Shown piece by piece: positions 1-33,035 of a stretch of DNA of 33,035 nucleotides. The stretch covers positions 1 through 33,035 of the forward strand of contig CABFPG010000016.1 in NCBI GenBank assembly GCA_902141825.1, written 5' to 3'. The translations under genes were made by a program, and so were the position numbers. This DNA is from Thalassocella blandensis. Its GTDB lineage: Bacteria > Pseudomonadota > Gammaproteobacteria > Pseudomonadales > Cellvibrionaceae. The stretch's first letter is position 1; the number at the start of each line of letters is the position of its first letter. The notes under the pieces are model-generated. The model did no database searches and was not told the DNA's origin. It worked only from the letters and a program-made list of their open reading frames with translations.

Positions 1-1
1 G

Positions 2-94
2 CATGGCGGTGAAGGCGAAGCGTCTAAAAATGCTTACCAAAACCTCAGCGGTGGCGACAAGCAAGCTGTATTGCGTTTCCTTGAGTCACTCTAA
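2..94 (+). CDS. 3' end of an upstream gene (partial; unknown product, C-terminus ...GDKQAVLRFLESL)
   Basis: Open frame enters from the window edge and stops at TAA 92-94. A rho-independent terminator follows immediately. The translation looks protein-like, but I do not recognise a family. Confidence 0.3.
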   Translation, partial: HGGEGEASKNAYQNLSGGDKQAVLRFLESL

Positions 95-134
95 GCTGAA
101 TAACGCTTAAGGATAAGCGTTACAGTCATACGAG

Positions 135-162
135 AACCCCGGCCCTGGCCGGGGTTTTTTAT
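135..162 (+). terminator. Rho-independent terminator
   Basis: GC stem CCCCGGCC/GGCCGGGG (137-154) followed by a T6 run (155-160), directly after the partial CDS. Confidence 0.7.
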
Positions 163-296
163 GTGTATCACTTTTCCACTGGTCTGTATTTAGGAGCCGC
201 GATTCACCACATGTTACGTAATAGGCTGTTACCATGACGATGTTTTAGCTTCAATTAAACTTAAATACAGTCTTTCGGCATTAAGGTAGCGCTACA

Positions 297-992
297 ATGA
301 AAACCATAGGTTTACTGGGTGGAATGAGTTGGGAAAGTACTATTGGCTATTATCGAGCTATCAATCAAGGGGTCAAACAGGCACTCGGTGGCTTGCACTC
401 TGCAAAAATCGCAATGTACAGCATCGATTTTGCCGAGCTTGAAAAAATGCAGCATGCCGGCGATTGGCAAGGTGCTGCTGAAATTCTTATCACTGCAGCC
501 AGAAAAATAGAAAACGCTGGCGCGGACGCCCTGCTTATTTGCACTAACACCATGCATAAAGTGGCAACAGAAGTAGCCAACGCAATTCACATTCCACTGC
601 TGCACATTGCCGACGCCACTGCACAGGAATTACACCGTCACAACATCCAATCGGTTGGCTTGCTCGGAACCGCGTTTACCATGGAGCAGGAATTTTATAA
701 AGGCCGACTGCAACACGAGCATCAACTCAAGGTGCTGGTGCCCGATGAAGACGATAGAAAAACGGTTCACCGTATCATTTATCAGGAGCTTTGCCAGGGC
801 ACTATTCTTCCAGCTTCCCAGCAGGCGTATTTACAGATAATCACTAAACTCGCCGATGCCGGTGCAGAAGCTGTCATTCTCGGATGCACTGAAATCGGCA
901 TGCTCATCCAACAGAAAGACACCAACATTACCCTGTTCGATACCACAACCATACACGCGGCAAAGGCCGTGGAGTTTGCCCTGGCGGAATAA
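297..992 (+). CDS. ygeA: Asp/Glu/hydantoin racemase family protein (YgeA-like broad-specificity amino-acid racemase)
   Basis: 231 aa. The N-terminus MKTIGLLGGMSWESTIGYYRAIN and the motifs ICTNTMHKVA and ILGCTEIGMLI are near-collinear with E. coli YgeA. Match recalled from memory, not searched. Confidence 0.88.
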   Translation: MKTIGLLGGMSWESTIGYYRAINQGVKQALGGLHSAKIAMYSIDFAELEKMQHAGDWQGAAEILITAARKIENAGADALLICTNTMHKVATEVANAIHIPLLHIADATAQELHRHNIQSVGLLGTAFTMEQEFYKGRLQHEHQLKVLVPDEDDRKTVHRIIYQELCQGTILPASQQAYLQIITKLADAGAEAVILGCTEIGMLIQQKDTNITLFDTTTIHAAKAVEFALAE

Positions 993-1027
993 ATTTCTGC
1001 ACATTCTTATCCATTAATTATCAGGCC

Positions 1028-1366
1028 ATGCGTATGAATATAAATTGTCACTGCCAAAATATTTGCATAGATGTAGATACGCCTGCACAGCTGACCCAAT
1101 GCAATTGCTCTATATGCCGGCGCTACCAGGCTTTATGGGCTTACTATACCCCGGAGGACGTTCACATTACGGTGGGCAGCGCAGGAGAAGCGTTTTACTG
1201 CTGGGGAGACAAAGAGATTGAATTCGTTCGCTGTGCTCAGTGTGGATGCGTCACACACTATCGCAGCCTTTCCTCGCCGAGAATCGCAGTCAACTTCAAT
1301 ATGCTGGAGAACGCGTTGATCAGTGAAATTCCCATTCGTCATTTCGACGGCAAAACACGGTTGTAA
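1028..1366 (+). CDS. GFA (glutathione-dependent formaldehyde-activating / CENP-V-like) family Cys-rich protein
   Basis: 112 aa with conserved Cys clusters (CHC, CNCSIC, C..C, CAQCGC) typical of the GFA zinc-binding fold. Follows the racemase gene after a 35-bp gap. Confidence 0.55.
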   Translation: MRMNINCHCQNICIDVDTPAQLTQCNCSICRRYQALWAYYTPEDVHITVGSAGEAFYCWGDKEIEFVRCAQCGCVTHYRSLSSPRIAVNFNMLENALISEIPIRHFDGKTRL

Positions 1367-1533
1367 TATAACCTGTCAGTACTATCGCCTTGTGCATCTG
1401 ACTGTCGCCATCGATTACTCTGCAATGCATTCGCTTGATAAATTTTTGAAGTGTCTTTTCCCATTGCCTTGGCGACAATAAGACAATAAGACAATAAATA
1501 GTACTGAGATAGCACCCAAAAAACCCCGACGTA

Positions 1534-2370
1534 TCAGGCCTTAACCTGTAAATACAAAGTGGTGTCACCCCATAAAAAACGCGCCTTGCTCACCCCCATA
1601 ATCGGAAAGTCAACTGCGCTGGCGTATTCACTTAAGGGATAACTCACGGTGACAATTCGCGTTCCACTGCGCAAGTGCTTGAAGTGTTTAGCCAGTTTAC
1701 TGATAGTGGCATCTTGCAAAGCCGTGCCGTATAGATAAATGACATCCGCATCCGCCATGTCATATTCTAAAAAATTTGCCTTTGCAAAAGTAAGGTTGTC
1801 CAATCGCGTAGCTTGCCTGACTTCGTTGGCCTTGCGAATAAACACAGGATTAACATCAATCCCGGTACATTTTGCCAATTTGAACAATCGCAGCCAGAAC
1901 ACTCCGATTCCTCGCCCGCAGCCTAACTCATAGACGCTCTCTCCGGCTTGAATGTTGGCGAGTTCAGCGATGGTTTGAAATGTAGCGAGCGGAGTTTCAC
2001 CATAAATCGTTTGCACGGTTTCGTCACTGTGACGACCAAAATACTCTCTACAAATGGTGTAAGGGCTGACGAAAATATACCGGAGGTAAAACTGGACCAA
2101 GGCGTAACGAAACTGAGAATCCTGGACAAACCATTTCCATGCGGCAGCTTTAAGCAGAATGTTACGTACCCAGTATACGGGGACATACAACAGGGCCCGG
2201 AGGTAAACCTGCAGCACATGCTGCACATGACGCAAGGGAGAAAGCTGCGAATCAGGGGAATATTCGCTGCTCATCACTGGATTTTCTGATGCTCTACTCA
2301 TCATAAAGCCGCTCGTATTTATCGGACTGGTACAACCTTCAGTGAATGTAATACTGAAAAAGTTCCACAT
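1534..2370 (-). CDS. Class I SAM-dependent methyltransferase with hydrophobic N-terminal region
   Basis: 278 aa. Motif I VYELGCGRGIGVF, then the ...DVIYLYG... post-I region. Start codon uncertain; internal Met candidates exist at about codon 23/33. Confidence 0.65.
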   Translation of the reverse strand: MWNFFSITFTEGCTSPINTSGFMMSRASENPVMSSEYSPDSQLSPLRHVQHVLQVYLRALLYVPVYWVRNILLKAAAWKWFVQDSQFRYALVQFYLRYIFVSPYTICREYFGRHSDETVQTIYGETPLATFQTIAELANIQAGESVYELGCGRGIGVFWLRLFKLAKCTGIDVNPVFIRKANEVRQATRLDNLTFAKANFLEYDMADADVIYLYGTALQDATISKLAKHFKHLRSGTRIVTVSYPLSEYASAVDFPIMGVSKARFLWGDTTLYLQVKA

Positions 2371-2657
2371 TTCGCTCTATAAGACGAAGCGCTGTGGATA
2401 CTTCCCATTATTTTTTGTGGTTGAGGGTGCTCACTCAATACTCAAATGTTACACAGCCCACAATAAAACCTGGCTTTATGTTAGTCATTTCGCAAACTGC
2501 TGCTATTTAGTTTCACCCTTGCATCCTGTTAAATACGCTTGGGTGTAGTAAGTTCTCTCGACCACTCGGCTCCGCACTACTGCTAAGCCTCAAATCGAGA
2601 AACACAAATCACATAAGTGAAAAATAGAACAAAAATTTTTATTTATAGGATCACACA

Positions 2658-3077
2658 ATGATACAAGAAGCGTACAATGCCTCTCTCTGGGGAATAACCG
2701 TTATTATTTTATTAGTAATTGTGCAATGGGCTATTGCTACCGCAGTTAAAGCCAAGCAAAAAGGCGCCATTCCCGGCAAAATTGATTCGTCATTAAGCCA
2801 TGATTCGTTTGTATTTAGAGCGCATCGCACGTTCATGAATACTCTGGAAAATATTCCTGCCATGTTGGGCATTTGTTTTCTGGCCTTATTTATTGGCACA
2901 GACCCCACCTGGACAGCGGCACTCATATGGATTTTTGTGGCCAGTCGAGCCATACACATGGCTCTCTACTATGCGATTGCGACAGAGAAAAACCCGAGTC
3001 CGAGAACCTATTTTTTTCTATTTGGTTTTCTTGCAACACTGGGCTTGTTCGGTCTCTGTATCGCGACTCTGGTATAA
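2658..3077 (+). CDS. MAPEG family membrane protein (microsomal GST-like)
   Basis: 139 aa, three to four TM helices. Conserved RAHRTFMNTLENIPAMLG matches the MAPEG R-x-H-x-N-x-x-E-N signature. Confidence 0.75.
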   Translation: MIQEAYNASLWGITVIILLVIVQWAIATAVKAKQKGAIPGKIDSSLSHDSFVFRAHRTFMNTLENIPAMLGICFLALFIGTDPTWTAALIWIFVASRAIHMALYYAIATEKNPSPRTYFFLFGFLATLGLFGLCIATLV

Positions 3078-3120
3078 GTTATTGTAAATTTTTCACTCAC
3101 AAAACGAGAACGCTTTGTTT

Positions 3121-3510
3121 ATGAAATACCTCATCGGCGGATGCATTATTGTATTAAGTCTTATTGGGTGCAGCACACCCGCACAGGATCAAAATACATT
3201 GGCCGAGCAATGCCCTGGCATCCGCAGCGATGAGAGTATTAAAACAACTATTGATATTAAAAAAGCTGGCTTGTATTTAATTTATCGCGATTATTTACAG
3301 AACAATCCGGACATGCGCGGAAAAATTGTATTTGATTTTTCCATTACCCCAGAAGGCCTCATGGAAGATGTTAGTATCGCCAACACCGAGTTTGACAATG
3401 CCGAGTTTAATCAAGCGATTAAAGAAAGGTTCATGCAAATAAGGTTTCACGCTCTAGACGTTTGCCGGCGGACACTTTCCTATACATTTTATTTTATGTC
3501 CACGCCGTAG
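3121..3510 (+). CDS. Lipoprotein with TonB-C-terminal-like domain
   Basis: Lipobox LSLIGC|S. The C-terminal segment GKIVFDFSITPEG...DVSI..T resembles the TonB_C fold. The ORF track starts at TTG 3115; the ATG at 3121 is preferred. Confidence 0.55.
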   Translation: MKYLIGGCIIVLSLIGCSTPAQDQNTLAEQCPGIRSDESIKTTIDIKKAGLYLIYRDYLQNNPDMRGKIVFDFSITPEGLMEDVSIANTEFDNAEFNQAIKERFMQIRFHALDVCRRTLSYTFYFMSTP

Positions 3511-3618
3511 CACCCCGCGACAGCCTATAGCTATGCGGTAAGATATTCCTTGCCGATACGCTGCACCATTAATATAACTGACAGATGAAGCGAAGTGCTC
3601 TTGTTTTATAGCTAAGGA

Positions 3619-3740
3619 AGCTCCTGCATAAGCTCCTGCATAAGCGCCTAAATAAGCACCTGCGCCGAATCCTAAGCCCTTAACCCTAAGCCCTTAACCC
3701 TAAGCCCTTAACCCTAAGCCCCTTAACCTAAGCCCTAAAC
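3619..3740. repeat. Two adjacent degenerate tandem repeat blocks (12-bp x4, then 14-bp CCTAAGCCCTTAAC x about 5)
   Basis: Read directly: AGCTCCTGCATA x2 plus two degenerate copies at 3619-3666, and CCTAAGCCCTTAAC x3 perfect plus 2 degenerate at 3671-3740. Lies in the convergent intergenic region between the lipoprotein and ghrA. Confidence 0.85.
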
Positions 3741-3753
3741 TTAAATCCCAAAC

Positions 3754-4683
3754 TCAATAGCCACGCTGTAGGTCAACACGATTTAGCAATGTTTCGCCAT
3801 GCTGCAAGCGCCGGTAGTTTTCCATTACCTGGGGGGCAACAGAGCTGGGGTTGGTAATGCTGGAACAATGTGGTGTTAGTAAAATATTCTGATGCCCCCA
3901 AAAAGGGTGAGTAGACGCTAAAGGTTCATGCTGAAAAACATCCAAACACGCACCGCGCACCTGCTCACTGGCAAGCGCTTCCAGCAAATCCTGCTCCACC
4001 AGGTGCTCACCTCGCGCAACGTTAATTATGCAGGCGCCCCGGGGCAAGGCATTAAACACGTCCGCATTTAAAATTCCACGAGTTTCATCCGTAAGCGGCA
4101 ATAGGCATACCAGTATCTGAGTTTGCGCTAAAAACGCCGCTAATCCCTCTTGTCCAACGTAACAGCTTACGTCCGTCATTGCTTTTGACGAACGTGACCA
4201 GCCAATCGTCTTAAAGCCCATAGCGGCAAACCGTTGAGCCACAAAACCGCCGAGTTCCCCCAGCCCCATCACACCAATAGTGGTACTTCCCATTGAACGC
4301 GGCAATTGCTGCAACCACAGCGCCCGCTGCTGTTGACCTTGATACAAATCCAGATCACGGTAGTAATACATTACCGTTGCGCAAACGTACTCAAACATGG
4401 ATTGGGCAAGCATGGGATCTACCAGGCGTACAACGGGCACATCTGCAGGTAATGCAGGATCGCCAAGCATATGATCCACGCCTGCCCCCATCGAACAAAT
4501 ACATTGCAGATTCGGGAAGTTGAGAAGTACACCTGGAGGATGCTTCCAACACAACACCATACTCACTGCCGCAGGATCACTCACGTCCGGCCAGACTTGA
4601 ATATCCAGTTCAGGCGCTAATTGCTGAAGTGCTTCGCACCAGGGACTTGGATCTTTATGCGTACATACAATCGCGAGAGTCAT
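3754..4683 (-). CDS. ghrA: Glyoxylate/hydroxypyruvate reductase A (D-isomer-specific 2-hydroxyacid dehydrogenase)
   Basis: 309 aa. NAD-binding GVMGLGELGGFVAQR, catalytic region and the C-terminal ...VDLQRGY are collinear with E. coli GhrA/YcdW (recalled). Confidence 0.85.
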   Translation of the reverse strand: MTLAIVCTHKDPSPWCEALQQLAPELDIQVWPDVSDPAAVSMVLCWKHPPGVLLNFPNLQCICSMGAGVDHMLGDPALPADVPVVRLVDPMLAQSMFEYVCATVMYYYRDLDLYQGQQQRALWLQQLPRSMGSTTIGVMGLGELGGFVAQRFAAMGFKTIGWSRSSKAMTDVSCYVGQEGLAAFLAQTQILVCLLPLTDETRGILNADVFNALPRGACIINVARGEHLVEQDLLEALASEQVRGACLDVFQHEPLASTHPFWGHQNILLTPHCSSITNPSSVAPQVMENYRRLQHGETLLNRVDLQRGY

Positions 4684-4937
4684 ACTGAAATATCTATGTT
4701 TGAGAGACCATGTTTAACTCATCATGGCCAAATAGCTTTGCGTCTTTGCAACCCACGATGCAGTTTACTCCAGTCAAGCCATTTTACGAGCTCTACGTTG
4801 AGAAAAAGCCAATAAAGAACGCGAAAACAACATGTGCGAAATAAAAACATAAAAATAGGGAACTTTTGTTTTAAACCTGCCAATTATGCTTACAAGCAAT
4901 TGCAAATTTTATTCCCCTAAGTGCGTGGCGATCAATC

Positions 4938-6593
4938 ATGGATTACTCCCTGAATAAGTTTACCCCCAGCACCACCCCTAAGAGCAGGACCAAAACCTCC
5001 GCTCAACATGCTCGTGCACCACAGAAAAACGCCAACAGCCAAAAGAACAACACTGAAAGCAAATCTGGAAAGCCATCTGGAAAGCCACCATCAGCGCCAC
5101 CCAATTTTTCACGACCGCTAAATGCCAACGCGCAAAATCTTAAACCAGCACAAACCTCTCTGTCGAAACAGGAACACGGGGCAGCGCAGTATTCCAATAT
5201 GCAGGCATTTAATTTTGGTACTGATCCATCCGCCTCATATCGCCACCTGAACTTTAAAGATAAATCGGAAAGCTTTACTGACAAGCTAAAATTCTGGCGA
5301 CCTGATTCCCAACTTAATATCCCACAAAAGTCAGCCATGGCAGAAAAGCTGCAAAATGACACTGGCAGAGTGGCAGCTGCATTGACGGGACAGACAGCAC
5401 AGGAAGGGGTTTCGCACAGCATCAGCTCACAAATAAACAACCTGCGCGAAGGCGCTGCACTGGGCCTTAGTCGTCACAATAAAATCGACGTCGCAGGTGG
5501 CTCCAATATTAGCGTGATGTCATTCATGGCTCCCGGTACCACCACCGCCATCAAAAGTGCAGGCGTCGATATCGGTTGGGGGCCATCACTCGCAGTGGAC
5601 GCCAACGTTAAACACGACAGATTTAACGCCATCAATATTTCGCGCCCGGCAGATGCCGAGCAAACACTGTTAACAGGGACTCATGGACGCAACACCGATG
5701 TCAAAGTGAATCTGCATGCAAAAGTCTCGGCTGGCGCAGGCGCAGATAACGGCGCCTTTATCGGACCTGCTGTTCAGGGATCACTGGGAACCGGCGTGAG
5801 CCACGCGCACATGAACATCTATCATCACACCTCGAGTGACCCCGGCGCAAAAGCAGAAGACATGATGAATTTTATCAGCATGAACGGCAAAGAGACGTTT
5901 AGCGGGCAACAGTGGTCATCACCGGAAACCAGCAGCACGACCAAAATTCCCGTTGCCTTCAAACTGGAAGGCTCTGTCATGGGTAAATCTCCAGCTTACG
6001 GCGACGCGGAGCACGGCATTCGCCACGTGGGAGGTTTGGGCGCTTCAGTGTCCGTAGGTGTCGGCGATATTATGCATCCCCAATCGAGCGCCTTCGTCAA
6101 AGGGGAAGCCGGCGGCAGCATCAACACTTCGATTGCAGGTAAATCGTTCACCAACGACGAAGCTGGAGCCATTTCCGGTATCGCTGCGCGCCTGCCACAG
6201 GGTTTGAAATTTGAATCCCAGGCTACGCCCCTGCATTCACAACCAAGTGCACAACAGTCCTATCATATGTCCTATGTCAATCACCCTTTTGGTCATGGCA
6301 GCCATGCCCATCGCCTTGAAGAAAAATACGGTGAAGGCACGCTTGAACGTATTGATCAGGGGTTTCGAGATGCCTTTGATCACGATGATATTCCGAACCG
6401 ACGCAAGACAGTGATCGAAAAAACTTTTGACGATGGCCGCACAGAAATACACGGCCGCTTTGAGGTAACTGCAAGACAGGGTCACACCCACAAAATCCCT
6501 ACCGTTCCTATCAGTTACTCAAGCTACAGCGAAGGTAAAGTGGATAGTGATACACGTCTGTTATTTACCATACCGCCTAAATCACCGAATTAA
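4938..6593 (+). CDS. Hypothetical Gly/Ser/Ala-rich protein with polar effector-like N-terminus
   Basis: 551 aa. No signal peptide. The first 90 aa are K/S/T/N/Q/P-rich low complexity; the central part is Gly-rich (GxG runs). I recognise no family. A good terminator follows. Confidence 0.6.
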   Translation: MDYSLNKFTPSTTPKSRTKTSAQHARAPQKNANSQKNNTESKSGKPSGKPPSAPPNFSRPLNANAQNLKPAQTSLSKQEHGAAQYSNMQAFNFGTDPSASYRHLNFKDKSESFTDKLKFWRPDSQLNIPQKSAMAEKLQNDTGRVAAALTGQTAQEGVSHSISSQINNLREGAALGLSRHNKIDVAGGSNISVMSFMAPGTTTAIKSAGVDIGWGPSLAVDANVKHDRFNAINISRPADAEQTLLTGTHGRNTDVKVNLHAKVSAGAGADNGAFIGPAVQGSLGTGVSHAHMNIYHHTSSDPGAKAEDMMNFISMNGKETFSGQQWSSPETSSTTKIPVAFKLEGSVMGKSPAYGDAEHGIRHVGGLGASVSVGVGDIMHPQSSAFVKGEAGGSINTSIAGKSFTNDEAGAISGIAARLPQGLKFESQATPLHSQPSAQQSYHMSYVNHPFGHGSHAHRLEEKYGEGTLERIDQGFRDAFDHDDIPNRRKTVIEKTFDDGRTEIHGRFEVTARQGHTHKIPTVPISYSSYSEGKVDSDTRLLFTIPPKSPN

Positions 6594-6618
6594 AACTCCT
6601 CCATGTGTTTTAACTTGT

Positions 6619-6649
6619 GCCCATGACTCACCCTCATGGGCTTTTTTTA
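6619..6649 (+). terminator. Rho-independent terminator of the 551-aa gene
   Basis: Stem GCCCATGA/TCATGGGC followed by T7. Confidence 0.7.
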
Positions 6650-6663
6650 TCGCAAAAAATGGG

Positions 6664-6690
6664 CAAAAAAAACGACGCCGAAGCGCCGTT
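6664..6690 (-). terminator. Rho-independent terminator of the protease gene (minus strand)
   Basis: On the minus strand: ACGGCGC-UUCG-GCGUCGU stem with a UUCG tetraloop, then U8. Confidence 0.65.
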
Positions 6691-6707
6691 TTCACTATCA
6701 CACGAGA

Positions 6708-8885
6708 TTAATTACAAGTCCCACTGGCGGACCAGGCATTACTCCAGGCCCAGCCATCACCAGGCGCATAAGGACCACCAATACTGCACCAACCCGCCAC
6801 AACACAAGTATATTTCGCACTATGGTTCTGGACCACGGCGCCTGCAGCATATGCAGCACCATCCACGTATTGTGGGATACCAGCACATGCACCGCCACTT
6901 GAACTCGAAGACGAACTACTGGAGCTGGAAGAGGAACTGCTGGAAGAACTCGAAGACGAACTCGACGAGGAGCTGCTGGAGGAACTGGACGATGAACTGC
7001 TGGAAGAGCTTGATGAGGAAGTACTGCCGCCACAGCTGCCAAGATTTTCCCACGCACCCCAATCGCCTGTTTGCGCCGGATTTTCGCCTTGTGTCCACCA
7101 ACGAGCTCGATAACGCACACCGTTATACTGCACCTCCATACTTCCGGTGTAGACCTTGCTTGCACTCCACTGTTCAAGGCCAGGACAAGTACCGCCACCA
7201 CTGGAGGAAGAGCTGCTGGAAGAACTCGAAGACGAACTGGACGAAGAACTGCTGGAGGAACTGGACGATGAACTGTTGGAGACAGGAATCAGCTCCCAGT
7301 AGGATGAAAGCTGCTTCTCATTTTCCCATTGTTCTATATTGGCTTCCGGTGACGTGGAATCTCCAGCAATACGAATACTCTTGCTGCTGTGTGTCGCAAT
7401 CAGCTGATGATACGCGCCTTCTTTCGCTGCAATAAATTTCTGGTTGCCACCGCCGACGTAATCCCACTGGTGAATATTTGCACCGTTGTTTGCGCTGACT
7501 GCATCCACATCGAGTGAACGTCCACTGTGTACTGCCAAAATGCTGTACACACCATTCCCCTGATGATTAAAAGTAAATTGCTGGTTGGTGCCGCCAGTGA
7601 AATGCCACTGCAAAATATTTGTCCCATTGCCAGTTAATGCATCATCCACATCCATGTATAAACCACTCGCGCGGTTTTTTACATAATACTTTCCTGCAAG
7701 CCCCGCATCTCCGTTTGGCAATACTCGAATTGAACTGGCCAGGTCATTAAAACCATTGTCAGCCAAACAACTGTCTTCCGCTGAAGCCTGAAATACATTC
7801 CCACTAAAATAGCCGCCGTCCCACAACTCAACTTTATATCCGGGCTTTAAGCGGAAAGACGACATCTGATTATCGACATACCCAAGGTTCCGCAAAGCAT
7901 CCACATTATGATCTCCAGCCGGAACCATCACCGACAAGCCATCCCAGGGACAATGTTCGTAAACTGTTAAAGGTCCATAAGGCCGAGGAGTGCCATTGCC
8001 ATAAATCTGTACAATCGCCGCAACATCTTTATCGGTTAAGTTATTTCGTTGTCCCAATTGATTGGAAGGCACACTCGGATCGAGTGATTCTATGGTCGGT
8101 AAACCGTTGGAAGAAAACGCGGTGTAACCATAATGCATAATGGAACGTACGTCGTAACTGCCAATCGACGCAGTAATTTCGCCATGCTTGTCAAAATTGT
8201 GCTGTTTGTCTGAAGGTATGTTAGCCCAGACAATTCGCACATAATTATCGCGATCGAAGCGGGACTGTTCATGCCAAAACCCCAACGCATGCATAAACTC
8301 ATGAGCAACGATGCCCGCGTACGCACACCCGGCGCCGATCGAGACTTCCTGACGACCGCCGTTACGACCAACATAAGACCAGCAGCCTGAACCTTTAATG
8401 ACCTCAATATAATCGGCCTGATTAGTTCTCTGTACAAATTTGACACCAGTACGACTGGAAATTAACGCCATACCAGCAAGAATTGCATTGGAATCGGCCT
8501 GTGATGCCGCAGACAACACATAGGGCACCGTACTGTTTTGCCACGTTGTATTTCCGCTCCAGGCAGCCTCAGCGACCATTTCATCGGGATCGGGCACACG
8601 ATAAACGTCCTCATATTTACGAATAGCCAGATTCTCTATCCCTTCAACGGCGACGCGGTTATGTTCTCCCACGGCGATATCACCCTCGATGACCGCTTTC
8701 CCATCCAGCGTTAAATAATCCATGCTGGTGCCATCTGGTTGATAATGAGTGGTTTGTGGAGCTTGATGTTCTAAGTAAGAGCGATTCACCTCAACTTCAT
8801 TGGTGTTCGCGGAACTGATGCCTGAAAACGCAAGAAAAGAAATAAGTGCTAAGCCTGGGCTTAGCCACTGGGGTGTAATATTCAT
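6708..8885 (-). CDS. Secreted astacin-family (M12A) zinc metalloprotease with ricin-B lectin repeats and two C-terminal chitin-binding (ChtBD3/CBM5-12-like) modules joined by poly-Ser linkers
   Basis: Signal peptide, then astacin motif HEFMHALGFWHEQSRFDRD, then a Met-turn (SIMHY). QxW repeats (QWHFTGG, QWDYVGG, IEQWEN). Two modules carry ...YRARWWTQGENP... and ...AWSNAWSASGTC. Linkers of 20 to about 55 Ser. Confidence 0.85.
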   Translation of the reverse strand: MNITPQWLSPGLALISFLAFSGISSANTNEVEVNRSYLEHQAPQTTHYQPDGTSMDYLTLDGKAVIEGDIAVGEHNRVAVEGIENLAIRKYEDVYRVPDPDEMVAEAAWSGNTTWQNSTVPYVLSAASQADSNAILAGMALISSRTGVKFVQRTNQADYIEVIKGSGCWSYVGRNGGRQEVSIGAGCAYAGIVAHEFMHALGFWHEQSRFDRDNYVRIVWANIPSDKQHNFDKHGEITASIGSYDVRSIMHYGYTAFSSNGLPTIESLDPSVPSNQLGQRNNLTDKDVAAIVQIYGNGTPRPYGPLTVYEHCPWDGLSVMVPAGDHNVDALRNLGYVDNQMSSFRLKPGYKVELWDGGYFSGNVFQASAEDSCLADNGFNDLASSIRVLPNGDAGLAGKYYVKNRASGLYMDVDDALTGNGTNILQWHFTGGTNQQFTFNHQGNGVYSILAVHSGRSLDVDAVSANNGANIHQWDYVGGGNQKFIAAKEGAYHQLIATHSSKSIRIAGDSTSPEANIEQWENEKQLSSYWELIPVSNSSSSSSSSSSSSSSSSSSSSSSSSSGGGTCPGLEQWSASKVYTGSMEVQYNGVRYRARWWTQGENPAQTGDWGAWENLGSCGGSTSSSSSSSSSSSSSSSSSSSSSSSSSSSSSSSSSSSSSSSSSGGACAGIPQYVDGAAYAAGAVVQNHSAKYTCVVAGWCSIGGPYAPGDGWAWSNAWSASGTCN

Positions 8886-9217
8886 TTTTAACCTCGAGAT
8901 CGTGGGGGACTTATAATTATGTATTGAATTCGATTACAAAACGTACCGGTTAAACCACGGCATAGTTCACAATATCCATAGCACGTGCGCAGTTAAATCA
9001 TATGTCAAACTGCATTTCAAGTATGGATCTCACAGTCTGACTGAAAAACACCCAAATAAGACAAAAAGAAAACGGCCGTGCGTTTTAAACACAAAAGTAA
9101 ACGTTTATCGGCGGGTTGCGGATAAAACACCGGCTTAAACCTGAGCAGACAACTGCGGTATTACACTTTAAAATCTACTTCATTAAAAAATAATGATCAC
9201 AACAAGGAAACTTCACC

Positions 9218-9814
9218 ATGATAAGAATCTTCGCCATTTGCTCTCTGCTACTTTTTGCTGGTTGTGCCTCCAACCCTATGATTGTCGCACCCCAGCAAAC
9301 CGTTCAACAGCCAGATAACGATAAATCCCAGGTAGTTTTTATGCGCTCCAGTTTTGTCGGCAGTGCAATTAATGCATCGCTCTACGATGTCACCAATGGC
9401 GAGATTAAATATCTGGGTATAATTGCCAACAACACCAAAATTGCTTACGAGACAACCCCAGGTAAACATACCTTTATGGTTGTTTCTGAAGCGGCAGATT
9501 TTATGGAAGCTGAATTGGGAACGGGTAAAAATTACTTCAGTATTGCAACACCCCGAATGGGAGCCTGGAAAGCGCGTTTTTCTCTCTGGCCAATAAAAAA
9601 GGGCAGTAATTCTGAATACCACACTGACATGCCGGAATGTCAAACCTGGGTAAGCAATACCAAACTCATGGAAAATACAGCCCAGTCAAAAGCCTGGTAT
9701 GAAAAAAACAAGAACAGCGTGAAGCAAAAGTATGACAAATACTACCCTGCATGGAAAAACAAATCTGAAGCGGAAATAGAGAAGCGAACGCTGAATATTG
9801 ACGACGGGCTATGA
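9218..9814 (+). CDS. Lipoprotein, DUF2846-like
   Basis: Lipobox LLFAGC|AS. The core resembles DUF2846 lipoproteins (...VVFMRSS..GSAI...LYDVTNGEIKYLG...GKHTFMV). Confidence 0.55.
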   Translation: MIRIFAICSLLLFAGCASNPMIVAPQQTVQQPDNDKSQVVFMRSSFVGSAINASLYDVTNGEIKYLGIIANNTKIAYETTPGKHTFMVVSEAADFMEAELGTGKNYFSIATPRMGAWKARFSLWPIKKGSNSEYHTDMPECQTWVSNTKLMENTAQSKAWYEKNKNSVKQKYDKYYPAWKNKSEAEIEKRTLNIDDGL

Positions 9815-9972
9815 AGCCTACGCCAAAAGCCAATTAAACACATTAAGAGAAACGGGCATATCATGCTCGCTTCTCTTAATGTGTTGTTCAGAACAATAAT
9901 GCCAAATAGCTATCCATTTATTTAAATACTTGATTGATCACTCACTCAGGTTTTTCTCTTGCCGATGCCGGT

Positions 9973-10401
9973 CTAGATCCATTTTTCCTGGCCGCGATAA
10001 ATAATTTTCTTTTTACCTCTATGCGTACCGGCAAGCAGCTCTTCAGGAGCGCTATCACCAGAAGTCGTATCCACAGGCTTAGCTTCAACCTTCCGCCCCA
10101 GCTTCGCACCGCGATAGCTTAGCATACGCTCTTTGATTACGATTTTCTTCGCCTGTCCCAGATCCGTGCCAACACTCTTGAAAAAGGCACGCTGGCGCTC
10201 GGTTAGCAGCGCGATAAATGTCAACAGTGAAAAATTAACTTCGGTTGAGGAAGAGCGTAGACACACTTCAATCATGTCGACCAGCTCCTTCATACTTTGG
10301 GTGGGATGCAGCGTGAGATTTTCGTTTATCGCGACCGCTTGTTGAAGTTCTTCCAATGCCAACAGGCAATCCTCATCTAACTTAAGAGCTTTTATATCCA
10401 T
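9973..10401 (-). CDS. Hypothetical protein (acidic N-terminal half, basic C-terminal tail)
   Basis: 142-aa ORF with plausible composition and no recognisable motif. Coding call rests on ORF length only. Confidence 0.4.
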   Translation of the reverse strand: MDIKALKLDEDCLLALEELQQAVAINENLTLHPTQSMKELVDMIEVCLRSSSTEVNFSLLTFIALLTERQRAFFKSVGTDLGQAKKIVIKERMLSYRGAKLGRKVEAKPVDTTSGDSAPEELLAGTHRGKKKIIYRGQEKWI

Positions 10402-10856
10402 GGTCCTTTCCTCGAATAAAAGATGCTTTCTTTAATCAGCCTAGCATAGAGTTATACGCCGATGATTTACCCAATTCGACCGCACTCGCACCAGCATAGT
10501 GCCTCACGTGAAAAGCCGACAACACTGGTGCAAGATCCACAATCGATATTCATTTTATCGAATTCATTTAACGGTTTTGTTATAGCGACTATTACCAATA
10601 AGAAAAAATGATTTATAAAATTCACAAAACTTCATTTGTTTTTTACGGAAGAAGCTGCGCTTAACAATTAAAACGGAAAAAAGCGTCTCAGTATTTTTAA
10701 CGTTTTATGAACTGGGCAACACAAGCTCTCTTTATTGCACAGAGGTGTGAACTTTTTCTACGGACTTCGCCACTAGCTATTTACCATTATCAGTTTTAAT
10801 CCAAAGGCATCGATGTCACGAACTCAAACACCTTGAAAATTAAGAGACTATAGACA

Positions 10857-11816
10857 GTGAAAATTACCGGTAACTCAGCACAGCAAACTCAGACCACTCG
10901 TAGTTCGAGCAAAAATCTCGATCTCAAACGAAGTTCCACCAAAAAGTCCAAAGCTGCCGATCAAACCGGAACGCGGTCTGTCAAAGTAAACAAACAGCCA
11001 AAATTCAAGTTGAACCCAAACTTCAACCTGACCACCAGCGCGAACAACAACATCACCTACAAAAACGCCAAAAATTATCCAACCGGGGCAAAAGACTGGA
11101 GTACCCAGGACACCAAGATCTGTAGCCAGTTGGCAGACTTTGTCTACAACCCAAAAAATGAAAACATGATACTGGAAGGCAAAAGCCTGACGCCTTTAAG
11201 CAGCCAGATTACCCACCATGGTCTGCATCAACAAAACGGATTGTTTACCGATAAGAAGACTGATGGACAGGCCATGGCCTGGGAATCCAATGACAAAGTT
11301 TTTGTGGCATTCAGGGGAACAGAATCTTTGCAGGATGCAAAGCAGGACTTACTCATTGGACTGACTGACAAGCCCAACGACGTTTTTGATAATTTCATGT
11401 TAAGCACAGCAAAGTACGCCAAGAAAAGTGGCAAGCAGCTAGTGATCACAGGGCATAGTTTAGGCGGGTATCATGTCAACAGTTTTGCCAGTAAAGCGGC
11501 TAAGAGTGAACAGTTCGCGAATTTAAAAGACGCGTCTTTTATCGGTTTTGCCTCCCCACAATTTGCCAAAAAAGCCAATGTACTCAATATCGGTATGAAA
11601 AACGATCCTGTCTTCGGCGTACTTGCGACCGCCACTCATGGGTATATGCCGTCTAATTCAAAAAGTGGCCCACAGTTTGTTGAAGGAATGCAATACACCG
11701 CCAACCACACACCAGGGAAGTCGGTCTCTGCACACCTTATGGCGAATATTCAAGAGGCGGTTAATGGCATTACCAGCCAGACGGGTAAGGGTAGCGCAAG
11801 CGCAGCCACAGCTTAA
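10857..11816 (+). CDS. Class 3 (fungal-type) lipase / phospholipase A1-like with long polar N-terminal extension
   Basis: Lipase_3 signatures VAFRGTESLQDAKQDL and the nucleophile elbow ITGHSLGG. GTG start with AAGAGA upstream. The first 70 aa are S/T/K/N-rich with no signal peptide. Confidence 0.75.
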   Translation: MKITGNSAQQTQTTRSSSKNLDLKRSSTKKSKAADQTGTRSVKVNKQPKFKLNPNFNLTTSANNNITYKNAKNYPTGAKDWSTQDTKICSQLADFVYNPKNENMILEGKSLTPLSSQITHHGLHQQNGLFTDKKTDGQAMAWESNDKVFVAFRGTESLQDAKQDLLIGLTDKPNDVFDNFMLSTAKYAKKSGKQLVITGHSLGGYHVNSFASKAAKSEQFANLKDASFIGFASPQFAKKANVLNIGMKNDPVFGVLATATHGYMPSNSKSGPQFVEGMQYTANHTPGKSVSAHLMANIQEAVNGITSQTGKGSASAATA

Positions 11817-11934
11817 ACCCTAGCAAGAAACGGATCACCACACAGGAAGAATCATGCAGTACAAACAGTTGGTTGGATTAACGAAGAGTGTAGCAAGTAC
11901 GTAATCTACATAAGCCCTGGATAACGTACCAATT

Positions 11935-11973
11935 CTGAAAAATATTTCCGACGCCCAAAGAACAGGCGTCGGT
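11935..11973 (-). terminator. Candidate terminator closing the minus-strand operon
   Basis: 8-bp stem CCGACGCC/GGCGTCGG with a 10-nt loop. On the minus strand it is followed by AAATATTTTT. Lies 60 bp past the last gene of the cluster. Confidence 0.4.
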
Positions 11974-12032
11974 CAGACTTTCACAGGAAGAATTCTGCAA
12001 GATATGTCGTCCGCGAGTGGGTTTCGGCGAAA

Positions 12033-12266
12033 CTATGCAATTAAACGGCTGACTTCCTGTATCTTTTTCTTCATAGAAAAATCAATTTCTTCCTCCTTGA
12101 TTCTCTCGAGTATATTCCCAAGAACACGTTTTTCATTTTCGTCAATTTCACCATCACGCAATGCAATACTAAGCAGAGAATCCAACTCTTTTGCATCCAG
12201 CTTGCCATCGTCGGCGAAACAGTTAATTGAGCGAAACGATATTTCCAAATAATCACGGCTTTCCAT
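12033..12266 (-). CDS. Small TerB-like / EF-hand-like acidic protein
   Basis: 77 aa. Two DG-x-(L/I)-D-x-x-E motifs (DDGKLDAKELD and RDGEIDENEK), as in the TerB/DjlA-N fold. Start is 10 bp after the zinc-ribbon gene stop. Confidence 0.45.
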   Translation of the reverse strand: MESRDYLEISFRSINCFADDGKLDAKELDSLLSIALRDGEIDENEKRVLGNILERIKEEEIDFSMKKKIQEVSRLIA

Positions 12267-12275
12267 GTGAGTTCC

Positions 12276-12821
12276 TTATACGTCAAAGTTAGTGGTTAAA
12301 TAGTGTTTTATCTCTGAAGACTTTGGGTGTTGATCAAGCCACTGCTTAAAGGCGTCTACCTTGGCAAAGGCGTCTTCTCCTAATAATTCGGTATAATGTT
12401 TTTGCCAGTGCGCATGCTGGCGTTCAGCGCGAATTTTCTTCTGCCAGGCATCCGTAAATAATTCTGGAAGATGGTCCTGCATATCCAGTTGTTTTAGCAA
12501 TTGCCACTCACCACCGTCCAGCCAGGCTTCGTCACAATGTCCGCACAGTTCTATTCGGTTTTCGGAAGAAGCATCTATCTTAAACTTTGTCATGAGCTTA
12601 CTGCATTTTGGACACAGCTTCGCTCCTTTGCTGTCAATCGCGAGGTTATTGCCTTGTTCGGTAATGATCTGGTCGTCGCTTGGTTGAAAATGATCGAGCC
12701 AGTAACGATATTGAATGAGGGAAATAAGAACCCCATGGCAATTCTGACAGCCCGCTCCTATCAGCCCTTTCTCAATCTCGGCAGGTTGAAGATCTTCTTT
12801 ACTACACGTGGGACATTTCAT
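12276..12821 (-). CDS. Tandem zinc-ribbon protein (zf-TFIIB / PF13453-like x2)
   Basis: Two copies of CPxC...17-22 aa...C(x)xC followed by WLD.GE(L/W): CPTCSK...CQNCHG and CPKCSK...CGHCDEAWLDGGEW. Confidence 0.6.
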   Translation of the reverse strand: MKCPTCSKEDLQPAEIEKGLIGAGCQNCHGVLISLIQYRYWLDHFQPSDDQIITEQGNNLAIDSKGAKLCPKCSKLMTKFKIDASSENRIELCGHCDEAWLDGGEWQLLKQLDMQDHLPELFTDAWQKKIRAERQHAHWQKHYTELLGEDAFAKVDAFKQWLDQHPKSSEIKHYLTTNFDV

Positions 12822-12860
12822 ACTTAACTCCTTTTTAAAGCTTTAGCCGTTAAACTGACA

Positions 12861-13430
12861 CTAGGTTTTCCGCCCGCGTTTACGTGTCATGATATAAGCT
12901 GCAGCAATACCCGACAGCACGCCAAAAAAATGTGACTCAAACGAGACGCGTGGATCACCGGGTAATACACCATAAATCATTCCACCATAAAATACCGCCA
13001 CAAATATGGCAATCACGATATTCACAAAATTCTTTTGGAACCAGGCAATGGCGATGGATAAACTCCACAAACCAAAAATCCATCCACTCGCGCCGATATG
13101 CCCTGACGGCCTGGCAAACAACCAGACGAGAAGTCCAGTCAACACAATAATAATGAAGCTGGATTTAACATAAAAGGGCACCCCACGAATTAAAATCAGT
13201 GCGCTGAAAATGACAAAACCCAACAGGTTATTAATTAAATGACGCCAATCCCCATGCAACCAGGGTGAAGTCAATATATAGGGTAAAGTGTGGGGGTCAC
13301 GCGGCACCAAAGCAAACTGATTCAAGCTGCCTTCGAGCAATAAATTAAGTACATGCACACCTAACAAAATACAACATAAAGTAAACAGCAACTTGATCGG
13401 CTGCCTTTTGAAGGAGGACGAACCAGACAT
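12861..13430 (-). CDS. Rhomboid-family intramembrane serine protease
   Basis: 189 aa, 6 TM. Shows WLHGDWRHLINNLLGF (TM2 HxxxN motif), the catalytic GASG (HIGASGWIFG) and the TM6 His (SHFFGVLSGIAAA). The ATG abuts the stop of the giant gene. Confidence 0.8.
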   Translation of the reverse strand: MSGSSSFKRQPIKLLFTLCCILLGVHVLNLLLEGSLNQFALVPRDPHTLPYILTSPWLHGDWRHLINNLLGFVIFSALILIRGVPFYVKSSFIIIVLTGLLVWLFARPSGHIGASGWIFGLWSLSIAIAWFQKNFVNIVIAIFVAVFYGGMIYGVLPGDPRVSFESHFFGVLSGIAAAYIMTRKRGRKT

Positions 13431-16400
13431 CTACACCCCACCGCCGTTTGTATTGGGTTCCTGTTTCCGCTTCACTGACTGCCCCTTAGTACTTTTTTGC
13501 AAAACACCGTCTTTTAGCTGCTTTTCCAGCTCACGTAGTTGTTGCGATACATCGCTCATTCGTTCATGCGTTCGCAAATCTATTTCCAGCTTTTTATCCA
13601 TACTCCGCACCAGCGGGTAAATACTGCTTTCGATAGTAGAAGCCAATACCTGTAACAATTTATCAATACCGGGCACTGGTTGATTGATCACTTCTATTTT
13701 TTGTTGGCTCGCGTGAATAGAGTCGTGTATTTTATTCAGCGTTTGCGAAACAAATTCTTGAGGATCGAACTGTGCGGGCACCAGCTCCTGCTTGTCAGAG
13801 TCCAGTCGCTTAATCTGTAATTTAGTCAGCGCGTTAGCTTCTCGACTCATCCTAGATAGAGATTGGCCCTGCTTGGACATTTCTGCAGTTGCCTGTGCAA
13901 TGGTATCCACCGTTTTCACCAGATCTACCAACTGACCAATAACTTTCATGCCAGTATCGGCTTCATCGCCTCCCATGGCTTTGTTGCGCAGAAAATCGGC
14001 TTTAATTTCACTCCATCGCGCCGCCTGCTTATCTGTCATATTCCCGCGTAACTCAGCCAGCTTTAGCAGGTTTTCTTCTGCACCAGCAGTCAGCAATTGC
14101 GCCTCTCCCAGATAGTGATCTGCAATAACCTGCATTAACTCGGCATCGTTCATCACTGAGCTGACCTTTTCCGCCATCTTATTCATATTACGGTAACTGC
14201 CCTGGAGCTTGAATGACGGTTCTGTACGGTATTTATCGGCTTGAGCTGCAGAGGCAATATATTGTTGATTAATCTTCAAGATCACATCACGAATGACAAA
14301 AAGTTTTTTCAATACATCAACAATTTCGTTTATTTCAGCACCACTGTACTGGTAATTGAAATCTGTCGTGGCGACATCTTTTCCCTGAGCCAACGCTACA
14401 AATAAATATACATCTTTAATATCCCGCGTTGCCAACGGTGCCAATACAGCATTGGACGTTAAACTATTCTCGATATAACTCAAGGCGAACTGCTCATCCA
14501 TACCACCGAGAATATCACCAAGATTATATATATCCGCTCGGTTTGCCAGCATATCTGGAATTTTAAACACCTCACCGGATTCGGTGTAAGGGTTACCAGC
14601 CATTACCACGCAAAACTTTTTACCGCGCATATCATAGGTTTTTGTATCTCCTTTCCACACACCTTCTATACGACGCGTACCATCACACAAAGAAATAAAT
14701 TTTTGCAAGAACTCTGGATGCGTGTGCTGTATATCATCGAGATACAACATGACATTATTTCCCATCTCCAACGCCAGGTTCAGTTTATTCAGCTCCTGAC
14801 GCGCGGTTGCATTCGGTGCTTGCTGCGGATCAAGCGAATGCACATCGTGTCCCAGTGATGGACAGTTTATTTTCATGAAGATAAGGCCTAAGCGACTGGC
14901 GACATATTCCATCAAAGTGGTTTTACCATAACCTGGAGGCGAAATCATCATCAGCAACCCCATAAGGTCTGTCCGCTTGCTATCGCCAACGGTACCCATT
15001 TGCTTTGCAAGATTGTCTCCGATAATAGGCAGGTAGGCTTCGTTGATTAAACGATTTCGCACAAACGAGCTTAAGGGGCGGGGTTTAAATTCGTGCAAGC
15101 GCAAGGATTTTCTTTCGCGTGCAATCACATCCTGCCGAATTTGCAAATAACGCTGGAAGTTTTGTAAGTGAACTTCGGCATGCTCATCCAGCTGCAAAAG
15201 AAACTCATCAACCGCAAAATGCAAACAACGCTTGTCGAGTTTAGGGTGTTCTCCCATCAAGCCTTCGACGGTTATTTCCAAATCCACTTCTGTGCTGCGC
15301 CGATCGATACGTTCATCAGCATTAATTAATCCTGCTGCTTCCGGGATATAACGACGCAGTGCATCCAGCTGTTTATTGTTGACCAATGCACTGAGCCAGG
15401 CACAGGATAAATTCCACCGCTCTGCCGGCCATCCGATCATTTTTTCCAATGCCATCTGGAAACGTCGCCACGATTCATTATTCAACGATCGCCGCAGCTC
15501 TTCAACGAGTCTACGTGCATATTTGCTGCTGACAAACTCGGCTCGCTCGCGCCCAAGCTCACACACCAGGTAATCTGCTGCACGACTGATGTCGAGCGCA
15601 CTGACATCCATCGGGTGCAATCGTATAAACTCCATCATGGCGTGACGAATTTCACTTGCTAATAATGCATGTGCTTCGAAACTTGAAAAGTCATCCTTCA
15701 TTTGCTCGGCAGCTTGTGCCCGCTCGATCCAGGTCTCGTATGTTAGACGCTTATTTTGCAACTGTTCAGAAATACGCTGAATATTAGCCCAGAACACTTG
15801 TGCAAAGCCGCGGCATTTAGGGTCAAAGCGAAGTAACTCGGCGCTGTTTAGAGCGGGCAGCAAATCCATTAAAATAAGCGCAGCATCATAGTCATGAATG
15901 CCTTTCTCATACCCTTCTTTGTACCTGGGTGCGGCGTAATCTCGCACCAGCTTTTGCATAAGCTCTCGATCCAGAAGTGCCTGATTCAACTTGTCCTGAC
16001 TCAATTCATTCTCATGTTTTTCAGCGCTTTTGAGAATACTATATGCAAGAAATTCCGCGCGATACACAGAGTCACTTTCAGACGCCAGACTCACATTCCA
16101 GTAAGGTTTTAGCTGGATCAAATCGTCATCGTCAATCGACTCGAAAAAATCAGTTCCACTAAGATGAATATTCAGCGCGTCATCACGCGGGATTATGGTG
16201 AGATCCAAATCCTGAGTATTCACGCTAAACTTATGTCGCGGGCCGAGTTTGATAACATTGCCGTTGTCTTCATAGATATCCGTTTTATCGCGCAAAACAC
16301 GAACGGCTTGCTCCTTTGCCGCTTTGAAACGCGCTTCAACATCGTCAGCTTTAACTTGTGCATCGAGTTTTCTTAAAGCTTCTACAAATTCACGCACTTT

Positions 16401-18833
16401 CAGTACCAAAGGATCTGAAGCGAAGTACGTATTTAAAGGGTCTATTTCGGTAAACTTTGTGGAGCGACGCTCTATACTGACCAGCACCCGACTGGCCGCA
16501 TCTGCAATCGACTGGGCTTTTCGCTGACGGGTATCCAGCAGTTGCTGCTTATGTGATTCAAAGGTTTCATAAATTTCTTCGCGTTTGGTCATGATATCCG
16601 CGAGAAATTGATCATAATCTGAAAACTGGCTCTCAAGCTCTTCCAATTGCACCAGCAAGCGAGACATTTGCTCGTCGCAACTTTGCGGGTCGTCCGCCAT
16701 TCCCAAAGCATTAGTTATACTTTGTGAAAACAATTTAAATTGTGCAGAAAATTGTGCGACCGCCTCTTCTGACCCCAGATTTTTCTGCTTGTGGGTCGCG
16801 TTCGCTTTGCTTTGGTTTAATTTGCTATATACCGCGGAAATAGCATCCACAATATTGGTACGTAATGTTGTATCGTCAATTTTCAAAGAGGTGAGCAACT
16901 CAGATAGCAGATCCAGTCCAGCCGCAATGCTTTCTATCTGCTCAATCAGGGGTTTCAGCCGGGCATTGGTATCAGCCTCCGCGACTTCATGATTGAGTGT
17001 TTCTATACTGTCTAAATAGGGAGTGAGCGCATTTTCATCCGCGAGAAATTCTACAGTTTTTTCACTCAACTCCTGTTGAACTGTTATCAGTTCATCGTCC
17101 ATCACCGCGATTTTTTCTACGTCGATGTAACGATAGTCTTTTATCGTCGTTAAGTGTCCACGTTGATGACGAATTTCATCCAGTGCGGCAACATAATCTT
17201 CTACCGTACTCCAGGACGAGGTGCGAATTCGCGAAATAATCGCGCTCTGCTGTTCAGAGGCTTTTGCCAGTGCTTCAACAGATTGCTGACGAATGTCCTG
17301 CACTTTGGCAAATTCATCTATCGCCAGCTCTGCAGTCTGTGAAATTTCCTGCAGGATAGCGGGAATTTCTCCTACGGCTTTTTCAGACAACCAGTAATGA
17401 TCGTCAAAAGCTCTGCGTGAATCCTTACTCAACTCTTCGTAAAGACGTGAAGAAACACTTTGGTTTTCTATAACACGGCTGATACTGTATAAATCCGAAA
17501 TACCACGCACCAGAGCTGCATTACCAATGCGTCCAAAAAAGGACTGGCTCTCGGGTTGCTTACTGGCAAACTCGTCACTAAAAAAGGGGGTAACCCAGAT
17601 CTGCATTGGATGCACTCGGGTAGCATCTTTTTCCGCGGAAAAAATCACAAGCGTCCCGTCTTCAGCCAGTGCATACCCATGGCCGAGGATTGGATTCTGC
17701 AGGGTTTTACTTATCATGTTGTATGCAAGTAATGCCACTACACCATCTTCAGGTTCATAGAAAACAAATAAGACGTCTTCACCGTTGGGAGAGCGAATCA
17801 TCCGCTTGTATTTCAGTCCTGCAATTGCATCATCATAACTTTTGTGCTCGCCCGACTGAAGGTAATATCCACCAGGAAATACGATGCCATGATCTTCTGG
17901 CAGTTGTACACAGGATGCGCCGATGGCATCTATACGCGTGACTTTTTGTGTCAATGTATTAAATACCAGATATCGCCACAGCGTTTCCTGATAGGGCAGC
18001 ACTTTCAGTAAAATGAGATCGCCAAGCCTGGCGAAATGGAATTCGGCATCATCAATCGACTGGGTTTTATTCTCCACAGGTTCACTGTATATACCACGCC
18101 CTTCCTGAGTGTTGTTCTCCACTTTTACCGTGAGATCGCCGCCGTGTGTTTCCACAAAGATCGTGTCCAGAATATTAATATGTGGAAACTTTCCGTGAAT
18201 AACATCATCCCGGCCACAGGCAGTCCATTCAAAATCATAAGCGGGTGGCAATTGAATATCACGCTCACCGCGATTATCAATATACTTATCAACGGCGCCC
18301 TCTGGGGTTAAGGAAAATCGGAAAACCCGAATATCCTCTATTCGCTCACCTATTTGAAAGCCCAGCAACAACTTGCCATCTTTGATGGTGACTTCCTGAA
18401 TTTTGGTATGTTTGTAGTAGCGATAAAGTTCTTGAAAATCTTTATTAAAGTTTTTATCAGATAGAAACGTATCGGCTATATCCTGTTGTTGTACGGTGTA
18501 CTCATCGCCCTGCTTTACAAGTTTAAACAGCGAAAATACGTCTTCTATTTTGGTTTCTTTCTTCAGACCGATGAAGACGTTGTAGGCAAACAACAAATAG
18601 TTTCCGACCTGTACGATATCCCGGGCCACGCAATTGTTTTCCGTGCGCACACGAACTCGTGCAGCAACAGTGAGTTCCGACCCACCAAACTCTGCCAGAC
18701 GAGCCTCATTTAAAACTTTTATTTCAGCTGCAAGCGCATTTCCCTGGTCCGTTAATCGCTTTTTAATAACCTCATAAGCGCCTCCTTCAGCAACGGCCTT
18801 ATCGACTGTATTTTCTTTTACGGCTTCAGACAT
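13431..18833 (-). CDS. Giant (1800 aa) coiled-coil protein with an embedded MoxR/AAA_5-like P-loop ATPase domain; function unknown
   Basis: A single uninterrupted ORF. The ATPase core lies at residues about 1290-1430. It contains Walker A (SPPGYGKTT), Walker B (VMLYLDDIQH) and sensor-1 (VVMAGNPYTES), with arrangement and spacing like MoxR/dynein-type AAA_5. Long heptad-like E/K/Q/L-rich segments lie at about 560-900 and 1500-1800. The N-terminal 550 aa appear beta-rich and globular. Confidence 0.8.
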   Translation of the reverse strand: MSEAVKENTVDKAVAEGGAYEVIKKRLTDQGNALAAEIKVLNEARLAEFGGSELTVAARVRVRTENNCVARDIVQVGNYLLFAYNVFIGLKKETKIEDVFSLFKLVKQGDEYTVQQQDIADTFLSDKNFNKDFQELYRYYKHTKIQEVTIKDGKLLLGFQIGERIEDIRVFRFSLTPEGAVDKYIDNRGERDIQLPPAYDFEWTACGRDDVIHGKFPHINILDTIFVETHGGDLTVKVENNTQEGRGIYSEPVENKTQSIDDAEFHFARLGDLILLKVLPYQETLWRYLVFNTLTQKVTRIDAIGASCVQLPEDHGIVFPGGYYLQSGEHKSYDDAIAGLKYKRMIRSPNGEDVLFVFYEPEDGVVALLAYNMISKTLQNPILGHGYALAEDGTLVIFSAEKDATRVHPMQIWVTPFFSDEFASKQPESQSFFGRIGNAALVRGISDLYSISRVIENQSVSSRLYEELSKDSRRAFDDHYWLSEKAVGEIPAILQEISQTAELAIDEFAKVQDIRQQSVEALAKASEQQSAIISRIRTSSWSTVEDYVAALDEIRHQRGHLTTIKDYRYIDVEKIAVMDDELITVQQELSEKTVEFLADENALTPYLDSIETLNHEVAEADTNARLKPLIEQIESIAAGLDLLSELLTSLKIDDTTLRTNIVDAISAVYSKLNQSKANATHKQKNLGSEEAVAQFSAQFKLFSQSITNALGMADDPQSCDEQMSRLLVQLEELESQFSDYDQFLADIMTKREEIYETFESHKQQLLDTRQRKAQSIADAASRVLVSIERRSTKFTEIDPLNTYFASDPLVLKVREFVEALRKLDAQVKADDVEARFKAAKEQAVRVLRDKTDIYEDNGNVIKLGPRHKFSVNTQDLDLTIIPRDDALNIHLSGTDFFESIDDDDLIQLKPYWNVSLASESDSVYRAEFLAYSILKSAEKHENELSQDKLNQALLDRELMQKLVRDYAAPRYKEGYEKGIHDYDAALILMDLLPALNSAELLRFDPKCRGFAQVFWANIQRISEQLQNKRLTYETWIERAQAAEQMKDDFSSFEAHALLASEIRHAMMEFIRLHPMDVSALDISRAADYLVCELGRERAEFVSSKYARRLVEELRRSLNNESWRRFQMALEKMIGWPAERWNLSCAWLSALVNNKQLDALRRYIPEAAGLINADERIDRRSTEVDLEITVEGLMGEHPKLDKRCLHFAVDEFLLQLDEHAEVHLQNFQRYLQIRQDVIARERKSLRLHEFKPRPLSSFVRNRLINEAYLPIIGDNLAKQMGTVGDSKRTDLMGLLMMISPPGYGKTTLMEYVASRLGLIFMKINCPSLGHDVHSLDPQQAPNATARQELNKLNLALEMGNNVMLYLDDIQHTHPEFLQKFISLCDGTRRIEGVWKGDTKTYDMRGKKFCVVMAGNPYTESGEVFKIPDMLANRADIYNLGDILGGMDEQFALSYIENSLTSNAVLAPLATRDIKDVYLFVALAQGKDVATTDFNYQYSGAEINEIVDVLKKLFVIRDVILKINQQYIASAAQADKYRTEPSFKLQGSYRNMNKMAEKVSSVMNDAELMQVIADHYLGEAQLLTAGAEENLLKLAELRGNMTDKQAARWSEIKADFLRNKAMGGDEADTGMKVIGQLVDLVKTVDTIAQATAEMSKQGQSLSRMSREANALTKLQIKRLDSDKQELVPAQFDPQEFVSQTLNKIHDSIHASQQKIEVINQPVPGIDKLLQVLASTIESSIYPLVRSMDKKLEIDLRTHERMSDVSQQLRELEKQLKDGVLQKSTKGQSVKRKQEPNTNGGGV

Positions 18834-18896
18834 ATGTGTTCCCTTGCTCTTACTTTATATTGGATCTGCGAACTGATTAAACAGATTTGGTCCGAT

Positions 18897-19322
18897 TTAC
18901 TTATTTGCTGTGGAGGTTTGATCGGAGCTTTCGGACGATTTCTCGTCAGACGCTCGTAACTTTCGCGCGGCTTTTTCGCTGCATGACGAGGATTGATGCG
19001 AATTTACCAACCAATTCATTGTTACACCCAAAGCCGCTCCGATTCCCGCCCCCAGAAGAGCGTTTTGCAACGAGTTTTCGTTCTGCCCTGCTTTGCTGAT
19101 GCCAACACCAATACCTGCACCAATGCCCGCACCTATCCCAGCGGCAACTCCCGTTCTGGTACCCGTATTGGTCTTGACCTGCTCCCGCACGCTACCCAAT
19201 TTGCTGATTAATACATTTCTCAGTTCGGATGAGGTAACCAACTCCGTCAACCCCTGATTGTGCAATTCTTTTTGCAGCTGCTGAATTAAACTCGACAGCG
19301 GTACTTCACTTTGTTGTTTCAT
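18897..19322 (-). CDS. Glycine-zipper (GxxxG-repeat) small membrane protein
   Basis: 141 aa. GVAAGIGAGIGAGIGVGI ... LLGAGIGAALG, a classic glycine-zipper (YMGG-like) pattern. Confidence 0.6.
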   Translation of the reverse strand: MKQQSEVPLSSLIQQLQKELHNQGLTELVTSSELRNVLISKLGSVREQVKTNTGTRTGVAAGIGAGIGAGIGVGISKAGQNENSLQNALLGAGIGAALGVTMNWLVNSHQSSSCSEKAARKLRASDEKSSESSDQTSTANK

Positions 19323-19396
19323 AGGTTCGATCTATTTTATTTGTAAAGCTCTGCTTTACCGAACGCTGACTCACGTCAACGTTCGGCTGCTTCGGC

Positions 19397-21307
19397 TTAC
19401 TGCAACTCTTGCGAGTTTTGCGGTGCTCCAGCCATCACTTTGGCAAGAATGGCCTGAATAGTGCCGCTCTTTTCTGCCAGACCATCGACAGCCTTGCCGA
19501 TCGATAGCGACTTGGCAAAGTTATCAAAGAAGTGCTCTTCCCCACCGACAATATCGATTTTCGCTTTTTCCAGAGCCGTTGCCAGTACTTCGGCATTCTC
19601 TTTTGCAATATCTTTCCCAGCGTCAATCGAAGCCAGTGCTTCCTGCAGTGCAGTTTCCAGACTCATACGGAACTCTTCATGAGCTCTGGCCGCATCACTC
19701 ATACTGTTCATCGCACTGAACTTGTCCACCAGACCATCTGCTTCTGCTTTGAATTTCTCACGAATAACTTCAGCATCAGCCAATCCGGTTTCGCGTTTGG
19801 CTTTCGCCTCAGACTCACCTTTGAGCGCAACCACTTTCGCTTCTGATTCACCCTGTGCTGCCGTAATATGGGCTTTTGCCAAACCTTCTTTTTCCATGGC
19901 GTCGGCCATAGCTTCCTGCACTTTCGCTTCGGCTAGACCACTCGCGGCCTCTTCTGCCTGAATGCCTTCGGCGAGTTTCTTCTTCGCATCGGCTTCTTTC
20001 GCTGCCGCTTCCAGGTTCGCCTGGGCCATGGTTGTAATTTCCATCGCTCGGTGTTTGGCCGCCAGCTCTTCTGCTTCTGCACGCTTCACTTCTTTCACTT
20101 TTTCTTCTTCGGCCAACGCTTCCGCATCCAATACTTGCGTTTGCTTACGACGATCCGCTTCGGAAACCTCACGCACTTCTTTAATTTTCTCTTCTTCTAT
20201 CGCAACTGTCTTATCCACAGACACGCGCTCACGAATGACATTGGCAATTTCCTTTTTCTGTACCTCTACAGCTTTTTCAGCATCGATTCGCTGCAATTCC
20301 ACTTCTCTCTCGCGCGAGACAATTTCAAGATCTTTTGCTCGGGTGACCTTCTCAATTTCAATCACTACTGCACGCTGACGGTTTTGCTCCGCCACTTCGA
20401 TCTCACGTTGTTGATTCTCCTTCTGAACCGCCAGCTCCTGATCCGCCGCAATAGTGGCCGCTTCAGATTTCAAGCGCTCCTCTTCCTGCACTTTGACTGT
20501 TTCCGCCTCTTCGCGCGCACGAATGGTGGCGATTTCACGTTGTTGGCGAGCTTCAGCATCAGCTTGTTGTCGCTCGAGTTCAAGCATAGCCTCAACGGTT
20601 TCTACATTCTTTTTCTTGATAGCAAGCTCTTCATCGCGCTCAAAAATATTTGTTTGAACATTTTGAGCAGCCGTGAGTTCAGTGATTTTACGAATACCTT
20701 CAGCATCAAGAATATTGCTGGGGTCCAGAGAGGACTTCGGCGTTTGCTCCAGATAATCGATCGCAACATCTTCCAGCACATACCCATTTAAATCATTACC
20801 GATTACCTGAATGATTTTGTCACGAAACTGTTGTCTATCTTCAAACAGATTGACGAAATCAATTTGTTTACCGACAGTTTTCAGTGCTTCAGAAAATTTT
20901 GCATTAAATAATTCGTTGACAGCATCTTTATCCGATGCACGATTTGCACCCAGGGACTTTGCCACTTTTAAGACGTCTTCGGGGGTTTCGTTCACTCTCA
21001 AATAAAATGCAACGGTAATATCCGCCCGCATATTGTCACGGCAGATCAACCCATCTTTAGCTCGCCTATCCACTTCCATAGTGATCAATGAAATCCTCAT
21101 CAACTCTTTTTTATGGATGATTGGCAGTATCCAGGCGCCGGTGAAAAATACTTTTGGCTTTGGAGTCGTGTCGTTTTTAATCAGCGCCACACCTTGCTCT
21201 ACTTTCACATAGAAAGCTTTGTATAGTGCAGCGACAACCATTAAGAATAGAAATAACAGACCGATGGTGATTATCACCATAACAACATCTGGTGCAAACT
21301 CTGACAT
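19397..21307 (-). CDS. yqiK: Flotillin / SPFH (band-7) family protein, YqiK-like, with extended coiled-coil C-terminus
   Basis: 636 aa. N-terminal TM helix, then an SPFH domain (...ISLITMEVD...ITVAFYLRV...), then 350 aa of an E/A/K/R-rich coiled coil. AAGGAG RBS. Confidence 0.85.
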   Translation of the reverse strand: MSEFAPDVVMVIITIGLLFLFLMVVAALYKAFYVKVEQGVALIKNDTTPKPKVFFTGAWILPIIHKKELMRISLITMEVDRRAKDGLICRDNMRADITVAFYLRVNETPEDVLKVAKSLGANRASDKDAVNELFNAKFSEALKTVGKQIDFVNLFEDRQQFRDKIIQVIGNDLNGYVLEDVAIDYLEQTPKSSLDPSNILDAEGIRKITELTAAQNVQTNIFERDEELAIKKKNVETVEAMLELERQQADAEARQQREIATIRAREEAETVKVQEEERLKSEAATIAADQELAVQKENQQREIEVAEQNRQRAVVIEIEKVTRAKDLEIVSREREVELQRIDAEKAVEVQKKEIANVIRERVSVDKTVAIEEEKIKEVREVSEADRRKQTQVLDAEALAEEEKVKEVKRAEAEELAAKHRAMEITTMAQANLEAAAKEADAKKKLAEGIQAEEAASGLAEAKVQEAMADAMEKEGLAKAHITAAQGESEAKVVALKGESEAKAKRETGLADAEVIREKFKAEADGLVDKFSAMNSMSDAARAHEEFRMSLETALQEALASIDAGKDIAKENAEVLATALEKAKIDIVGGEEHFFDNFAKSLSIGKAVDGLAEKSGTIQAILAKVMAGAPQNSQELQ

Positions 21308-21332
21308 GGCTAAGCTCCTTTTATAGCTTTGT

Positions 21333-22019
21333 TTAGATTTTAAATTCTTGCTCAGAAATAACTTTATAAATATTTTCTTCCGCTACGTACTCCAGCAGCA
21401 CTATTTTATCTCCCCGTTTAAACTCCTCTTCACTTTTATATGATCTCACCTTCACAATCAGTCCTGCGCCTCCATCGTTCACTGTGGCTTCGCCAAATTC
21501 AGTATTTACAATAGAAGTTCTTACTAGCGCCGATTGACCGACTATCACTTTCTGCACTTCCTGATGCGCAGTTTTGAAAAAATCACGAAAAGGATTGAGC
21601 AATTTCCCTGTAATCATGGCAGCAGCATACAGGACGCCAACCAACACCGCTAAAGCGACAATAAATTGCACAATTCCATCAGGTATAAAATGGAAAGTAT
21701 ATTCTACGATGAGAAAACTTAGAATCCAGCCGATTAAACTTACCAGAAAAAATACAAGCGGCATGGGAATACCAACCAAGCCCAGACGCATCATAATCCC
21801 GGCTAAAACATGGCTGCTGGTCAAGCCTTCAGAGCCATCTAACCCGCCGTCAATATCAGGACCATCAAAGTTCAAAAAATCCAAATCAATCAGACCTAGA
21901 ACTGCAATCAAGCCAAAGAACGTAAATAAGATTAGTAGACAAGTAAAAACAATGACAGGAAATGTCAAAATAATATTATAGAAAGGGTCCATTGCTTCAG
22001 TGAAAAAAATTGCAAACAT
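21333..22019 (-). CDS. yqiJ: NfeD/YqiJ-like inner-membrane protein with C-terminal OB-fold
   Basis: 228 aa. Four to five TM helices, then a soluble C-terminal beta domain (GQSALVRTSIVNTEFGEATV...GDKIVLLEY). This is the canonical flotillin partner and sits 25 bp upstream of it. GGAGG RBS. Confidence 0.7.
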   Translation of the reverse strand: MFAIFFTEAMDPFYNIILTFPVIVFTCLLILFTFFGLIAVLGLIDLDFLNFDGPDIDGGLDGSEGLTSSHVLAGIMMRLGLVGIPMPLVFFLVSLIGWILSFLIVEYTFHFIPDGIVQFIVALAVLVGVLYAAAMITGKLLNPFRDFFKTAHQEVQKVIVGQSALVRTSIVNTEFGEATVNDGGAGLIVKVRSYKSEEEFKRGDKIVLLEYVAEENIYKVISEQEFKI

Positions 22020-22517
22020 TTACGTCCTCCGTATGCACACCATTGCTATATCAGCAATATTTTTTGTTGTTATTATCAGGTTTAAATTCCATAACAAACA
22101 ACCTAGTCCAGCAGGAATGGCAGGTTATTCGCAGGAATGTTAATTTAAACACTCCACTCGATACCACCTCTCTTTTGATTCTCTCAAATATATCCTCCAG
22201 AGAAAATCATCCATTTAAGCTTCCTGGACCGCCTGTTACAACCTGAAAAATTGATTCGTCCGTGAATCCTGACATCCCTTTTCCTCCTTTCCTTACGACA
22301 ACTCTCCCACTATATCTGAAAGGGTCTTTGCCTGGATATGCGTTTTTAGAACCACCGTAAATGCCAGACAAACTCCTACAACTCCTGTAACCTTGCTGCA
22401 GCAACATTTCCATAATATCGCTACATGAAACAGTTCCGTCCTGTAAACCGTTTTTCCTCCGTGATCCTCTTGCGTCCAATCCCATTCAGATTTTGTTACA
22501 TTCGAATACGCCTGGCG

Positions 22518-23201
22518 TTATCGCTTTTTCAGACGATCAAGCACATCTTGAGCACTTTTCCCCGTTGAAACAATGCCGGCTTGCTGTAGCTTTTGCTGCA
22601 ATGAGTCCTCCGAAGTCTCTTTGGACAGTTCACTCGCTGCCTGCATCTGAGCAGCTTTAAGTTGCTGCTTTTCCTTGATGCGCTCTAAAGACTCCATTGC
22701 GGTTCTCAACTTTGAATTTGTTCCACTGTGACGCTCCGCTACAGCAGCTTGCGCACGCTGAACATTTTCAGTCGCCTTCACCGTGTCTACCTGCTGCTTC
22801 AAGCGTTTGATATTCTGATCGGCCAGTTTTATGGCACCGCGCAATTCATTCGCACTGACCTCATAATTTGTAGCAGCTTCTTTTTCAGACTGCAGCTGGT
22901 TTTCAAAATCAGCAATTTTTTGTGCAACCTCCAAAGCTAGCGCCTCGTCATTTTTACTTAAGGCCTGCTCTGCGTACCCCTCATACTCACTGATAGTATT
23001 TGTTAACTGAGTACATTTTTCTTCCGCAAGCTTTTGCCTTGCAATGATGGTGGCCAACCCATCTTTCGACTGCTTCAGCTCTTCCGTTGCCTCTCTGACT
23101 TCCTGGTCAAGAATGCGTAAGGCTTGTGAATCTACAATGGCCTCACCAGCTTCGTTCACACCGCCACGAAGAGCGGTCATCATCTTTTCCCAAATATTCA
23201 T
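22518..23201 (-). CDS. pspA: PspA/IM30 (Vipp1, ESCRT-III-like) family protein, YjfJ-like
   Basis: 227 aa, all-helical. N-terminus MNIWEKMMTALRGGVNEAGEAIVD, heptad pattern and length match PspA/YjfJ. AGGAGAGG RBS. Confidence 0.8.
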   Translation of the reverse strand: MNIWEKMMTALRGGVNEAGEAIVDSQALRILDQEVREATEELKQSKDGLATIIARQKLAEEKCTQLTNTISEYEGYAEQALSKNDEALALEVAQKIADFENQLQSEKEAATNYEVSANELRGAIKLADQNIKRLKQQVDTVKATENVQRAQAAVAERHSGTNSKLRTAMESLERIKEKQQLKAAQMQAASELSKETSEDSLQQKLQQAGIVSTGKSAQDVLDRLKKR

Positions 23202-23217
23202 CTTCCTCTCCTCAAGC

Positions 23218-23889
23218 TCACGCCTCTACAGGCTGCTTTAAAAAATTGCTATAAGCTTCGGTTGCCTGAATTACGTTTGATGCCAACACTTCAATCTCAA
23301 AAACAATATTGGGCAAGACCGAAGATGCACTTAACGCACCAAACATCTGATAATAATCCTTTCCGTTAGTCAGCGTATCCAGACTAATAGTTGAAAGAGG
23401 AAAGTATTTATGAGTCCGCAACACAGCCTCATTAAATGCACTAACATCTTTCACCTCGTCCACCGACCACAAAACAGCCTCTACGATAATCTGATCACCC
23501 GACACGGTGAGAAACAAAGGCAAATCACCCACTTCATGCATTATCAGATGTATGGCCGGCTCGATACCGTCAATCAACTCTATGCTCGCTAACTCACCAT
23601 TAAACAGCGGCTCTGAACAAAGCGCTTCGTATAACCCTGAGGTGGTCCAACGTTTAATTTCTGCCATCATCCAATCTCCTTTTTGTATTGATCGTGTGGA
23701 TATTGCGCTCTCGTGCACGCTTCCAGTCAACGCCAGATCATCCGCCACTTTTGCACGCAATTGCTTCTCGTATTTCGCCAGATACTCAGCATTTTCGGGC
23801 AAGATCCAAACTTCCTTCTTCACCAGGCCCAATTCGCGTAACCGGCGGCGATATTCTCTCTGGTAATGTGCTGATGATTTTGGCTTCAT
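23218..23889 (-). CDS. yjfI: DUF2170 (YjfI-like) protein with 90-aa basic N-terminal extension
   Basis: The C-terminal 130 aa resemble E. coli YjfI, the partner of yjfJ/pspA-like genes. The N-terminal extension is Arg/Lys-rich (QREYRRRLRELGLVKK...). The 16-bp gap to pspA supports co-transcription. Confidence 0.55.
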   Translation of the reverse strand: MKPKSSAHYQREYRRRLRELGLVKKEVWILPENAEYLAKYEKQLRAKVADDLALTGSVHESAISTRSIQKGDWMMAEIKRWTTSGLYEALCSEPLFNGELASIELIDGIEPAIHLIMHEVGDLPLFLTVSGDQIIVEAVLWSVDEVKDVSAFNEAVLRTHKYFPLSTISLDTLTNGKDYYQMFGALSASSVLPNIVFEIEVLASNVIQATEAYSNFLKQPVEA

Positions 23890-23907
23890 GTGAGTAACTC
23901 TACCCTG

Positions 23908-23964
23908 TTACATGTAATAGGTCAATAAAATTACATGTAAACATGTATAAAACATTACATGTAA
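23908..23964. promoter_or_regulatory. Operator-like array: three perfect 10-bp palindromes TTACATGTAA (plus one degenerate copy) at 23-24 bp phasing
   Basis: Read directly at 23908-23917, 23931-23940 and 23955-23964; degenerate AACATGTATA at 23940-23949. Sits in the 92-bp gap immediately upstream of the yjfI-like start. Confidence 0.55.
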
Positions 23965-23981
23965 GAAAATAAATTAAATAA

Positions 23982-26168
23982 TTATATATATTTCAATAAC
24001 TTAAACTTAAATGCCCTGGCAAGCAGGAGGTCAGGAAACACTTTGCACCGACTGTTATATTCTTCCACTGCATCGTTATAACCTTGCCGCAGCACAGCAA
24101 TTTCATTTTCCAGATGTGTAAGCTGCTGAATCAATTTCGCAGTAAGGCTGTGGGCCTTGAGTTGCGGATATGCTTCCACCACCGCCGTCGCCTGATGCAC
24201 CAGATGCTCTAGATCTCCCTGTGCCGCGCTATCGACACTAATCGCTGACCACTGCCGACGCATATCCGCCACAGTTCGCAATAGTGCCTCTTCATGCTGC
24301 ATGAACTTATGGGCAATTTTATTAAGGGCAGGCACTAGATTCTTCCGTTTCCGTAACGCAACCTCAATGTTAGCCCGGTTCCGCATCGCTCTTTTTCGCA
24401 GAAATACGAGATCGTTGTAATGCAGGATTATCATCAGATTCAGGAGAAACACCGGCGACAGCATGGCGGCAAACAAAAAATCCGTGGTTGCAAAGCGACC
24501 ATTTAAGCCGAGCCAGGCCAGCACAAAGTAAAGGCCCGCACTATACGCAAGAGTCAACAATGCCAGCCCTGCGCGCGCCTTACGCAAAAGAAGTGCCCGC
24601 TCTGTTAAGTTCGACAGCAGGTACAAAGATTTTTTACCCGCCTCTCTCATACACAATCTATCATCCTGCTTCATATCAATCGCCACAGGACCAAGCGCAT
24701 ATAAGGAATCCTGTGACGCCAGCCATTCAACAAAGTAGTGGCGGCTACCGCGATATTGGCTTTCGCTGTGTTTTGAAATTACTTCTGCCTTCGCGGGATA
24801 AATCTTCAGCGAGCCACTCTCATCCACACACAAAAATGGAACGGCCTCTTTCCTATCCTCAATGGTCACCCAACGGGTTTTCCCACCACTACTTCGCTTC
24901 TCTTTGACCCGGTAGCGGTACCACATACATGGCACGCCGGCCAAAGGCGCTTCCAGAGTCCTGGAATTTATAGCCTCGACACGCCCCAACACCTCATTCA
25001 ACCCACAACTCACACCGACTACTTTACTGGTCCGAATATTTTCGATGGCCCGCTTAACAAATATAAGCTTCACTCCAAAAAACACTGCGAGTACAGCCAC
25101 CAACGCCGATATCCCCATAATCCATATCCCGGAAACAGACGACAAAGCGACATCATCAAGCCCCCGTTTTCGCTCCTGCAACAACTCAAGCTCCTGAGGC
25201 GAGATAACCACCTCTAATGCGGGTAATGAGATTTGCCACAGCGGCGCCAACCATCGCTCGGGTATTCGCTGAAACTGTTGATGCAATTGGGTGTGTGACA
25301 TTGCCAATGCCAAACGCATTTCACGAGATTGCAAGGCATCAATCGCATTTTGCCTCAGCGCCACCTCTACCGCCGCCTGCTGTTTGTCATACCGCTCGAC
25401 GGCGTTGTGCAAATCAGCCTTCATCATTAACAGCGACAACTGCACTAGAACCAAGGCTACCGTAACCGCAATAATGCTGATAAACACCAGCACACGATGA
25501 ATACCGAACATGCAAACCAACGCATAGATAGCCACACAGCTCAGCGTCAACCCAAGCCATAAACGAAATAATACTGATGCACCTATTTTCCCCAGCACCG
25601 ATGCCGAAGAATTCGTGGTTATGACAGGATTGTATTGACCGGCCTGACGAAAGCCCAACGACATGCCATTTGAGCGGGATTCCGCAAAGCCAAAAGCCAC
25701 CAGCTGCTGACCGGGATCTATGCGATATTCGGTGTGACGGGTAGAACCGTCAGTACGTGTAAAACTGCGTGCAACCTGCCATTCAATATGTGATTGGTCA
25801 CGCTGACTCAGCAATTGAATTACCGCTGTAGAATCTCGCAGGGCTATCGTCGACGCACGACGAATATTTTCAACGGTTTTCCAGCTTGTATTACCATCAG
25901 AATCACGCTCTTCTACTTCGCGTATGTATTGAAAATATAGACAGGGGGTTTGAGTGAAATGACTTGCTATTGTCGCCCCCTCAGCAGTACCAGCCACTTT
26001 GACCTCGCCAGGTAGAACCGCAATATTGCGCGTGAGCGGAATACGCTCCATTTGTCGAAGCTGCTGTAGTGTTTCAAACCCTTGCGAAGTAAAAAAAACT
26101 GCTCCCGCGCCCCCCAACCCGGCGGACAACAGTAAAACCAACCACCACCTCAAAGACATTCGTGCCAT
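23982..26168 (-). CDS. Membrane protein: duplicated GIDE-like domains fused to a C-terminal LemA domain
   Basis: Internal duplication: TPCLYFQYIREVEERDSDGNTSWKTVE aligns with VPCMWYRYRVKEKRSSGGKTRWVTIE. Each copy is preceded by TM helices. The C-terminus matches the LemA family (...NLVPALNKIAHKFMQHEEALL...VEAYPQLKA...NEIAVLRQGYNDAVEEYN...FPDLLLARAFKFK). Start set at the Met before the signal/TM segment. Confidence 0.65.
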   Translation of the reverse strand: MARMSLRWWLVLLLSAGLGGAGAVFFTSQGFETLQQLRQMERIPLTRNIAVLPGEVKVAGTAEGATIASHFTQTPCLYFQYIREVEERDSDGNTSWKTVENIRRASTIALRDSTAVIQLLSQRDQSHIEWQVARSFTRTDGSTRHTEYRIDPGQQLVAFGFAESRSNGMSLGFRQAGQYNPVITTNSSASVLGKIGASVLFRLWLGLTLSCVAIYALVCMFGIHRVLVFISIIAVTVALVLVQLSLLMMKADLHNAVERYDKQQAAVEVALRQNAIDALQSREMRLALAMSHTQLHQQFQRIPERWLAPLWQISLPALEVVISPQELELLQERKRGLDDVALSSVSGIWIMGISALVAVLAVFFGVKLIFVKRAIENIRTSKVVGVSCGLNEVLGRVEAINSRTLEAPLAGVPCMWYRYRVKEKRSSGGKTRWVTIEDRKEAVPFLCVDESGSLKIYPAKAEVISKHSESQYRGSRHYFVEWLASQDSLYALGPVAIDMKQDDRLCMREAGKKSLYLLSNLTERALLLRKARAGLALLTLAYSAGLYFVLAWLGLNGRFATTDFLFAAMLSPVFLLNLMIILHYNDLVFLRKRAMRNRANIEVALRKRKNLVPALNKIAHKFMQHEEALLRTVADMRRQWSAISVDSAAQGDLEHLVHQATAVVEAYPQLKAHSLTAKLIQQLTHLENEIAVLRQGYNDAVEEYNSRCKVFPDLLLARAFKFKLLKYI

Positions 26169-26312
26169 AATGCTTCCTTCTCCACTCTGCTTTTGCATGC
26201 GCCGCGCAATAAATCTAACCTGTGCATTCGGACGTATACCCTTGCACCTGACTTTATGCACTCACACATTTACAATGTAAACACACTATAAGCAGCGAGA
26301 GTAAGTATTCGC

Positions 26313-27458
26313 GTGAAATATAAAAACTCCGACAATTTCCAACACCACCAGGCTGATAAAATTGGTGTATTACTAAGCAACCTGGGCACTCCAGAAGCAC
26401 CCACAGCCAAAGCCCTGAAACCCTATCTCAAACAGTTTCTGTCTGACCCACGAGTGGTCGAAGTTCCGCGTCTGCTATGGTGGTGCATCCTGAATGGAAT
26501 AATTCTGCGAACGCGCCCTAAACGTTCGGCCGAGGCCTACGCATCCGTTTGGACAGAGGAGGGGTCACCACTTTCTATCATCACCAGACAACAAGCGGAA
26601 AAAGTGCGAGCAAAGCTACAGCACCAACACCCATCGATCGACATAGCCTGGGCAATGCGTTATGGCAAACCCGCAATTGCCGAAGGCATCCAAACCCTGA
26701 TTGATAATGGCGCCCGCAAAATTCTGGTACTTCCACTGTATCCACAATACTCAGCAGCTACAGTTGCCTCCACATTCGACGCGCTGGCACAGGACTTTAC
26801 TCATCGGAGATGGCTACCCGAACTTCGGTTTATTAACAGTTATCACGATTACTCTCCCTACCTGAAAGCGCTCAGCCAAAGCATAGAACAACACTGGGAA
26901 ACTCACGGTAAACCACAGAAGCTGATTTTTTCCTACCATGGTGTACCGCTGCGGTATTTACACAACGGCGACCCCTATCATTGCCAGTGCTTAAAAACAT
27001 CCCGCCTGATCGCCGAGCATCTCGGTTTAAATGATGACGAGCACATGACGACATTTCAGTCGCGATTTGGAAAAGAAGAATGGTTAAAACCTTACACCGA
27101 TGACACCATGAAATCACTGCCAAAGCAGGGCATAAAATCAGTACAGGTGATCTGCCCGGGGTTTTCCGCGGACTGCCTGGAAACTATTGAAGAAATTGGT
27201 GAAGAAAATCGCGAATACTTTATCGCTGCCGGTGGGGAACAATACACTTATATTCCCGCCCTAAACGACAGCGAGCCCCACATCGAAGCGCTATGTCAAT
27301 TGATCCAAAAGAATTTACAGGGATGGCTGGACGATCCAACCTTGCCAATAACCCCAACAAACACCACAACCCAAGACAGCTCAGATGATCAAACCGCTGA
27401 ACTGATTGCACGCGCTAAGCGAGCTGAACAATGCCCATATAATAAGCCCTCTACTTGA
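26313..27458 (+). CDS. hemH: Ferrochelatase
   Basis: Collinear with E. coli HemH (recalled): GVLLSNLGTPEAPT, LKQFLSDPRVVEVPRLLWW, VLPLYPQYS, FSYHGVP, FQSRFG, CPGFSADCLETIEEI. GTG start. Carries a 45-aa polar C-terminal extension. Confidence 0.9.
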   Translation: MKYKNSDNFQHHQADKIGVLLSNLGTPEAPTAKALKPYLKQFLSDPRVVEVPRLLWWCILNGIILRTRPKRSAEAYASVWTEEGSPLSIITRQQAEKVRAKLQHQHPSIDIAWAMRYGKPAIAEGIQTLIDNGARKILVLPLYPQYSAATVASTFDALAQDFTHRRWLPELRFINSYHDYSPYLKALSQSIEQHWETHGKPQKLIFSYHGVPLRYLHNGDPYHCQCLKTSRLIAEHLGLNDDEHMTTFQSRFGKEEWLKPYTDDTMKSLPKQGIKSVQVICPGFSADCLETIEEIGEENREYFIAAGGEQYTYIPALNDSEPHIEALCQLIQKNLQGWLDDPTLPITPTNTTTQDSSDDQTAELIARAKRAEQCPYNKPST

Positions 27459-27543
27459 CGCCGCGTGCTTTGTTTAATTTTTGAATAGCTCCATATTTTA
27501 TTCAAAATATATACTACGCAGAACGCACCCGCATACAACAACA

Positions 27544-28300
27544 TTAGAGCACACAAGAAGTCTCGAGCCATTTACTAAAAATTTTCCTGGCATTTACTTT
27601 AGGTGTTGCGATTTCATGGTTTGGTACAAGCAGGTACTGCGGAATGGCTGAATGCGGACACATTTTTGTTAGCAGTTGATATTCCGCTAAGCATGCATTT
27701 AACTTACTGATGAGTATCGACAAAAGCAAACTTGATTGAATGAGTTGGTGTTTTAAAGTTTCTGCGCTAGCTACCTTGATTTTTTATACAAACCTAATGC
27801 TTAGTAAGAGTTTTGCAGCCAGCTCAAATATTGTAAGTCAAAAGGCAGCAAAACAATGGCGGAAGATGCTATAACATTTTATAAAGGCACAGAGTATTAC
27901 GTCGTATACCGCACAAAGAATTTTACAAATATTCAGCTGTACTCAACGTTATAAATCAATCAGATCGAACACGATTGTTAGGCTTAAACTCTATCGTTTG
28001 ATCTTTTTGGTTGAATTCAATCGCTTCTGGTCTTATTGACCCCCTCCCTGAGAAGAATCGTTCGGTCCTTATTGCCCTACTGTTAAATACCATTAAAGAA
28101 TTTCTGTCAAAATGAATCTCTTGAATTCTTAAACGCAAACATTCAGATACTCACAACCCATCCCATAAAGAAGCGCGATAATCAGCTTATCTCTTTCCTT
28201 GAGTTCTTCAAGAGTGGCGGCAACTTCGGATGGCGAGAGAATCCCGAGTATACGACGCAGTCTCTTTGCCAATGTAAAACCCGAATCACCAAATTTAATG
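27544..28300 (-). pseudogene. intI: Integron integrase (intI) pseudogene: nonsense mutation plus frameshift in Box I, decayed termini
   Basis: Minus-strand translation of 28150-28299 gives ...LAKRLRRILGILSPSEVAATLEELKERDKLIIALLYGMG (tyrosine-recombinase Box I; IntI has [11 protein letters not shown]). The continuation is in another frame: GL*VSECLRLRIQEIHFDRNSLMVFNSRAIR (IntI has [28 protein letters not shown]). No intact 320-aa ORF. A weaker C-terminal remnant lies at 27544-27729. It is divergent from the cassette array, as in integrons. Confidence 0.55.
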
Positions 28301-28899
28301 TTGAAATATTTTTAGGTAAAGAAACTCTAAAATATTCAAAATAACTTTCTGTGTATTTATCGCAATGTTTTTAACAGCCAAGCAGGTAAGAAAACTCTTG
28401 ATATTTGAACGCCCATTTCATTTAGCTGACGCCTATTGTTGAAATGAAGAAAAAGCCGAATCCAGTACAAATATGTTTTTCAGCAGGGATACTAAAGCCC
28501 CACAAACACAAATCCGCCCTGACGGATTCAATAAACTTACTAGACATAGCGCTAACTTCTGAAACGCAAATCATGTATATACATACAGCTATATTAAAAA
28601 GGAAGCGAGAAGACTTCAATTTTTTACTCGGTTTGCCAACTAAACTATGCTAAGTTATTCCTACTTTAACCCCTCAAAAAAATTAAAATCGCTTTATAAT
28701 CAATAGCTTATTCTAGAAGGACGGGGAGATAGTCCGCACGCTCAAAAGTGCAAAACCGCGCATGCGCAATTTTCTGCAAACAAGGAATGTTCAATTCGTA
28801 TTTTATTTCTTGTTTTTCAGTAACTTGACTTGATCATCTAGAAAATAGGTGAGGTGCATATTGCGCATGCGATATATACAAATGTTAGGGCTCTGCGAT

Positions 28900-29364
28900 A
28901 TGAAGTACCTTTTTCTATCAATAGCAGTAACCATATGTGGGTGTGCATCCAATACGATTGAAAATATTGATTTTAAAGAGTGGTACCCTATCGGATATGA
29001 AGGATTTCTGGAATCAATAAACTTATCTTCAGGTTCAAATGTTGAAAATTGTGGCTTTCACGACTTAATGACCGAAGAGGGAAAAAAGAGTGTTGAGTAC
29101 GGATACAAGTGCGCAAGACAAAATGCTAATGCTGGAAAACCATTTAAGTTTGGTACGGTACGATTACCTATTGATTCTTTCGCATTTGAGATCTTAATAG
29201 GGACAGCGGATAGCGAATACTGGCTCGTGGTTTATGATGTTATGATTGACGGAGATGCTCCTCAGCAATGGGCAAAGAAATGCAACTCAATTAAGTTCAG
29301 TCGAAAAAACCAAGATTACGAAGGTAAAAGGTGCGGTGAAATCAATAGCGAAGTATGGCCCTAA
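28900..29364 (+). CDS. Cassette 1: small lipoprotein, unknown function
   Basis: MKYLFLSIAVTICGC|AS lipobox. The TAA stop is embedded in the attC R'' box (CCCTAAC). Confidence 0.55.
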   Translation: MKYLFLSIAVTICGCASNTIENIDFKEWYPIGYEGFLESINLSSGSNVENCGFHDLMTEEGKKSVEYGYKCARQNANAGKPFKFGTVRLPIDSFAFEILIGTADSEYWLVVYDVMIDGDAPQQWAKKCNSIKFSRKNQDYEGKRCGEINSEVWP

Positions 29365-29475
29365 CAAGCGCTTCCAGCCTGACGCCAAAACCTCCGCGTT
29401 TTTGTGTTACTCGCTGCGCTCAAACATTAACACAAAAACACTCCAGCTTTGGCGCAGCTGAAGCGGGCGTTAGTG
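29359..29475 (+). other. attC site 1 (117 bp)
   Basis: R'' GCCCTAAC, R' GTTAGTG. L''/L' arms GCGCTTCCAGCCTGACGCCAAAA and TTTGGCGCAGCTGAAGCGGGC pair with bulges. Confidence 0.75.
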
Positions 29476-29511
29476 TTCACAATGCATCCCACACTATATA
29501 AGGAATAATAT

Positions 29512-30018
29512 ATGGCTGAATACAAAGGATCGGAAGATGTATTTAAGGAGCTTGTAGAAGATTCCGAAGAAAACTGGCTTTACGGTTTGGTTGCATTTGC
29601 AATCATAGAGGAGCGTAGGTTCGAGTGGATGAAACACTTTGAGTCTCACAATCAAATCCCTCCTTCCGAAGCGGAAATTCAAAACTGGTATAAGCAGCAA
29701 CCTCGTAGCGAAATAATTCGGGCTAAAGGAGAAGCCGAAAGCGCGCTACAAACGTATGCGTCTGAGGTAATCGACGTGGCTCTGGAGGAAAAATCAACGA
29801 AAATCGAAGAGGGAATTATAGTTTCAGAAATCAGGGAATCGAGGAGGTTTTGGCCTCAATTTGGAGTAAACTTCATAGGTGGTTTGGCGGCATCTGTTGT
29901 GTTTGCTGCATTACTTATTTTATTGGCGTTCTTTGTATTAAATGACACGTCTCCTGCTGAGATTGGTTCTCATCTAAAGCATGGCTTAGAGGAAGGTAAT
30001 CATGGTCAAGAAAACTGA
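29512..30018 (+). CDS. Cassette 2a: hypothetical protein with C-terminal TM helix
   Basis: 168 aa. Good AAGGAA RBS. Acidic soluble N-terminal part, one TM near the C-terminus. Confidence 0.55.
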   Translation: MAEYKGSEDVFKELVEDSEENWLYGLVAFAIIEERRFEWMKHFESHNQIPPSEAEIQNWYKQQPRSEIIRAKGEAESALQTYASEVIDVALEEKSTKIEEGIIVSEIRESRRFWPQFGVNFIGGLAASVVFAALLILLAFFVLNDTSPAEIGSHLKHGLEEGNHGQEN

Positions 30019-30256
30019 AGTAACTGGAAAGAAGGCAGCTTCCGCAGCATCAAAAGTATTAAGAAATCCGAATTCTAGTAAAGCAGCGAAGTCAGCTGCG
30101 GGTTCAGCGCTTTCACAAACTAAATCTCCGCCAAAGGTGACTTCAAAAAAAGCTGCCACAGCTGCGTCTAAAACTCTACGAAGTAAAAGTACGAGTAAAA
30201 CTTCAAAAACTGCAGCGGGTTCAGCTTTAACCCAGCGTCCAAATAAGAAAAAATAA
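30002..30256 (+). CDS. Cassette 2b: Lys/Ala/Ser-rich histone-H1-like basic repeat protein
   Basis: 84 aa. Two 30-aa repeats (KKAAsAASKvLRN..SK.aKsAAGSAL.Q). Overlaps the preceding ORF by 17 bp. Confidence 0.5.
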   Translation: MVKKTEVTGKKAASAASKVLRNPNSSKAAKSAAGSALSQTKSPPKVTSKKAATAASKTLRSKSTSKTSKTAAGSALTQRPNKKK

Positions 30257-30370
30257 CACTAACAAGGCAGTCAATTTGACAGCTATTCCGTCGCTTGTTT
30301 TTGGTGGCGGTCGCTACGCTGCCACCAAAAACAATCAACTACATAGCTGCAAATTACTGCGGCGTTAGTG
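30257..30370 (+). other. attC site 2 (114 bp)
   Basis: R'' CACTAAC directly after the stop, R' GTTAGTG. L'' GGCAGTCAATTTGACAG and L' CTGCAAATTACTGCGGC. Central hairpin TTGGTGGCGG...GCCACCAA. Confidence 0.75.
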
Positions 30371-30650
30371 CGATGGGATTTTTCCAAAGGTAGCTTGTTT
30401 AGTGCGAGCATCTTTCGAAAAGTGCCAGTAGGAATTCCAGTGTAGTCTTAAATACTTGGCTTTGATCCGAGCTAAACGTTGCCGTTCAAGCTATGTAAAG
30501 TATTCTCGAACAATGGAGTTACTGAAACGGCGGTGCTTTTTTATGAGCGGTTCCTGTAAAGCGGTGATACAGCCAGTAAGCGGGAATGTAAATTCAGCAC
30601 CAAGCTGGCGTTTAGTGCCACAATTTAATTGGTTGTTGCCAACTGCGGCA

Positions 30651-30763
30651 GCACTAACAATTACAACCAGCGACGCCCGTGCCTGCGGCACCGGCTGGAC
30701 AGCCAAAACTGCGCGCTACGCCCGCAAAAACGTTTTGGCTGCCGCTGTTGAAGGGCGTTAAGC
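30651..30763 (+). other. attC site 3 (113 bp), closing an apparently non-coding cassette (30371-30763)
   Basis: R'' CACTAAC, R' GTTAAGC. Arms CAGCCAAAACTG and CGTTTTGGCTG. No convincing ORF in the 280 bp before it. Confidence 0.65.
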
Positions 30764-30770
30764 GTAAACT

Positions 30771-31214
30771 ATGTCATTCGCACCACCTAGAACTGGAAAG
30801 AAGAGAGAACTACCATGCCATGTTTGTGGCGCTGTAGTCATGCAAGAACAGTTTCAAAAAGGAAGGAACAAATTTTTCCAGCCGTTGGCTCACTTAGCAC
30901 CTTGTGGTGCTCATTGCATGGGTGGCGGTGTAGATTATCGAGAAAAATGCGTACATATTCCTTCTTTTGGCGCATGTCCGAAATGCGGGAAAAGTGGAAC
31001 TATAAACGTTTACGAAATAATTCATGAAAATAAAGAAGAGAAAGTTTCGTTTCATCAATATACTGAAACATATCAATCAGACTTAGGGTTTCGCATTGAG
31101 CGAGAATATTTGGAAAATGGCGTTTGGGTAGTCAAGAAGAGGTTTCCAACTAATTTCCCAGAGTCATTAGAAAAAACTATTGAATGGGCTAAGAATTACG
31201 TAGAGTGGCTGTAA
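30771..31214 (+). CDS. Cassette 4: Cys-rich (putative zinc-ribbon) hypothetical protein
   Basis: 147 aa. CHVCG...C..C...C..CGKSG pattern in the N-terminal half. Stop followed by attC. Confidence 0.5.
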   Translation: MSFAPPRTGKKRELPCHVCGAVVMQEQFQKGRNKFFQPLAHLAPCGAHCMGGGVDYREKCVHIPSFGACPKCGKSGTINVYEIIHENKEEKVSFHQYTETYQSDLGFRIEREYLENGVWVVKKRFPTNFPESLEKTIEWAKNYVEWL

Positions 31215-31216
31215 AT

Positions 31217-31285
31217 GCTTAACAAAAATGTCAATTTGACCTCGTTACGCTTCGCTCCACTCGGCAAATTACATTGGCGTTATGG
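31217..31285 (+). other. attC site 4 (69 bp)
   Basis: R'' GCTTAAC, R' GTTATGG. Arms ATGTCAATTTGACC and GGCAAATTACAT. Confidence 0.6.
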
Positions 31286-31420
31286 TGTACCGTGCAGAAA
31301 ATTAAGCGACGTGGGAGCATATAGCTTGCAGTTCAAGCTTGTGGAATACAACCTGTAAACGTGGCTATATTTGGTCGCAAAAAGGTTACGAAGGTGGATG
31401 GACGAGGAAGAGTTTTCGAT

Positions 31421-31489
31421 TTAAGTAAGAGCCGTGCCGGGGCCGATGAACTTTAGTTCGCATCGGACTGAGGCACGGCTCTTACTTAA
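31421..31489. repeat. 18-bp perfect inverted repeat (TTAAGTAAGAGCCGTGCC / GGCACGGCTCTTACTTAA) with nested 6-bp stem in the 33-nt loop
   Basis: Read directly. Inner stem CCGATG/CATCGG. No flanking T-run. Lies inside cassette 5, 195 bp upstream of its ORF. Confidence 0.8.
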
Positions 31490-31683
31490 AGCGTTTCCTC
31501 GCATCGTTCTCTCCTTGAAATTTTCTGCACCGGATAAAGTCCTCGGGGACTGATTGCTGCACATGAATTTACTGTTATGCTAACAGCAAAAATGTGCGAA
31601 TATCGTGGACGCACATAACAACGCACTCTCAGCGACAGCAAAAAATGCTGCGCTTAAGTTAATCGTTATGCACTTAAAAAGGA

Positions 31684-31965
31684 TTGAGTATGTCCAAGAA
31701 AATGGAAGCTAATGAACTAGAAAGCCTAGAAGTTAATGGCATCGGTCAAGTTACTCCTGGCATGCAGCTAGAACACCCTGTTTTCGGTCTTGGCCAAGTA
31801 GAAGCAATCTTTAAGTTTGTTAAATCCGACGATATAACAATACGCATAAATTTCGAAAAGCATGGTTCAAAGGCATTGGTGCCAGAGTATGCAAAACTCT
31901 CATTACCAAAACCTAAAACACAAAAATCCTCACTCATCTCTAAGCTATTTGGGCAGGGCAAATAA
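31684..31965 (+). CDS. Cassette 5: small hypothetical protein
   Basis: 93 aa. AAGGA RBS. Stop followed by TGTATAAC and a short palindromic element. Confidence 0.5.
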   Translation: MSMSKKMEANELESLEVNGIGQVTPGMQLEHPVFGLGQVEAIFKFVKSDDITIRINFEKHGSKALVPEYAKLSLPKPKTQKSSLISKLFGQGK

Positions 31966-32030
31966 ATGTATAACAAGGCAGTCAAACTGACGCCACGTGC
32001 TGCCCAATACACGAATACACTTTAACAAGA
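31966..32030 (+). other. Possible short/degenerate attC site 5
   Basis: TGTATAAC R''-like box and hairpin GTCAAACTGAC, but no clean GTTRRRY box before the next RBS. Weaker than the others. Confidence 0.35.
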
Positions 32031-32038
32031 GGCTGATT

Positions 32039-32566
32039 ATGAAGAATTTAATAAACTCCATGCGTGGAAATAAACCAGCTGAAGACTATCACCGCGGTCA
32101 CAGAACTAATATGATAGCCAAGGTTCAGGTGACTGCTACCGGCCGTATAATCCAAAGAGGACCCGGTCAAGATGCGCATGCCGGTATTCCTGCCTTATTG
32201 CGAAATAATATAAACGCAGGAAGAACTCCGCTACTATGGGCTTATGGCGATGAGCTCAATCAAACAGTAGTGGTATTCGGTTATGATATGTTTGTGGATT
32301 ATATGGGGGCGCAAGTGAAAATCGGTCATGTGGCTTTGATGGATCAAGCACATATTTCAGGCGAAATTAGCCTATTGCCCAATAATGTCTGGTCAATTGA
32401 TAATGAATCAGGCGCGTGGGGTGGCATGGGTAATGAAAGTGGAAAAAGTGAAAAGCTTAATAGAGTCGCCGACTTTATGTCTCGAGCATGTAATATGCAA
32501 GTCAGGGCGGAAAGAGCCTATTCAAGAAACGCTGTTAAACGGTGGATACAACACAAATTTCGATAA
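32039..32566 (+). CDS. Cassette 6: hypothetical protein (possible toxin-like domain)
   Basis: 176 aa from ATG 32039, which has an AAGAGG RBS (the ORF track starts earlier, at 31997). No family recognised; His/Arg/Gly-rich N-terminal half. Confidence 0.5.
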   Translation: MKNLINSMRGNKPAEDYHRGHRTNMIAKVQVTATGRIIQRGPGQDAHAGIPALLRNNINAGRTPLLWAYGDELNQTVVVFGYDMFVDYMGAQVKIGHVALMDQAHISGEISLLPNNVWSIDNESGAWGGMGNESGKSEKLNRVADFMSRACNMQVRAERAYSRNAVKRWIQHKFR

Positions 32567-32687
32567 TTCGAATAAGAGAATCTTGAAGCTTATTTACAAC
32601 AACCTTCGAGACTTCCTCAAACCGGACAACAAAATTGTTTAGTTGCCAGCAAACTAAAATCATGCTGAAAATGTCTTGGTACAATAC

Positions 32688-32759
32688 AGCTAACAAGGCC
32701 AGCCAGAGGGACAGCCAAACCGCTGCGCGTTTTGTCTGCCCCTGCTGGCGGCGTTGGTA
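32688..32759 (+). other. attC site 6 (72 bp)
   Basis: R'' AGCTAAC, R' GTTGGTA. Arms GGCCAGCCAGAGGGACAGCCAAAC and GTTTTGTCTGCCCCTGCTGGCGGC pair imperfectly. Another attC start (GTCCTAACGCCGCCGGGGG) appears at about 32988 at the window edge. Confidence 0.7.
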
Positions 32760-33035
32760 TGACACCCCTTGTCAATAAAAACAAAGAAATCCTCTAACTA
32801 AAAATAGTTAGTGTCCGAATAAATAGGATGAGTTATTGCAGTAGATGAAGCCAGTAAACTCGTCGGTTATCATGCTGGTATTCGTGGGTTGCAAGAAAAT
32901 ACTCCTGCCTATCCGACCTTACTATTTCCGTCGAGATGCCTATCTTCAGTCTATGCTCGTGGTTTGAATGTCGATGACATTCACCGTCCTAACGCCGCCG
33001 GGGGTTGCACCTCCACCGGGGCTTGATCCGCCGCA

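Follow-up and report, generated by a model that had tools for sequence, protein, structure and literature searches.

A Bac-Type PspA-Flotillin-AAA+ Gene Cluster of Thalassocella blandensis and the Putative Operator at Its Promoter

Results

Organization of the Gene Cluster

The stretch of DNA under investigation (hereafter the window; 33,035 nucleotides, contig CABFPG010000016.1 of Thalassocella blandensis) harbors a block of co-directional genes on the minus strand, spanning positions 12033-23889. The features recognized at the locus are listed below, starting from the 5' end of the block.

23908-17, 23931-40, and 23955-64, no strand: three exact TTACATGTAA palindromes, 23-24 bp apart, putative operator
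23897..23925, minus: sigma-70-type promoter-like site (TTGACC-17 nt-TAGAGT) 5' of the first gene, predicted by consensus scan
23218..23889, minus: bacA/yjfI-like gene, 223 aa (Pfam DUF2170, 167.9 bits; NCBIfam BacA, 302.3 bits)
22518..23201, minus: PspA/IM30 protein of the YjfJ/BacB type, 227 aa (PspA_IM30, 158.7 bits)
22020..22517, minus: non-coding gap of 498 bp, a deletion remnant by comparison with the nearest relative
21333..22019, minus: YqiJ/BacC-like protein with three transmembrane (TM) segments, 228 aa (hhalign versus E. coli YqiJ, 86.6%, E 4e-6)
19397..21307, minus: YqiK/BacD-type flotillin, 636 aa (family profile, hhalign versus E. coli YqiK, 99.9% probability, E 1.8e-31)
18897..19322, minus: small Gly-zipper protein, 141 aa (weak YiaD/YMGG Gly-zipper matches)
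13431..18833, minus: giant AAA+ protein, BacE/PA3728 orthologue, 1800 aa (DUF3686, 661 bits; DUF7902, 90.5; AAA, 26.6; AAA_5, 25.5)
12861..13430, minus: minimal rhomboid intramembrane serine protease, 189 aa (Rhomboid, 65.7 bits)
12276..12821, minus: soluble protein with two zinc ribbons (TFIIB-type) and a C-terminal helical domain, 181 aa (Zn_ribbon_TFIIB, 28.1 bits)
12033..12266, minus: acidic protein with two DGxxDxxE loops (TerB-like/EF-hand-like), 77 aa (TerB, E 0.014)
11948..11972, minus: intrinsic-terminator-like hairpin (10 bp stem, 7 G-C pairs, T-run), predicted by terminator scan

Nine minus-strand genes are supported between the promoter-like site (23925-23897) and the terminator-like hairpin (11972-11948), which is located 60 bp past the last gene and is the strongest candidate of the region in the terminator scan. 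The initial annotation had correctly recognized a co-directional cluster on the minus strand and had counted ten genes in it; the additional one, a 92-aa ORF (22207-22485), was rejected, having neither a homologue nor a family match and being absent from all the related loci. The intergenic gaps, in gene order, measure 16, 498, 25, 74, 63, 0, 39, and 9 bp, rather than the 10-60 bp previously given for all but the junction of the giant gene with the rhomboid gene; that the stop of the former abuts the start of the latter was verified, TAG being directly followed by ATG. Since a promoter and a terminator are predicted at the two ends and the junctions are tight or abutting, the cluster is probably transcribed as a single unit, starting at the sigma-70-type promoter and ending at the 11.95-kb terminator. 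The gene identities proposed at the outset are mostly right, as revealed by the DUF2170, PspA_IM30, DUF3686 plus AAA, Rhomboid, and Zn_ribbon_TFIIB domain matches, and by hhalign for YqiK and YqiJ. The flanks of the cluster encode metabolic or secreted enzymes and no defence genes; upstream of it, a LemA/GIDE gene represents a local insertion.

The pspA gene lies directly downstream of the DUF2170 gene, and it is followed by the 498-bp gap, where the nearest relative harbors three genes. The gap has no Rfam match and holds a conserved stretch of 65 nt (22244-22307), in which a hairpin (GATTC-N6-GAATC) is followed by a T-run; this stretch shares 85% identity with the spacer that follows pspA in the nearest relative and has a fold z-score of -2.1. 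A GC-rich hairpin is found after pspA in many relatives. Between pspA and the start codon of the YqiJ-like gene, the consensus scan disclosed no promoter-like site; two candidates are located nearby, one on the minus strand within the YqiJ-like gene and the other on the opposite strand.

The Proteins Encoded by the Cluster

The first protein scores just above the cutoff of the NCBIfam BacA equivalog (300 bits) and consists of a basic, conserved N-terminal domain (about residues 3-45) and of the DUF2170 domain, which has a CesT/Tir-like chaperone fold; the alignment with E. coli YjfI covers only residues 110-214. The N-terminal domain gives weak PF11455 (MazE-like) matches in 29 out of 40 homologues, and its similarity to DNA-binding families is sub-threshold. 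The PspA-type protein is 37% identical to E. coli YjfJ over its full length (E 6e-40). The YqiJ-like protein has three hydrophobic segments and a soluble, beta-rich C-terminal domain; it has no Pfam match, and its assignment is weaker than that of the YqiK-type flotillin. The latter has no match in Pfam or PDB sequence searches. In the flotillin, a single N-terminal TM segment precedes the SPFH domain and a long coiled coil rich in E, A, and K.

From its N-terminus, the giant protein comprises a helix, a beta-propeller (about 60-420), an extended helical stretch that contains DUF7902 (about 440-850), a further helical domain, one AAA+ module (about 1290-1520), and C-terminal helices. The Walker A (GYGKT) and Walker B (LYLDD) motifs show no variation, nor do AGNP and R1432. 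A MoxR-type affiliation, as suggested at the outset, may or may not apply; AAA+ proteins of the MoxR clade usually have a VWA-domain partner. In the AF2 models (pLDDT 63-68), residues 60-420 are beta-rich and long helices are present; the AAA+ fold is confirmed by fold matches, with CbbQ/NorQ on top, and the matches outside the AAA+ core, propeller-type ones among them, have TM-scores below 0.1. No TM segment is predicted, so that the protein should be cytoplasmic, and Pfam/NCBIfam profile searches found no nuclease, helicase, or DNA-binding domain in it. Its sequence identity is 53-81% across gammaproteobacterial orders and 44-49% in other phyla; the protein is present in at least 551 species of the genome collection, and 5708 matching proteins were retrieved from a large protein database.

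Concerning the genes downstream of the ATPase, the rhomboid largely exceeds the Pfam cutoff (22.6 bits), and its motifs HxxxxHLxxN, GASG (Ser115), and H167xxGxxxG reach 90% conservation or more among 33 homologues; the protein is thus active-looking, with an apparently intact catalytic site. Its identity as a rhombosortase was rejected, the score of 34.4 bits being below the cutoff (84). The zinc-ribbon protein carries the CxxC...CxxC arrangement twice and a conserved WLDxGEW motif. The label "TerB-like" previously attached to the 77-aa protein is weakly supported: TerB gives low-scoring matches in 14/18 members of the family (best E 5.8e-5), EF-hand models do so about as often (13/18), and the protein of the window, with 16.1 bits, is below the Pfam TerB cutoff (24.4).

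Conservation of the Cluster

In order to assess the conservation of the arrangement, 80 related loci/genomes, P. paraeruginosa among them, were surveyed (tblastn and ORF synteny), and the partners of the giant gene were counted in the 61 with full flanks. The YqiJ-like and flotillin genes accompany it in all 61, the former always directly upstream of the latter; PspA is present in 54, DUF2170 in 53, an active-looking rhomboid in 41, a phospholipase D-type gene (PLD) in 29, the 77-aa TerB-like protein in 24, and the double zinc-ribbon protein in 23. The order of the genes is colinear in 53/61 genomes, and abbreviated YqiJ-flotillin-ATPase trios without PspA exist in Streptomyces, Deinococcus, Xenorhabdus, and others. 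The synteny bears out that the arrangement is far beyond chance. Flotillin and the YqiJ-like protein are obligatory partners, PspA/BacA, rhomboid, and PLD are frequent ones, and further partners are lineage-specific.

The accessory genes keep their linkage to the cluster while their positions shift: the 77-aa gene occupies three different positions in related loci, and that of the zinc-ribbon gene also varies, up to being divergent upstream in two loci (L039 and L045). In the nearest relative, PLD sits between the rhomboid and zinc-ribbon genes; no PLD (bacF) is present in the window, which has lost it. The Gly-zipper gene has counterparts in the same position in the two closest relatives only (82 aa in L001 and 119 aa in L082) and was found by tblastn in 0/61 loci; judging from this distribution, it is a lineage-specific insert.

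The Promoter Region

The proximal TTACATGTAA palindrome (23908-17) falls within the -35/-10 spacer of the promoter-like site, and, allowing up to one mismatch, the 33-kb window contains no other match than the three at this promoter. In 39/41 loci, the 100 bp preceding the long-form DUF2170 gene contain at least two ACATGT copies, versus 4/1127 control upstream regions, and a TTGAC -35 element between the two proximal palindromes is recurrent in related loci. The same type of palindrome precedes bacA in P. paraeruginosa. The loci with a short DUF2170 gene have a different palindrome and a separate RHH-like gene, and neither the N-terminal domain nor the palindromes are present in the case of E. 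coli YjfI; comparison of the loci therefore indicates that the palindromes over the promoter co-vary with the basic N-terminal domain of BacA. No sigma-54 consensus (TGGCAC-N5-TTGC-like) was found near the start of the cluster, whereas, according to Wallart et al. (2024, PMC10948618), a sigma-54 promoter was proposed for the P. aeruginosa bac cluster.

Discussion

Relationship with Known Systems

The cluster is the T. blandensis orthologue of the "Bac", or CesT-PspA-flotillin-AAA+, envelope-stress operon. The operon class (CesT/Tir-PspA, band-7/flotillin, AAA+ with coiled coil and beta-propeller, and YqiJ/YuaF) has been described by Ravi et al. (2024, mSystems, PMC11237479), and its architecture matches exactly, including the abbreviated flotillin-YqiJ-ATPase versions of other phyla; the PLD/HKD hydrolase absent from the window is optional in it. 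In P. aeruginosa, the "biofilm-associated cluster" (bac; PA3732-PA3727/PA14_16140-16200) shares the first five families in the same order, with 50-66% identity: DUF2170/BacA, PspA/BacB, YqiJ-like/BacC, flotillin/BacD, and DUF3686 ATPase/BacE. Differently from it, the window lacks bacF, has a Gly-zipper gene added before the ATPase, and adds the rhomboid, double zinc-ribbon, and 77-aa TerB-like genes after it; many non-aeruginosa Pseudomonas harbor both rhomboid and PLD. Since the class had already been described, also as bacABCDEF (Wallart et al. 2024, PMC10948618), the initial claim that a fusion of the two modules around a giant ATPase was undescribed is refuted. The genes do belong to a named operon, which counts in part against the initial reading. 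The reading as a stress-linked system for membrane maintenance or remodelling agrees with the published interpretation of the class, while the statement that every major bacterial membrane-maintenance module is combined here is an overstatement.

The YjfI, YjfJ, YqiJ, and YqiK proteins of E. coli are homologous to the products of genes 1, 2, 3, and 4, but they are encoded by two loci (yjfIJKLMC and yqiJK) 1.2 Mb apart, without giant ATPase or rhomboid. Plasmid pQBR103 carries the complete yjfI-C set in one row with genes for a rhomboid, a YqiJ-like protein, an SPFH protein, and the ATPase. Profile searches disclosed no classical Psp features (PspF, PspB/PspC) in the cluster. In B. subtilis, pspA-ydjGHI (samGHI) links PspA to an SPFH protein and a two-zinc-ribbon protein (PMC11237479); it differs in the TPM-domain YdjH and the membrane-anchored YdjG and has no AAA+, rhomboid, or DUF2170 protein. 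The combination of an SPFH protein with an intramembrane or AAA+ protease and an AAA+ motor recalls, by analogy only, the SPFH scaffold-protease assemblies (HflK/C-FtsH and mitochondrial SLP2-PARL-YME1L), although the AAA+ protein of the cluster has neither a protease domain nor a TM segment. The mitochondrial SLP2-PARL-YME1L complex pairs an SPFH protein with a rhomboid. The presence of an ESCRT-III-fold protein (PspA) beside an AAA+ ATPase resembles ESCRT-III/Vps4, and an analogous role has been proposed by Ravi et al. (PMC11237479).

Proposed Function and Alternative Explanations

We infer that the cluster is an autorepressed envelope-stress and membrane-remodelling module, and we assign to this explanation, mechanism included, a probability of roughly 60%. 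From what is known of the families, PspA would coat or remodel the stressed inner membrane, and the YqiJ-like protein and the flotillin would build an SPFH scaffold or microdomain. The strict linkage of the giant ATPase with these two, which extends to Actinomycetota and Deinococcota, suggests that it may be an ATP-driven assembler/disassembler acting on the SPFH scaffold, the PspA polymer, or both; since the PspA-DUF2170 pair is absent from 7-8 of the 61 loci, it may serve the flotillin only. No report of a physical ATPase-flotillin or ATPase-PspA interaction was found in the literature searched. The rhomboid, which would be translationally coupled to the ATPase, might act on a membrane client, cleaving it within or at the scaffold, as the analogy with SPFH-protease pairs would have it, and the double zinc-ribbon and 77-aa acidic (possibly cation-binding) proteins could speculatively be adaptors or sensors.

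The BacA-like protein would bind the TTACATGTAA palindromes overlapping the promoter and thereby repress the operon that encodes it. This is suggested by the conservation of the putative operator, by its co-variation with the N-terminal domain, and by the behavior of the P. aeruginosa bacA mutant, in which BacB-F accumulate 6- to 13-fold (PMC10948618). The release of repression would be set by the occupancy of the chaperone domain by PspA: in a partner switch, PspA moving to the damaged membrane would leave this domain free.

A first alternative is that the genes are independent neighbouring units (a PspA pair of the yjfIJ type, a flotillin pair of the yqiJK type with the ATPase, and assorted small genes) rather than one machine. 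The separation of the modules in E. coli and the trios lacking PspA can be accounted for in this way, as can the 498-bp gap with its hairpin and T-run and the GC-rich hairpins of the relatives; however, a post-pspA hairpin equally fits attenuation setting the stoichiometry, and the gap offers no promoter-like site for the YqiJ-like gene. Moreover, the gene order is largely colinear, and in P. aeruginosa bacABCDEF forms one transcript: RT-PCR bridged each of its junctions, and mutation of bacA derepressed all six proteins together (Wallart et al. 2024, PMC10948618). We thus consider this explanation unlikely.

Even less probable is a dedicated anti-phage defence of the abortive-infection type acting at the membrane, an option raised by the initial annotation. 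Defence systems often include PLD, TerB-like, and large AAA+ proteins, and PA3728-PA3732 are up-regulated in phage-infected P. aeruginosa. On the other hand, no protein has a significant PADLOC match (coiled-coil/P-loop noise only, all E > 7e-5); no phage record out of 50,697 contains a copy, and one is carried by only 13 plasmid records out of 72,556, mostly megaplasmids or chromids. The strong chromosomal conservation and the identity values of the ATPase are unlike those of fast-evolving defence genes, and the flanking genes are not defence genes. The operon is induced in biofilm (PMC10948618) and by osmotic shock, which points to a general stress response.

That the giant protein is a DNA-repair ATPase whose adjacency to membrane genes is incidental appears very remote, since the label carried by PA14_16190 ("ATPase involved in DNA repair") and by many RefSeq names traces only to the Pfam description of DUF3686 and to names copied from it, the literature searched does not mention DUF3686, no domain acting on DNA was found, the gene adjoins flotillin and YqiJ in distant phyla too, and mutation of bacA raises the protein along with PspA and flotillin (PMC10948618).

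Implications for the Operon Class

The core operon is already described, while the conserved tail genes and the TTACATGTAA sites are without mention in the literature searched. The main text and one supplementary file of Ravi et al. (2024, PMC11237479) do not mention rhomboid or TerB, nor does the paper describe the promoter palindromes and the N-terminal domain of the DUF2170 protein; the P. aeruginosa system was analysed with a 139-aa BacA construct (Wallart et al. 2024, PMC10948618). Going beyond the autorepressed module proposed above, it is conceivable, albeit doubtful, that the six-gene description is incomplete, BacA being a repressor-chaperone fusion and the ancestral machine including the tail genes. 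Equally tentatively, the N-terminal domain of BacA might read the TTACATGTAA operators while its CesT-like domain senses free PspA, in a sigma-70-based, partner-switching stress response possibly kept from Pseudomonas to Cellvibrionaceae, and an active rhomboid, a double zinc-ribbon adaptor, and a small acidic cation-binding protein might perhaps work with the flotillin cage and the ATPase.

The operon class is widespread and, in P. aeruginosa, tied to biofilm formation, virulence, and phage response. The comparative data predict a concrete operator and a DNA-binding domain of BacA, both of which are testable in P. aeruginosa. If the wider reading were true, the machine would be the functional equivalent, in bacteria, of both the quality-control complexes of the SPFH-rhomboid-AAA+ kind and the ESCRT-III repair triggered by Ca2+.

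Gene content and identity of the encoded proteins

The minus-strand block spanning positions 12033-23889 of this Thalassocella blandensis window is an orthologue of a published operon class, whose co-transcription has been shown experimentally. It harbors nine well-supported genes, reported below together with the flanking signals.

Genes and transcription signals of the cluster, from the promoter to the terminator
23925-23897: sigma-70-like promoter, TTGACC-17-TAGAGT, 5' of the first gene
minus strand, 223 aa: DUF2170 protein, NCBIfam equivalog 'biofilm formation regulator BacA' (302.3 bits, cutoff 300)
minus strand, 227 aa: PspA/IM30 protein
minus strand, 228 aa: YqiJ-like protein, three hydrophobic segments
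minus strand, 636 aa: flotillin-like protein, one N-terminal TM segment and a long E/A/K-rich region
minus strand, 141 aa: Gly-zipper protein
minus strand, 1800 aa: giant protein, DUF3686 (661 bits), DUF7902 and one AAA module
minus strand, 189 aa: rhomboid
minus strand, 181 aa: TFIIB-type zinc-ribbon protein
minus strand, 77 aa: acidic protein
11972-11948: terminator-like hairpin, the strongest in the region, 60 bp past the last gene

The ATG of the rhomboid gene directly abuts the TAG of the giant gene, as the initial annotation had noticed; the ten genes and the remaining gaps of 10-60 bp that it had reported need correction, since the intergenic gaps measure, in order, 16, 498, 25, 74, 63, 0, 39 and 9 bp, and the candidate tenth gene, a 92-aa ORF at 22207-22485, has neither a family match nor a counterpart in the relatives.

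The 636-aa and 228-aa proteins gave no match by sequence or profile search in Pfam, NCBIfam and PDB, and they were identified by comparing their family profiles with the products of E. coli yqiJ-yqiK. YqiK matched the 636-aa family with 99.9% probability (E 1.8e-31) over about 400 columns including the SPFH domain, and YqiJ matched the 228-aa family with 86.6% probability (E 4e-6). E. coli YjfJ is 37% identical to the PspA protein over its full length, and the alignment of E. coli YjfI is limited to residues 110-214 of the DUF2170 protein. On the basis of these comparisons, the gene labels originally assigned are essentially right.

The rhomboid motifs (HxxxxHLxxN in TM2, GASG with Ser115, and H167xxGxxxG) are kept in at least 90% of 33 homologues, so that the enzyme should be catalytically active. 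The zinc-ribbon protein contains two CxxC...CxxC ribbons, a WLDxGEW motif and a helical C-terminal domain, and is reminiscent of YdjG, the two-ribbon protein encoded in the B. subtilis pspA-ydjGHI operon (PMC11237479). The 77-aa protein carries two DGxxDxxE loops; the TerB-like character proposed for it agrees with a weak match to TerB models, but EF-hand models match weakly as well, so that it can be described no further than as a small acidic protein, possibly binding cations.

Relationship to the bac operon

The NCBIfam BacA match pointed to the bac cluster of P. aeruginosa, where RT-PCR products have been obtained over every junction of bacA-bacF (Wallart et al. 2024, PMC10948618). In P. 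paraeruginosa the PLD gene lies directly 3' of the giant gene; therefore bacE corresponds to the ATPase and bacF to PLD. Phage infection induces PA3728-PA3732. Biofilm formation, swarming, rhamnolipid production and virulence all depend on the PspA-like PA3731, which osmotic shock induces (Macé et al. 2008). Abbreviated versions comprising flotillin, YqiJ and the ATPase are widespread (Ravi et al. 2024, PMC11237479). The arrangement recognized in the initial annotation is real and non-random, but it is not an undescribed supercluster: the main claim of novelty, i.e., the fusion of both modules around a giant ATPase, is refuted by the published bac cluster and by the operon class of Ravi et al. 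The linkage with rhomboid and TerB genes is mentioned neither in the main text or the supplementary text of that paper nor elsewhere in the literature searched.

Synteny and accessory genes

An alignment of 12 giant-protein homologues led to 80 genomic loci, which rank highest among at least 551 confirmed relatives. Gene presence was scored by tblastn and ORF clustering, and the counts were restricted to the 61 loci whose flanks reach at least 6 kb upstream and at least 4 kb downstream. The co-occurrence of the giant gene with flotillin and rhomboid, whose check the initial annotation had suggested, was borne out: the YqiJ-like and flotillin genes are each present in 61/61 loci, and the rhomboid gene in 41/61, on the same strand in 39 of them. 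The counts for the other genes are 54/61 for PspA, 53/61 for DUF2170, 29/61 for PLD (family PLDc_2, 112.6 bits), 24/61 for the 77-aa family, 23/61 for the zinc-ribbon protein and 0/61 for the Gly-zipper gene.

The accessory genes occupy different positions. Most loci have the rhomboid gene 3' of the ATPase; the Kangiellaceae loci and plasmid pQBR103 have it between PspA and YqiJ, and two loci have it divergently upstream; the 77-aa gene follows the zinc-ribbon gene, or lies between PspA and YqiJ, or (in Pseudomonas) between flotillin and the ATPase; in Arenicella the zinc-ribbon gene is divergent upstream. The maintenance of linkage in spite of these shifts is good evidence of a functional association. 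In Streptomyces and Deinococcus the set consists of just flotillin, the ATPase and a small protein.

Two other arrangements were observed. On pQBR103, a plasmid of P. fluorescens SBW25 (record positions 84437-97641), ten genes lie in one row: YjfI, PspA, rhomboid, YjfK, YjfL, YjfM, a YjfC-like ligase, YqiJ-like, an SPFH protein and the giant ATPase. This row includes the whole E. coli-type yjfIJKLMC set joined with the YqiJ-like, SPFH and ATPase genes; this megaplasmid therefore unites the two PspA-CesT operon classes of Ravi et al. Loci from Methylococcales MAGs (L025-L028) represent an exception to the otherwise strict linkage of the giant ATPase, with homologues of 62% identity and flotillin, YqiJ and PspA undetected in the available flanks of short or fragmented contigs.

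Local history of the cluster

In the nearest relative, whose giant protein is 81% identical to that of the window, ferrochelatase is followed by DUF2170, PspA, DUF2059, a 77-aa protein, a 59-aa protein, YqiJ-like, flotillin, Gly-zipper and the ATPase and, 3' of the latter, by rhomboid, PLD, zinc-ribbon and TerB-like genes. Relative to this order, the window has lost PLD and the three genes after pspA, leaving a 498-bp remnant (22020-22517), and has gained a gene at 23982-26261.

The gained gene, on the minus strand between ferrochelatase and the operon, encodes a multi-TM protein of 759 aa that has a GIDE domain and, at its C terminus, a LemA domain (108 bits). It was rejected as a cluster member, being absent from all the 80 loci (0/61 with full flanks) and from the nearest relative, in which DUF2170 adjoins ferrochelatase; no relative examined has it at that position, so that it is a local insertion of a further membrane-associated gene.

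Within the remnant, 65 nt (22307-22244) share 85% identity with the post-pspA spacer of the nearest relative and hold a GATTC-N6-GAATC hairpin followed by a T-run. This non-coding stretch is more conserved than the flanking genes (72-75%), and it has counterparts in the related loci L082 (4887-4950 and 4962-4977) and L001 (6125-6141); a GC-rich hairpin occupies the equivalent place in many more distant loci. The stretch may act as an attenuator that adjusts how much PspA is made relative to the proteins encoded downstream. A possible 22-aa ORF in the gap is broken by an indel in the nearest relative, the fold z-score of the gap (-2.1) is unremarkable, and Rfam matched nothing in the gap or in the whole window.

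Elsewhere in the window, a secreted-type astacin peptidase with ricin-B lectin and CBM5/12 is encoded on the minus strand (6708-8885) and is unrelated to the cluster. The region 27500-33035 has a lower GC content (0.37-0.46) and small plus-strand ORFs of 171, 168, 101, 147, 93 and 189 aa, with no Pfam match for the three that were compared with it and no PHROGs match for any of the six; the GC-skew sign flips near 29 kb together with the coding strand.

The giant AAA+ protein

The giant protein (TDB9533_04732) has no TM segment, and its invariant motifs are Walker A GYGKT (1301-1305), Walker B LYLDD (1363-1367), AGNP (1412-1415) and R1432. Sequence searches, profile included, retrieved no solved relative, and an exact-sequence look-up returned no record for the window's own protein. 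AlphaFold models of moderate confidence (pLDDT 67.7 and 62.8) predict an N-terminal helix, a beta-rich part (~60-420), long helices (~440-850), a further helical domain, the AAA+ core (~1300-1520) and C-terminal helices. Homology of the N-terminal model with coat-like proteins (IFT-A, nucleoporins, clathrin, CORVET) was not accepted (TM-scores <0.1), and these matches are treated as reflecting just a predicted 'beta-propeller followed by helices'.

The possibility of a phage-defence function, also raised in the initial annotation, fares poorly. Among 50,697 phage records the family has no member, and among 72,556 plasmid records it occurs in 13, mostly megaplasmids; its Deinococcus and Streptomyces homologues retain 44-49% identity, and a PADLOC search of the cluster proteins, like the PHROGs search, gave nothing useful. 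These data speak against both a dedicated defence system and the 'DNA repair' database label.

Promoter palindromes and the N-terminal domain of BacA

Three exact TTACATGTAA palindromes, the only matches in the whole window, are located in the 60 bp 5' of the first gene (23908-23964), 23-24 bp apart, the proximal one sitting between the -35 and -10 hexamers. Palindromes of this type are conserved upstream of the DUF2170 gene in related loci (among L002-L079). Their presence co-varies with that of a basic extension at the N terminus of the DUF2170/BacA protein: two or more ACATGT palindromes occur within 100 bp upstream in 39/41 loci with the long form, defined by the conserved segment KSSAHYQREYRxRLREQGLVKKEVWILPEN, versus 4/1127 other upstream regions. 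In 36 of these 39 loci the two proximal copies have a spacing of 21-25 bp, and P. paraeruginosa is among the loci with paired palindromes. Five of the six loci with a short DUF2170 (~135 aa) lack ACATGT palindromes and have instead two copies of TGACATAATATGTCA or a close variant, the exception being L066. Unlike the BacA of the window, E. coli YjfI lacks the N-terminal domain, and the palindromes are missing upstream of its gene.

In the bacA mutant, BacB-F accumulate 6- to 13-fold (Wallart et al. 2024, PMC10948618). The simplest reading of this derepression and of the palindrome/N-terminal co-variation is that BacA would act as an autorepressor in which a putative DNA-binding part is fused to a chaperone-like sensor domain. 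Similarity of the N-terminal domain to PF11455 (MazE-like antitoxin) and to NCBIfam UrfF stays below threshold in both cases. Among the loci with a short DUF2170, those of Kangiellaceae and L066 encode a separate RHH-like protein after pspA, which shares no homology with the N-terminal part of BacA. The BacA crystal structure comprises 139 residues, i.e., the DUF2170 domain, and a sigma-54 promoter was proposed in the same paper (Wallart et al. 2024, PMC10948618); neither the window nor P. paraeruginosa shows a sigma-54 consensus near the operon start. Searching the literature for the operator sequence gave nothing relevant, and neither the palindromes nor the extension is described in the P. 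aeruginosa BacA literature searched.

Proposed function of the module

The cluster is most likely an autorepressed envelope-stress module. PspA and a flotillin/YqiJ scaffold would act at the inner membrane and would be remodelled by the giant AAA+ protein, with the rhomboid and the small adaptors as probable frequent accessories. Relative to the literature searched, what is new for this operon class is the conserved linkage of the rhomboid, zinc-ribbon and TerB-like genes, and the putative BacA operator together with the BacA N-terminal domain.

Follow-up and report, generated by a model that had tools for sequence, protein, structure and literature searches.

A giant ATPase gene and its family

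The window analysed here is the whole stretch of 33,035 nucleotides from Thalassocella blandensis (contig CABFPG010000016.1). What is the giant ATPase encoded in it, and what may it do beside a flotillin gene? The gene lies as follows.

13431..18833, minus strand: giant ATPase gene, 1800 amino acids from an ATG start (ORF list and translation)

The ORF (TDB9533_04732 in NCBI; the database protein P0001 is 100% identical) is the single unbroken 5.4-kb frame described in the sequence-only reading, and it is far above chance. A hydrophobic transmembrane segment was looked for in the whole protein and none was found. Thus, the protein is cytoplasmic. A database search gave more than 5700 homologues, which form 916 clusters at 50% identity. 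Synteny and conservation were counted in 80 genome loci carrying the gene. The AAA module is at least 68% identical across all 80 loci and, judging from these alignments, appears to be under purifying selection. In distant members, the N-terminal 700 residues are only 28-35% identical, yet the AAA motifs are retained. No near-identical DNA was found in complete E. coli genomes.

Is the architecture new? It had been thought to resemble nothing known, and this did not hold. Pfam PF12458 (DUF3686, 'ATPase involved in DNA repair') matches at E 6.7e-199 over profile positions 2-448 of 448, and PF25472 (DUF7902) matches at E 8.1e-26 and was present in 21 of the 21 family members scanned. By these matches, the giant ATPase is a further member of a known, already catalogued and functionally uncharacterised family composed of DUF3686, DUF7902 and AAA. 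The same operon class was described earlier, computationally and without a mechanism, by Ravi et al. 2024 (PMC11237479). It comprises CesT/Tir, PspA, band-7/flotillin, YqiJ and AAA+ genes, with PLD in some Proteobacteria, and its ATPase was called a 'novel AAA+ ATPase with coiled-coil and beta-propeller'. I found no difference in architecture between that ATPase and the present protein, in which both DUF models are matched over their full length; the ATPase accession was not found in the supplement text of that paper. A full-text literature search for 'DUF3686' returned no papers, and an NCBIfam search returned no model matching the giant ATPase. A PDB sequence search with the protein and with the family profile gave nothing significant, the best match being the RuvB P-loop at E 0.16.

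NCBI labels thousands of relatives of the giant ATPase as 'DNA repair ATPase'. The sequence-only reading had allowed for the protein being a known DNA-repair ATPase of defined function; what was found is the name, attached to a family without a defined function. That the protein acts in DNA repair is suggested only by this inherited name in Pfam and NCBI. In Pfam and NCBIfam scans, no DNA-binding, nuclease or SMC/ABC-type domain was found (SMC_N and AAA_23 included), the RuvB match is at the level of the P-loop, and the conserved neighbours all encode membrane proteins. I regard a role in DNA repair as most improbable. The label has no support from the gene context or from detectable domains, and it probably misleads those who use the thousands of genome records bearing it.

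Propeller, rod and globular domain

The part of the protein that precedes the ATPase core is made up as follows.

17394..18734, minus strand: DUF3686 domain, residues 34-480 (Pfam PF12458), an N-terminal helix and then a beta-propeller
16284..17393, minus strand: helical rod, residues 481-850, with AlphaFold long helices at 490-538, 655-712 and 741-791
16782-17033, minus strand: DUF7902, residues 601-684 (Pfam PF25472), inside the helical rod
15087..16256, minus strand: beta unit and all-alpha domain, residues 860-1249 (AlphaFold)

As had been read from the sequence, the N-terminal region is rich in beta strands. AlphaFold places the strands of the DUF3686 domain at residues 55-414 with a pLDDT of about 80-90, and Foldseek matches this region to beta-propellers (CyRPA, WDR5, PON1 and prolyl-oligopeptidase) at E 1e-6 to 1e-4. 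The rod region that follows is modelled as about 430 residues (about 420-850) with helices of up to 58 residues. In a crude, home-made heptad scan with shuffled sequences as the baseline, the signal exceeded the 99th percentile of the shuffles only at residues 629-670 and 720-757. Two long coiled coils had been proposed around the core. Long helices are indeed modelled at about 420-850 and, with lower confidence, at 1627-1775, whereas the 390 or so residues right before the ATPase (860-1249) are not a coiled coil; with a pLDDT above 90, AlphaFold folds them into a compact, globular all-alpha domain with small beta elements. The small beta unit at its start bears an invariant KLGPRHxFSVN motif. 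Neither a Pfam model nor a solved structural neighbour was found for the 860-1249 domain.

The AAA+ core, its lid and the C-terminus

The ATPase core and the remaining C-terminal part have the following features.

14514..14966, minus strand: AAA+ alpha/beta core, residues 1290-1440 (AlphaFold, Pfam, motifs)
14916-14942, minus strand: Walker A SPPGYGKTT, residues 1298-1306, with K1304
14724-14747, minus strand: Walker B LYLDDIQH, residues 1363-1370, with D1366 and D1367
14631-14672, minus strand: pre-sensor-1 beta-hairpin, residues 1388-1401 (AlphaFold)
14580-14609, minus strand: sensor-1 VVMAGNPYTE, residues 1409-1418, with N1414
14538-14540, minus strand: putative arginine finger R1432
13959..14513, minus strand: helical lid region, residues 1441-1625 (AlphaFold)
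13509..13955, minus strand: C-terminal long helices, residues 1627-1775, and a disordered tail (AlphaFold pLDDT 57-78)

The Walker A, Walker B and sensor-1 motifs picked out in the sequence-only reading were all confirmed at these positions. Within one contiguous AAA+ fold, 60 residues separate Walker A from Walker B. The motifs SPPGYGKTT, [LV]DDIQH, MAGNPYT and PDMLxNR are invariant and common to 8 distant members. Confidence in the AlphaFold model is lowest in the core (pLDDT 45-88, and below 50 in the P-loop strand), and a conserved 18-residue loop before helix 2 (residues 1324-1341), where the pLDDT is moderate to low, takes a coil form in the model. In the lid, an extra long helix (1498-1531) is modelled ahead of the conserved EPPFKLQGSYRNM motif, which is kept in distant family members; R1548 in this motif is a possible sensor-2. 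In many loci (e.g., L036, L037, L041 and L060), the matches end near residue 1645.

To which AAA+ lineage does the core belong? AAA_5 gave 25-34 bits on the family cores (cut-off 22) over profile positions 2-127 of 139, and the P-loop region is alignable to AAA_5 as had been expected. PF00004 (AAA) was also above its cut-off, aligning mostly with the N-terminal half of the core only; in the window protein, both are weak matches. The view of a single AAA module that is AAA_5-like and not classical is thus upheld. AAA_3, the MoxR core profile, gave E 0.035-0.12 and 12-14 bits (cut-off 27), and it was not detected in the window protein itself; the exclusion of MoxR proper agrees with this profile result, and that of SMC is upheld too. 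In comparison with the MoxR family (CbbQ, NorQ and RavA), the giant ATPase is six times larger, has Asp-Asp instead of Asp-Glu in Walker B, and lacks a vWA/MIDAS partner, as had been claimed (no VWA match in any neighbour scanned). The structural scores of MoxR proteins against the core are barely above those of Lon, ClpB and Vps4. The classical AAA clade (Vps4, FtsH and p97) has a full-length PF00004 match and a second region of homology with two arginines, neither of which is found here. AAA_5, a profile shared with dynein and midasin, is the best full-length core match, and Mdn1 and dynein are among the weak structural matches. However, those proteins have six concatenated AAA modules per chain and a linker, while the giant ATPase has one module per chain and nothing homologous to their linker, stalk or MIDAS domain. 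The suggestion in the sequence-only reading of a force generator after the manner of dynein or midasin stays a conjecture. The ABC-type head of SMC, Rad50 and RecN is split by an antiparallel coiled coil, unlike the contiguous fold described above.

Does the core hydrolyse ATP? All members aligned or inspected have Asp-Asp in Walker B. Since the canonical catalytic Glu is lacking, robust ATPase activity is not assured. An Asp-Asp Walker B is also present in AAA+ switch proteins with slow hydrolysis, DnaA and DnaC among them. Moreover, no aromatic pore-loop motif was found after beta-2 of the AAA+ core. These traits are consistent with a nucleotide-gated scaffold or switch, in which ATP binding would control the oligomerisation of a coat-like lattice lying under the membrane over flotillin domains, with little mechanical work. 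Coat-like proteins that combine a propeller with helices (IFT-A, a nuclear pore complex chain and clathrin heavy chain) are also among the Foldseek matches, but the TM-scores are very low (0.09-0.15). Because of these scores, the resemblance to coat proteins (propeller plus solenoid) was set aside as homology. Against a mere switch, neither the sensor-1 Asn nor the arginine at the finger position varies among the aligned members, and thus hydrolysis probably matters. I consider the pure scaffold or switch unlikely.

The flotillin-ATPase pair and the operon

The neighbouring genes on the same strand are listed here in the order of transcription, with the ATPase gene between the glycine-zipper and rhomboid genes.

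23218..23889, minus strand: DUF2170/YjfI/BacA CesT-like chaperone-regulator, 223 amino acids, the first gene of the operon
22518..23201, minus strand: PspA/IM30 (YjfJ-type), 227 amino acids (Pfam PF04012, E 2e-46), BacB counterpart
21333..22019, minus strand: YqiJ/short-NfeD-like protein, 228 amino acids, three transmembrane segments, BacC counterpart
19397..21307, minus strand: YqiK-like flotillin/SPFH, 636 amino acids, one N-terminal transmembrane segment, BacD/PaFlo3 counterpart
18897..19322, minus strand: glycine-zipper small protein, 141 amino acids, between the flotillin and ATPase genes, weak YiaD match
12861..13430, minus strand: rhomboid-family intramembrane protease, 189 amino acids (Pfam Rhomboid, E 7e-18)
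12276..12821, minus strand: zinc-ribbon protein, 181 amino acids (Pfam Zn_ribbon_TFIIB), the last gene of the operon

The tie to flotillin is the best-supported part of the earlier interpretation. A YqiK-like flotillin gene lies directly upstream of the ATPase gene in 76 of the 80 loci, and the other four end at a contig edge. The pair is also found in Streptomyces, in Hymenobacter, and in low-GC and high-GC metagenome loci. Since a Pfam scan found no Band_7 domain in the partner, its identity as a flotillin rests on the hhalign match to E. coli YqiK (probability 99.9, E 1.9e-33) and on published annotation. The YqiJ-like protein resembles E. coli YqiJ (hhalign probability 82, E 1e-5), and its gene is present in 71 loci. 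The BacA-like protein matches NCBIfam NF050185 (302 bits, cut-off 300) as well as Pfam DUF2170. PspA and BacA genes precede flotillin in 53 and 52 loci, respectively, or about two thirds.

Downstream, the rhomboid ATG abuts the ATPase stop codon (TAGATG). After the ATPase gene, 31-33 of the 80 loci have the rhomboid gene and 29 have a PLD-like gene; both kinds of product are membrane-acting. The zinc-ribbon gene is present in 17 of the 80 loci. A tblastn search with the glycine-zipper protein gave no match in the 80 loci, and the gene is lineage-specific. The ORF at 22207-22485 (92 amino acids) was rejected as an operon gene, having an odd composition and a homologue in none of the 80 loci. 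In the plasmid pQBR103, the operon is fused to a yjfKLMC-like set.

Is PspA rather than flotillin the substrate? The ATPase could be a bacterial analogue of Vps4, a disassemblase recycling ESCRT-III-like PspA polymers, with flotillin merely as a membrane platform. PspA and the CesT-like chaperone head the operon in the loci counted above and also in Hymenobacter, where the full operon reads Tir-chaperone, PspA, DUF1449, a 722-aa protein and the ATPase. Ravi et al. propose ESCRT-like ATP-dependent remodelling (PMC11237479). A Vps4-like ATPase for bacterial PspA is not known according to reviews, and it appears to be absent in bacteria in a 2025 review (PMC7619361). The resemblance to Vps4-ESCRT-III is one of place, an ATPase beside an ESCRT-III superfamily protein, and polymer remodelling is suggested by analogy. 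However, about a third of the loci, including those of Streptomyces, Xenorhabdus and Longimicrobium, have no PspA gene, while flotillin is constant. Because PspA and BacA are missing from these loci, PspA cannot be an obligatory substrate. The core also differs from the classical clade of Vps4: a pre-sensor-1 hairpin is modelled, PF00004 covers the N-terminal half only, one arginine stands in place of two, no MIT domain is among the Pfam matches, and the aromatic pore loop is lacking. Overall, a Vps4 analogue is improbable.

Relation to the bac operon and its expression

By gene order, the giant ATPase is the counterpart of Pseudomonas aeruginosa BacE (PA3728/PA14_16190) of the 'biofilm-associated cluster', the fifth gene of bacABCDEF. 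Both follow bacA (DUF2170), bacB (PspA), bacC (YqiJ/short NfeD) and bacD (flotillin PaFlo3). BacE is equated with the giant ATPase because of the gene order in the sister species P. paraeruginosa and because PA3728 is labelled 'ATPase', rather than by the PA14 sequence. The BacE-type protein of P. paraeruginosa has 1746 residues and is 56% identical to the Thalassocella ATPase over residues 7-1773. The two operons differ at three points. The Pseudomonas operon closes with the PLD-like BacF, while the Thalassocella operon closes with the rhomboid and zinc-ribbon genes; the glycine-zipper gene ahead of the ATPase gene is found in the latter only; and a sigma-54 promoter is reported for the former, in contrast to a sigma-70-like one with three palindromes here. 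The predicted signals are listed below.

23897..23964, minus strand: probable operon promoter region, sigma-70-like TTGACC-17-TAGAGT
11948-11972: terminator-like hairpin after the zinc-ribbon gene (terminator scan)

Three exact TTACATGTAA palindromes overlap the predicted sigma-70-like site. No sigma-54 -24/-12 site was found upstream of the bacA-like gene, and the count over the window is at chance level. An Rfam search of the window returned no RNA family.

In P. aeruginosa, the bacABCDEF genes are transcribed together, and in a bacA mutant the level of every Bac protein goes up 6-13 fold (PMC10948618). PA3728-PA3732 are induced together on phage infection (PMC12041424) and rise jointly in another proteome study (PMC13637947). 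A mutant of the flotillin paFlo3 has only a mild biofilm phenotype (PMC13086221), which weighs against the mechanism outlined below. In B. subtilis, PspA is reported to be held at the membrane by an SPFH protein (PMC8581546), which speaks for it.

Does the induction on infection point to anti-phage defence, with a large ATPase sensor and PLD-like or protease effectors? The PLD-like genes next to the ATPase gene would fit, and PADLOC gave a weak TRIP13 match that spans 49 residues of the P-loop region (E 0.0025, 15 bits). On the other hand, PADLOC gave no significant family and the neighbours gave no match at all. Homologues are absent from all 50,697 phage records, and among 72,556 plasmid records only 13 contain one, most of these being megaplasmids or chromids. 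Identity declines roughly with taxonomic distance, and the operon context is stable across phyla, unlike that of typical defence islands. In addition, many envelope stresses, phage included, induce Psp-type systems. A defence function therefore seems very unlikely to me.

A possible mechanism

I lean towards the reading that the giant ATPase is the cytoplasmic member of a conserved operon for inner-membrane maintenance, acting as a ring AAA+ remodeller or switch on flotillin and PspA assemblies. Because its gene follows flotillin across phyla, and often PspA too, the ATPase probably powers scaffold remodelling. There is a precedent for the pairing: in FtsH-HflK/C, known from published cryo-EM, an SPFH-family cage at the bacterial inner membrane works with an AAA+ ATPase of its own. 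FtsH is a membrane-anchored AAA protease of the classical clade, while the giant ATPase is a soluble protein of another AAA+ lineage and lacks a protease domain.

The operon would supply, in order, a BacA/YjfI CesT-like chaperone, PspA/YjfJ, a YqiJ/NfeD-like protein, a YqiK-like flotillin, the giant ATPase, a rhomboid protease and a zinc-ribbon protein. The AAA+ module may form a ring, with K1304 in the P-loop, N1414 as sensor-1 and R1432 as a trans arginine finger. Every subunit would carry a helical rod tipped with a beta-propeller, which might dock on the cytoplasmic flotillin (SPFH) cage and, where PspA is present, also on its ESCRT-III-like polymers. ATP binding and hydrolysis would then drive assembly, disassembly or rearrangement of the scaffold at the stressed membrane. 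Because Walker B is invariantly Asp-Asp, hydrolysis may be slow and switch-like, and no fast threading motor is envisaged. The domain architecture, the family and the synteny across phyla are established here, and the co-transcription and co-regulation of the P. aeruginosa operon by published work; I infer the ring formation, the direct binding of flotillin or PspA, and the remodelling activity.

Bacterial flotillin and PspA-type ESCRT-III assemblies are large and membrane-bound, and their turnover has no known energy source. The BacE-type family is the obvious candidate, since it is tied to flotillin in several phyla, strongly conserved, and co-regulated with PspA in P. aeruginosa. It is conceivable, though doubtful, that it is the missing energy-consuming part of bacterial membrane-scaffold dynamics, a ring machine with six propeller-tipped arms that takes apart or reshapes SPFH cages and PspA/ESCRT-III polymers. 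If so, it would match Vps4 or NSF in function while stemming from another AAA+ lineage, and it would carry a globular helical domain (residues 860-1249) unseen before. The T. blandensis window provides one more family member and its gene by itself adds nothing further, while bacE/PA3728 offers a genetically tractable pathogen in which the candidate could be tested directly.

Family membership of the ATPase

By ORF listing and translation, it was found that the ATPase, the counterpart of Pseudomonas aeruginosa BacE/PA3728, is encoded by a single uninterrupted ORF of 1800 aa (13431..18833, minus strand) with an ATG start and an AAGGGA ribosome-binding-like motif 5′ of it. Its product and the Thalassocella blandensis entry "hypothetical protein TDB9533_04732" in NCBI are 100% identical. 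The ORF and its Walker A (SPPGYGKTT, residues 1298-1306), Walker B (LYLDDIQH, 1363-1370), and sensor-1 (VVMAGNPYTE, 1409-1418) motifs lie where a sequence-only reading had placed them. That reading had also implied that the architecture matches nothing known, which turned out to be wrong. Pfam assigns residues 34-480 to DUF3686 ("ATPase involved in DNA repair", E 6.7e-199) and residues 601-684 to DUF7902 (E 8e-26), and the AAA, AAA_5, and AAA_22 models match weakly around residues 1292-1421. More than 5000 homologues, nearly all of 1600-1830 aa, were returned by each of the word-indexed searches. With residues 1-700 as query, exhaustive HMMER scanning gave 916 clusters at 50% identity (E <= 1e-3), in which full-length members have 1590-2036 aa and identities down to 28%. 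The ATPase adds one member to an already known family whose function is uncharacterised. The NCBIfam models searched include none for it, no solved structure was detectable by sequence, and a full-text literature search found no paper naming DUF3686.

Among the hosts are Cellvibrionaceae, Pseudomonas, Xanthomonadales, Xenorhabdus, Proteus, Vibrio, Lampropedia, Zetaproteobacteria, Longimicrobium, Deinococcus, Streptomyces, Nonomuraea, Myxococcota, and Hymenobacter. The ATPases of Longimicrobium (Gemmatimonadota; locus L072, proteins P0121-P0139) and Lysobacter korlensis share 76% identity. This is far above the expectation for different phyla and suggests that the operon was transferred horizontally.

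Operon organization and synteny

The ATPase gene lies in an operon on the minus strand.

Genes of the ATPase operon in the window
23218-23889, minus: DUF2170/BacA protein (NCBIfam BacA, 302 bits)
22518-23201, minus: PspA/IM30 (protein-profile scan)
21333-22019, minus: protein with three transmembrane segments (YqiJ match, hhalign probability 82)
19397-21307, minus: 636-aa protein with one transmembrane segment (Escherichia coli YqiK match, hhalign)
18897-19322, minus: glycine-zipper protein of 141 aa, between the flotillin and ATPase genes
13431-18833, minus: ATPase (Pfam DUF3686, DUF7902, AAA)
12861-13430, minus: rhomboid, after the ATPase
12276-12821, minus: zinc-ribbon protein, after the rhomboid

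The 636-aa protein was not recognised in the Pfam scan; a 14-sequence profile of it matched the E. coli flotillin YqiK with an hhalign probability of 99.9 (E 1.9e-33). The rhomboid start codon adjoins the ATPase stop codon (TAGATG), and a strong terminator-like hairpin is located at 11948-11972. As had been supposed, a vWA partner is missing: no vWA gene was found among the scanned neighbours.

This order exactly matches the operon class built on a CesT/Tir-PspA dyad that Ravi et al. 2024 describe (PMC11237479); shortened flotillin-YqiJ(-AAA+) forms occur more widely. The operon context has thus already been described, and it has been partly studied in P. aeruginosa. There, bacABCDEF (PA3732-PA3727) is co-transcribed according to RT-PCR, and a bacA mutant shows a 6-13 fold increase of BacB through PA14_16200 (PMC10948618). 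In P. paraeruginosa (L032), the fifth gene encodes a 1746-aa ATPase homologue with 56% identity and the sixth a PLD-like protein, by which BacE/PA3728 was identified with the ATPase. PaFlo3, the flotillin of the bac operon, is paired with a short NfeD, and a deletion mutant forms about 20% less biofilm (PMC13086221). PA3728 carries the label "ATPase" in one paper (PMC8190622); none of the papers found deals with the ATPase itself. PA3728-PA3732 are jointly induced on phage infection (PMC12041424), as might be expected of a phage-defence module. The family is absent from the phage records searched and rare in plasmid records (13 of 72,556), and such a role is considered very unlikely.

A scan of a genome collection found an ATPase relative in at least 581 species; 80 loci were kept, and their neighbours were identified by tblastn. 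The flotillin gene is directly upstream of the ATPase gene in 76 loci, and the other four end at a contig edge. The pair is kept in Streptomyces, one high-GC metagenome contig, and low-GC metagenome contigs, so the flotillin link proposed from the sequence holds across phyla. NCBI and UniRef name the homologues "DNA repair ATPase". Beside this conserved pairing the name is unsupported, and a DNA-repair enzyme is a highly improbable identity. A YqiJ-like gene is present in 71 loci, PspA in 53, and BacA in 52. The ATPase might be read as a PspA-specific Vps4 analogue; with PspA in 53 loci and flotillin in 76, this seems unlikely. The annotation in Hymenobacter (Bacteroidota) gives Tir chaperone, PspA/IM30, DUF1449, a 722-aa hypothetical protein, and "DNA repair ATPase", in that order.

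The slot after the ATPase gene is variable. In the window it holds the rhomboid (12861-13430) and zinc-ribbon (12276-12821) genes, found downstream in 33 and 17 of the 80 loci, respectively. Clustering of flanking ORFs placed a PLD-like gene after the ATPase gene in 29 loci; Pseudomonas has the PLD-like BacF (L032:15213-15920), and some loci have rhomboid and PLD together. These genes are candidates for acting on membranes or lipids. No homologue of the glycine-zipper gene was detectable in the 80 loci, which suggests that it entered the operon in this lineage only.

Locus L088 is part of the 425-kb environmental megaplasmid pQBR103 of P. fluorescens SBW25 (86434-103596). Its SPFH and ATPase genes directly follow a yjfKLMC-like set (DUF2491, DUF350, DUF1190, and a glutathionylspermidine-synthase family gene). 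One array thereby unites the two operon classes that Ravi et al. associate with PspA.

The AAA+ module

The AAA_5-like core proposed from the motifs was borne out. In the window protein and in five diverse members, AAA_5 scores 25-34 bits (cut-off, 22 bits) over profile positions 2-127 of 139. PF00004 scores close to this, but its alignment covers mostly the N-terminal half, and AAA_3 (the MoxR model) gives only E 0.035-0.12. In the model, a beta-hairpin (1388-1401) follows helix 3 and precedes the sensor-1 strand; this pre-sensor-1 hairpin is missing from the classical AAA clade. Foldseek ranked NorQ and CbbQ (MoxR type) best, followed by ClpA, Skd3/ClpB, ClpX, RuvB, Mdn1, and dynein, with every hit at E 1.3e-3 or worse and no classical-clade member in the top 50. 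I conclude that the core is an AAA_5-like AAA+ module of the pre-sensor-1-hairpin group, but not one that can be placed in MoxR proper.

Conservation is highest in this module, with at least 68% identity in all 80 loci versus 50-71% when the best-aligning segment of the full ATPase is taken. Walker B ends in Asp-Asp (D1366, D1367; 14733-14738) in all 61 aligned sequences and eight distant members, including ones with an N-terminal identity of only 28-35%. Thus, the canonical catalytic Glu is missing family-wide. It is missing beside otherwise intact ATPase motifs, and N1414 and R1432 (finger position) are invariant. A nucleotide-gated static scaffold, which the missing Glu would favour and the invariant N1414 and R1432 speak against, is an unlikely reading. 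The conserved post-beta-2 loop (N-C/G-P-x-x-G-x-x-V-x-S-x-D-P) has no aromatic pore-loop motif in the aligned and distant members. The interest of these results is family-wide rather than specific to the window: the invariant Asp-Asp, the cross-phylum flotillin pairing, and the unsupported name.

Predicted structure and a possible mechanism

Two AlphaFold models were built from 61-sequence alignments, for residues 1-880 (mean pLDDT 82) and 840-1800 (mean pLDDT 76). A helix (2-49) precedes a beta-rich domain (55-414), which Foldseek matched to beta-propellers (CyRPA, WDR5, a trilobed-protease propeller, PON1, and prolyl oligopeptidase; E 1e-6 to 1e-4). Residues 420-850 form long helices, three of them of 50-58 residues. 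In the second model, the invariant KLGPRHxFSVN motif sits in a small beta unit, and residues about 860-1249 (879-1249) form a compact all-alpha domain with pLDDT mostly >90. This confidently modelled domain has no known relative, again a matter of the family rather than the window. A poorly modelled linker, the AAA+ alpha/beta core, and a helical lid follow, then three long helices (1627-1775, lower confidence) and a disordered tail. Of the coiled coils suggested earlier, the long helices at 420-850 and, less confidently, 1627-1775 remain, while 860-1249 is the compact domain instead. No hydrophobic segment is present in the sequence, which indicates a cytoplasmic protein.

What the data show is a cytoplasmic protein of several domains whose AAA+ site is strongly conserved and which is co-encoded in nearly every locus examined with flotillin and a YqiJ/NfeD-like gene, and often with PspA, a chaperone, and a membrane-acting hydrolase. 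I lean somewhat toward a general model in which ATPase rings remodel flotillin and, where present, PspA scaffolds. The AAA+ modules would assemble into a ring, since the trans-finger arginine is conserved. The helical arms with their propeller tips, together with the 860-1249 domain, would bind the cytoplasmic flotillin cage, and PspA polymers where PspA exists. Nucleotide binding and hydrolysis would drive assembly, disassembly, or rearrangement of the scaffold at a stressed membrane. The Asp-Asp Walker B and the lack of a pore-loop aromatic speak for a slow action of switch-like or lever type rather than substrate threading.

Other features of the window

An astacin metalloprotease fused to ricin-type lectin and CBM5/12 modules (6708-8885, minus) and a class-3 lipase-like ORF just past the operon terminator (10857-11816, plus) are unconnected with the operon as far as synteny shows. 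Directly upstream of the operon, a 759-aa multi-pass membrane protein (23982-26261, minus) has a LemA domain at its C-terminus, a weak GIDE match, and no synteny in other loci. The pspA-like to yqiJ-like gap (22020-22517) is unusually long, about 500 bp, and its only ORF (92 aa) is unconserved and of odd composition. A sigma-70-like site, TTCACT-18-TATAAT (22004-21975), lies across the yqiJ-like start codon and may serve the flotillin-ATPase half of the operon as an internal promoter.

For the P. aeruginosa bacA promoter a sigma-54 site has been proposed (PMC10948618), whereas none was found upstream of the bacA-like gene in the window, which has a sigma-70-like promoter instead (TTGACC-17-TAGAGT). 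This promoter is overlapped by three exact copies of a 10-bp palindrome, TTACATGTAA, 23-24 bp apart (23897-23964, minus), the only ones in the window. They look like a candidate operator array for some regulator.

What the first reader, a model, noticed from the sequence alone, without database searches (positions are those of the whole stretch)
23890..23981. Triple perfect palindrome TTACATGTAA operator upstream of the yjfI/pspA-like operon
Three identical 10-bp perfect palindromes are spaced 23-24 bp apart, with a degenerate fourth copy between them. All sit in the 92-bp gap upstream of the first gene of the cluster. The first copy is only about 20 bp from the start codon, so they must overlap the promoter and 5' UTR. 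This looks like a cooperative operator for a dimeric regulator.

The basic N-terminal extension of the YjfI-like protein (QREYRRRLRELGLVKKEVWILPENAEYLAKYEKQLR) is a candidate autoregulatory DNA-binding module; that is inference.
Basis: seen in the sequence. Interest (0 to 1): 0.55.

Follow-up and report, generated by a model that had tools for sequence, protein, structure and literature searches.

The report
Conserved operator of the BacA autorepressor
The three TTACATGTAA palindromes are a deeply conserved operator in the promoter of a PspA-type membrane-stress/biofilm operon, most likely bound by the first gene's own overlooked N-terminal DNA-binding domain, which gives the P. aeruginosa 'biofilm regulator' BacA a concrete, testable mechanism.

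Summary
TTACATGTAA occurs exactly three times in the window (23908, 23931, 23955), against 0.03 expected.

The window is from Thalassocella blandensis. The gene downstream meets NCBI's model for BacA (P. aeruginosa PA3732).

In 81 bacA loci from many gammaproteobacterial genera plus P. aeruginosa, YYACATGTRR occurs 179 times in the 150 bp upstream and once in 527 kb elsewhere. One site sits inside the -35/-10 spacer, one abuts the -35, and a third is optional. Sites lie 21-24 bp apart.

The motif follows the 45-residue N-terminal domain:
- Five yjfI loci without the domain have no motif.
- Divergent megaplasmid copies with the domain keep it.
- A protein-blind metagenome scan also found it upstream of standalone PF11455 MazE-like antitoxin genes, remote relatives of the domain.
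- RSF1010 repressor F, another relative, has the same operator geometry.

Published BacA work used the 16-kDa form lacking this domain and proposed sigma-54 and protein-protein control. No conserved sigma-54 element exists.

Two extras emerged. The -10 box lies 6-7 nt from the ATG, suggesting a leaderless mRNA. A conserved internal Shine-Dalgarno plus ATG suggests a second, domain-less product.

The parts
23908..23917 (.). Operator site O1 (TTACATGTAA), inside the 17-nt spacer between -35 and -10
   Evidence: The equivalent site starts at -28/-27 from the ATG in 63 of 81 loci and is aligned in 78 loci.
23931..23940 (.). Operator site O2 (TTACATGTAA), 5 nt upstream of the -35 hexamer
   Evidence: The equivalent site starts at -53 to -47 in the related loci. 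Successive sites are 21-24 bp apart in 88 of 99 intervals.
23955..23964 (.). Operator site O3 (TTACATGTAA), distal and optional
   Evidence: A third or fourth copy at about -68 to -77 is present in 20 of 81 loci.
23941..23946 (.).
   Evidence: It has 3 mismatches to the 10-mer. No equivalent was consistently seen in the other loci's upstream sequences.
23920..23925 (-). Putative -35 hexamer TTGACC
   Evidence: TTG occurs at this position in 63 of 79 aligned loci. The consensus there is TTGA.
23897..23902 (-). Putative -10 hexamer TAGAGT, ending 7 nt before the ATG, which implies a leaderless mRNA
   Evidence: TAnnnT occurs at a fixed distance from O1 in 64 of 79 loci. The last T is 6-7 nt from the A of the ATG in 67 of 79.
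23218..23889 (-). bacA / yjfI-like gene (223 aa), first gene of the operon
   Evidence: Pfam DUF2170, E = 1.3e-49. NCBIfam BacA equivalog: 302.3 bits against a cut-off of 300. Identical to Thalassocella blandensis TDB9533_04737.
23755..23889 (-). N-terminal domain (aa 1-45), the proposed DNA-binding module
   Evidence: 77% mean pairwise identity over 81 sequences. NCBIfam UrfF, E = 6.4e-5. Pfam MazE-like, E = 0.049. hhalign against PF11455 proteins, E = 3e-5, and against RSF1010 F, E = 7.6e-4.
23671..23754 (-). Variable linker (aa 46-73)
   Evidence: 23% mean pairwise identity. AF2 pLDDT is below 50 from residue 55.
23676..23681 (-). Internal Shine-Dalgarno-like AAGGAG, 5 nt upstream of an in-frame ATG ATG
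   Evidence: GGAG lies 5-11 nt before the internal ATG in 79 of 82 loci. It occurs in two codon phases and ten dipeptide contexts. Only 5% of control internal ATGs have it.
23665..23670 (-). Internal ATG ATG (Met74, Met75), the putative start of a short DUF2170-only product
   Evidence: It corresponds to the start of the 146-aa P. aeruginosa chain crystallised as 8q8o.
23239..23649 (-). DUF2170 domain (aa 81-217), with the T3SS-chaperone-like fold solved for the P. aeruginosa homologue
   Evidence: PDB 8q8o, E = 2.5e-37. The fold is described in PMC10948618.
22518..23201 (-). bacB, a PspA/IM30-family gene
   Evidence: Pfam, E = 2.2e-46. It lies downstream of bacA in 81 of 81 loci.
21333..22019 (-). 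bacC-like gene (228 aa)
   Evidence: Downstream on the same strand in 77 of 81 loci. No Pfam hit.
19397..21307 (-). bacD-like gene (636 aa)
   Evidence: Downstream on the same strand in 76 of 81 loci. No Pfam hit.
23982..26261 (-). Upstream neighbour, a LemA/GIDE-domain gene that is not part of the system
   Evidence: Pfam LemA, E = 4e-31. It is found upstream of bacA in only 1 of 81 loci.

Best explanation
The palindromes are operator sites of the bacA-bacB-bacC-bacD promoter. The protein that binds them is most likely BacA itself, through its 45-residue N-terminal domain.

Shown by sequence comparison:
- A sigma-70-type promoter (TTGACC, 17 nt, TAGAGT) carries one 10-bp palindrome inside the spacer, one just upstream of the -35, and a third about two helical turns further up.
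- This layout is conserved across the gammaproteobacterial genera sampled.
- The motif co-occurs with the N-terminal domain in two unrelated protein architectures.

Inferred:
- BacA dimers bind each two-fold symmetric site. The DUF2170 domain is dimeric in the published crystal.
- Neighbouring dimers lie on one face of the helix and bind cooperatively.
- They occlude RNA polymerase, so the operon is autorepressed.

More speculative:
- Repression is modulated through the chaperone-like DUF2170 domain, which is predicted to bind BacB, the PspA homologue. It would play the part that a toxin plays for its antitoxin, or that PspA plays for PspF.
- Repression is also modulated by a short BacA product made from the conserved internal ribosome-binding site. 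That product lacks the DNA-binding domain.
- The long form would be translated from a leaderless mRNA.
For: - **Non-random in the window.** Three exact copies against 0.03 expected.
- **Specific to the promoter.** YYACATGTRR occurs 179 times in 12,150 nt of upstream regions of 81 loci, and once in 527,346 nt of the rest of those loci. Every locus has 1-4 copies.
- **Fixed positions.** Sites start at -28/-27, at -53 to -47 and at -77 to -68. Flanking DNA is unconserved. Spacing is 21-24 bp.
- **P. aeruginosa.** Its promoter reads TTACATGTGA-gctg-TTGAAA-tc-TTACATGTGA-tctcg-TAGTGT-gagtcc-ATG.
- **Upstream gene not conserved.** It is shared in 1 of 81 loci, whereas bacB follows bacA in 81 of 81.
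- **Domain absent, motif absent.** This holds in E. coli, Salmonella, Rhizobium, Photobacterium and a P. psychrotolerans plasmid.
- **Domain present in a divergent copy, motif present.** The N-terminal domain encoded on pQBR103 is 59% identical and that on pPma4326F 61%. Both carry a different operon and a different promoter layout.
- **DNA-only metagenome scan.** The twelve domain-linked loci comprise seven bacA promoters and five PF11455 antitoxin genes with the site 12-18 nt upstream. The five include all four loci above 55% G+C that are not tandem repeats.
- **Plasmid PF11455 genes.** Nine of twelve carry GTTACATGTAAC or a one-mismatch variant. The more divergent Mycobacterium and Bradyrhizobium proteins carry different repeated sequences.
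- **Homology.** NCBIfam UrfF, E = 6.4e-5. hhalign, E = 3e-5 and 7.6e-4.
- **RSF1010-type F gene.** Two 10-bp sites (one a perfect palindrome, the other with one mismatch) lie 24 bp apart at its promoter. F is an autorepressor of that promoter according to PMC2200642, citing Maeser 1990.
- **Mutant phenotype.** A bacA mutant accumulates the Bac proteins (PMC10948618). A BacA-BacB contact is predicted (PMC13092808).
Against: - No binding experiment exists.
- The N-terminal domain does not reach the curated cut-offs of PF11455 (14 bits against 22) or UrfF (22.9 against 100).
- Its fold is unknown. No relative has a solved structure, and the AF2 monomer is mediocre (pLDDT 68).
- The 81 loci are related by descent, so the counts are not independent events.
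- The P. aeruginosa mutant phenotype could include polar effects.
- Exact TTACATGTAA pairs are also common in unrelated low-G+C metagenome contigs: 68 of 80 loci in the scan. The sequence alone is therefore not diagnostic.
- Three loci lack the spacer site or have a longer leader: two Hahella and one Oleispira.
Confidence: 0.8

Rival explanations
1. The palindromes are an operator, but for a different, unlinked transcription factor. BacA's N-terminal domain would then do something else.
For: Binding is untested. The domain misses the curated family cut-offs. Wallart et al. favour indirect, protein-protein control (PMC10948618).
Against: - The motif tracks the domain across bacA, the megaplasmid paralogues and standalone PF11455 antitoxins in alpha- and gammaproteobacterial plasmids, with a variant in a Mycobacterium plasmid.
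- It is absent where the domain is absent.
- No regulator gene is conserved next to the locus.
- An unlinked factor would have to co-occur with all of these.
Confidence: 0.1
2. The repeats act as RNA or DNA hairpins. They could be a terminator for the upstream LemA-like gene, or a REP-like or iterated-palindrome element, rather than protein-binding sites.
For: O1 and O2 can pair as an 11-nt stem. In other lineages the same 10-mer forms dispersed hairpin pairs after genes.
Against: - The RNA fold is not better than shuffles: z = -1.2, and 24 of 200 shuffles fold as well.
- The stem is A+U-rich and no U-run follows it.
- The sites keep their register with the -35, the -10 and the ATG whatever gene lies upstream.
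- The window has no other copy, so this is not a dispersed element here.
Confidence: 0.04
3. The promoter is a sigma-54 (RpoN) psp-type promoter, as proposed for P. aeruginosa, and the palindromes are enhancer or UAS sites for an activator.
For: Both P. aeruginosa papers propose an RpoN site upstream of PA3732 (PMC2587700, PMC10948618). The operon encodes a PspA homologue.
Against: - TGG-N9-TGC occurs in only 2 of 82 upstream regions, at scattered positions. GG-N10-GC has no preferred position.
- A sigma-70-like TTGA...TAnnnT is conserved instead.
- The published site was placed relative to the 16-kDa short gene model. It may therefore lie inside the real coding region (inference from PMC2587700).
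- A site inside the -35/-10 spacer is a repressor position.
Confidence: 0.04
4. Chance clustering of an A+T-rich palindrome in an A+T-rich intergenic region.
For: The gap is very A+T-rich.
Against: None of 100 dinucleotide-preserving shuffles reaches 3 copies. The motif is conserved in 81 of 81 loci, including G+C-rich Pseudomonas promoters.
Confidence: 0.01

Closest known systems
BacA (PA3732 / PA14_16140) of the P. aeruginosa bac operon (Mace 2008, PMC2587700; Wallart 2024, PMC10948618)
   Same: - The window protein is orthologous: it passes the NCBIfam BacA equivalog model.
- The gene order is the same, with bacB (PspA-like), bacC and bacD following.
- The P. aeruginosa promoter has the same two palindromes and the same -35/-10 layout.
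- Loss of bacA raises Bac protein levels, which fits repression.
   Different: - The published work treats BacA as a 16-kDa DUF2170 protein.
- The crystallised chain (8q8o) has 146 residues and starts at the internal Met.
- That work proposes chaperone-like protein-protein regulation and a sigma-54 promoter.
- It mentions neither a DNA-binding domain nor an operator.
Repressor F (urfF / cac) of IncQ1 plasmid RSF1010 and its P4 operator
   Same: - It is a small helix/strand/helix-type module with the pattern A-x-RQ-x-RY-x-ER-x-K-x-KG-x-x-x-R-K-F-W-L. This aligns over the whole BacA N-terminal domain.
- It is autoregulatory (PMC2200642, citing Maeser 1990).
- Its promoter carries two 10-bp sites (one a perfect palindrome, the other with one mismatch) 24 bp apart around the -35 and -10. 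This is the geometry seen at bacA.
   Different: - The operator sequence differs: TGAGTACTCA, not TTACATGTAA.
- F is a free-standing 68-aa protein controlling plasmid replication genes.
- The BacA domain scores 22.9 bits against a cut-off of 100, so it is not a member of that equivalog.
- That the F sites named here are the ones footprinted in 1990 rests on my memory of that paper, which I could not read.
PF11455 (DUF3018) 'antitoxin MazE-like' proteins of PemK/MazF toxin-antitoxin operons
   Same: - The N-terminal 30 residues are related (hhalign E = 3e-5; cross-hits of local HMMs).
- Their promoters carry the same core as a 12-bp palindrome, GTTACATGTAAC. It occurs once or twice just upstream of the ribosome-binding site.
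- Autoregulation through an operator is the rule for type II antitoxins (general knowledge).
   Different: - They are 70-74 aa proteins with a C-terminal tail and a toxin gene downstream.
- BacA has a linker and a DUF2170 domain instead, followed by a PspA-family gene rather than a PemK/MazF toxin.
- The BacA domain is below the Pfam cut-off.
- I found no published operator for this family: the only DUF3018 papers do not address it.
E. coli yjfIJKLMC and other short-form yjfI-pspA loci
   Same: They have a DUF2170 gene followed by a PspA-family gene.
   Different: They have no N-terminal domain, no palindrome and an ordinary leader. Whatever regulates them is different.
PspF/PspA control of the E. 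coli psp operon
   Same: An operon encodes a PspA-family protein together with its own negative regulator. A possible feedback runs through a regulator-PspA contact, since a BacA-BacB contact is predicted (PMC13092808).
   Different: PspF is a sigma-54 enhancer-binding activator that PspA inhibits. Here the promoter looks sigma-70-type and the regulator sits in a repressor position.

Membership tests
BacA (NCBIfam NF050185, equivalog) | Whole-protein score at or above the curated cut-off | tested here: met
   302.3 bits against a cut-off of 300. The alignment covers residues 1-219 and model positions 1-204 of 206. The margin is narrow.
BacA (NCBIfam NF050185, equivalog) | First gene of an operon with a PspA-like bacB followed by bacC and bacD | tested here: met
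   The window gene order is given. The same order is found in P. aeruginosa and in 76-81 of 81 loci.
YjfI / DUF2170 (PF09938) | Pfam domain above the gathering score | tested here: met
   167.9 bits against 27, over residues 81-217. The solved homologue 8q8o matches at E = 2.5e-37.
PF11455 antitoxin MazE-like (DUF3018) | Pfam score above the gathering score | tested here: not met
   Best result is 14 bits against a cut-off of 22, E = 0.049, and only for one orthologue's N-terminus. Remote similarity only: hhalign E = 3e-5 over 30 columns.
PF11455 antitoxin MazE-like (DUF3018) | Small protein with a PemK/MazF toxin gene immediately downstream | tested here: not met
   The domain is fused to DUF2170, and the next gene is PspA-like. 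True members have the toxin.
PF11455 antitoxin MazE-like (DUF3018) | TTACATGTAA-core palindrome in its own promoter (a feature found here, not a published definition) | tested here: met
RSF1010 repressor F (NCBIfam NF041430 UrfF) | Score above the curated cut-off | tested here: not met
   22.9 bits against a cut-off of 100, E = 6.4e-5. The match covers residues 6-49 and model positions 17-60 of 68.
RSF1010 repressor F (NCBIfam NF041430 UrfF) | Autoregulated promoter with two short palindromic sites about 24 bp apart | tested here: met
   The window has sites 23 and 24 bp apart. An RSF1010-type plasmid has TGGTACTCA and TGAGTACTCA 24 bp apart.
Ribbon-helix-helix repressors (Arc/MetJ/CopG) | Strand-helix-helix fold that forms an antiparallel ribbon in the dimer | tested here: inconclusive
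   There is no RHH Pfam hit. The AF2 monomer gives helix 6-19, coil 20-30 and helix 31-52 at pLDDT 68. A dimer could not be modelled, and no solved relative exists.
Sigma-54 psp-type promoter | Conserved -24 GG / -12 GC element upstream of the first gene | tested here: not met
   Only 2 of 82 loci have TGG-N9-TGC, at scattered positions, and the window has none.
Leaderless mRNA | Transcription start at or within a few nt of the start codon, with no Shine-Dalgarno | not testable with these tools
   Sequence only: the -10 box ends 6-7 nt before the ATG in 67 of 79 loci. TSS mapping is needed.
Operator bound by BacA | Direct, sequence-specific binding of the protein to the sites | not testable with these tools
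   Comparative evidence only.

The most novel reading that the evidence does not exclude
bacA is a two-product gene at the head of a leaderless operon.

The long form is translated from the 5'-terminal ATG. It is a DNA-binding autorepressor built from a recruited plasmid-repressor/antitoxin domain fused to a T3SS-chaperone-like domain.

A conserved internal Shine-Dalgarno plus ATG makes a short form with the chaperone domain only. That short form, together with BacB (the PspA homologue), would titrate or remodel the long form. Membrane stress would thereby be converted into derepression, a 'toxin-antitoxin-style' conditional repression circuit driving a Psp-like response.

The experimental literature on P. 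aeruginosa BacA would then have characterised only the short form.
Probability: 0.4. Interest if true: 0.75.

Novelty: new variant of a known kind. Interest (0 to 1): 0.66.

Why it matters
The bac operon affects biofilm formation, swarming, rhamnolipid secretion and virulence in P. aeruginosa. It is also one of the least understood PspA/IM30 contexts. Its regulation has been discussed only in terms of a sigma-54 site and chaperone-like protein contacts.

This analysis supplies four testable items:
- A defined operator.
- A defined DNA-binding domain, which was missing from the old gene model and from the crystallised protein.
- A promoter model.
- A likely second protein product.

It also assigns a DNA target, (G)TTACATGTAA(C), to the PF11455/DUF3018 antitoxin family. 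It links that family, RSF1010 repressor F and BacA as one small repressor module reused in three settings. All of this can be checked with gel shifts and reporter fusions.

Tried and rejected
- **'UrfF' literature search.** It returned only unrelated acronyms.
- **RSF1010 records.** NC_001740.1 and M28829.1 are not in the collections. I reached an RSF1010-type plasmid through pRAS3 RepA instead.
- **Maeser 1990 (PMC332484).** The paper is not held, so the footprinted F sites could not be compared.
- **PDB searches.** Searches with a PF11455 protein and with a PF11455 profile found nothing meaningful.
- **AF2 of the N-terminal 65 residues.** As a monomer it gave only pLDDT 68, with no strand. 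I therefore ran no fold search on it.
- **tblastn of the N-domain against plasmids.** It found only Pseudomonas megaplasmid bacA paralogues.
- **Phage search.** It found one prophage-like hit, which I did not follow.
- **Literature search for the 10-mer.** It gave no bacterial operator.
- **Rfam.** No family matched anywhere in the window.
- **Metagenome scan.** The first attempt failed because the machine was busy; it succeeded later.
- **phmmer of the N-domain against 1.84 billion representatives.** It found only 65 hits. Of the 18 whose sequences were read, the longer ones are BacA-type proteins and the rest are short proteins or fragments. The domain is therefore rare at this sensitivity, and no new fusion partner appeared among those read.
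- **Hypotheses rejected.** Terminator or hairpin, sigma-54 promoter and chance.

Full report
**1. The observation**

TTACATGTAA occurs at 23908, 23931 and 23955 and nowhere else in the window. Dinucleotide-preserving shuffles give 0.03 copies on average, and none of 100 reaches three. Looser matches elsewhere are at chance level.

The sites lie in the 92-bp gap between two minus-strand genes. One is a LemA/GIDE-domain gene ending at 23982. The other is a 223-aa gene starting at 23889.

The 'fourth copy' is an ACATGT core at 23941-23946 with degenerate flanks.

**2. What the gene is**

The protein has a DUF2170 domain at residues 81-217, preceded by an 80-residue extension. It is identical to a Thalassocella blandensis protein, and sources name its relatives 'biofilm formation regulator BacA'. 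It just passes NCBI's BacA equivalog model, with 302.3 bits against 300. That model includes the N-terminal 50 residues.

The gene is followed by a PspA/IM30 gene and two further genes. This is the arrangement of the P. aeruginosa bac operon.

**3. Conservation of the sites**

I fetched 80 loci encoding relatives from Cellvibrionaceae, Pseudomonas, Halopseudomonas, Oleispira, Hahella, Arenicella, Saccharospirillum and others. I added a P. aeruginosa locus later. Every one has 1-4 copies of YYACATGTRR upstream of the start codon.

The counts are as follows:
- 179 hits in 12,150 nt of upstream regions, against one hit in 527,346 nt of the remaining sequence.
- Exact TTACATGTAA: 108 inside and 0 outside.

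Site starts cluster at -28/-27, at -53 to -47 and at -77 to -68. Successive sites are 21-24 bp apart in 88 of 99 intervals.

When the loci are aligned on the proximal core, the consensus is TTGA..taTtACATGTaAt.a..TA...T. The surrounding positions carry almost no information.

The window matches this layout:

| Element | Position |
|---|---|
| -35 TTGACC | 23925-23920 |
| O1 | within the 17-nt spacer |
| -10 TAGAGT | 23902-23897 |
| O2 | 5 nt upstream of the -35 |
| O3 | 24 bp beyond O2 |

P. aeruginosa has the same layout with TTACATGTGA. The gene upstream is shared in only 1 of 81 loci, whereas bacB follows in 81 of 81. The sites therefore belong to bacA, not to the upstream gene.

**4. Who binds**

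*The domain itself.* The N-terminal 45 residues are MxxKSSAHYQREYRxRLREQGLVKKEVWILPENAxxLxxxEKQLR. They are the most conserved part of the protein: 77% mean pairwise identity, against 64% for DUF2170 and 23% for the linker.

They match two families weakly:
- NCBIfam 'plasmid repression protein F' (UrfF), E = 6.4e-5.
- Pfam PF11455 'antitoxin MazE-like', E = 0.049.

Both matches are well below the curated cut-offs, so this is remote similarity and not membership.

*Test 1: loci without the domain.* Five yjfI-pspA loci whose YjfI lacks the extension have no YYACATGTRR anywhere in the DNA fetched. They come from E. coli, Salmonella, Rhizobium, Photobacterium and a P. psychrotolerans plasmid.

*Test 2: divergent copies with the domain.* Pseudomonas megaplasmids pQBR103 and pPma4326F carry a divergent long-form gene. 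Its N-domain is 59-61% identical, and it sits in an E. coli-like yjfK/yjfL operon with an ordinary ribosome-binding site. They still have TTTCATGTAA, TTACATGAAA and TTACATGTAA upstream.

*Test 3: a scan from DNA alone.* I scanned metagenome contigs for TTACATGTAA-N11-15-TTACATGTAA. Of the 80 loci returned:
- Seven are bacA promoters.
- Five have the pair 12-18 nt upstream of a 70-74-aa gene. These include all four loci above 55% G+C that are not tandem repeats. The gene products are clear PF11455 members, with E from 5e-23 to 4e-30. A PemK/MazF-like gene follows in the one locus (L130) whose downstream ORFs I listed.

*Test 4: annotated plasmid PF11455 genes.* I examined twelve:

| Number | Upstream sequence |
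|---|---|
| 5 | GTTACATGTAAC |
| 4 | GTTGCATGTAAC or GTTTCATGTAAC |
| 1 (Mycobacterium) | GTTGCATGCAAC, twice |
| 1 (Bradyrhizobium) | GCGCGCAAC, twice |
| 1 (Enterobacter) | degenerate |

*Profile comparisons.* The BacA domain aligns with these antitoxins over its first 30 residues (E = 3e-5). It aligns with RSF1010 protein F over its whole length (E = 7.6e-4).

*RSF1010-type plasmid.* The F gene sits in the E-F-repA-repC operon. Its promoter region carries TGGTACTCA and the perfect palindrome TGAGTACTCA, 24 bp apart. F is described as the autorepressor of that promoter (PMC2200642, citing Maeser 1990, which I could not read).

*Conclusion.* The motif follows the domain through three different settings. 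This is the main argument that BacA binds its own promoter.

**5. Fit with experiments**

Wallart et al. found that a PA14 bacA mutant accumulates the other Bac proteins. They inferred negative control, but through chaperone-like protein contacts. They also proposed a sigma-54 site. The paper does not mention a DNA-binding domain, a palindrome or an operator.

Mace et al. describe PA3732 as a 16-kDa protein. The crystallised chain 8q8o has 146 residues and aligns only with residues 77-219 of the window protein. The current P. aeruginosa RefSeq protein has 206 residues and includes the domain. The experimental work therefore used a form that lacks the proposed DNA-binding module.

No sigma-54 element is conserved: 2 of 82 loci have one, at scattered positions.

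A 2026 study predicts a BacA-BacB complex. Another reports PA3728-PA3732 as co-upregulated.

**6. Mechanism**

*Shown:* the conserved operator positions within a sigma-70-like promoter.

*Inferred:*
- Each two-fold symmetric site takes a dimer, since DUF2170 is dimeric in the crystal.
- Sites two helical turns apart allow cooperative binding.
- A site in the spacer and one at the -35 exclude RNA polymerase.

*Speculative:* BacB binding to the DUF2170 domain tunes repression. This would parallel toxin binding to an antitoxin, or PspA binding to PspF.

**7. Two further features**

*Possible leaderless mRNA.* The last T of the -10 box is 6-7 nt from the A of the ATG in 67 of 79 loci, and no Shine-Dalgarno is visible. 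The exceptions are one Oleispira locus with an inserted leader and the megaplasmid copies, which have a leader and GAGGA.

*Possible second product.* The variable linker contains a conserved GGAG 5-11 nt upstream of an in-frame ATG in 79 of 82 loci. It occurs in two codon phases and over ten different dipeptides, which indicates selection on the DNA rather than the protein. Among 2,132 control internal ATGs in the same loci, only 5% have it. In the window the sequence is AAGGAG (23681-23676) followed by ATGATG (23670-23665). This suggests a second product consisting of DUF2170 alone, which corresponds to the form crystallised.

**8. Rivals**

- *Hairpin or terminator.* This is weak. The fold z-score is -1.2, no U-run follows the stem, and the register is kept with the promoter rather than with the upstream gene.
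- *A different regulator.* It would have to co-occur with the domain in all the settings above.
- *Chance.* It is excluded.

**9. Caveats**

- Nothing here shows binding.
- The loci share ancestry.
- The domain's fold is unresolved.
- Exact TTACATGTAA pairs are abundant in unrelated low-G+C contigs, so the 10-mer is not diagnostic on its own.

Noticed in passing
window 23665-23681 (minus strand); also L083 3160-3180: A strong Shine-Dalgarno-like AAGGAG sits 5 nt before an in-frame ATG ATG, inside bacA and just before the DUF2170 domain. GGAG at this place is conserved in 79 of 82 loci although the encoded linker is variable. This suggests a second, shorter protein product.
   Followed up: yes
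window 23887-23902 (minus strand): The -10-like TAGAGT ends 7 nt before the ATG, and there is no ribosome-binding site. The same 6-7 nt distance holds in 67 of 79 related loci, which suggests a leaderless mRNA.
   Followed up: partly
L083 3001-3621; PDB 8q8o: The P. aeruginosa BacA that was crystallised (146 residues) and described as 16 kDa starts at the internal Met. The current 206-residue RefSeq protein includes the conserved N-terminal domain. The published putative RpoN site was placed relative to the short gene model.
   Followed up: partly
L090, L091, L112, L130, L164; L210-L221: PF11455 (DUF3018) MazE-like antitoxin genes of PemK/MazF operons carry GTTACATGTAAC, or a one-mismatch variant, just upstream of their ribosome-binding site. 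A Mycobacterium plasmid has GTTGCATGCAAC twice and a Bradyrhizobium plasmid has GCGCGCAAC twice. This looks like an undescribed operator family with co-varying specificity.
   Followed up: partly
L223 477-520: In an RSF1010-type IncQ1 plasmid, the promoter region of the E-F-repA-repC operon has TGGTACTCA and the perfect palindrome TGAGTACTCA 24 bp apart. This is the same geometry as the bacA operator. The repressor F protein aligns with the BacA N-terminal domain.
   Followed up: partly
L139, L148, L150, L158, L115 and about 40 other loci: In metagenome contigs of 36-46% G+C, (C)TTTACATGTAAA(G) recurs every 1.2-1.8 kb. It occurs inside ORFs as well as between genes, often as hairpin pairs after genes. 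It resembles a highly iterated palindrome, an uptake-sequence-like element or a REP-like element of an unidentified lineage, and is unrelated to BacA.
   Followed up: partly
L123, L138, L154, L159: Tandem or satellite-like repeats whose unit contains TTACATGTAA. Their origin is unknown.
   Followed up: no
L084 and L085 (pQBR103, pPma4326F), 2240-3100: Pseudomonas megaplasmids carry a divergent long-form bacA/yjfI with an extra 18-residue N-terminal tail, a normal leader and GAGGA. It sits in an E. coli-like operon (PspA, rhomboid, DUF2491, DUF350), next to a DNA methyltransferase gene. The proximal palindrome lies downstream of the best -10 candidate, a roadblock position.
   Followed up: partly
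window 22020-22517 (minus strand): There is a 498-nt gap between bacB and bacC, where P. aeruginosa has 55 nt. The gap contains a 92-aa ORF (22207-22485). Its last 22 codons begin with an ATG (22275) preceded by AGGAAAGGAGGAAAAGGG. There is no Rfam match.
   Followed up: no
window 13431-18833 (minus strand): An 1800-aa ORF lies on the same strand downstream of the bac-like genes, preceded by a 141-aa ORF (18897-19322). Neither was examined, so it is unknown whether they correspond to bacE/bacF.
   Followed up: no
L034, L036 (Hahella) and L018 (Oleispira): These loci depart from the standard layout. The two Hahella promoters lack the site in the -35/-10 spacer but keep two upstream sites. The Oleispira locus has about 22 extra nt between the -10 and the ATG.
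   Followed up: no

Follow-up and report, generated by a model that had tools for sequence, protein, structure and literature searches.

The cassette array of Thalassocella blandensis, a marine gammaproteobacterium of the family Cellvibrionaceae, is headed by what is very probably left of a chromosomal integron integrase gene (intI) that would have been SOS-regulated, and we show that no integrase can be produced from this remnant. The window analysed is one entire contig of the draft genome, 33,035 bp long, and six proteins encoded on it match deposited T. blandensis proteins exactly. On its minus strand, from 28547 to about 27989, three reading frames jointly spell the first ~190 residues of IntI, an extent delimited by tblastn, a custom IntI HMM, frameshift-aware alignment and the TIGR02249 model. 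The remnant contains the N-terminal SAM-like domain and the early catalytic domain, and stops just before the IntI-specific extra domain. The original prediction had put the gene at 27544-28300, which misses its beginning and overshoots its end: 82 codons at the start of the gene are situated above 28300, and the 445 nt of 27544-27988 carry no intI signal.

Several searches agree on the identity of the remnant. For the stitched 184-aa reading the best NCBIfam model was TIGR02249, 'integron integrase' (115 bits, E 4e-33, positions 2-172 of 315), followed by XerA_Arch as the next unrelated model (69 bits), XerD (43 bits) and XerC (40 bits); the score falls short of the full-length cut-off of 265 for TIGR02249 because just half of the protein is present. 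The same reading passed the Pfam cut-offs for PF13495 and PF00589, the latter with coverage of positions 9-76 of 172. When six IntI proteins (five of them full-length) were compared with the 33 kb by tblastn, the remnant was the sole locus matched, with E-values down to 2e-18, and the window thus held no second intI or other recombinase that these queries could find, including any intact intI beside the array. These results bear out the original prediction, which had recognised Box I of an integron integrase on the minus strand, expected a translated search to find IntI similarity there, and named an intact intI elsewhere beside the array as evidence against it. The custom HMM aligned to the remnant over profile positions 1-178, frameshift-aware alignment with the protein P0001 gave 95 identical residues out of 183, and the nearest database proteins are integron integrases from marine gammaproteobacteria, Cellvibrionales among them.

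Within these ~190 codons the damage totals six single-base frameshifts and one stop codon. The frameshifts were counted by frameshift-aware dynamic programming against four IntI proteins, five being common to all four alignments and the sixth (~28031) coming from the longest alignment alone. Located by the alignments and by sequence context, they span 28031-28480 on the minus strand and lie at ~28474-28480 (an A6 run reduced to A5), ~28397-28409, ~28300-28312 (in an A5 run), 28151-28156, 28077 and ~28031. At four of them a single base has been lost in net terms, and at two a base has been gained; at least two fall within A-runs, as in GAAAAAC, where GAAAAAAC would give back EKTYLYWI. The longest open reading frames left in the remnant are 47-65 aa long, against an unbroken frame of ~320 codons as the norm for IntI.

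Two of these lesions lie in the Box I region (28100-28173, minus strand), as read from the sequence and aligned to intact IntI. The translation gives ...ILGILSPSEVAATLEELKERDKLIIALLYGMG (Box I stretch LLYGMG) in one frame and L, a stop and VSECLRLRIQEIHFD in the next, where intact relatives have LMYGSGLRVSECLRLRVQDIDF. The stop, a TGA at 28153-28151, occupies the codon of the Box I catalytic arginine, a column (R134) at least 95% conserved among 120 intact IntIs, and the in-frame TGA proposed earlier in place of a conserved residue is therefore real. A 1-nt change of frame was likewise rightly suspected, but the deficit lies at ~28156, directly before the TGA and not after it. The catalytic tetrad has thus lost its Box I arginine to a stop, while Box II (His-x-x-Arg and Tyr) is undetectable.

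Substitutions have accumulated alongside the indels. At the 63 near-invariant columns (at least 95% conserved in the 120 intact IntIs) the remnant keeps 42 residues and has 21 substituted, whereas the intact proteins each keep at least 59. Its identity to 141 retrieved IntI-family proteins averages 47% and reaches 54% at most; over the corresponding N-terminal half these same proteins share ~65% of residues with the reference IntI P0004. The GC content is 0.38 in the remnant and 0.46 in the rest of the contig. The original prediction that the gene had been inactivated by a nonsense codon and a frameshift in Box I was right in that the gene is dead, and no observation speaks against a pseudogene, but these are just two among many lesions and the decay was understated. 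It had also described both terminal parts as further decayed, which holds unevenly: the N-terminal part, with three further frameshifts, is still well recognisable, and the C-terminal half is undetectable.

Between the hemH stop codon and the remnant lies an AT-rich stretch (27459-27988, GC 0.37) without intI similarity on either strand. The C-terminal ~130 residues of IntI, which would hold the IntI-specific extra domain and the catalytic His, Arg and Tyr residues, could be detected neither by profile nor by frameshift-aware alignment nor by DNA comparison. Searching six frames of 27300-28800 with the IntI HMM gave no match past profile position 178. The C-terminal 132 residues of three IntIs aligned to both strands of 27459-27995 with scores of 30-36, compared with 29-30 +/- 4-5 for shuffled sequences (30 shuffles per protein and strand), and in blastn with the intI DNA of three relatives collinear matches were confined to the 5' half. 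An 'FSHS' in 27459-27995, found by eye and resembling FRHS, was no better than chance and was rejected. The IntI patch between patches II and III (...ALxRKYPxA...W.FxFP...), which intact relatives carry, is absent from the remnant. The remnant lacks the features that define IntI (extra domain, catalytic residues and intact frame), but its descent from an IntI is clear.

Because the 3' half is the better conserved one in intact genes and has nevertheless left no trace, we infer that it was lost through deletion rather than through point decay. Instead of being deleted and replaced, it may have decayed or been scrambled in place: the 530 nt that separate the remnant from hemH would accommodate roughly the missing half together with an intergenic spacer, and their GC content of 0.37 matches the 0.38 of the remnant.

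Upstream of the remnant, 44 nt before the intI ATG (28547), is a LexA-box-like sequence, CTGTATGTATATACAT (28573-28588, minus strand). No other sequence in the window comes within two mismatches of the LexA consensus CTGTATATATATACAG, and none did in 100 shuffles. The two mismatches of this element to the 16-mer include one in the right arm (ACAT for ACAG). The looser pattern CTGT-N8-ACAG with one mismatch allowed was not enriched in the window, so that specificity is limited to the fuller 16-mer. Canonical CTGT-N8-ACAG boxes occur at -34 to -52 in five of six distinct intI loci of relatives, and the element would be a putative, LexA-box-like operator at the position homologous to those boxes, with one arm mutated.

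On the other side of the intergenic region, GTTAGGG (28884-28890, plus strand) lies 11 nt ahead of the ATG of the first cassette ORF. We considered it as the R' end of an overlooked attC and rejected this, as no attC-type hairpin forms upstream; for the same reason it is regarded as a candidate attI crossover core. A consensus scan of both strands of 27300-29600 gave no sigma-70-like promoter (6.5 +/- 2.7 in shuffled sequences), and hence no obvious Pc or PintI, although such a scan cannot exclude a promoter. The intI-attI region also holds two exact inverted copies of TTGCGCATGCG, at 28759-28769 (minus) and 28861-28871 (plus), 91 nt apart. They are the only two copies in the window, even at one mismatch, and could be a candidate protein-binding site of the attI or promoter region.

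The remnant diverges from a plus-strand array of at least seven attC sites, called by sequence (TAAC...GTTA cores) and by bottom-strand folding against shuffled sequences; the divergent orientation described earlier is therefore that of a genuine attC array. Of the six full-length plus-strand sites, five are more stable than their shuffled counterparts (z -3.3 to -8.5), four of them with paired R boxes; in the well-formed hairpins the TAAC/GTTA boxes pair, the spacer is bulged and there are extrahelical bases. The first cassette ORF (28901-29364, a 154-aa gene call in Logan) encodes a predicted lipoprotein (MKYLFLSIAVTICGC...) with no Pfam match. It is followed by attC 1 (29361-29473, with TAAC at 29362-29365 and GTTAG at 29469-29473; bottom-strand hairpin -29.9 kcal/mol, z -4.5) and by attC 2 (30259-30368; -36.2 kcal/mol, z -8.5), which has paired R boxes, a bulged spacer and extrahelical bases. 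In attC 3 (30654-30762; z -3.5) the R boxes do not pair at minimum energy, and the centroid structure pairs them only in part. The short attC 4 (31219-31284, 65 nt) shares its R''/L'' and L'/R' ends with attC 2 and pairs its R and L boxes, with an energy no better than that of shuffles (z -0.8). Hairpins also form at attC 5 (31615-31671, 57 nt; z -3.3) and attC 7 (32690-32757; -23.5 kcal/mol, z -4.6).

Two sites depart from this pattern. Only the R''/L'' half of attC 6 is present (31970-31992); it matches the left end of attC 2 at 90% identity and forms no hairpin; the absence of its right half fuses the cassette of a 93-aa ORF with the following cassette of a 175-aa ORF. At the very end of the contig, the R' side of an inverted attC (TAACGCCGCC; 32984-33035, minus strand) runs off the sequence. 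It is the reverse complement of the CGGC-GTTA ends seen in other attCs, pairs with the R' end of attC 2, and reads TAAC-GCCGCC where every plus-strand attC reads TAAC-AA. This site marks either a segment inverted within the array or the end of another, convergent one.

Two cassettes have features of their own. The one at ~31284-31668 has no convincing ORF and no Rfam match (nor has the window as a whole any Rfam match), and contains a near-perfect 22-bp inverted repeat (31417-31438 and 31472-31493, 95% complementary). Upstream, at 30002-30256, an 84-aa ORF rich in Lys, Ala and Ser, with an internal 60-nt repeat (30140 and 30200) and no Pfam match, overlaps the end of a 168-aa ORF, and their shared cassette may carry two genes.

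The flank opposite the array consists of hemH and ordinary chromosomal genes, and no transposon genes were found in the window. The hemH gene itself (26313-27458, plus strand; PF00762, E 1e-118; VUD69372.1 of T. blandensis) encodes a ferrochelatase that extends ~40 residues C-terminally past the Pfam domain. Its nearest relatives are the ferrochelatases of 'Alteromonas indica' (67%) and Marinobacter (about 65%); those of Cellvibrio and of a Cellvibrionaceae MAG are farther away (55-59%), despite the Cellvibrionaceae host. On the minus strand of 12276-26261 there is a long run of co-oriented genes for a Zn-ribbon protein, a rhomboid, a DUF3686/AAA protein (1800 aa), a flotillin-like protein (636 aa, annotated YqiK), PspA/IM30, a DUF2170 protein and a LemA-GIDE membrane protein (759 aa), which looks like a Psp-type membrane-stress or membrane-remodelling cluster.

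Could intI be intact in the organism, its stop and frameshifts being sequencing or assembly errors? Two of the frameshifts do lie in A5 runs, where indel errors readily arise, and apparently only one read set exists; even so, we find this barely conceivable. The Logan assembly of run ERR3367803, made by an independent assembler, is 100% identical to the window over 16313-28746, which bears on the assembly error that the original prediction wished to see excluded. Because Logan was probably built from the reads of the deposited genome, this identity excludes assembler error at the remnant and does not address systematic read error. The lesions themselves do so: read errors cannot account for six indels within 560 nt, for the replacement of 21 near-invariant residues and for the loss of ~130 C-terminal codons without trace, and the neighbouring hemH and LemA-family gene are intact, so that the sequencing-error reading is effectively refuted already. 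The pieces of the Logan assembly (L081, L087 and L088) break off close to attI (28746) and at attCs (~30388, 30697 and 32777), showing that the attC repeats fragment short-read assemblies here, and probably explaining why the deposited contig stops at 33035. Logan contigs gave no extension of the array beyond that end, being shorter and broken at attC sites.

We regard it as very improbable that the remnant stems from another tyrosine recombinase, XerC/XerD-like or a phage integrase, that happened to lie beside repeats. The defining extra domain between patches II and III is unseen, its region being missing, and Xer models do match weakly, yet TIGR02249 leads the next unrelated model by 46 bits and XerD by 72. 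Moreover, those matches to the stitched remnant that were named or inspected belong to the IntI family, the full-length ones with the IntI patch (e.g. LPYALDRKYPKAY...WAFIFPS in P0004), an attC array follows, and the position, divergent orientation and LexA box fit integron architecture. An IntI remnant could still owe its uneven survival, with ~50% identity in the 5' half and the 3' half gone, to selection for cassette promoter or regulatory sites in the 5' half, as with Pc inside intI1 of class 1 integrons, the 3' half being free to go; the LexA-like site and the two exact inverted 11-mers persist upstream. This we consider improbable, as a third of the near-invariant residues are gone from the half that was kept, which has also suffered many indels, no sigma-70 consensus promoter was found in 27300-29600, and a single deletion accounts for the asymmetry without selection. 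A weightier objection accepts the death of the local integrase and denies that the array is frozen, another IntI, encoded elsewhere in the genome or past the contig end, working on it in trans. Most of the attC sites are still well formed, and the terminal inverted attC could belong to the end of a further, convergent array that has an intI to itself. Multiple intI genes occur in ~20% of integron-bearing bacteria (PMC2426708), and half of CALINs lie in IntI-encoding replicons (PMC4889954). Set against this, a protein collection containing T. blandensis proteins held no close paralogue (the best match to the stitched remnant, at 52%, was metagenomic), and one truncated attC has been neither repaired nor removed. 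No T. blandensis IntI was among the best 120 of 7991 matches to an intact IntI, too few to be informative. On these grounds activity in trans seems unlikely, though far from negligible.

Decay of a local intI, the reading we prefer, can be set against the intact genes of relatives. The remnant belongs to the marine gammaproteobacterial IntI group, in which intact, LexA-regulated integrases are the rule (PMC3108266). It is of the same subfamily as the intact IntI of Porticoccus, Zhongshania, Sinobacterium and a Cellvibrionaceae MAG, with 47-54% identity over the N-terminal half, and its upstream layout resembles that of intact IntI genes from marine Cellvibrionales and gammaproteobacteria, which have a LexA box 34-52 nt before the ATG. 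Unlike the remnant, those genes are full length (317-324 aa) and lie at other chromosomal sites, for example beside his genes or a Hachiman-type HamA/helicase pair. There is no shared synteny around the closest IntI relatives, whose contexts differ and of which none adjoins hemH. Conversely, in 80 other species, with hemH at most 67% identical, no intI lies within 10 kb of that gene; the intact intI that the original prediction thought possible at this locus in related strains was not found in these species. P0001, the protein nearest to the remnant (52% identical; L082, a Logan contig of the metagenome SRR25639990), has its intI at 314-1189 onward, split by a single frameshift, with the remaining C-terminus (KRVNCHTFRHSFATH...IYTHV...) running on in another frame; the P0001 locus is either another young intI pseudogene or a metagenome assembly error.

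Inactivation of intI is common. Nearly one third of intI genes carry stops, frameshifts or large indels (PMC2426708), and in a second survey 43-46% were inactivated, correlating with loss of the LexA site (PMC3108266). The locus resembles the 'pseudo-integrons' of Xanthomonas and scattered Proteobacteria (Nemergut et al., 2008, PMC2426708; Cambray et al., 2011, PMC3108266), in which an intI with stops, frameshifts and a large deletion heads a chromosomal array, and as in them the loss of the integrase would go with damage to a LexA operator. Typical pseudo-integrons have one or two lesions; the T. blandensis remnant is more eroded, with the N-terminal ~60% of the gene recognisable. As with intI2 of class 2 integrons (cited in PMC2426708), the integrase contains a nonsense codon while the integron around it can still be recognised, but intI2 has one suppressible stop and is otherwise intact, whereas here suppression cannot rescue a gene that is multiply frameshifted and lacks its catalytic half.

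The element also resembles a CALIN, a cluster of two or more attC sites that has no integron integrase nearby (Cury et al., 2016; IntegronFinder, PMC4889954): it has at least seven attC sites and, within 4 kb, no integrase that could function. IntegronFinder identifies an integrase by PF00589 over more than half its length together with the intI_Cterm profile (PMC4889954), and the same requirements governed the published screen of CALINs for pseudogenes, which found them near 15 of 279 (PMC4889954). With a PF00589 match covering just positions 9-76 of 172, the remnant would be missed by that screen; as the C-terminal region is absent too, the element would be scored by IntegronFinder as a CALIN without a recognisable pseudogene, a full-length IntI HMM having stood in for the intI_Cterm profile in our assessment. 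The description of the locus as a 'CALIN in the making' was apt as regards the loss of the integrase, but by the IntegronFinder criteria it is a CALIN already. Published CALINs differ in that here the pseudogene, if only its N-terminal half, is still visible. Loss of intI is one of the routes proposed for the origin of CALINs (PMC4889954).

We infer that intI was inactivated long ago and would have drifted neutrally since, becoming enriched in AT. The truncated attC and the drift towards AT fit prolonged disuse, and the gene is an old relic rather than a recent knock-out. Without its own integrase, both attC x attC excision and attI x attC insertion would stop, and cassettes would be neither captured nor reordered; the array would then act as a fixed chromosomal stretch (CALIN) unless another IntI in the cell acts on it. 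From the sequence it is plausible that the cassettes may be frozen, as had been proposed, but the original prediction claimed more about their immobility than the sequence supports.

As dead integrases are common in bacterial genomes, the locus is an ordinary new example of a well-known phenomenon. Pseudogenes of which only the N-terminal part is left escape detection by C-terminal profiles, and surveys may therefore undercount CALINs that arose by loss of intI in place; 95% of CALINs have been reported to lack an integrase pseudogene (Cury et al., 2016; PMC4889954). Such N-terminal relics might even be frequent, many 'orphan' CALINs then being integrons that decayed in place and not cassettes inserted at secondary sites, an idea that we hold tentatively and think possible if rather doubtful. 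If it were true, the present locus would illustrate such in-place decay, its operator, attI region and array having stayed in register. In a more speculative variant, the 5' half would survive by still carrying the regulatory sites of the cassettes. For T. blandensis itself the finding has little importance past annotation: its array beside hemH is one without an integrase of its own, and its cassettes are best regarded as ordinary chromosomal genes, probably static, as long as no further IntI comes to light.

Follow-up and report, generated by a model that had tools for sequence, protein, structure and literature searches.

A probable chromosomal integron with a decayed integrase next to hemH in Thalassocella blandensis

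Introduction

Toward the end of the window (the whole 33,035-nt stretch of Thalassocella blandensis DNA analysed here), small plus-strand genes are interspersed with imperfect palindromes, and the locus raises the question of what these repeats are and whether the system that gathered the genes is still at work. The initial annotation proposed a chromosomal integron cassette array with at least five clear attC sites; we found six complete attC sites (59-117 nt each, all in canonical layout) and one half-site on the plus strand at 28885-32759 (Table 1). Our main reading, to which we assign a probability of about 0.9, is that the region is the proximal part of a chromosomal integron of this member of the Cellvibrionaceae, with a decayed integrase. 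The contig (33,035 bp) stops within the array.

Table 1. Features of the cassette array and its upstream end (positions of the window; fold z-scores of attC sites refer to the bottom strand).
Feature	Position	Strand	Description	Evidence
intI pseudogene	27989-28547	-		Six-frame translation; tblastn with nearest IntI proteins; NCBIfam; structure match
attI region	28548-28890	+	Putative crossover between G28884 and T28885 in aaatGTTAGGG	Complementarity to R″ box
Cassette 1	28885-29469	+	ORF 28900-29364 (154 aa, signal-peptide or lipoprotein-like) and attC1	
attC1	29359-29475	+	117 nt	Profile 47.5 bits; bottom-strand fold -30.4 kcal/mol, z -4.2
Cassette 2	29470-30364	+	Overlapping ORFs 29512-30018 and 30002-30256, then attC2	
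attC2	30257-30370	+	114 nt	Profile 40.0 bits; fold z -9.6
Cassette 3	30365-30757	+	Without convincing ORF; attC3	
attC3	30652-30763	+	112 nt; weakest site	Profile 12.1 bits; box matches
Cassette 4	30758-31279	+	ORF 30771-31214 (147 aa, Cys-rich, zinc-ribbon-like) and attC4	
attC4	31217-31285	+	69 nt	Infernal 18.8 bits, E 0.024; profile 20.6 bits; fold z -0.5
Cassette 5	31280-31665	+	Non-coding, highly structured; attC5	RNA fold z -6.1
attC5	31613-31671	+	59 nt	Infernal 29.8 bits, E 5.4e-5; profile 35.1 bits; fold z -2.9
Fused cassettes 6 and 7	31666-32753	+	Two ORFs, half-site between them, attC7 at the end	
attC6 5′ half-site	31968 to about 31995	+		90% identical to attC2 5′ arm
attC7	32688-32759	+	72 nt	Infernal 31.6 bits, E 2e-5; profile 41.2 bits; fold z -4.5
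Partial attC-like 3′ arm, inverted	32987-33035	-	Minus strand reads ...GGCGGCGTTAGGA; cut by contig end	

Architecture and scoring of the attC sites

Known attC sites range from 57 to 141 bp and have three conserved nucleotides (Loot et al. 2017), and the six sites, which have the AAC and GTT triplets in their R″ and R′ boxes, fall within this range at 59-117 nt. The placement described in the initial annotation, with an RYYYAAC box at or over the stop codon and a GTT box about 60-115 bp downstream, is borne out, the GTT core lying 59-117 nt downstream: CCCTAAC at 29359 includes the stop codon of the cassette 1 ORF, CACTAAC at 30257 directly follows the stop at 30256, and GCTTAAC (31217) and GTATAAC (31968) come after stops at 31214 and 31965, respectively. 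Its statement that two sites share the boxes CACTAAC...GTTAGTG is true in full of attC2, whereas attC3 has only CACTAAC and attC1 only GTTAGTG.

All six sites are built as R″ (7 nt), 5 nt, 3 bp, an extrahelical C, 6 bp (plus or minus one extra base), an extrahelical A, and the stem, followed on the 3′ side by 3 bp, 5 or 6 nt, and R′ (7 nt). The extrahelical C and A (bottom-strand G and T) are in the same register in the six sites, with C for A in attC3. The same architecture is present in 18 known attC sites extracted for comparison, whose sources are class 1 integrons and the plasmid integrons of Thiodictyon and Kovacikia.

A log-odds profile with free central length, trained solely on these 18 sites of unrelated integrons, ranked the six sites first (12.1-47.5 bits) when all 2072 AAC...GTT pairs of the window, both strands included, were scored; the next pair reached 4.9 bits. 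Unrelated control DNA (2.76 Mb) gave only five pairs at 12 bits or more, and the only three above 15 bits all belong to a genuine attC cluster in Marinobacter salexigens. The known sites themselves scored 32-60 bits when left out one at a time (one outlier, Kov4, at 11.7 bits), and two held-out sites of atypical structure scored 15-26 bits. An Infernal model of 14 known sites with trimmed centres matched attC7, attC5, and attC4 on the plus strand (next E-value 0.74), with bit scores comparable to those of genuine attC sites outside its training set; because the span of this model is limited to about 80 nt, attC1 to attC3 rest on the profile, folding, and context. Rfam includes no family for attC.

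Folding of the bottom strands, the check proposed with the initial annotation, gave hairpins that close at R″/R′ in attC1, attC2, attC5, and attC7, with weak outcomes for attC3 and attC4. The minimum free energy fold of attC3 fails to close at these boxes. Taken alone, attC3 and attC4 are weak; in attC3, R″ (CACTAAC) matches the start of cassette 3 (GTTAGTG) and R′ (GTTAAGC) matches GCTTAAC, which is R″ in cassette 4. Across the sites, in an alignment that was fitted to the structure and from which four optional bases were taken out, 92% of cells in the L″/L′ helix are paired and 10 of 13 pairs show compensatory changes, with a covariation score of 0.707 vs. 0.19 for shuffles (0/500 shuffles reach 0.707). 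Slid registers of this helix pair only 27-44% of cells.

The primary sequences are diverse: a 21-nt 5′ arm is common only to attC2, attC4, and attC6, and column identity averages 67% over the trimmed conserved arms. The partial element at the contig end has a 31-nt inverted match to the attC2 3′ arm and reads AAC then GCCGCC, the reverse complement of the usual GGCGGC-GTT context; it carries no score because it is truncated.

Integrase remnant, attI, and the crossover footprint

The intI pseudogene lies just outside the region delimited in the initial annotation, which missed it. Six-frame translation and tblastn recover residues 1 to about 190 of an integron integrase (the N-terminal ~60% of IntI) in three reading frames with in-frame stops, and a possible further trace (FRHCFA...FELAAKLL) is present at 27864-27805. 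The best NCBIfam match is TIGR02249 (integron integrase; E 6.9e-16), and the best match among solved structures is VchIntIA/IntI4 (2A3V; E 8e-28, vs. 2e-10 for a XerC-like protein). The closest database proteins are IntI fragments of Vibrio, Shewanella, and Photobacterium at ~50% identity; the remnant is not of classes 1-5, sharing only ~50% identity with any known IntI, and the search with it returned no Thalassocella protein. The region of the IntI-specific additional domain and most catalytic residues (save the possible FRHCFA trace) are absent, and an intact tyrosine recombinase with this domain was thus not found; because this domain, located near the C-terminus and defining for integron integrases, falls in the deleted part, the remnant is assigned to the integron integrases by best match only. 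With intI frameshifted and truncated, the platform is therefore dead in cis.

The R″ box of cassette 1 (CCCTAAC) has its exact complement in GTTAGGG at 28884-28890. Sequences of attI are integrase-specific, and as no known model exists for the attI of this integrase, the site is putative, by position and pairing. A consensus scan of 28548-28900 gave no sigma-70 promoter that could serve as Pc.

In cassettes 1-4, R″ and the core box that opens the same cassette agree at 16/16 variable positions, vs. only 10/16 for the core box that follows R″; in cassettes 5 and 6, agreement with the own start is 3/4. Known class 1 cassettes obey the same rule. As read from the sequence, this pairing appears to be the footprint of IntI crossover between G and TT. 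On the main reading, an intI gene formerly lay upstream of the array and divergent from it, adjoining hemH, and attI is followed by at least seven promoterless gene cassettes, each with a terminal attC. Established integron biology suggests how the array was built: IntI would have bound the folded bottom strand of attC in a circular cassette and recombined it with attI at the G|TT point of the core box, every insertion adding a new cassette at the attI end.

Cassette contents

The cassette proteins had been described as small and without recognisable function, which agrees with our searches: no cassette ORF matched a family of known function in Pfam, NCBIfam, PADLOC, or PHROGs, none matched a resistance family, and no toxin-antitoxin cassette was recognised in the array. 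The cassette 1 protein gave no family match in these four databases. For cassette 3, the ORF list gives only ORFs that run through attC. The cassette 4 protein belongs to a rare family, with 36 of 1.84 billion cluster representatives matching at E<=1e-3. Cassette 5 contains a long hairpin at 31417-31493 (arms of 22 nt, 95% complementary) and has no Rfam match. Cassettes 6 (ORF 31690-31965, 91 aa) and 7 (ORF 32039-32566, 175 aa, named TDB9533_04747) are fused because attC6 is truncated, its L′/R′ (3′) arm not being seen in the sequence. In Desulfosarcina ovata, an attC array carries a homolog of the 175-aa protein at its distal end.

Cassette 2 encodes two proteins, one of 168 aa whose transmembrane segment is C-terminal and one of 84 aa with two K/A/S-rich repeats (phrog_5079 match, E 1.6e-25). 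The cassette recurs in an unrelated metagenomic array of 13 attC sites with differing neighbours; between the GTTAGTG start and the CACTAAC box the two copies are 78.9% identical in nucleotide sequence, and the homology begins and ends with the cassette. Relatives of the 168-aa protein are 51-85% identical among the matches listed (Gammaproteobacteria and Desulfobacterota), and the overlapping gene pair is confirmed in 4/4 other loci examined; in Trichlorobacter lovleyi its neighbours are type I restriction-modification genes on one side and AbiE genes on the other. That the two-gene module is a new integron-borne mobile defence or toxin-antitoxin-like system is a speculative and rather improbable proposal.

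Alternative explanations

Ordinary REP-type palindromes or intrinsic terminators would also give imperfect palindromes after stop codons, and a scan for symmetric hairpins does find an unrelated perfect hairpin at 9833-9889. That hairpin scores only 1.8 bits in the profile, whereas the sites match models of known attC, have their extrahelical bases in the 5′ arm only (with A after AAC, and C before GTT), and are restricted to one strand and to 29359-32759. T-tracts are missing from most of them, the terminator scan performs at chance (6 found vs. 5.8 expected), and the cross-cassette rule for R″/R′ and the recurrence of cassette 2 go unexplained by REP elements, the chance of which we regard as negligible. 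The heterogeneity of the attC sites in length and sequence would suit a mobile integron on a transposon or plasmid; against this, the 28 kb upstream of the array contain no transposase, Tni, IS, or plasmid genes, the flank instead consisting of hemH, an Asp/Glu racemase, a dehydrogenase, and similar housekeeping-type genes. The divergence of the remnant from IntI classes 1-5 and the lack of matches to resistance families among the cassette ORFs also speak against a mobile integron, which is a remote prospect.

It is very unlikely, too, that the attC cluster arose by secondary-site insertion or rearrangement next to an unrelated recombinase remnant. Clusters of attC sites lacking an integrase (CALINs, in IntegronFinder terms) are common, and an intI pseudogene can be recognised near only ~5% of them (Cury et al. 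2016, PMC4889954); moreover, the IntI-specific domain is not checkable in the remnant. Yet the remnant sits on the opposite strand directly upstream of cassette 1, as is standard for an integron, integron integrases lead its matches by a wide margin, and the GTTAGGG junction pairs perfectly with the cassette 1 R″ box, as expected of an attI x attC product. A more tenable, if still unlikely, alternative is that the array remains active, with an intact IntI elsewhere in the genome or on an incoming mobile integron acting in trans. attC1, attC2, attC5, and attC7 keep full canonical structure and stable bottom-strand folds. According to Cury et al. (2016, PMC4889954), half of CALINs share their replicon with an IntI gene, and divergent attC sites are tolerated by IntIs. 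In addition, attC sites interrupt the Logan assembly of this strain, which, together with the contig end in the array, suggests further cassettes elsewhere in the genome. Conversely, this one contig has no other intI, Thalassocella proteins are missing from the homology search with the remnant, and the truncation of attC6 and degeneracy of attC3 suggest that selection on the sites has relaxed. Activity in trans departs from the decayed chromosomal integron on present-day activity alone.

Comparison with known integrons

Like class 1 cassettes (aadA1, catB3, aacA4, arr-3, dfrA), those of T. blandensis have an R″ box that pairs with the cassette's own 5′ TTRRRY, and an attC architecture that is identical to the base (5-nt spacer, 3-bp stem, extrahelical C/G, 6-bp stem, extrahelical A). 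Unlike class 1 integrons, the array lacks resistance genes, a Tn402/Tn21 context, and a 3′ conserved segment, and the integrase is not IntI1. Other parallels are the Vibrio cholerae superintegron and sedentary integrons of marine Gammaproteobacteria: the nearest relatives of the remnant are in the Vibrio/Shewanella/Photobacterium IntI group, intI is divergent from the array, and the cassettes carry small ORFs of unknown function or, in some cases, no ORF. However, the attC sites of T. blandensis are heterogeneous, with little common sequence, rather than uniform VCR-like repeats, the integrase is dead, and toxin-antitoxin cassettes were not recognised. Sedentary chromosomal integrons are marked by more than 19 attC sites, or by presence in every genome of the species; this contig, which stops short of the array's end, has six complete sites. 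The highly homogeneous attC sites that are a further trait of such integrons are not seen here, given the varying lengths.

CALINs and integrons with inactivated intI have been described (Cury et al. 2016, PMC4889954), as has lineage-specific intI decay in the chromosomal integrons downstream of ilvD in Xanthomonas (Colombi et al. 2025, bioRxiv 10.1101/2025.06.18.660453). The T. blandensis array resembles these in its chromosomal attC-bounded cassettes of mostly unknown function, its position beside a housekeeping gene, and its decayed integrase; it differs in that the host belongs to the Cellvibrionaceae and the neighbouring gene is hemH. With six complete attC sites and a pseudogene alone upstream, we infer that the element is a CALIN that arose via loss of intI. 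The pseudogene test of IntegronFinder would probably overlook the remnant and report a plain CALIN, because the test uses a profile of the IntI C-terminus and the remnant is N-terminal. As the integrase has decayed, the array is unable to rearrange on its own and is expected to be stable, an expectation shared with CALINs and the Xanthomonas integrons; it would thus be frozen in the T. blandensis chromosome unless an integrase is supplied in trans.

Identification of the attC Sites

The element at the end of the contig is an integron cassette array with an integrase gene that has decayed in situ, which in the terminology of IntegronFinder makes it a cluster of attC sites lacking integrase (CALIN) formed by intI loss. 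The initial annotation had proposed an integron array, and this reading is upheld by a profile of known attC sites, a covariance model (for three of the sites), predicted folds, the footprint of recombination crossovers, and an integrase remnant. The paired RYYYAAC and GTTRRRY boxes (R'' and R') that it described after the ORFs are borne out on reading of the sequence, with six complete sites, all on the plus strand; cassettes are numbered here by the attC site that closes them.

Coordinates of the integron features and of related loci (window positions unless another locus is named)
Feature	Position	Strand	Length (nt)	Cassette start	R''	Start/R'' agreement (variable positions)	Remark
attC1 (cassette 1)	29359-29475	+	117	GTTAGGG	CCCTAAC	4/4	start at attI junction
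attC2 (cassette 2)	30257-30370	+	114	GTTAGTG	CACTAAC	4/4
attC3 (cassette 3)	30652-30763	+	112	GTTAGTG	CACTAAC	4/4
attC4 (cassette 4)	31217-31285	+	69	GTTAAGC	GCTTAAC	4/4
attC5 (cassette 5)	31613-31671	+	59	GTTATGG	ACATAAC	3/4
attC6 5' half-site (cassette 6)	31968 to ~31995			GTTATGC	GTATAAC	3/4	90% identical to attC2 5' arm; no 3' arm
attC7 (cassette 7)	32688-32759	+	72
Possible attC relic in cassette 3	30590-30625
Structured region, cassette 5	31280-31612						RNA fold z -6.1
Cassette 5 hairpin	31417-31493						centre of hairpin
175-aa ORF, cassette 7	32039-32566
168-aa + 84-aa gene pair	29512-30256						cassette 2
Same pair, metagenomic contig L102	5051-5795
Same pair, comparison locus L104	7001-7737
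Integrase remnant	28547-27989	-					first ~190 residues
FRHCFA...FELAAKLL	27864-27805
Weak Infernal match	27941-27983	-					12.6 bits, E 0.74
Ferrochelatase hemH	26313-27458
Large operon	13431-26261	-
Mini-palindrome	32792-32813						after attC7
attC-like 3' arm	32987-33035	-					cut by contig end
Marinobacter attC sites (L033)	18835-20282	-					three sites

All six complete sites fit one layout: a 7-nt R'', a 5-nt spacer, a 3-bp stem, an extrahelical C, a 6-bp stem (± one extra base), an extrahelical A (C in attC3), more stem, and a variable centre, followed in the 3' half by stem, 3 bp, a 5- or 6-nt spacer, and a 7-nt R'. On the top strand, unpaired bases occur in the 5' arm alone, and their bottom-strand equivalents are extrahelical G and T. 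These features agree with what has been published on folded attC sites, namely extrahelical bases, an unpaired central spacer, and a variable terminal structure (Loot et al., 2017; see also PMC2727003 and PMC5027507), in lengths of 57 to 141 bp and with conservation limited to three nucleotides (Loot et al., 2017). Inside cassette 3, AGCTGGCGTTTAGTGCC resembles an attC 3' end plus one extra T, and may be the relic of a further degenerate site.

Rfam holds no attC family, and a search of the window at gathering and permissive thresholds gave no matches. Reference sites were taken from plasmid records (those of aadA1, catB3, aadA5, blaVIM, dfrA27, arr-3, aacA4, qacG2, blaOXA-1, dfrA1, blaIMP-38, and dfrA17), together with sites from a further pair of plasmid integrons, unrelated to these (Candidatus Thiodictyon pTs485 and Kovacikia pB); 18 of the sites conform to the layout given above. 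An Infernal model (R1) of 14 known sites with the variable centre trimmed matches attC7 (31.6 bits, E 2e-5), attC5 (29.8 bits, E 5.4e-5), and attC4 (18.8 bits, E 0.024) on the plus strand, the next match having E 0.74. Sites attC1, attC2, and attC3 are too long for R1, which spans sites up to ~78–80 nt, as shown by a control search of other arrays. Because MAFFT alignments, whether full-length or centre-trimmed, scrambled the arms, no Infernal model spanned the 112–117-nt sites.

Sites of any central length are accommodated by a log-odds profile of the 18 known sites. This asymmetric profile replaced a symmetric hairpin scan, which was not strand-specific and also matched an unrelated hairpin at 9833–9889. 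By leave-one-out scoring, the known sites reach 32–60 bits, with one outlier at 11.7; atypical sites outside the training set score 25.8 (dfrA17), 15.2 (blaIMP-38), and -27.8 bits (ThioB, which lacks extrahelical bases). The six window candidates are the top six of 2072 AAC...GTT pairs on both strands, at 47.5, 41.2, 40.0, 35.1, 20.6, and 12.1 bits, the next pair scoring 4.9. Control DNA (2.76 Mb from 80 hemH loci, both strands) contains five pairs of at least 12 bits, and the three above 15 bits are evenly spaced on one strand of a single Marinobacter locus (L033) and are therefore a real attC cluster. On the basis of profile scores against this background, attC1, attC2, attC5, and attC7 are on par with canonical attC sites, attC4 stands clear of the background, and attC3 is marginal by itself and significant in context.

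Folding of the bottom strands, likewise advised at annotation, gives hairpins that close at R''/R' for attC1, attC2, attC4, attC5, and attC7 (z-scores -4.2, -9.6, -0.5, -2.9, and -4.5, respectively); in the MFE fold of attC3, these boxes do not close the hairpin. When the six trimmed sites are aligned, the helix formed by the inner arms (L''/L') has 92% of cells paired, with compensatory changes in 10 of 13 pairs, in an alignment fitted to the attC layout from which four optional bases were taken out. Its covariation score is 0.707 vs. 0.19 for shuffled alignments (none of 500 shuffles reaches 0.707), and slid registers of the alignment have 27–44% of cells paired.

Crossover Footprint

Strand exchange by the IntI integrase falls between the G and the TT of the core box, so that the TTRRRY at the 5' end of a cassette is the cassette's own and pairs with its own R'' box. 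The predicted G|TT exchange points are 29469|29470, 30364|30365, 30757|30758, 31279|31280, 31665|31666, and 32753|32754, and attC6 would be inert. For cassettes 1–4, the cassette's own start agrees with R'' at 16 of 16 variable positions, whereas the core box following each site agrees at 10 of 16. The same rule is found in known class 1 cassettes. REP elements and terminators, the ordinary repeats for which such palindromes might be taken, would not be expected to show this pairing.

Integrase Remnant

Directly upstream of the array are the first residues of an integron integrase, with the coding sequence scattered across all three frames and stop codons inside. The frame-corrected remnant has TIGR02249 ‘integron integrase’ as its best NCBIfam match (E 6.9e-16) and VchIntIA (2A3V) as its best solved structure (E 8e-28, vs. 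2e-10 for a XerC-like protein), and its nearest database relatives are IntI fragments of Photobacterium, Vibrio, and Shewanella, ~50% identical. Past residue ~190, in the part that would include the extra domain specific to IntI, no significant match to IntI was found in the window; the sole downstream trace is a perfectly matched FRHCFA hexapeptide with FELAAKLL after it, both collinear and sharing a frame, and it may be what is left of the catalytic box after internal deletions. The integrase gene is certainly non-functional. A scan of the attI region detected no sigma-70 Pc candidate or promoter-like site. Just below the end of IntI homology, at the apparent deletion point, there is a weak Infernal match with GCCTAAC...GTTGAGT boxes in which inner stems are absent; this is probably a chance match.

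Detectable pseudogenes were found near 15 of 279 CALINs (Cury et al., 2016), and an N-terminal-only remnant of this kind probably escapes standard pseudogene screens based on the IntI C-terminal profile. Among described systems, the nearest analogue is the integron of Xanthomonas, whose intI has been inactivated in a lineage-specific way. Most of the closest relatives of the remnant are themselves truncated IntI fragments of 150–290 aa (from Vibrio, Shewanella, Photobacterium, and metagenomes), which suggests either frequent intI decay within this group of marine integrases or a fragmentary state of many such contigs.

Cassette Contents and Mobility

The cargo is without recognizable function, as the initial annotation had it: Pfam, NCBIfam, and PADLOC give no significant family for any cassette ORF, and PHROGs gives no function. 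Cassette 1 encodes a 154-aa secreted or lipoprotein-like protein with no family match, and cassette 2 encodes overlapping ORFs of 168 aa (with a C-terminal TM segment) and 84 aa, the latter being phrog_5079 (E 1.6e-25); a PDB sequence search with both proteins gave no matches. Cassette 3 has no convincing ORF. The 147-aa Cys-rich protein of cassette 4 belongs to a rare family (36 representatives among 1.84 billion). Cassette 6 (91-aa ORF, with weak sub-threshold matches only, such as PcrA/UvrD tudor and DUF3553) is joined to cassette 7 because attC6 has lost its 3' arm. The 175-aa protein of cassette 7 is identical to NCBI protein TDB9533_04747, and its AlphaFold model has no significant neighbour in the PDB; an attC array of Desulfosarcina ovata has a homolog at its distal end. 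Cassette 5 is non-coding and strongly structured, with an imperfect hairpin of ~37 bp whose arms are unique within the window and no Rfam match; candidate readings are a structured RNA, a terminator acting in both directions, and a decayed element.

The cassette 2 gene pair recurs in a 12.3-kb metagenomic contig (L102), in which the genes are all on one strand with 13 attC sites between them (19–47 bits), and the larger protein is 85% identical at the amino acid level. There, too, the pair forms a single cassette with a GTTAGTG start and a CACTAAC end. Nucleotide identity is 78.9% over 814 nt, from just before the crossover to R'', where it stops, and the adjoining cassettes differ from those in T. 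blandensis. Because homology ends at the cassette boundaries and the neighbours differ, the unit moved as a cassette, and comparison of the two sequences offers direct evidence of mobility between arrays. Relatives of the 168-aa protein (51–85% identity among the matches listed) occur in Gammaproteobacteria and Desulfobacterota, and the overlapping pair is present in all four other loci examined. The Trichlorobacter lovleyi copy, in a defence island of another phylum, has type I R-M (HsdRMS) genes on one side and AbiEi/AbiEii genes on the other, without attC sites. Kept across phyla, the pair may possibly be a defence or toxin–antitoxin-like module.

Genomic Context

The window, a complete 33,035-bp contig, comes from T. 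blandensis (Gammaproteobacteria, Cellvibrionales); of four papers found to mention Thalassocella, none has integrons as its topic by title and abstract. Window positions 1–27,458 contain ordinary chromosomal genes, including those for an Asp/Glu racemase, a methyltransferase, a 2-hydroxyacid dehydrogenase, an astacin-type protease, a rhomboid protease, and ferrochelatase (hemH), with no transposase or plasmid genes in the flank. A large operon, unrelated to the integron, encodes an 1800-aa DUF3686/AAA_5/DUF7902 protein, PspA, DUF2170, a 759-aa LemA/GIDE-like membrane protein, and three proteins (141, 636, and 228 aa) without Pfam matches. A genome contig scan via hemH brought up no close relative (67% aa identity at most), no integron synteny at hemH loci of other genomes, and no intI at any of the 80 hemH loci. 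In Marinobacter salexigens D2M19, three attC sites at even spacing (27–34 bits) lie ~8 kb downstream of hemH, opposite in orientation to the Thalassocella array and with no intI within the locus; a second genus has an integron array in the vicinity of hemH.

GC skew of the plus strand is negative over 1–28 kb and positive across the array (29–33 kb). If the flank skew on this single contig reflects the replication strand, the attC bottom strands might tentatively be placed on the lagging-strand template, an orientation associated with smaller arrays (Loot et al., 2017).

The 226 bp after attC7 contain no clear gene. They include a mini-palindrome, CTCTAAC-TAAAAATA-GTTAGTG, like bare R''/R' boxes with nothing between. 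At the contig end, an attC-like 3' arm (GGCGGCGTTAGGA) faces attC7; it could reflect an inversion or a second, convergent array, or it could be an assembly break in a repeat or an artefact, and the Logan assembly of the same strain (ERR3367803) breaks at attC sites.

Implications

The T. blandensis array represents a further case of a well-known system, with uncharacterized cargo, and it leaves the current understanding of integrons unchanged. The hosts of chromosomal integrons now include a Cellvibrionaceae genome, and the array provides a clear example of a CALIN arising by in-place intI decay and contains, in its cassettes, a small reservoir of uncharacterized genes.
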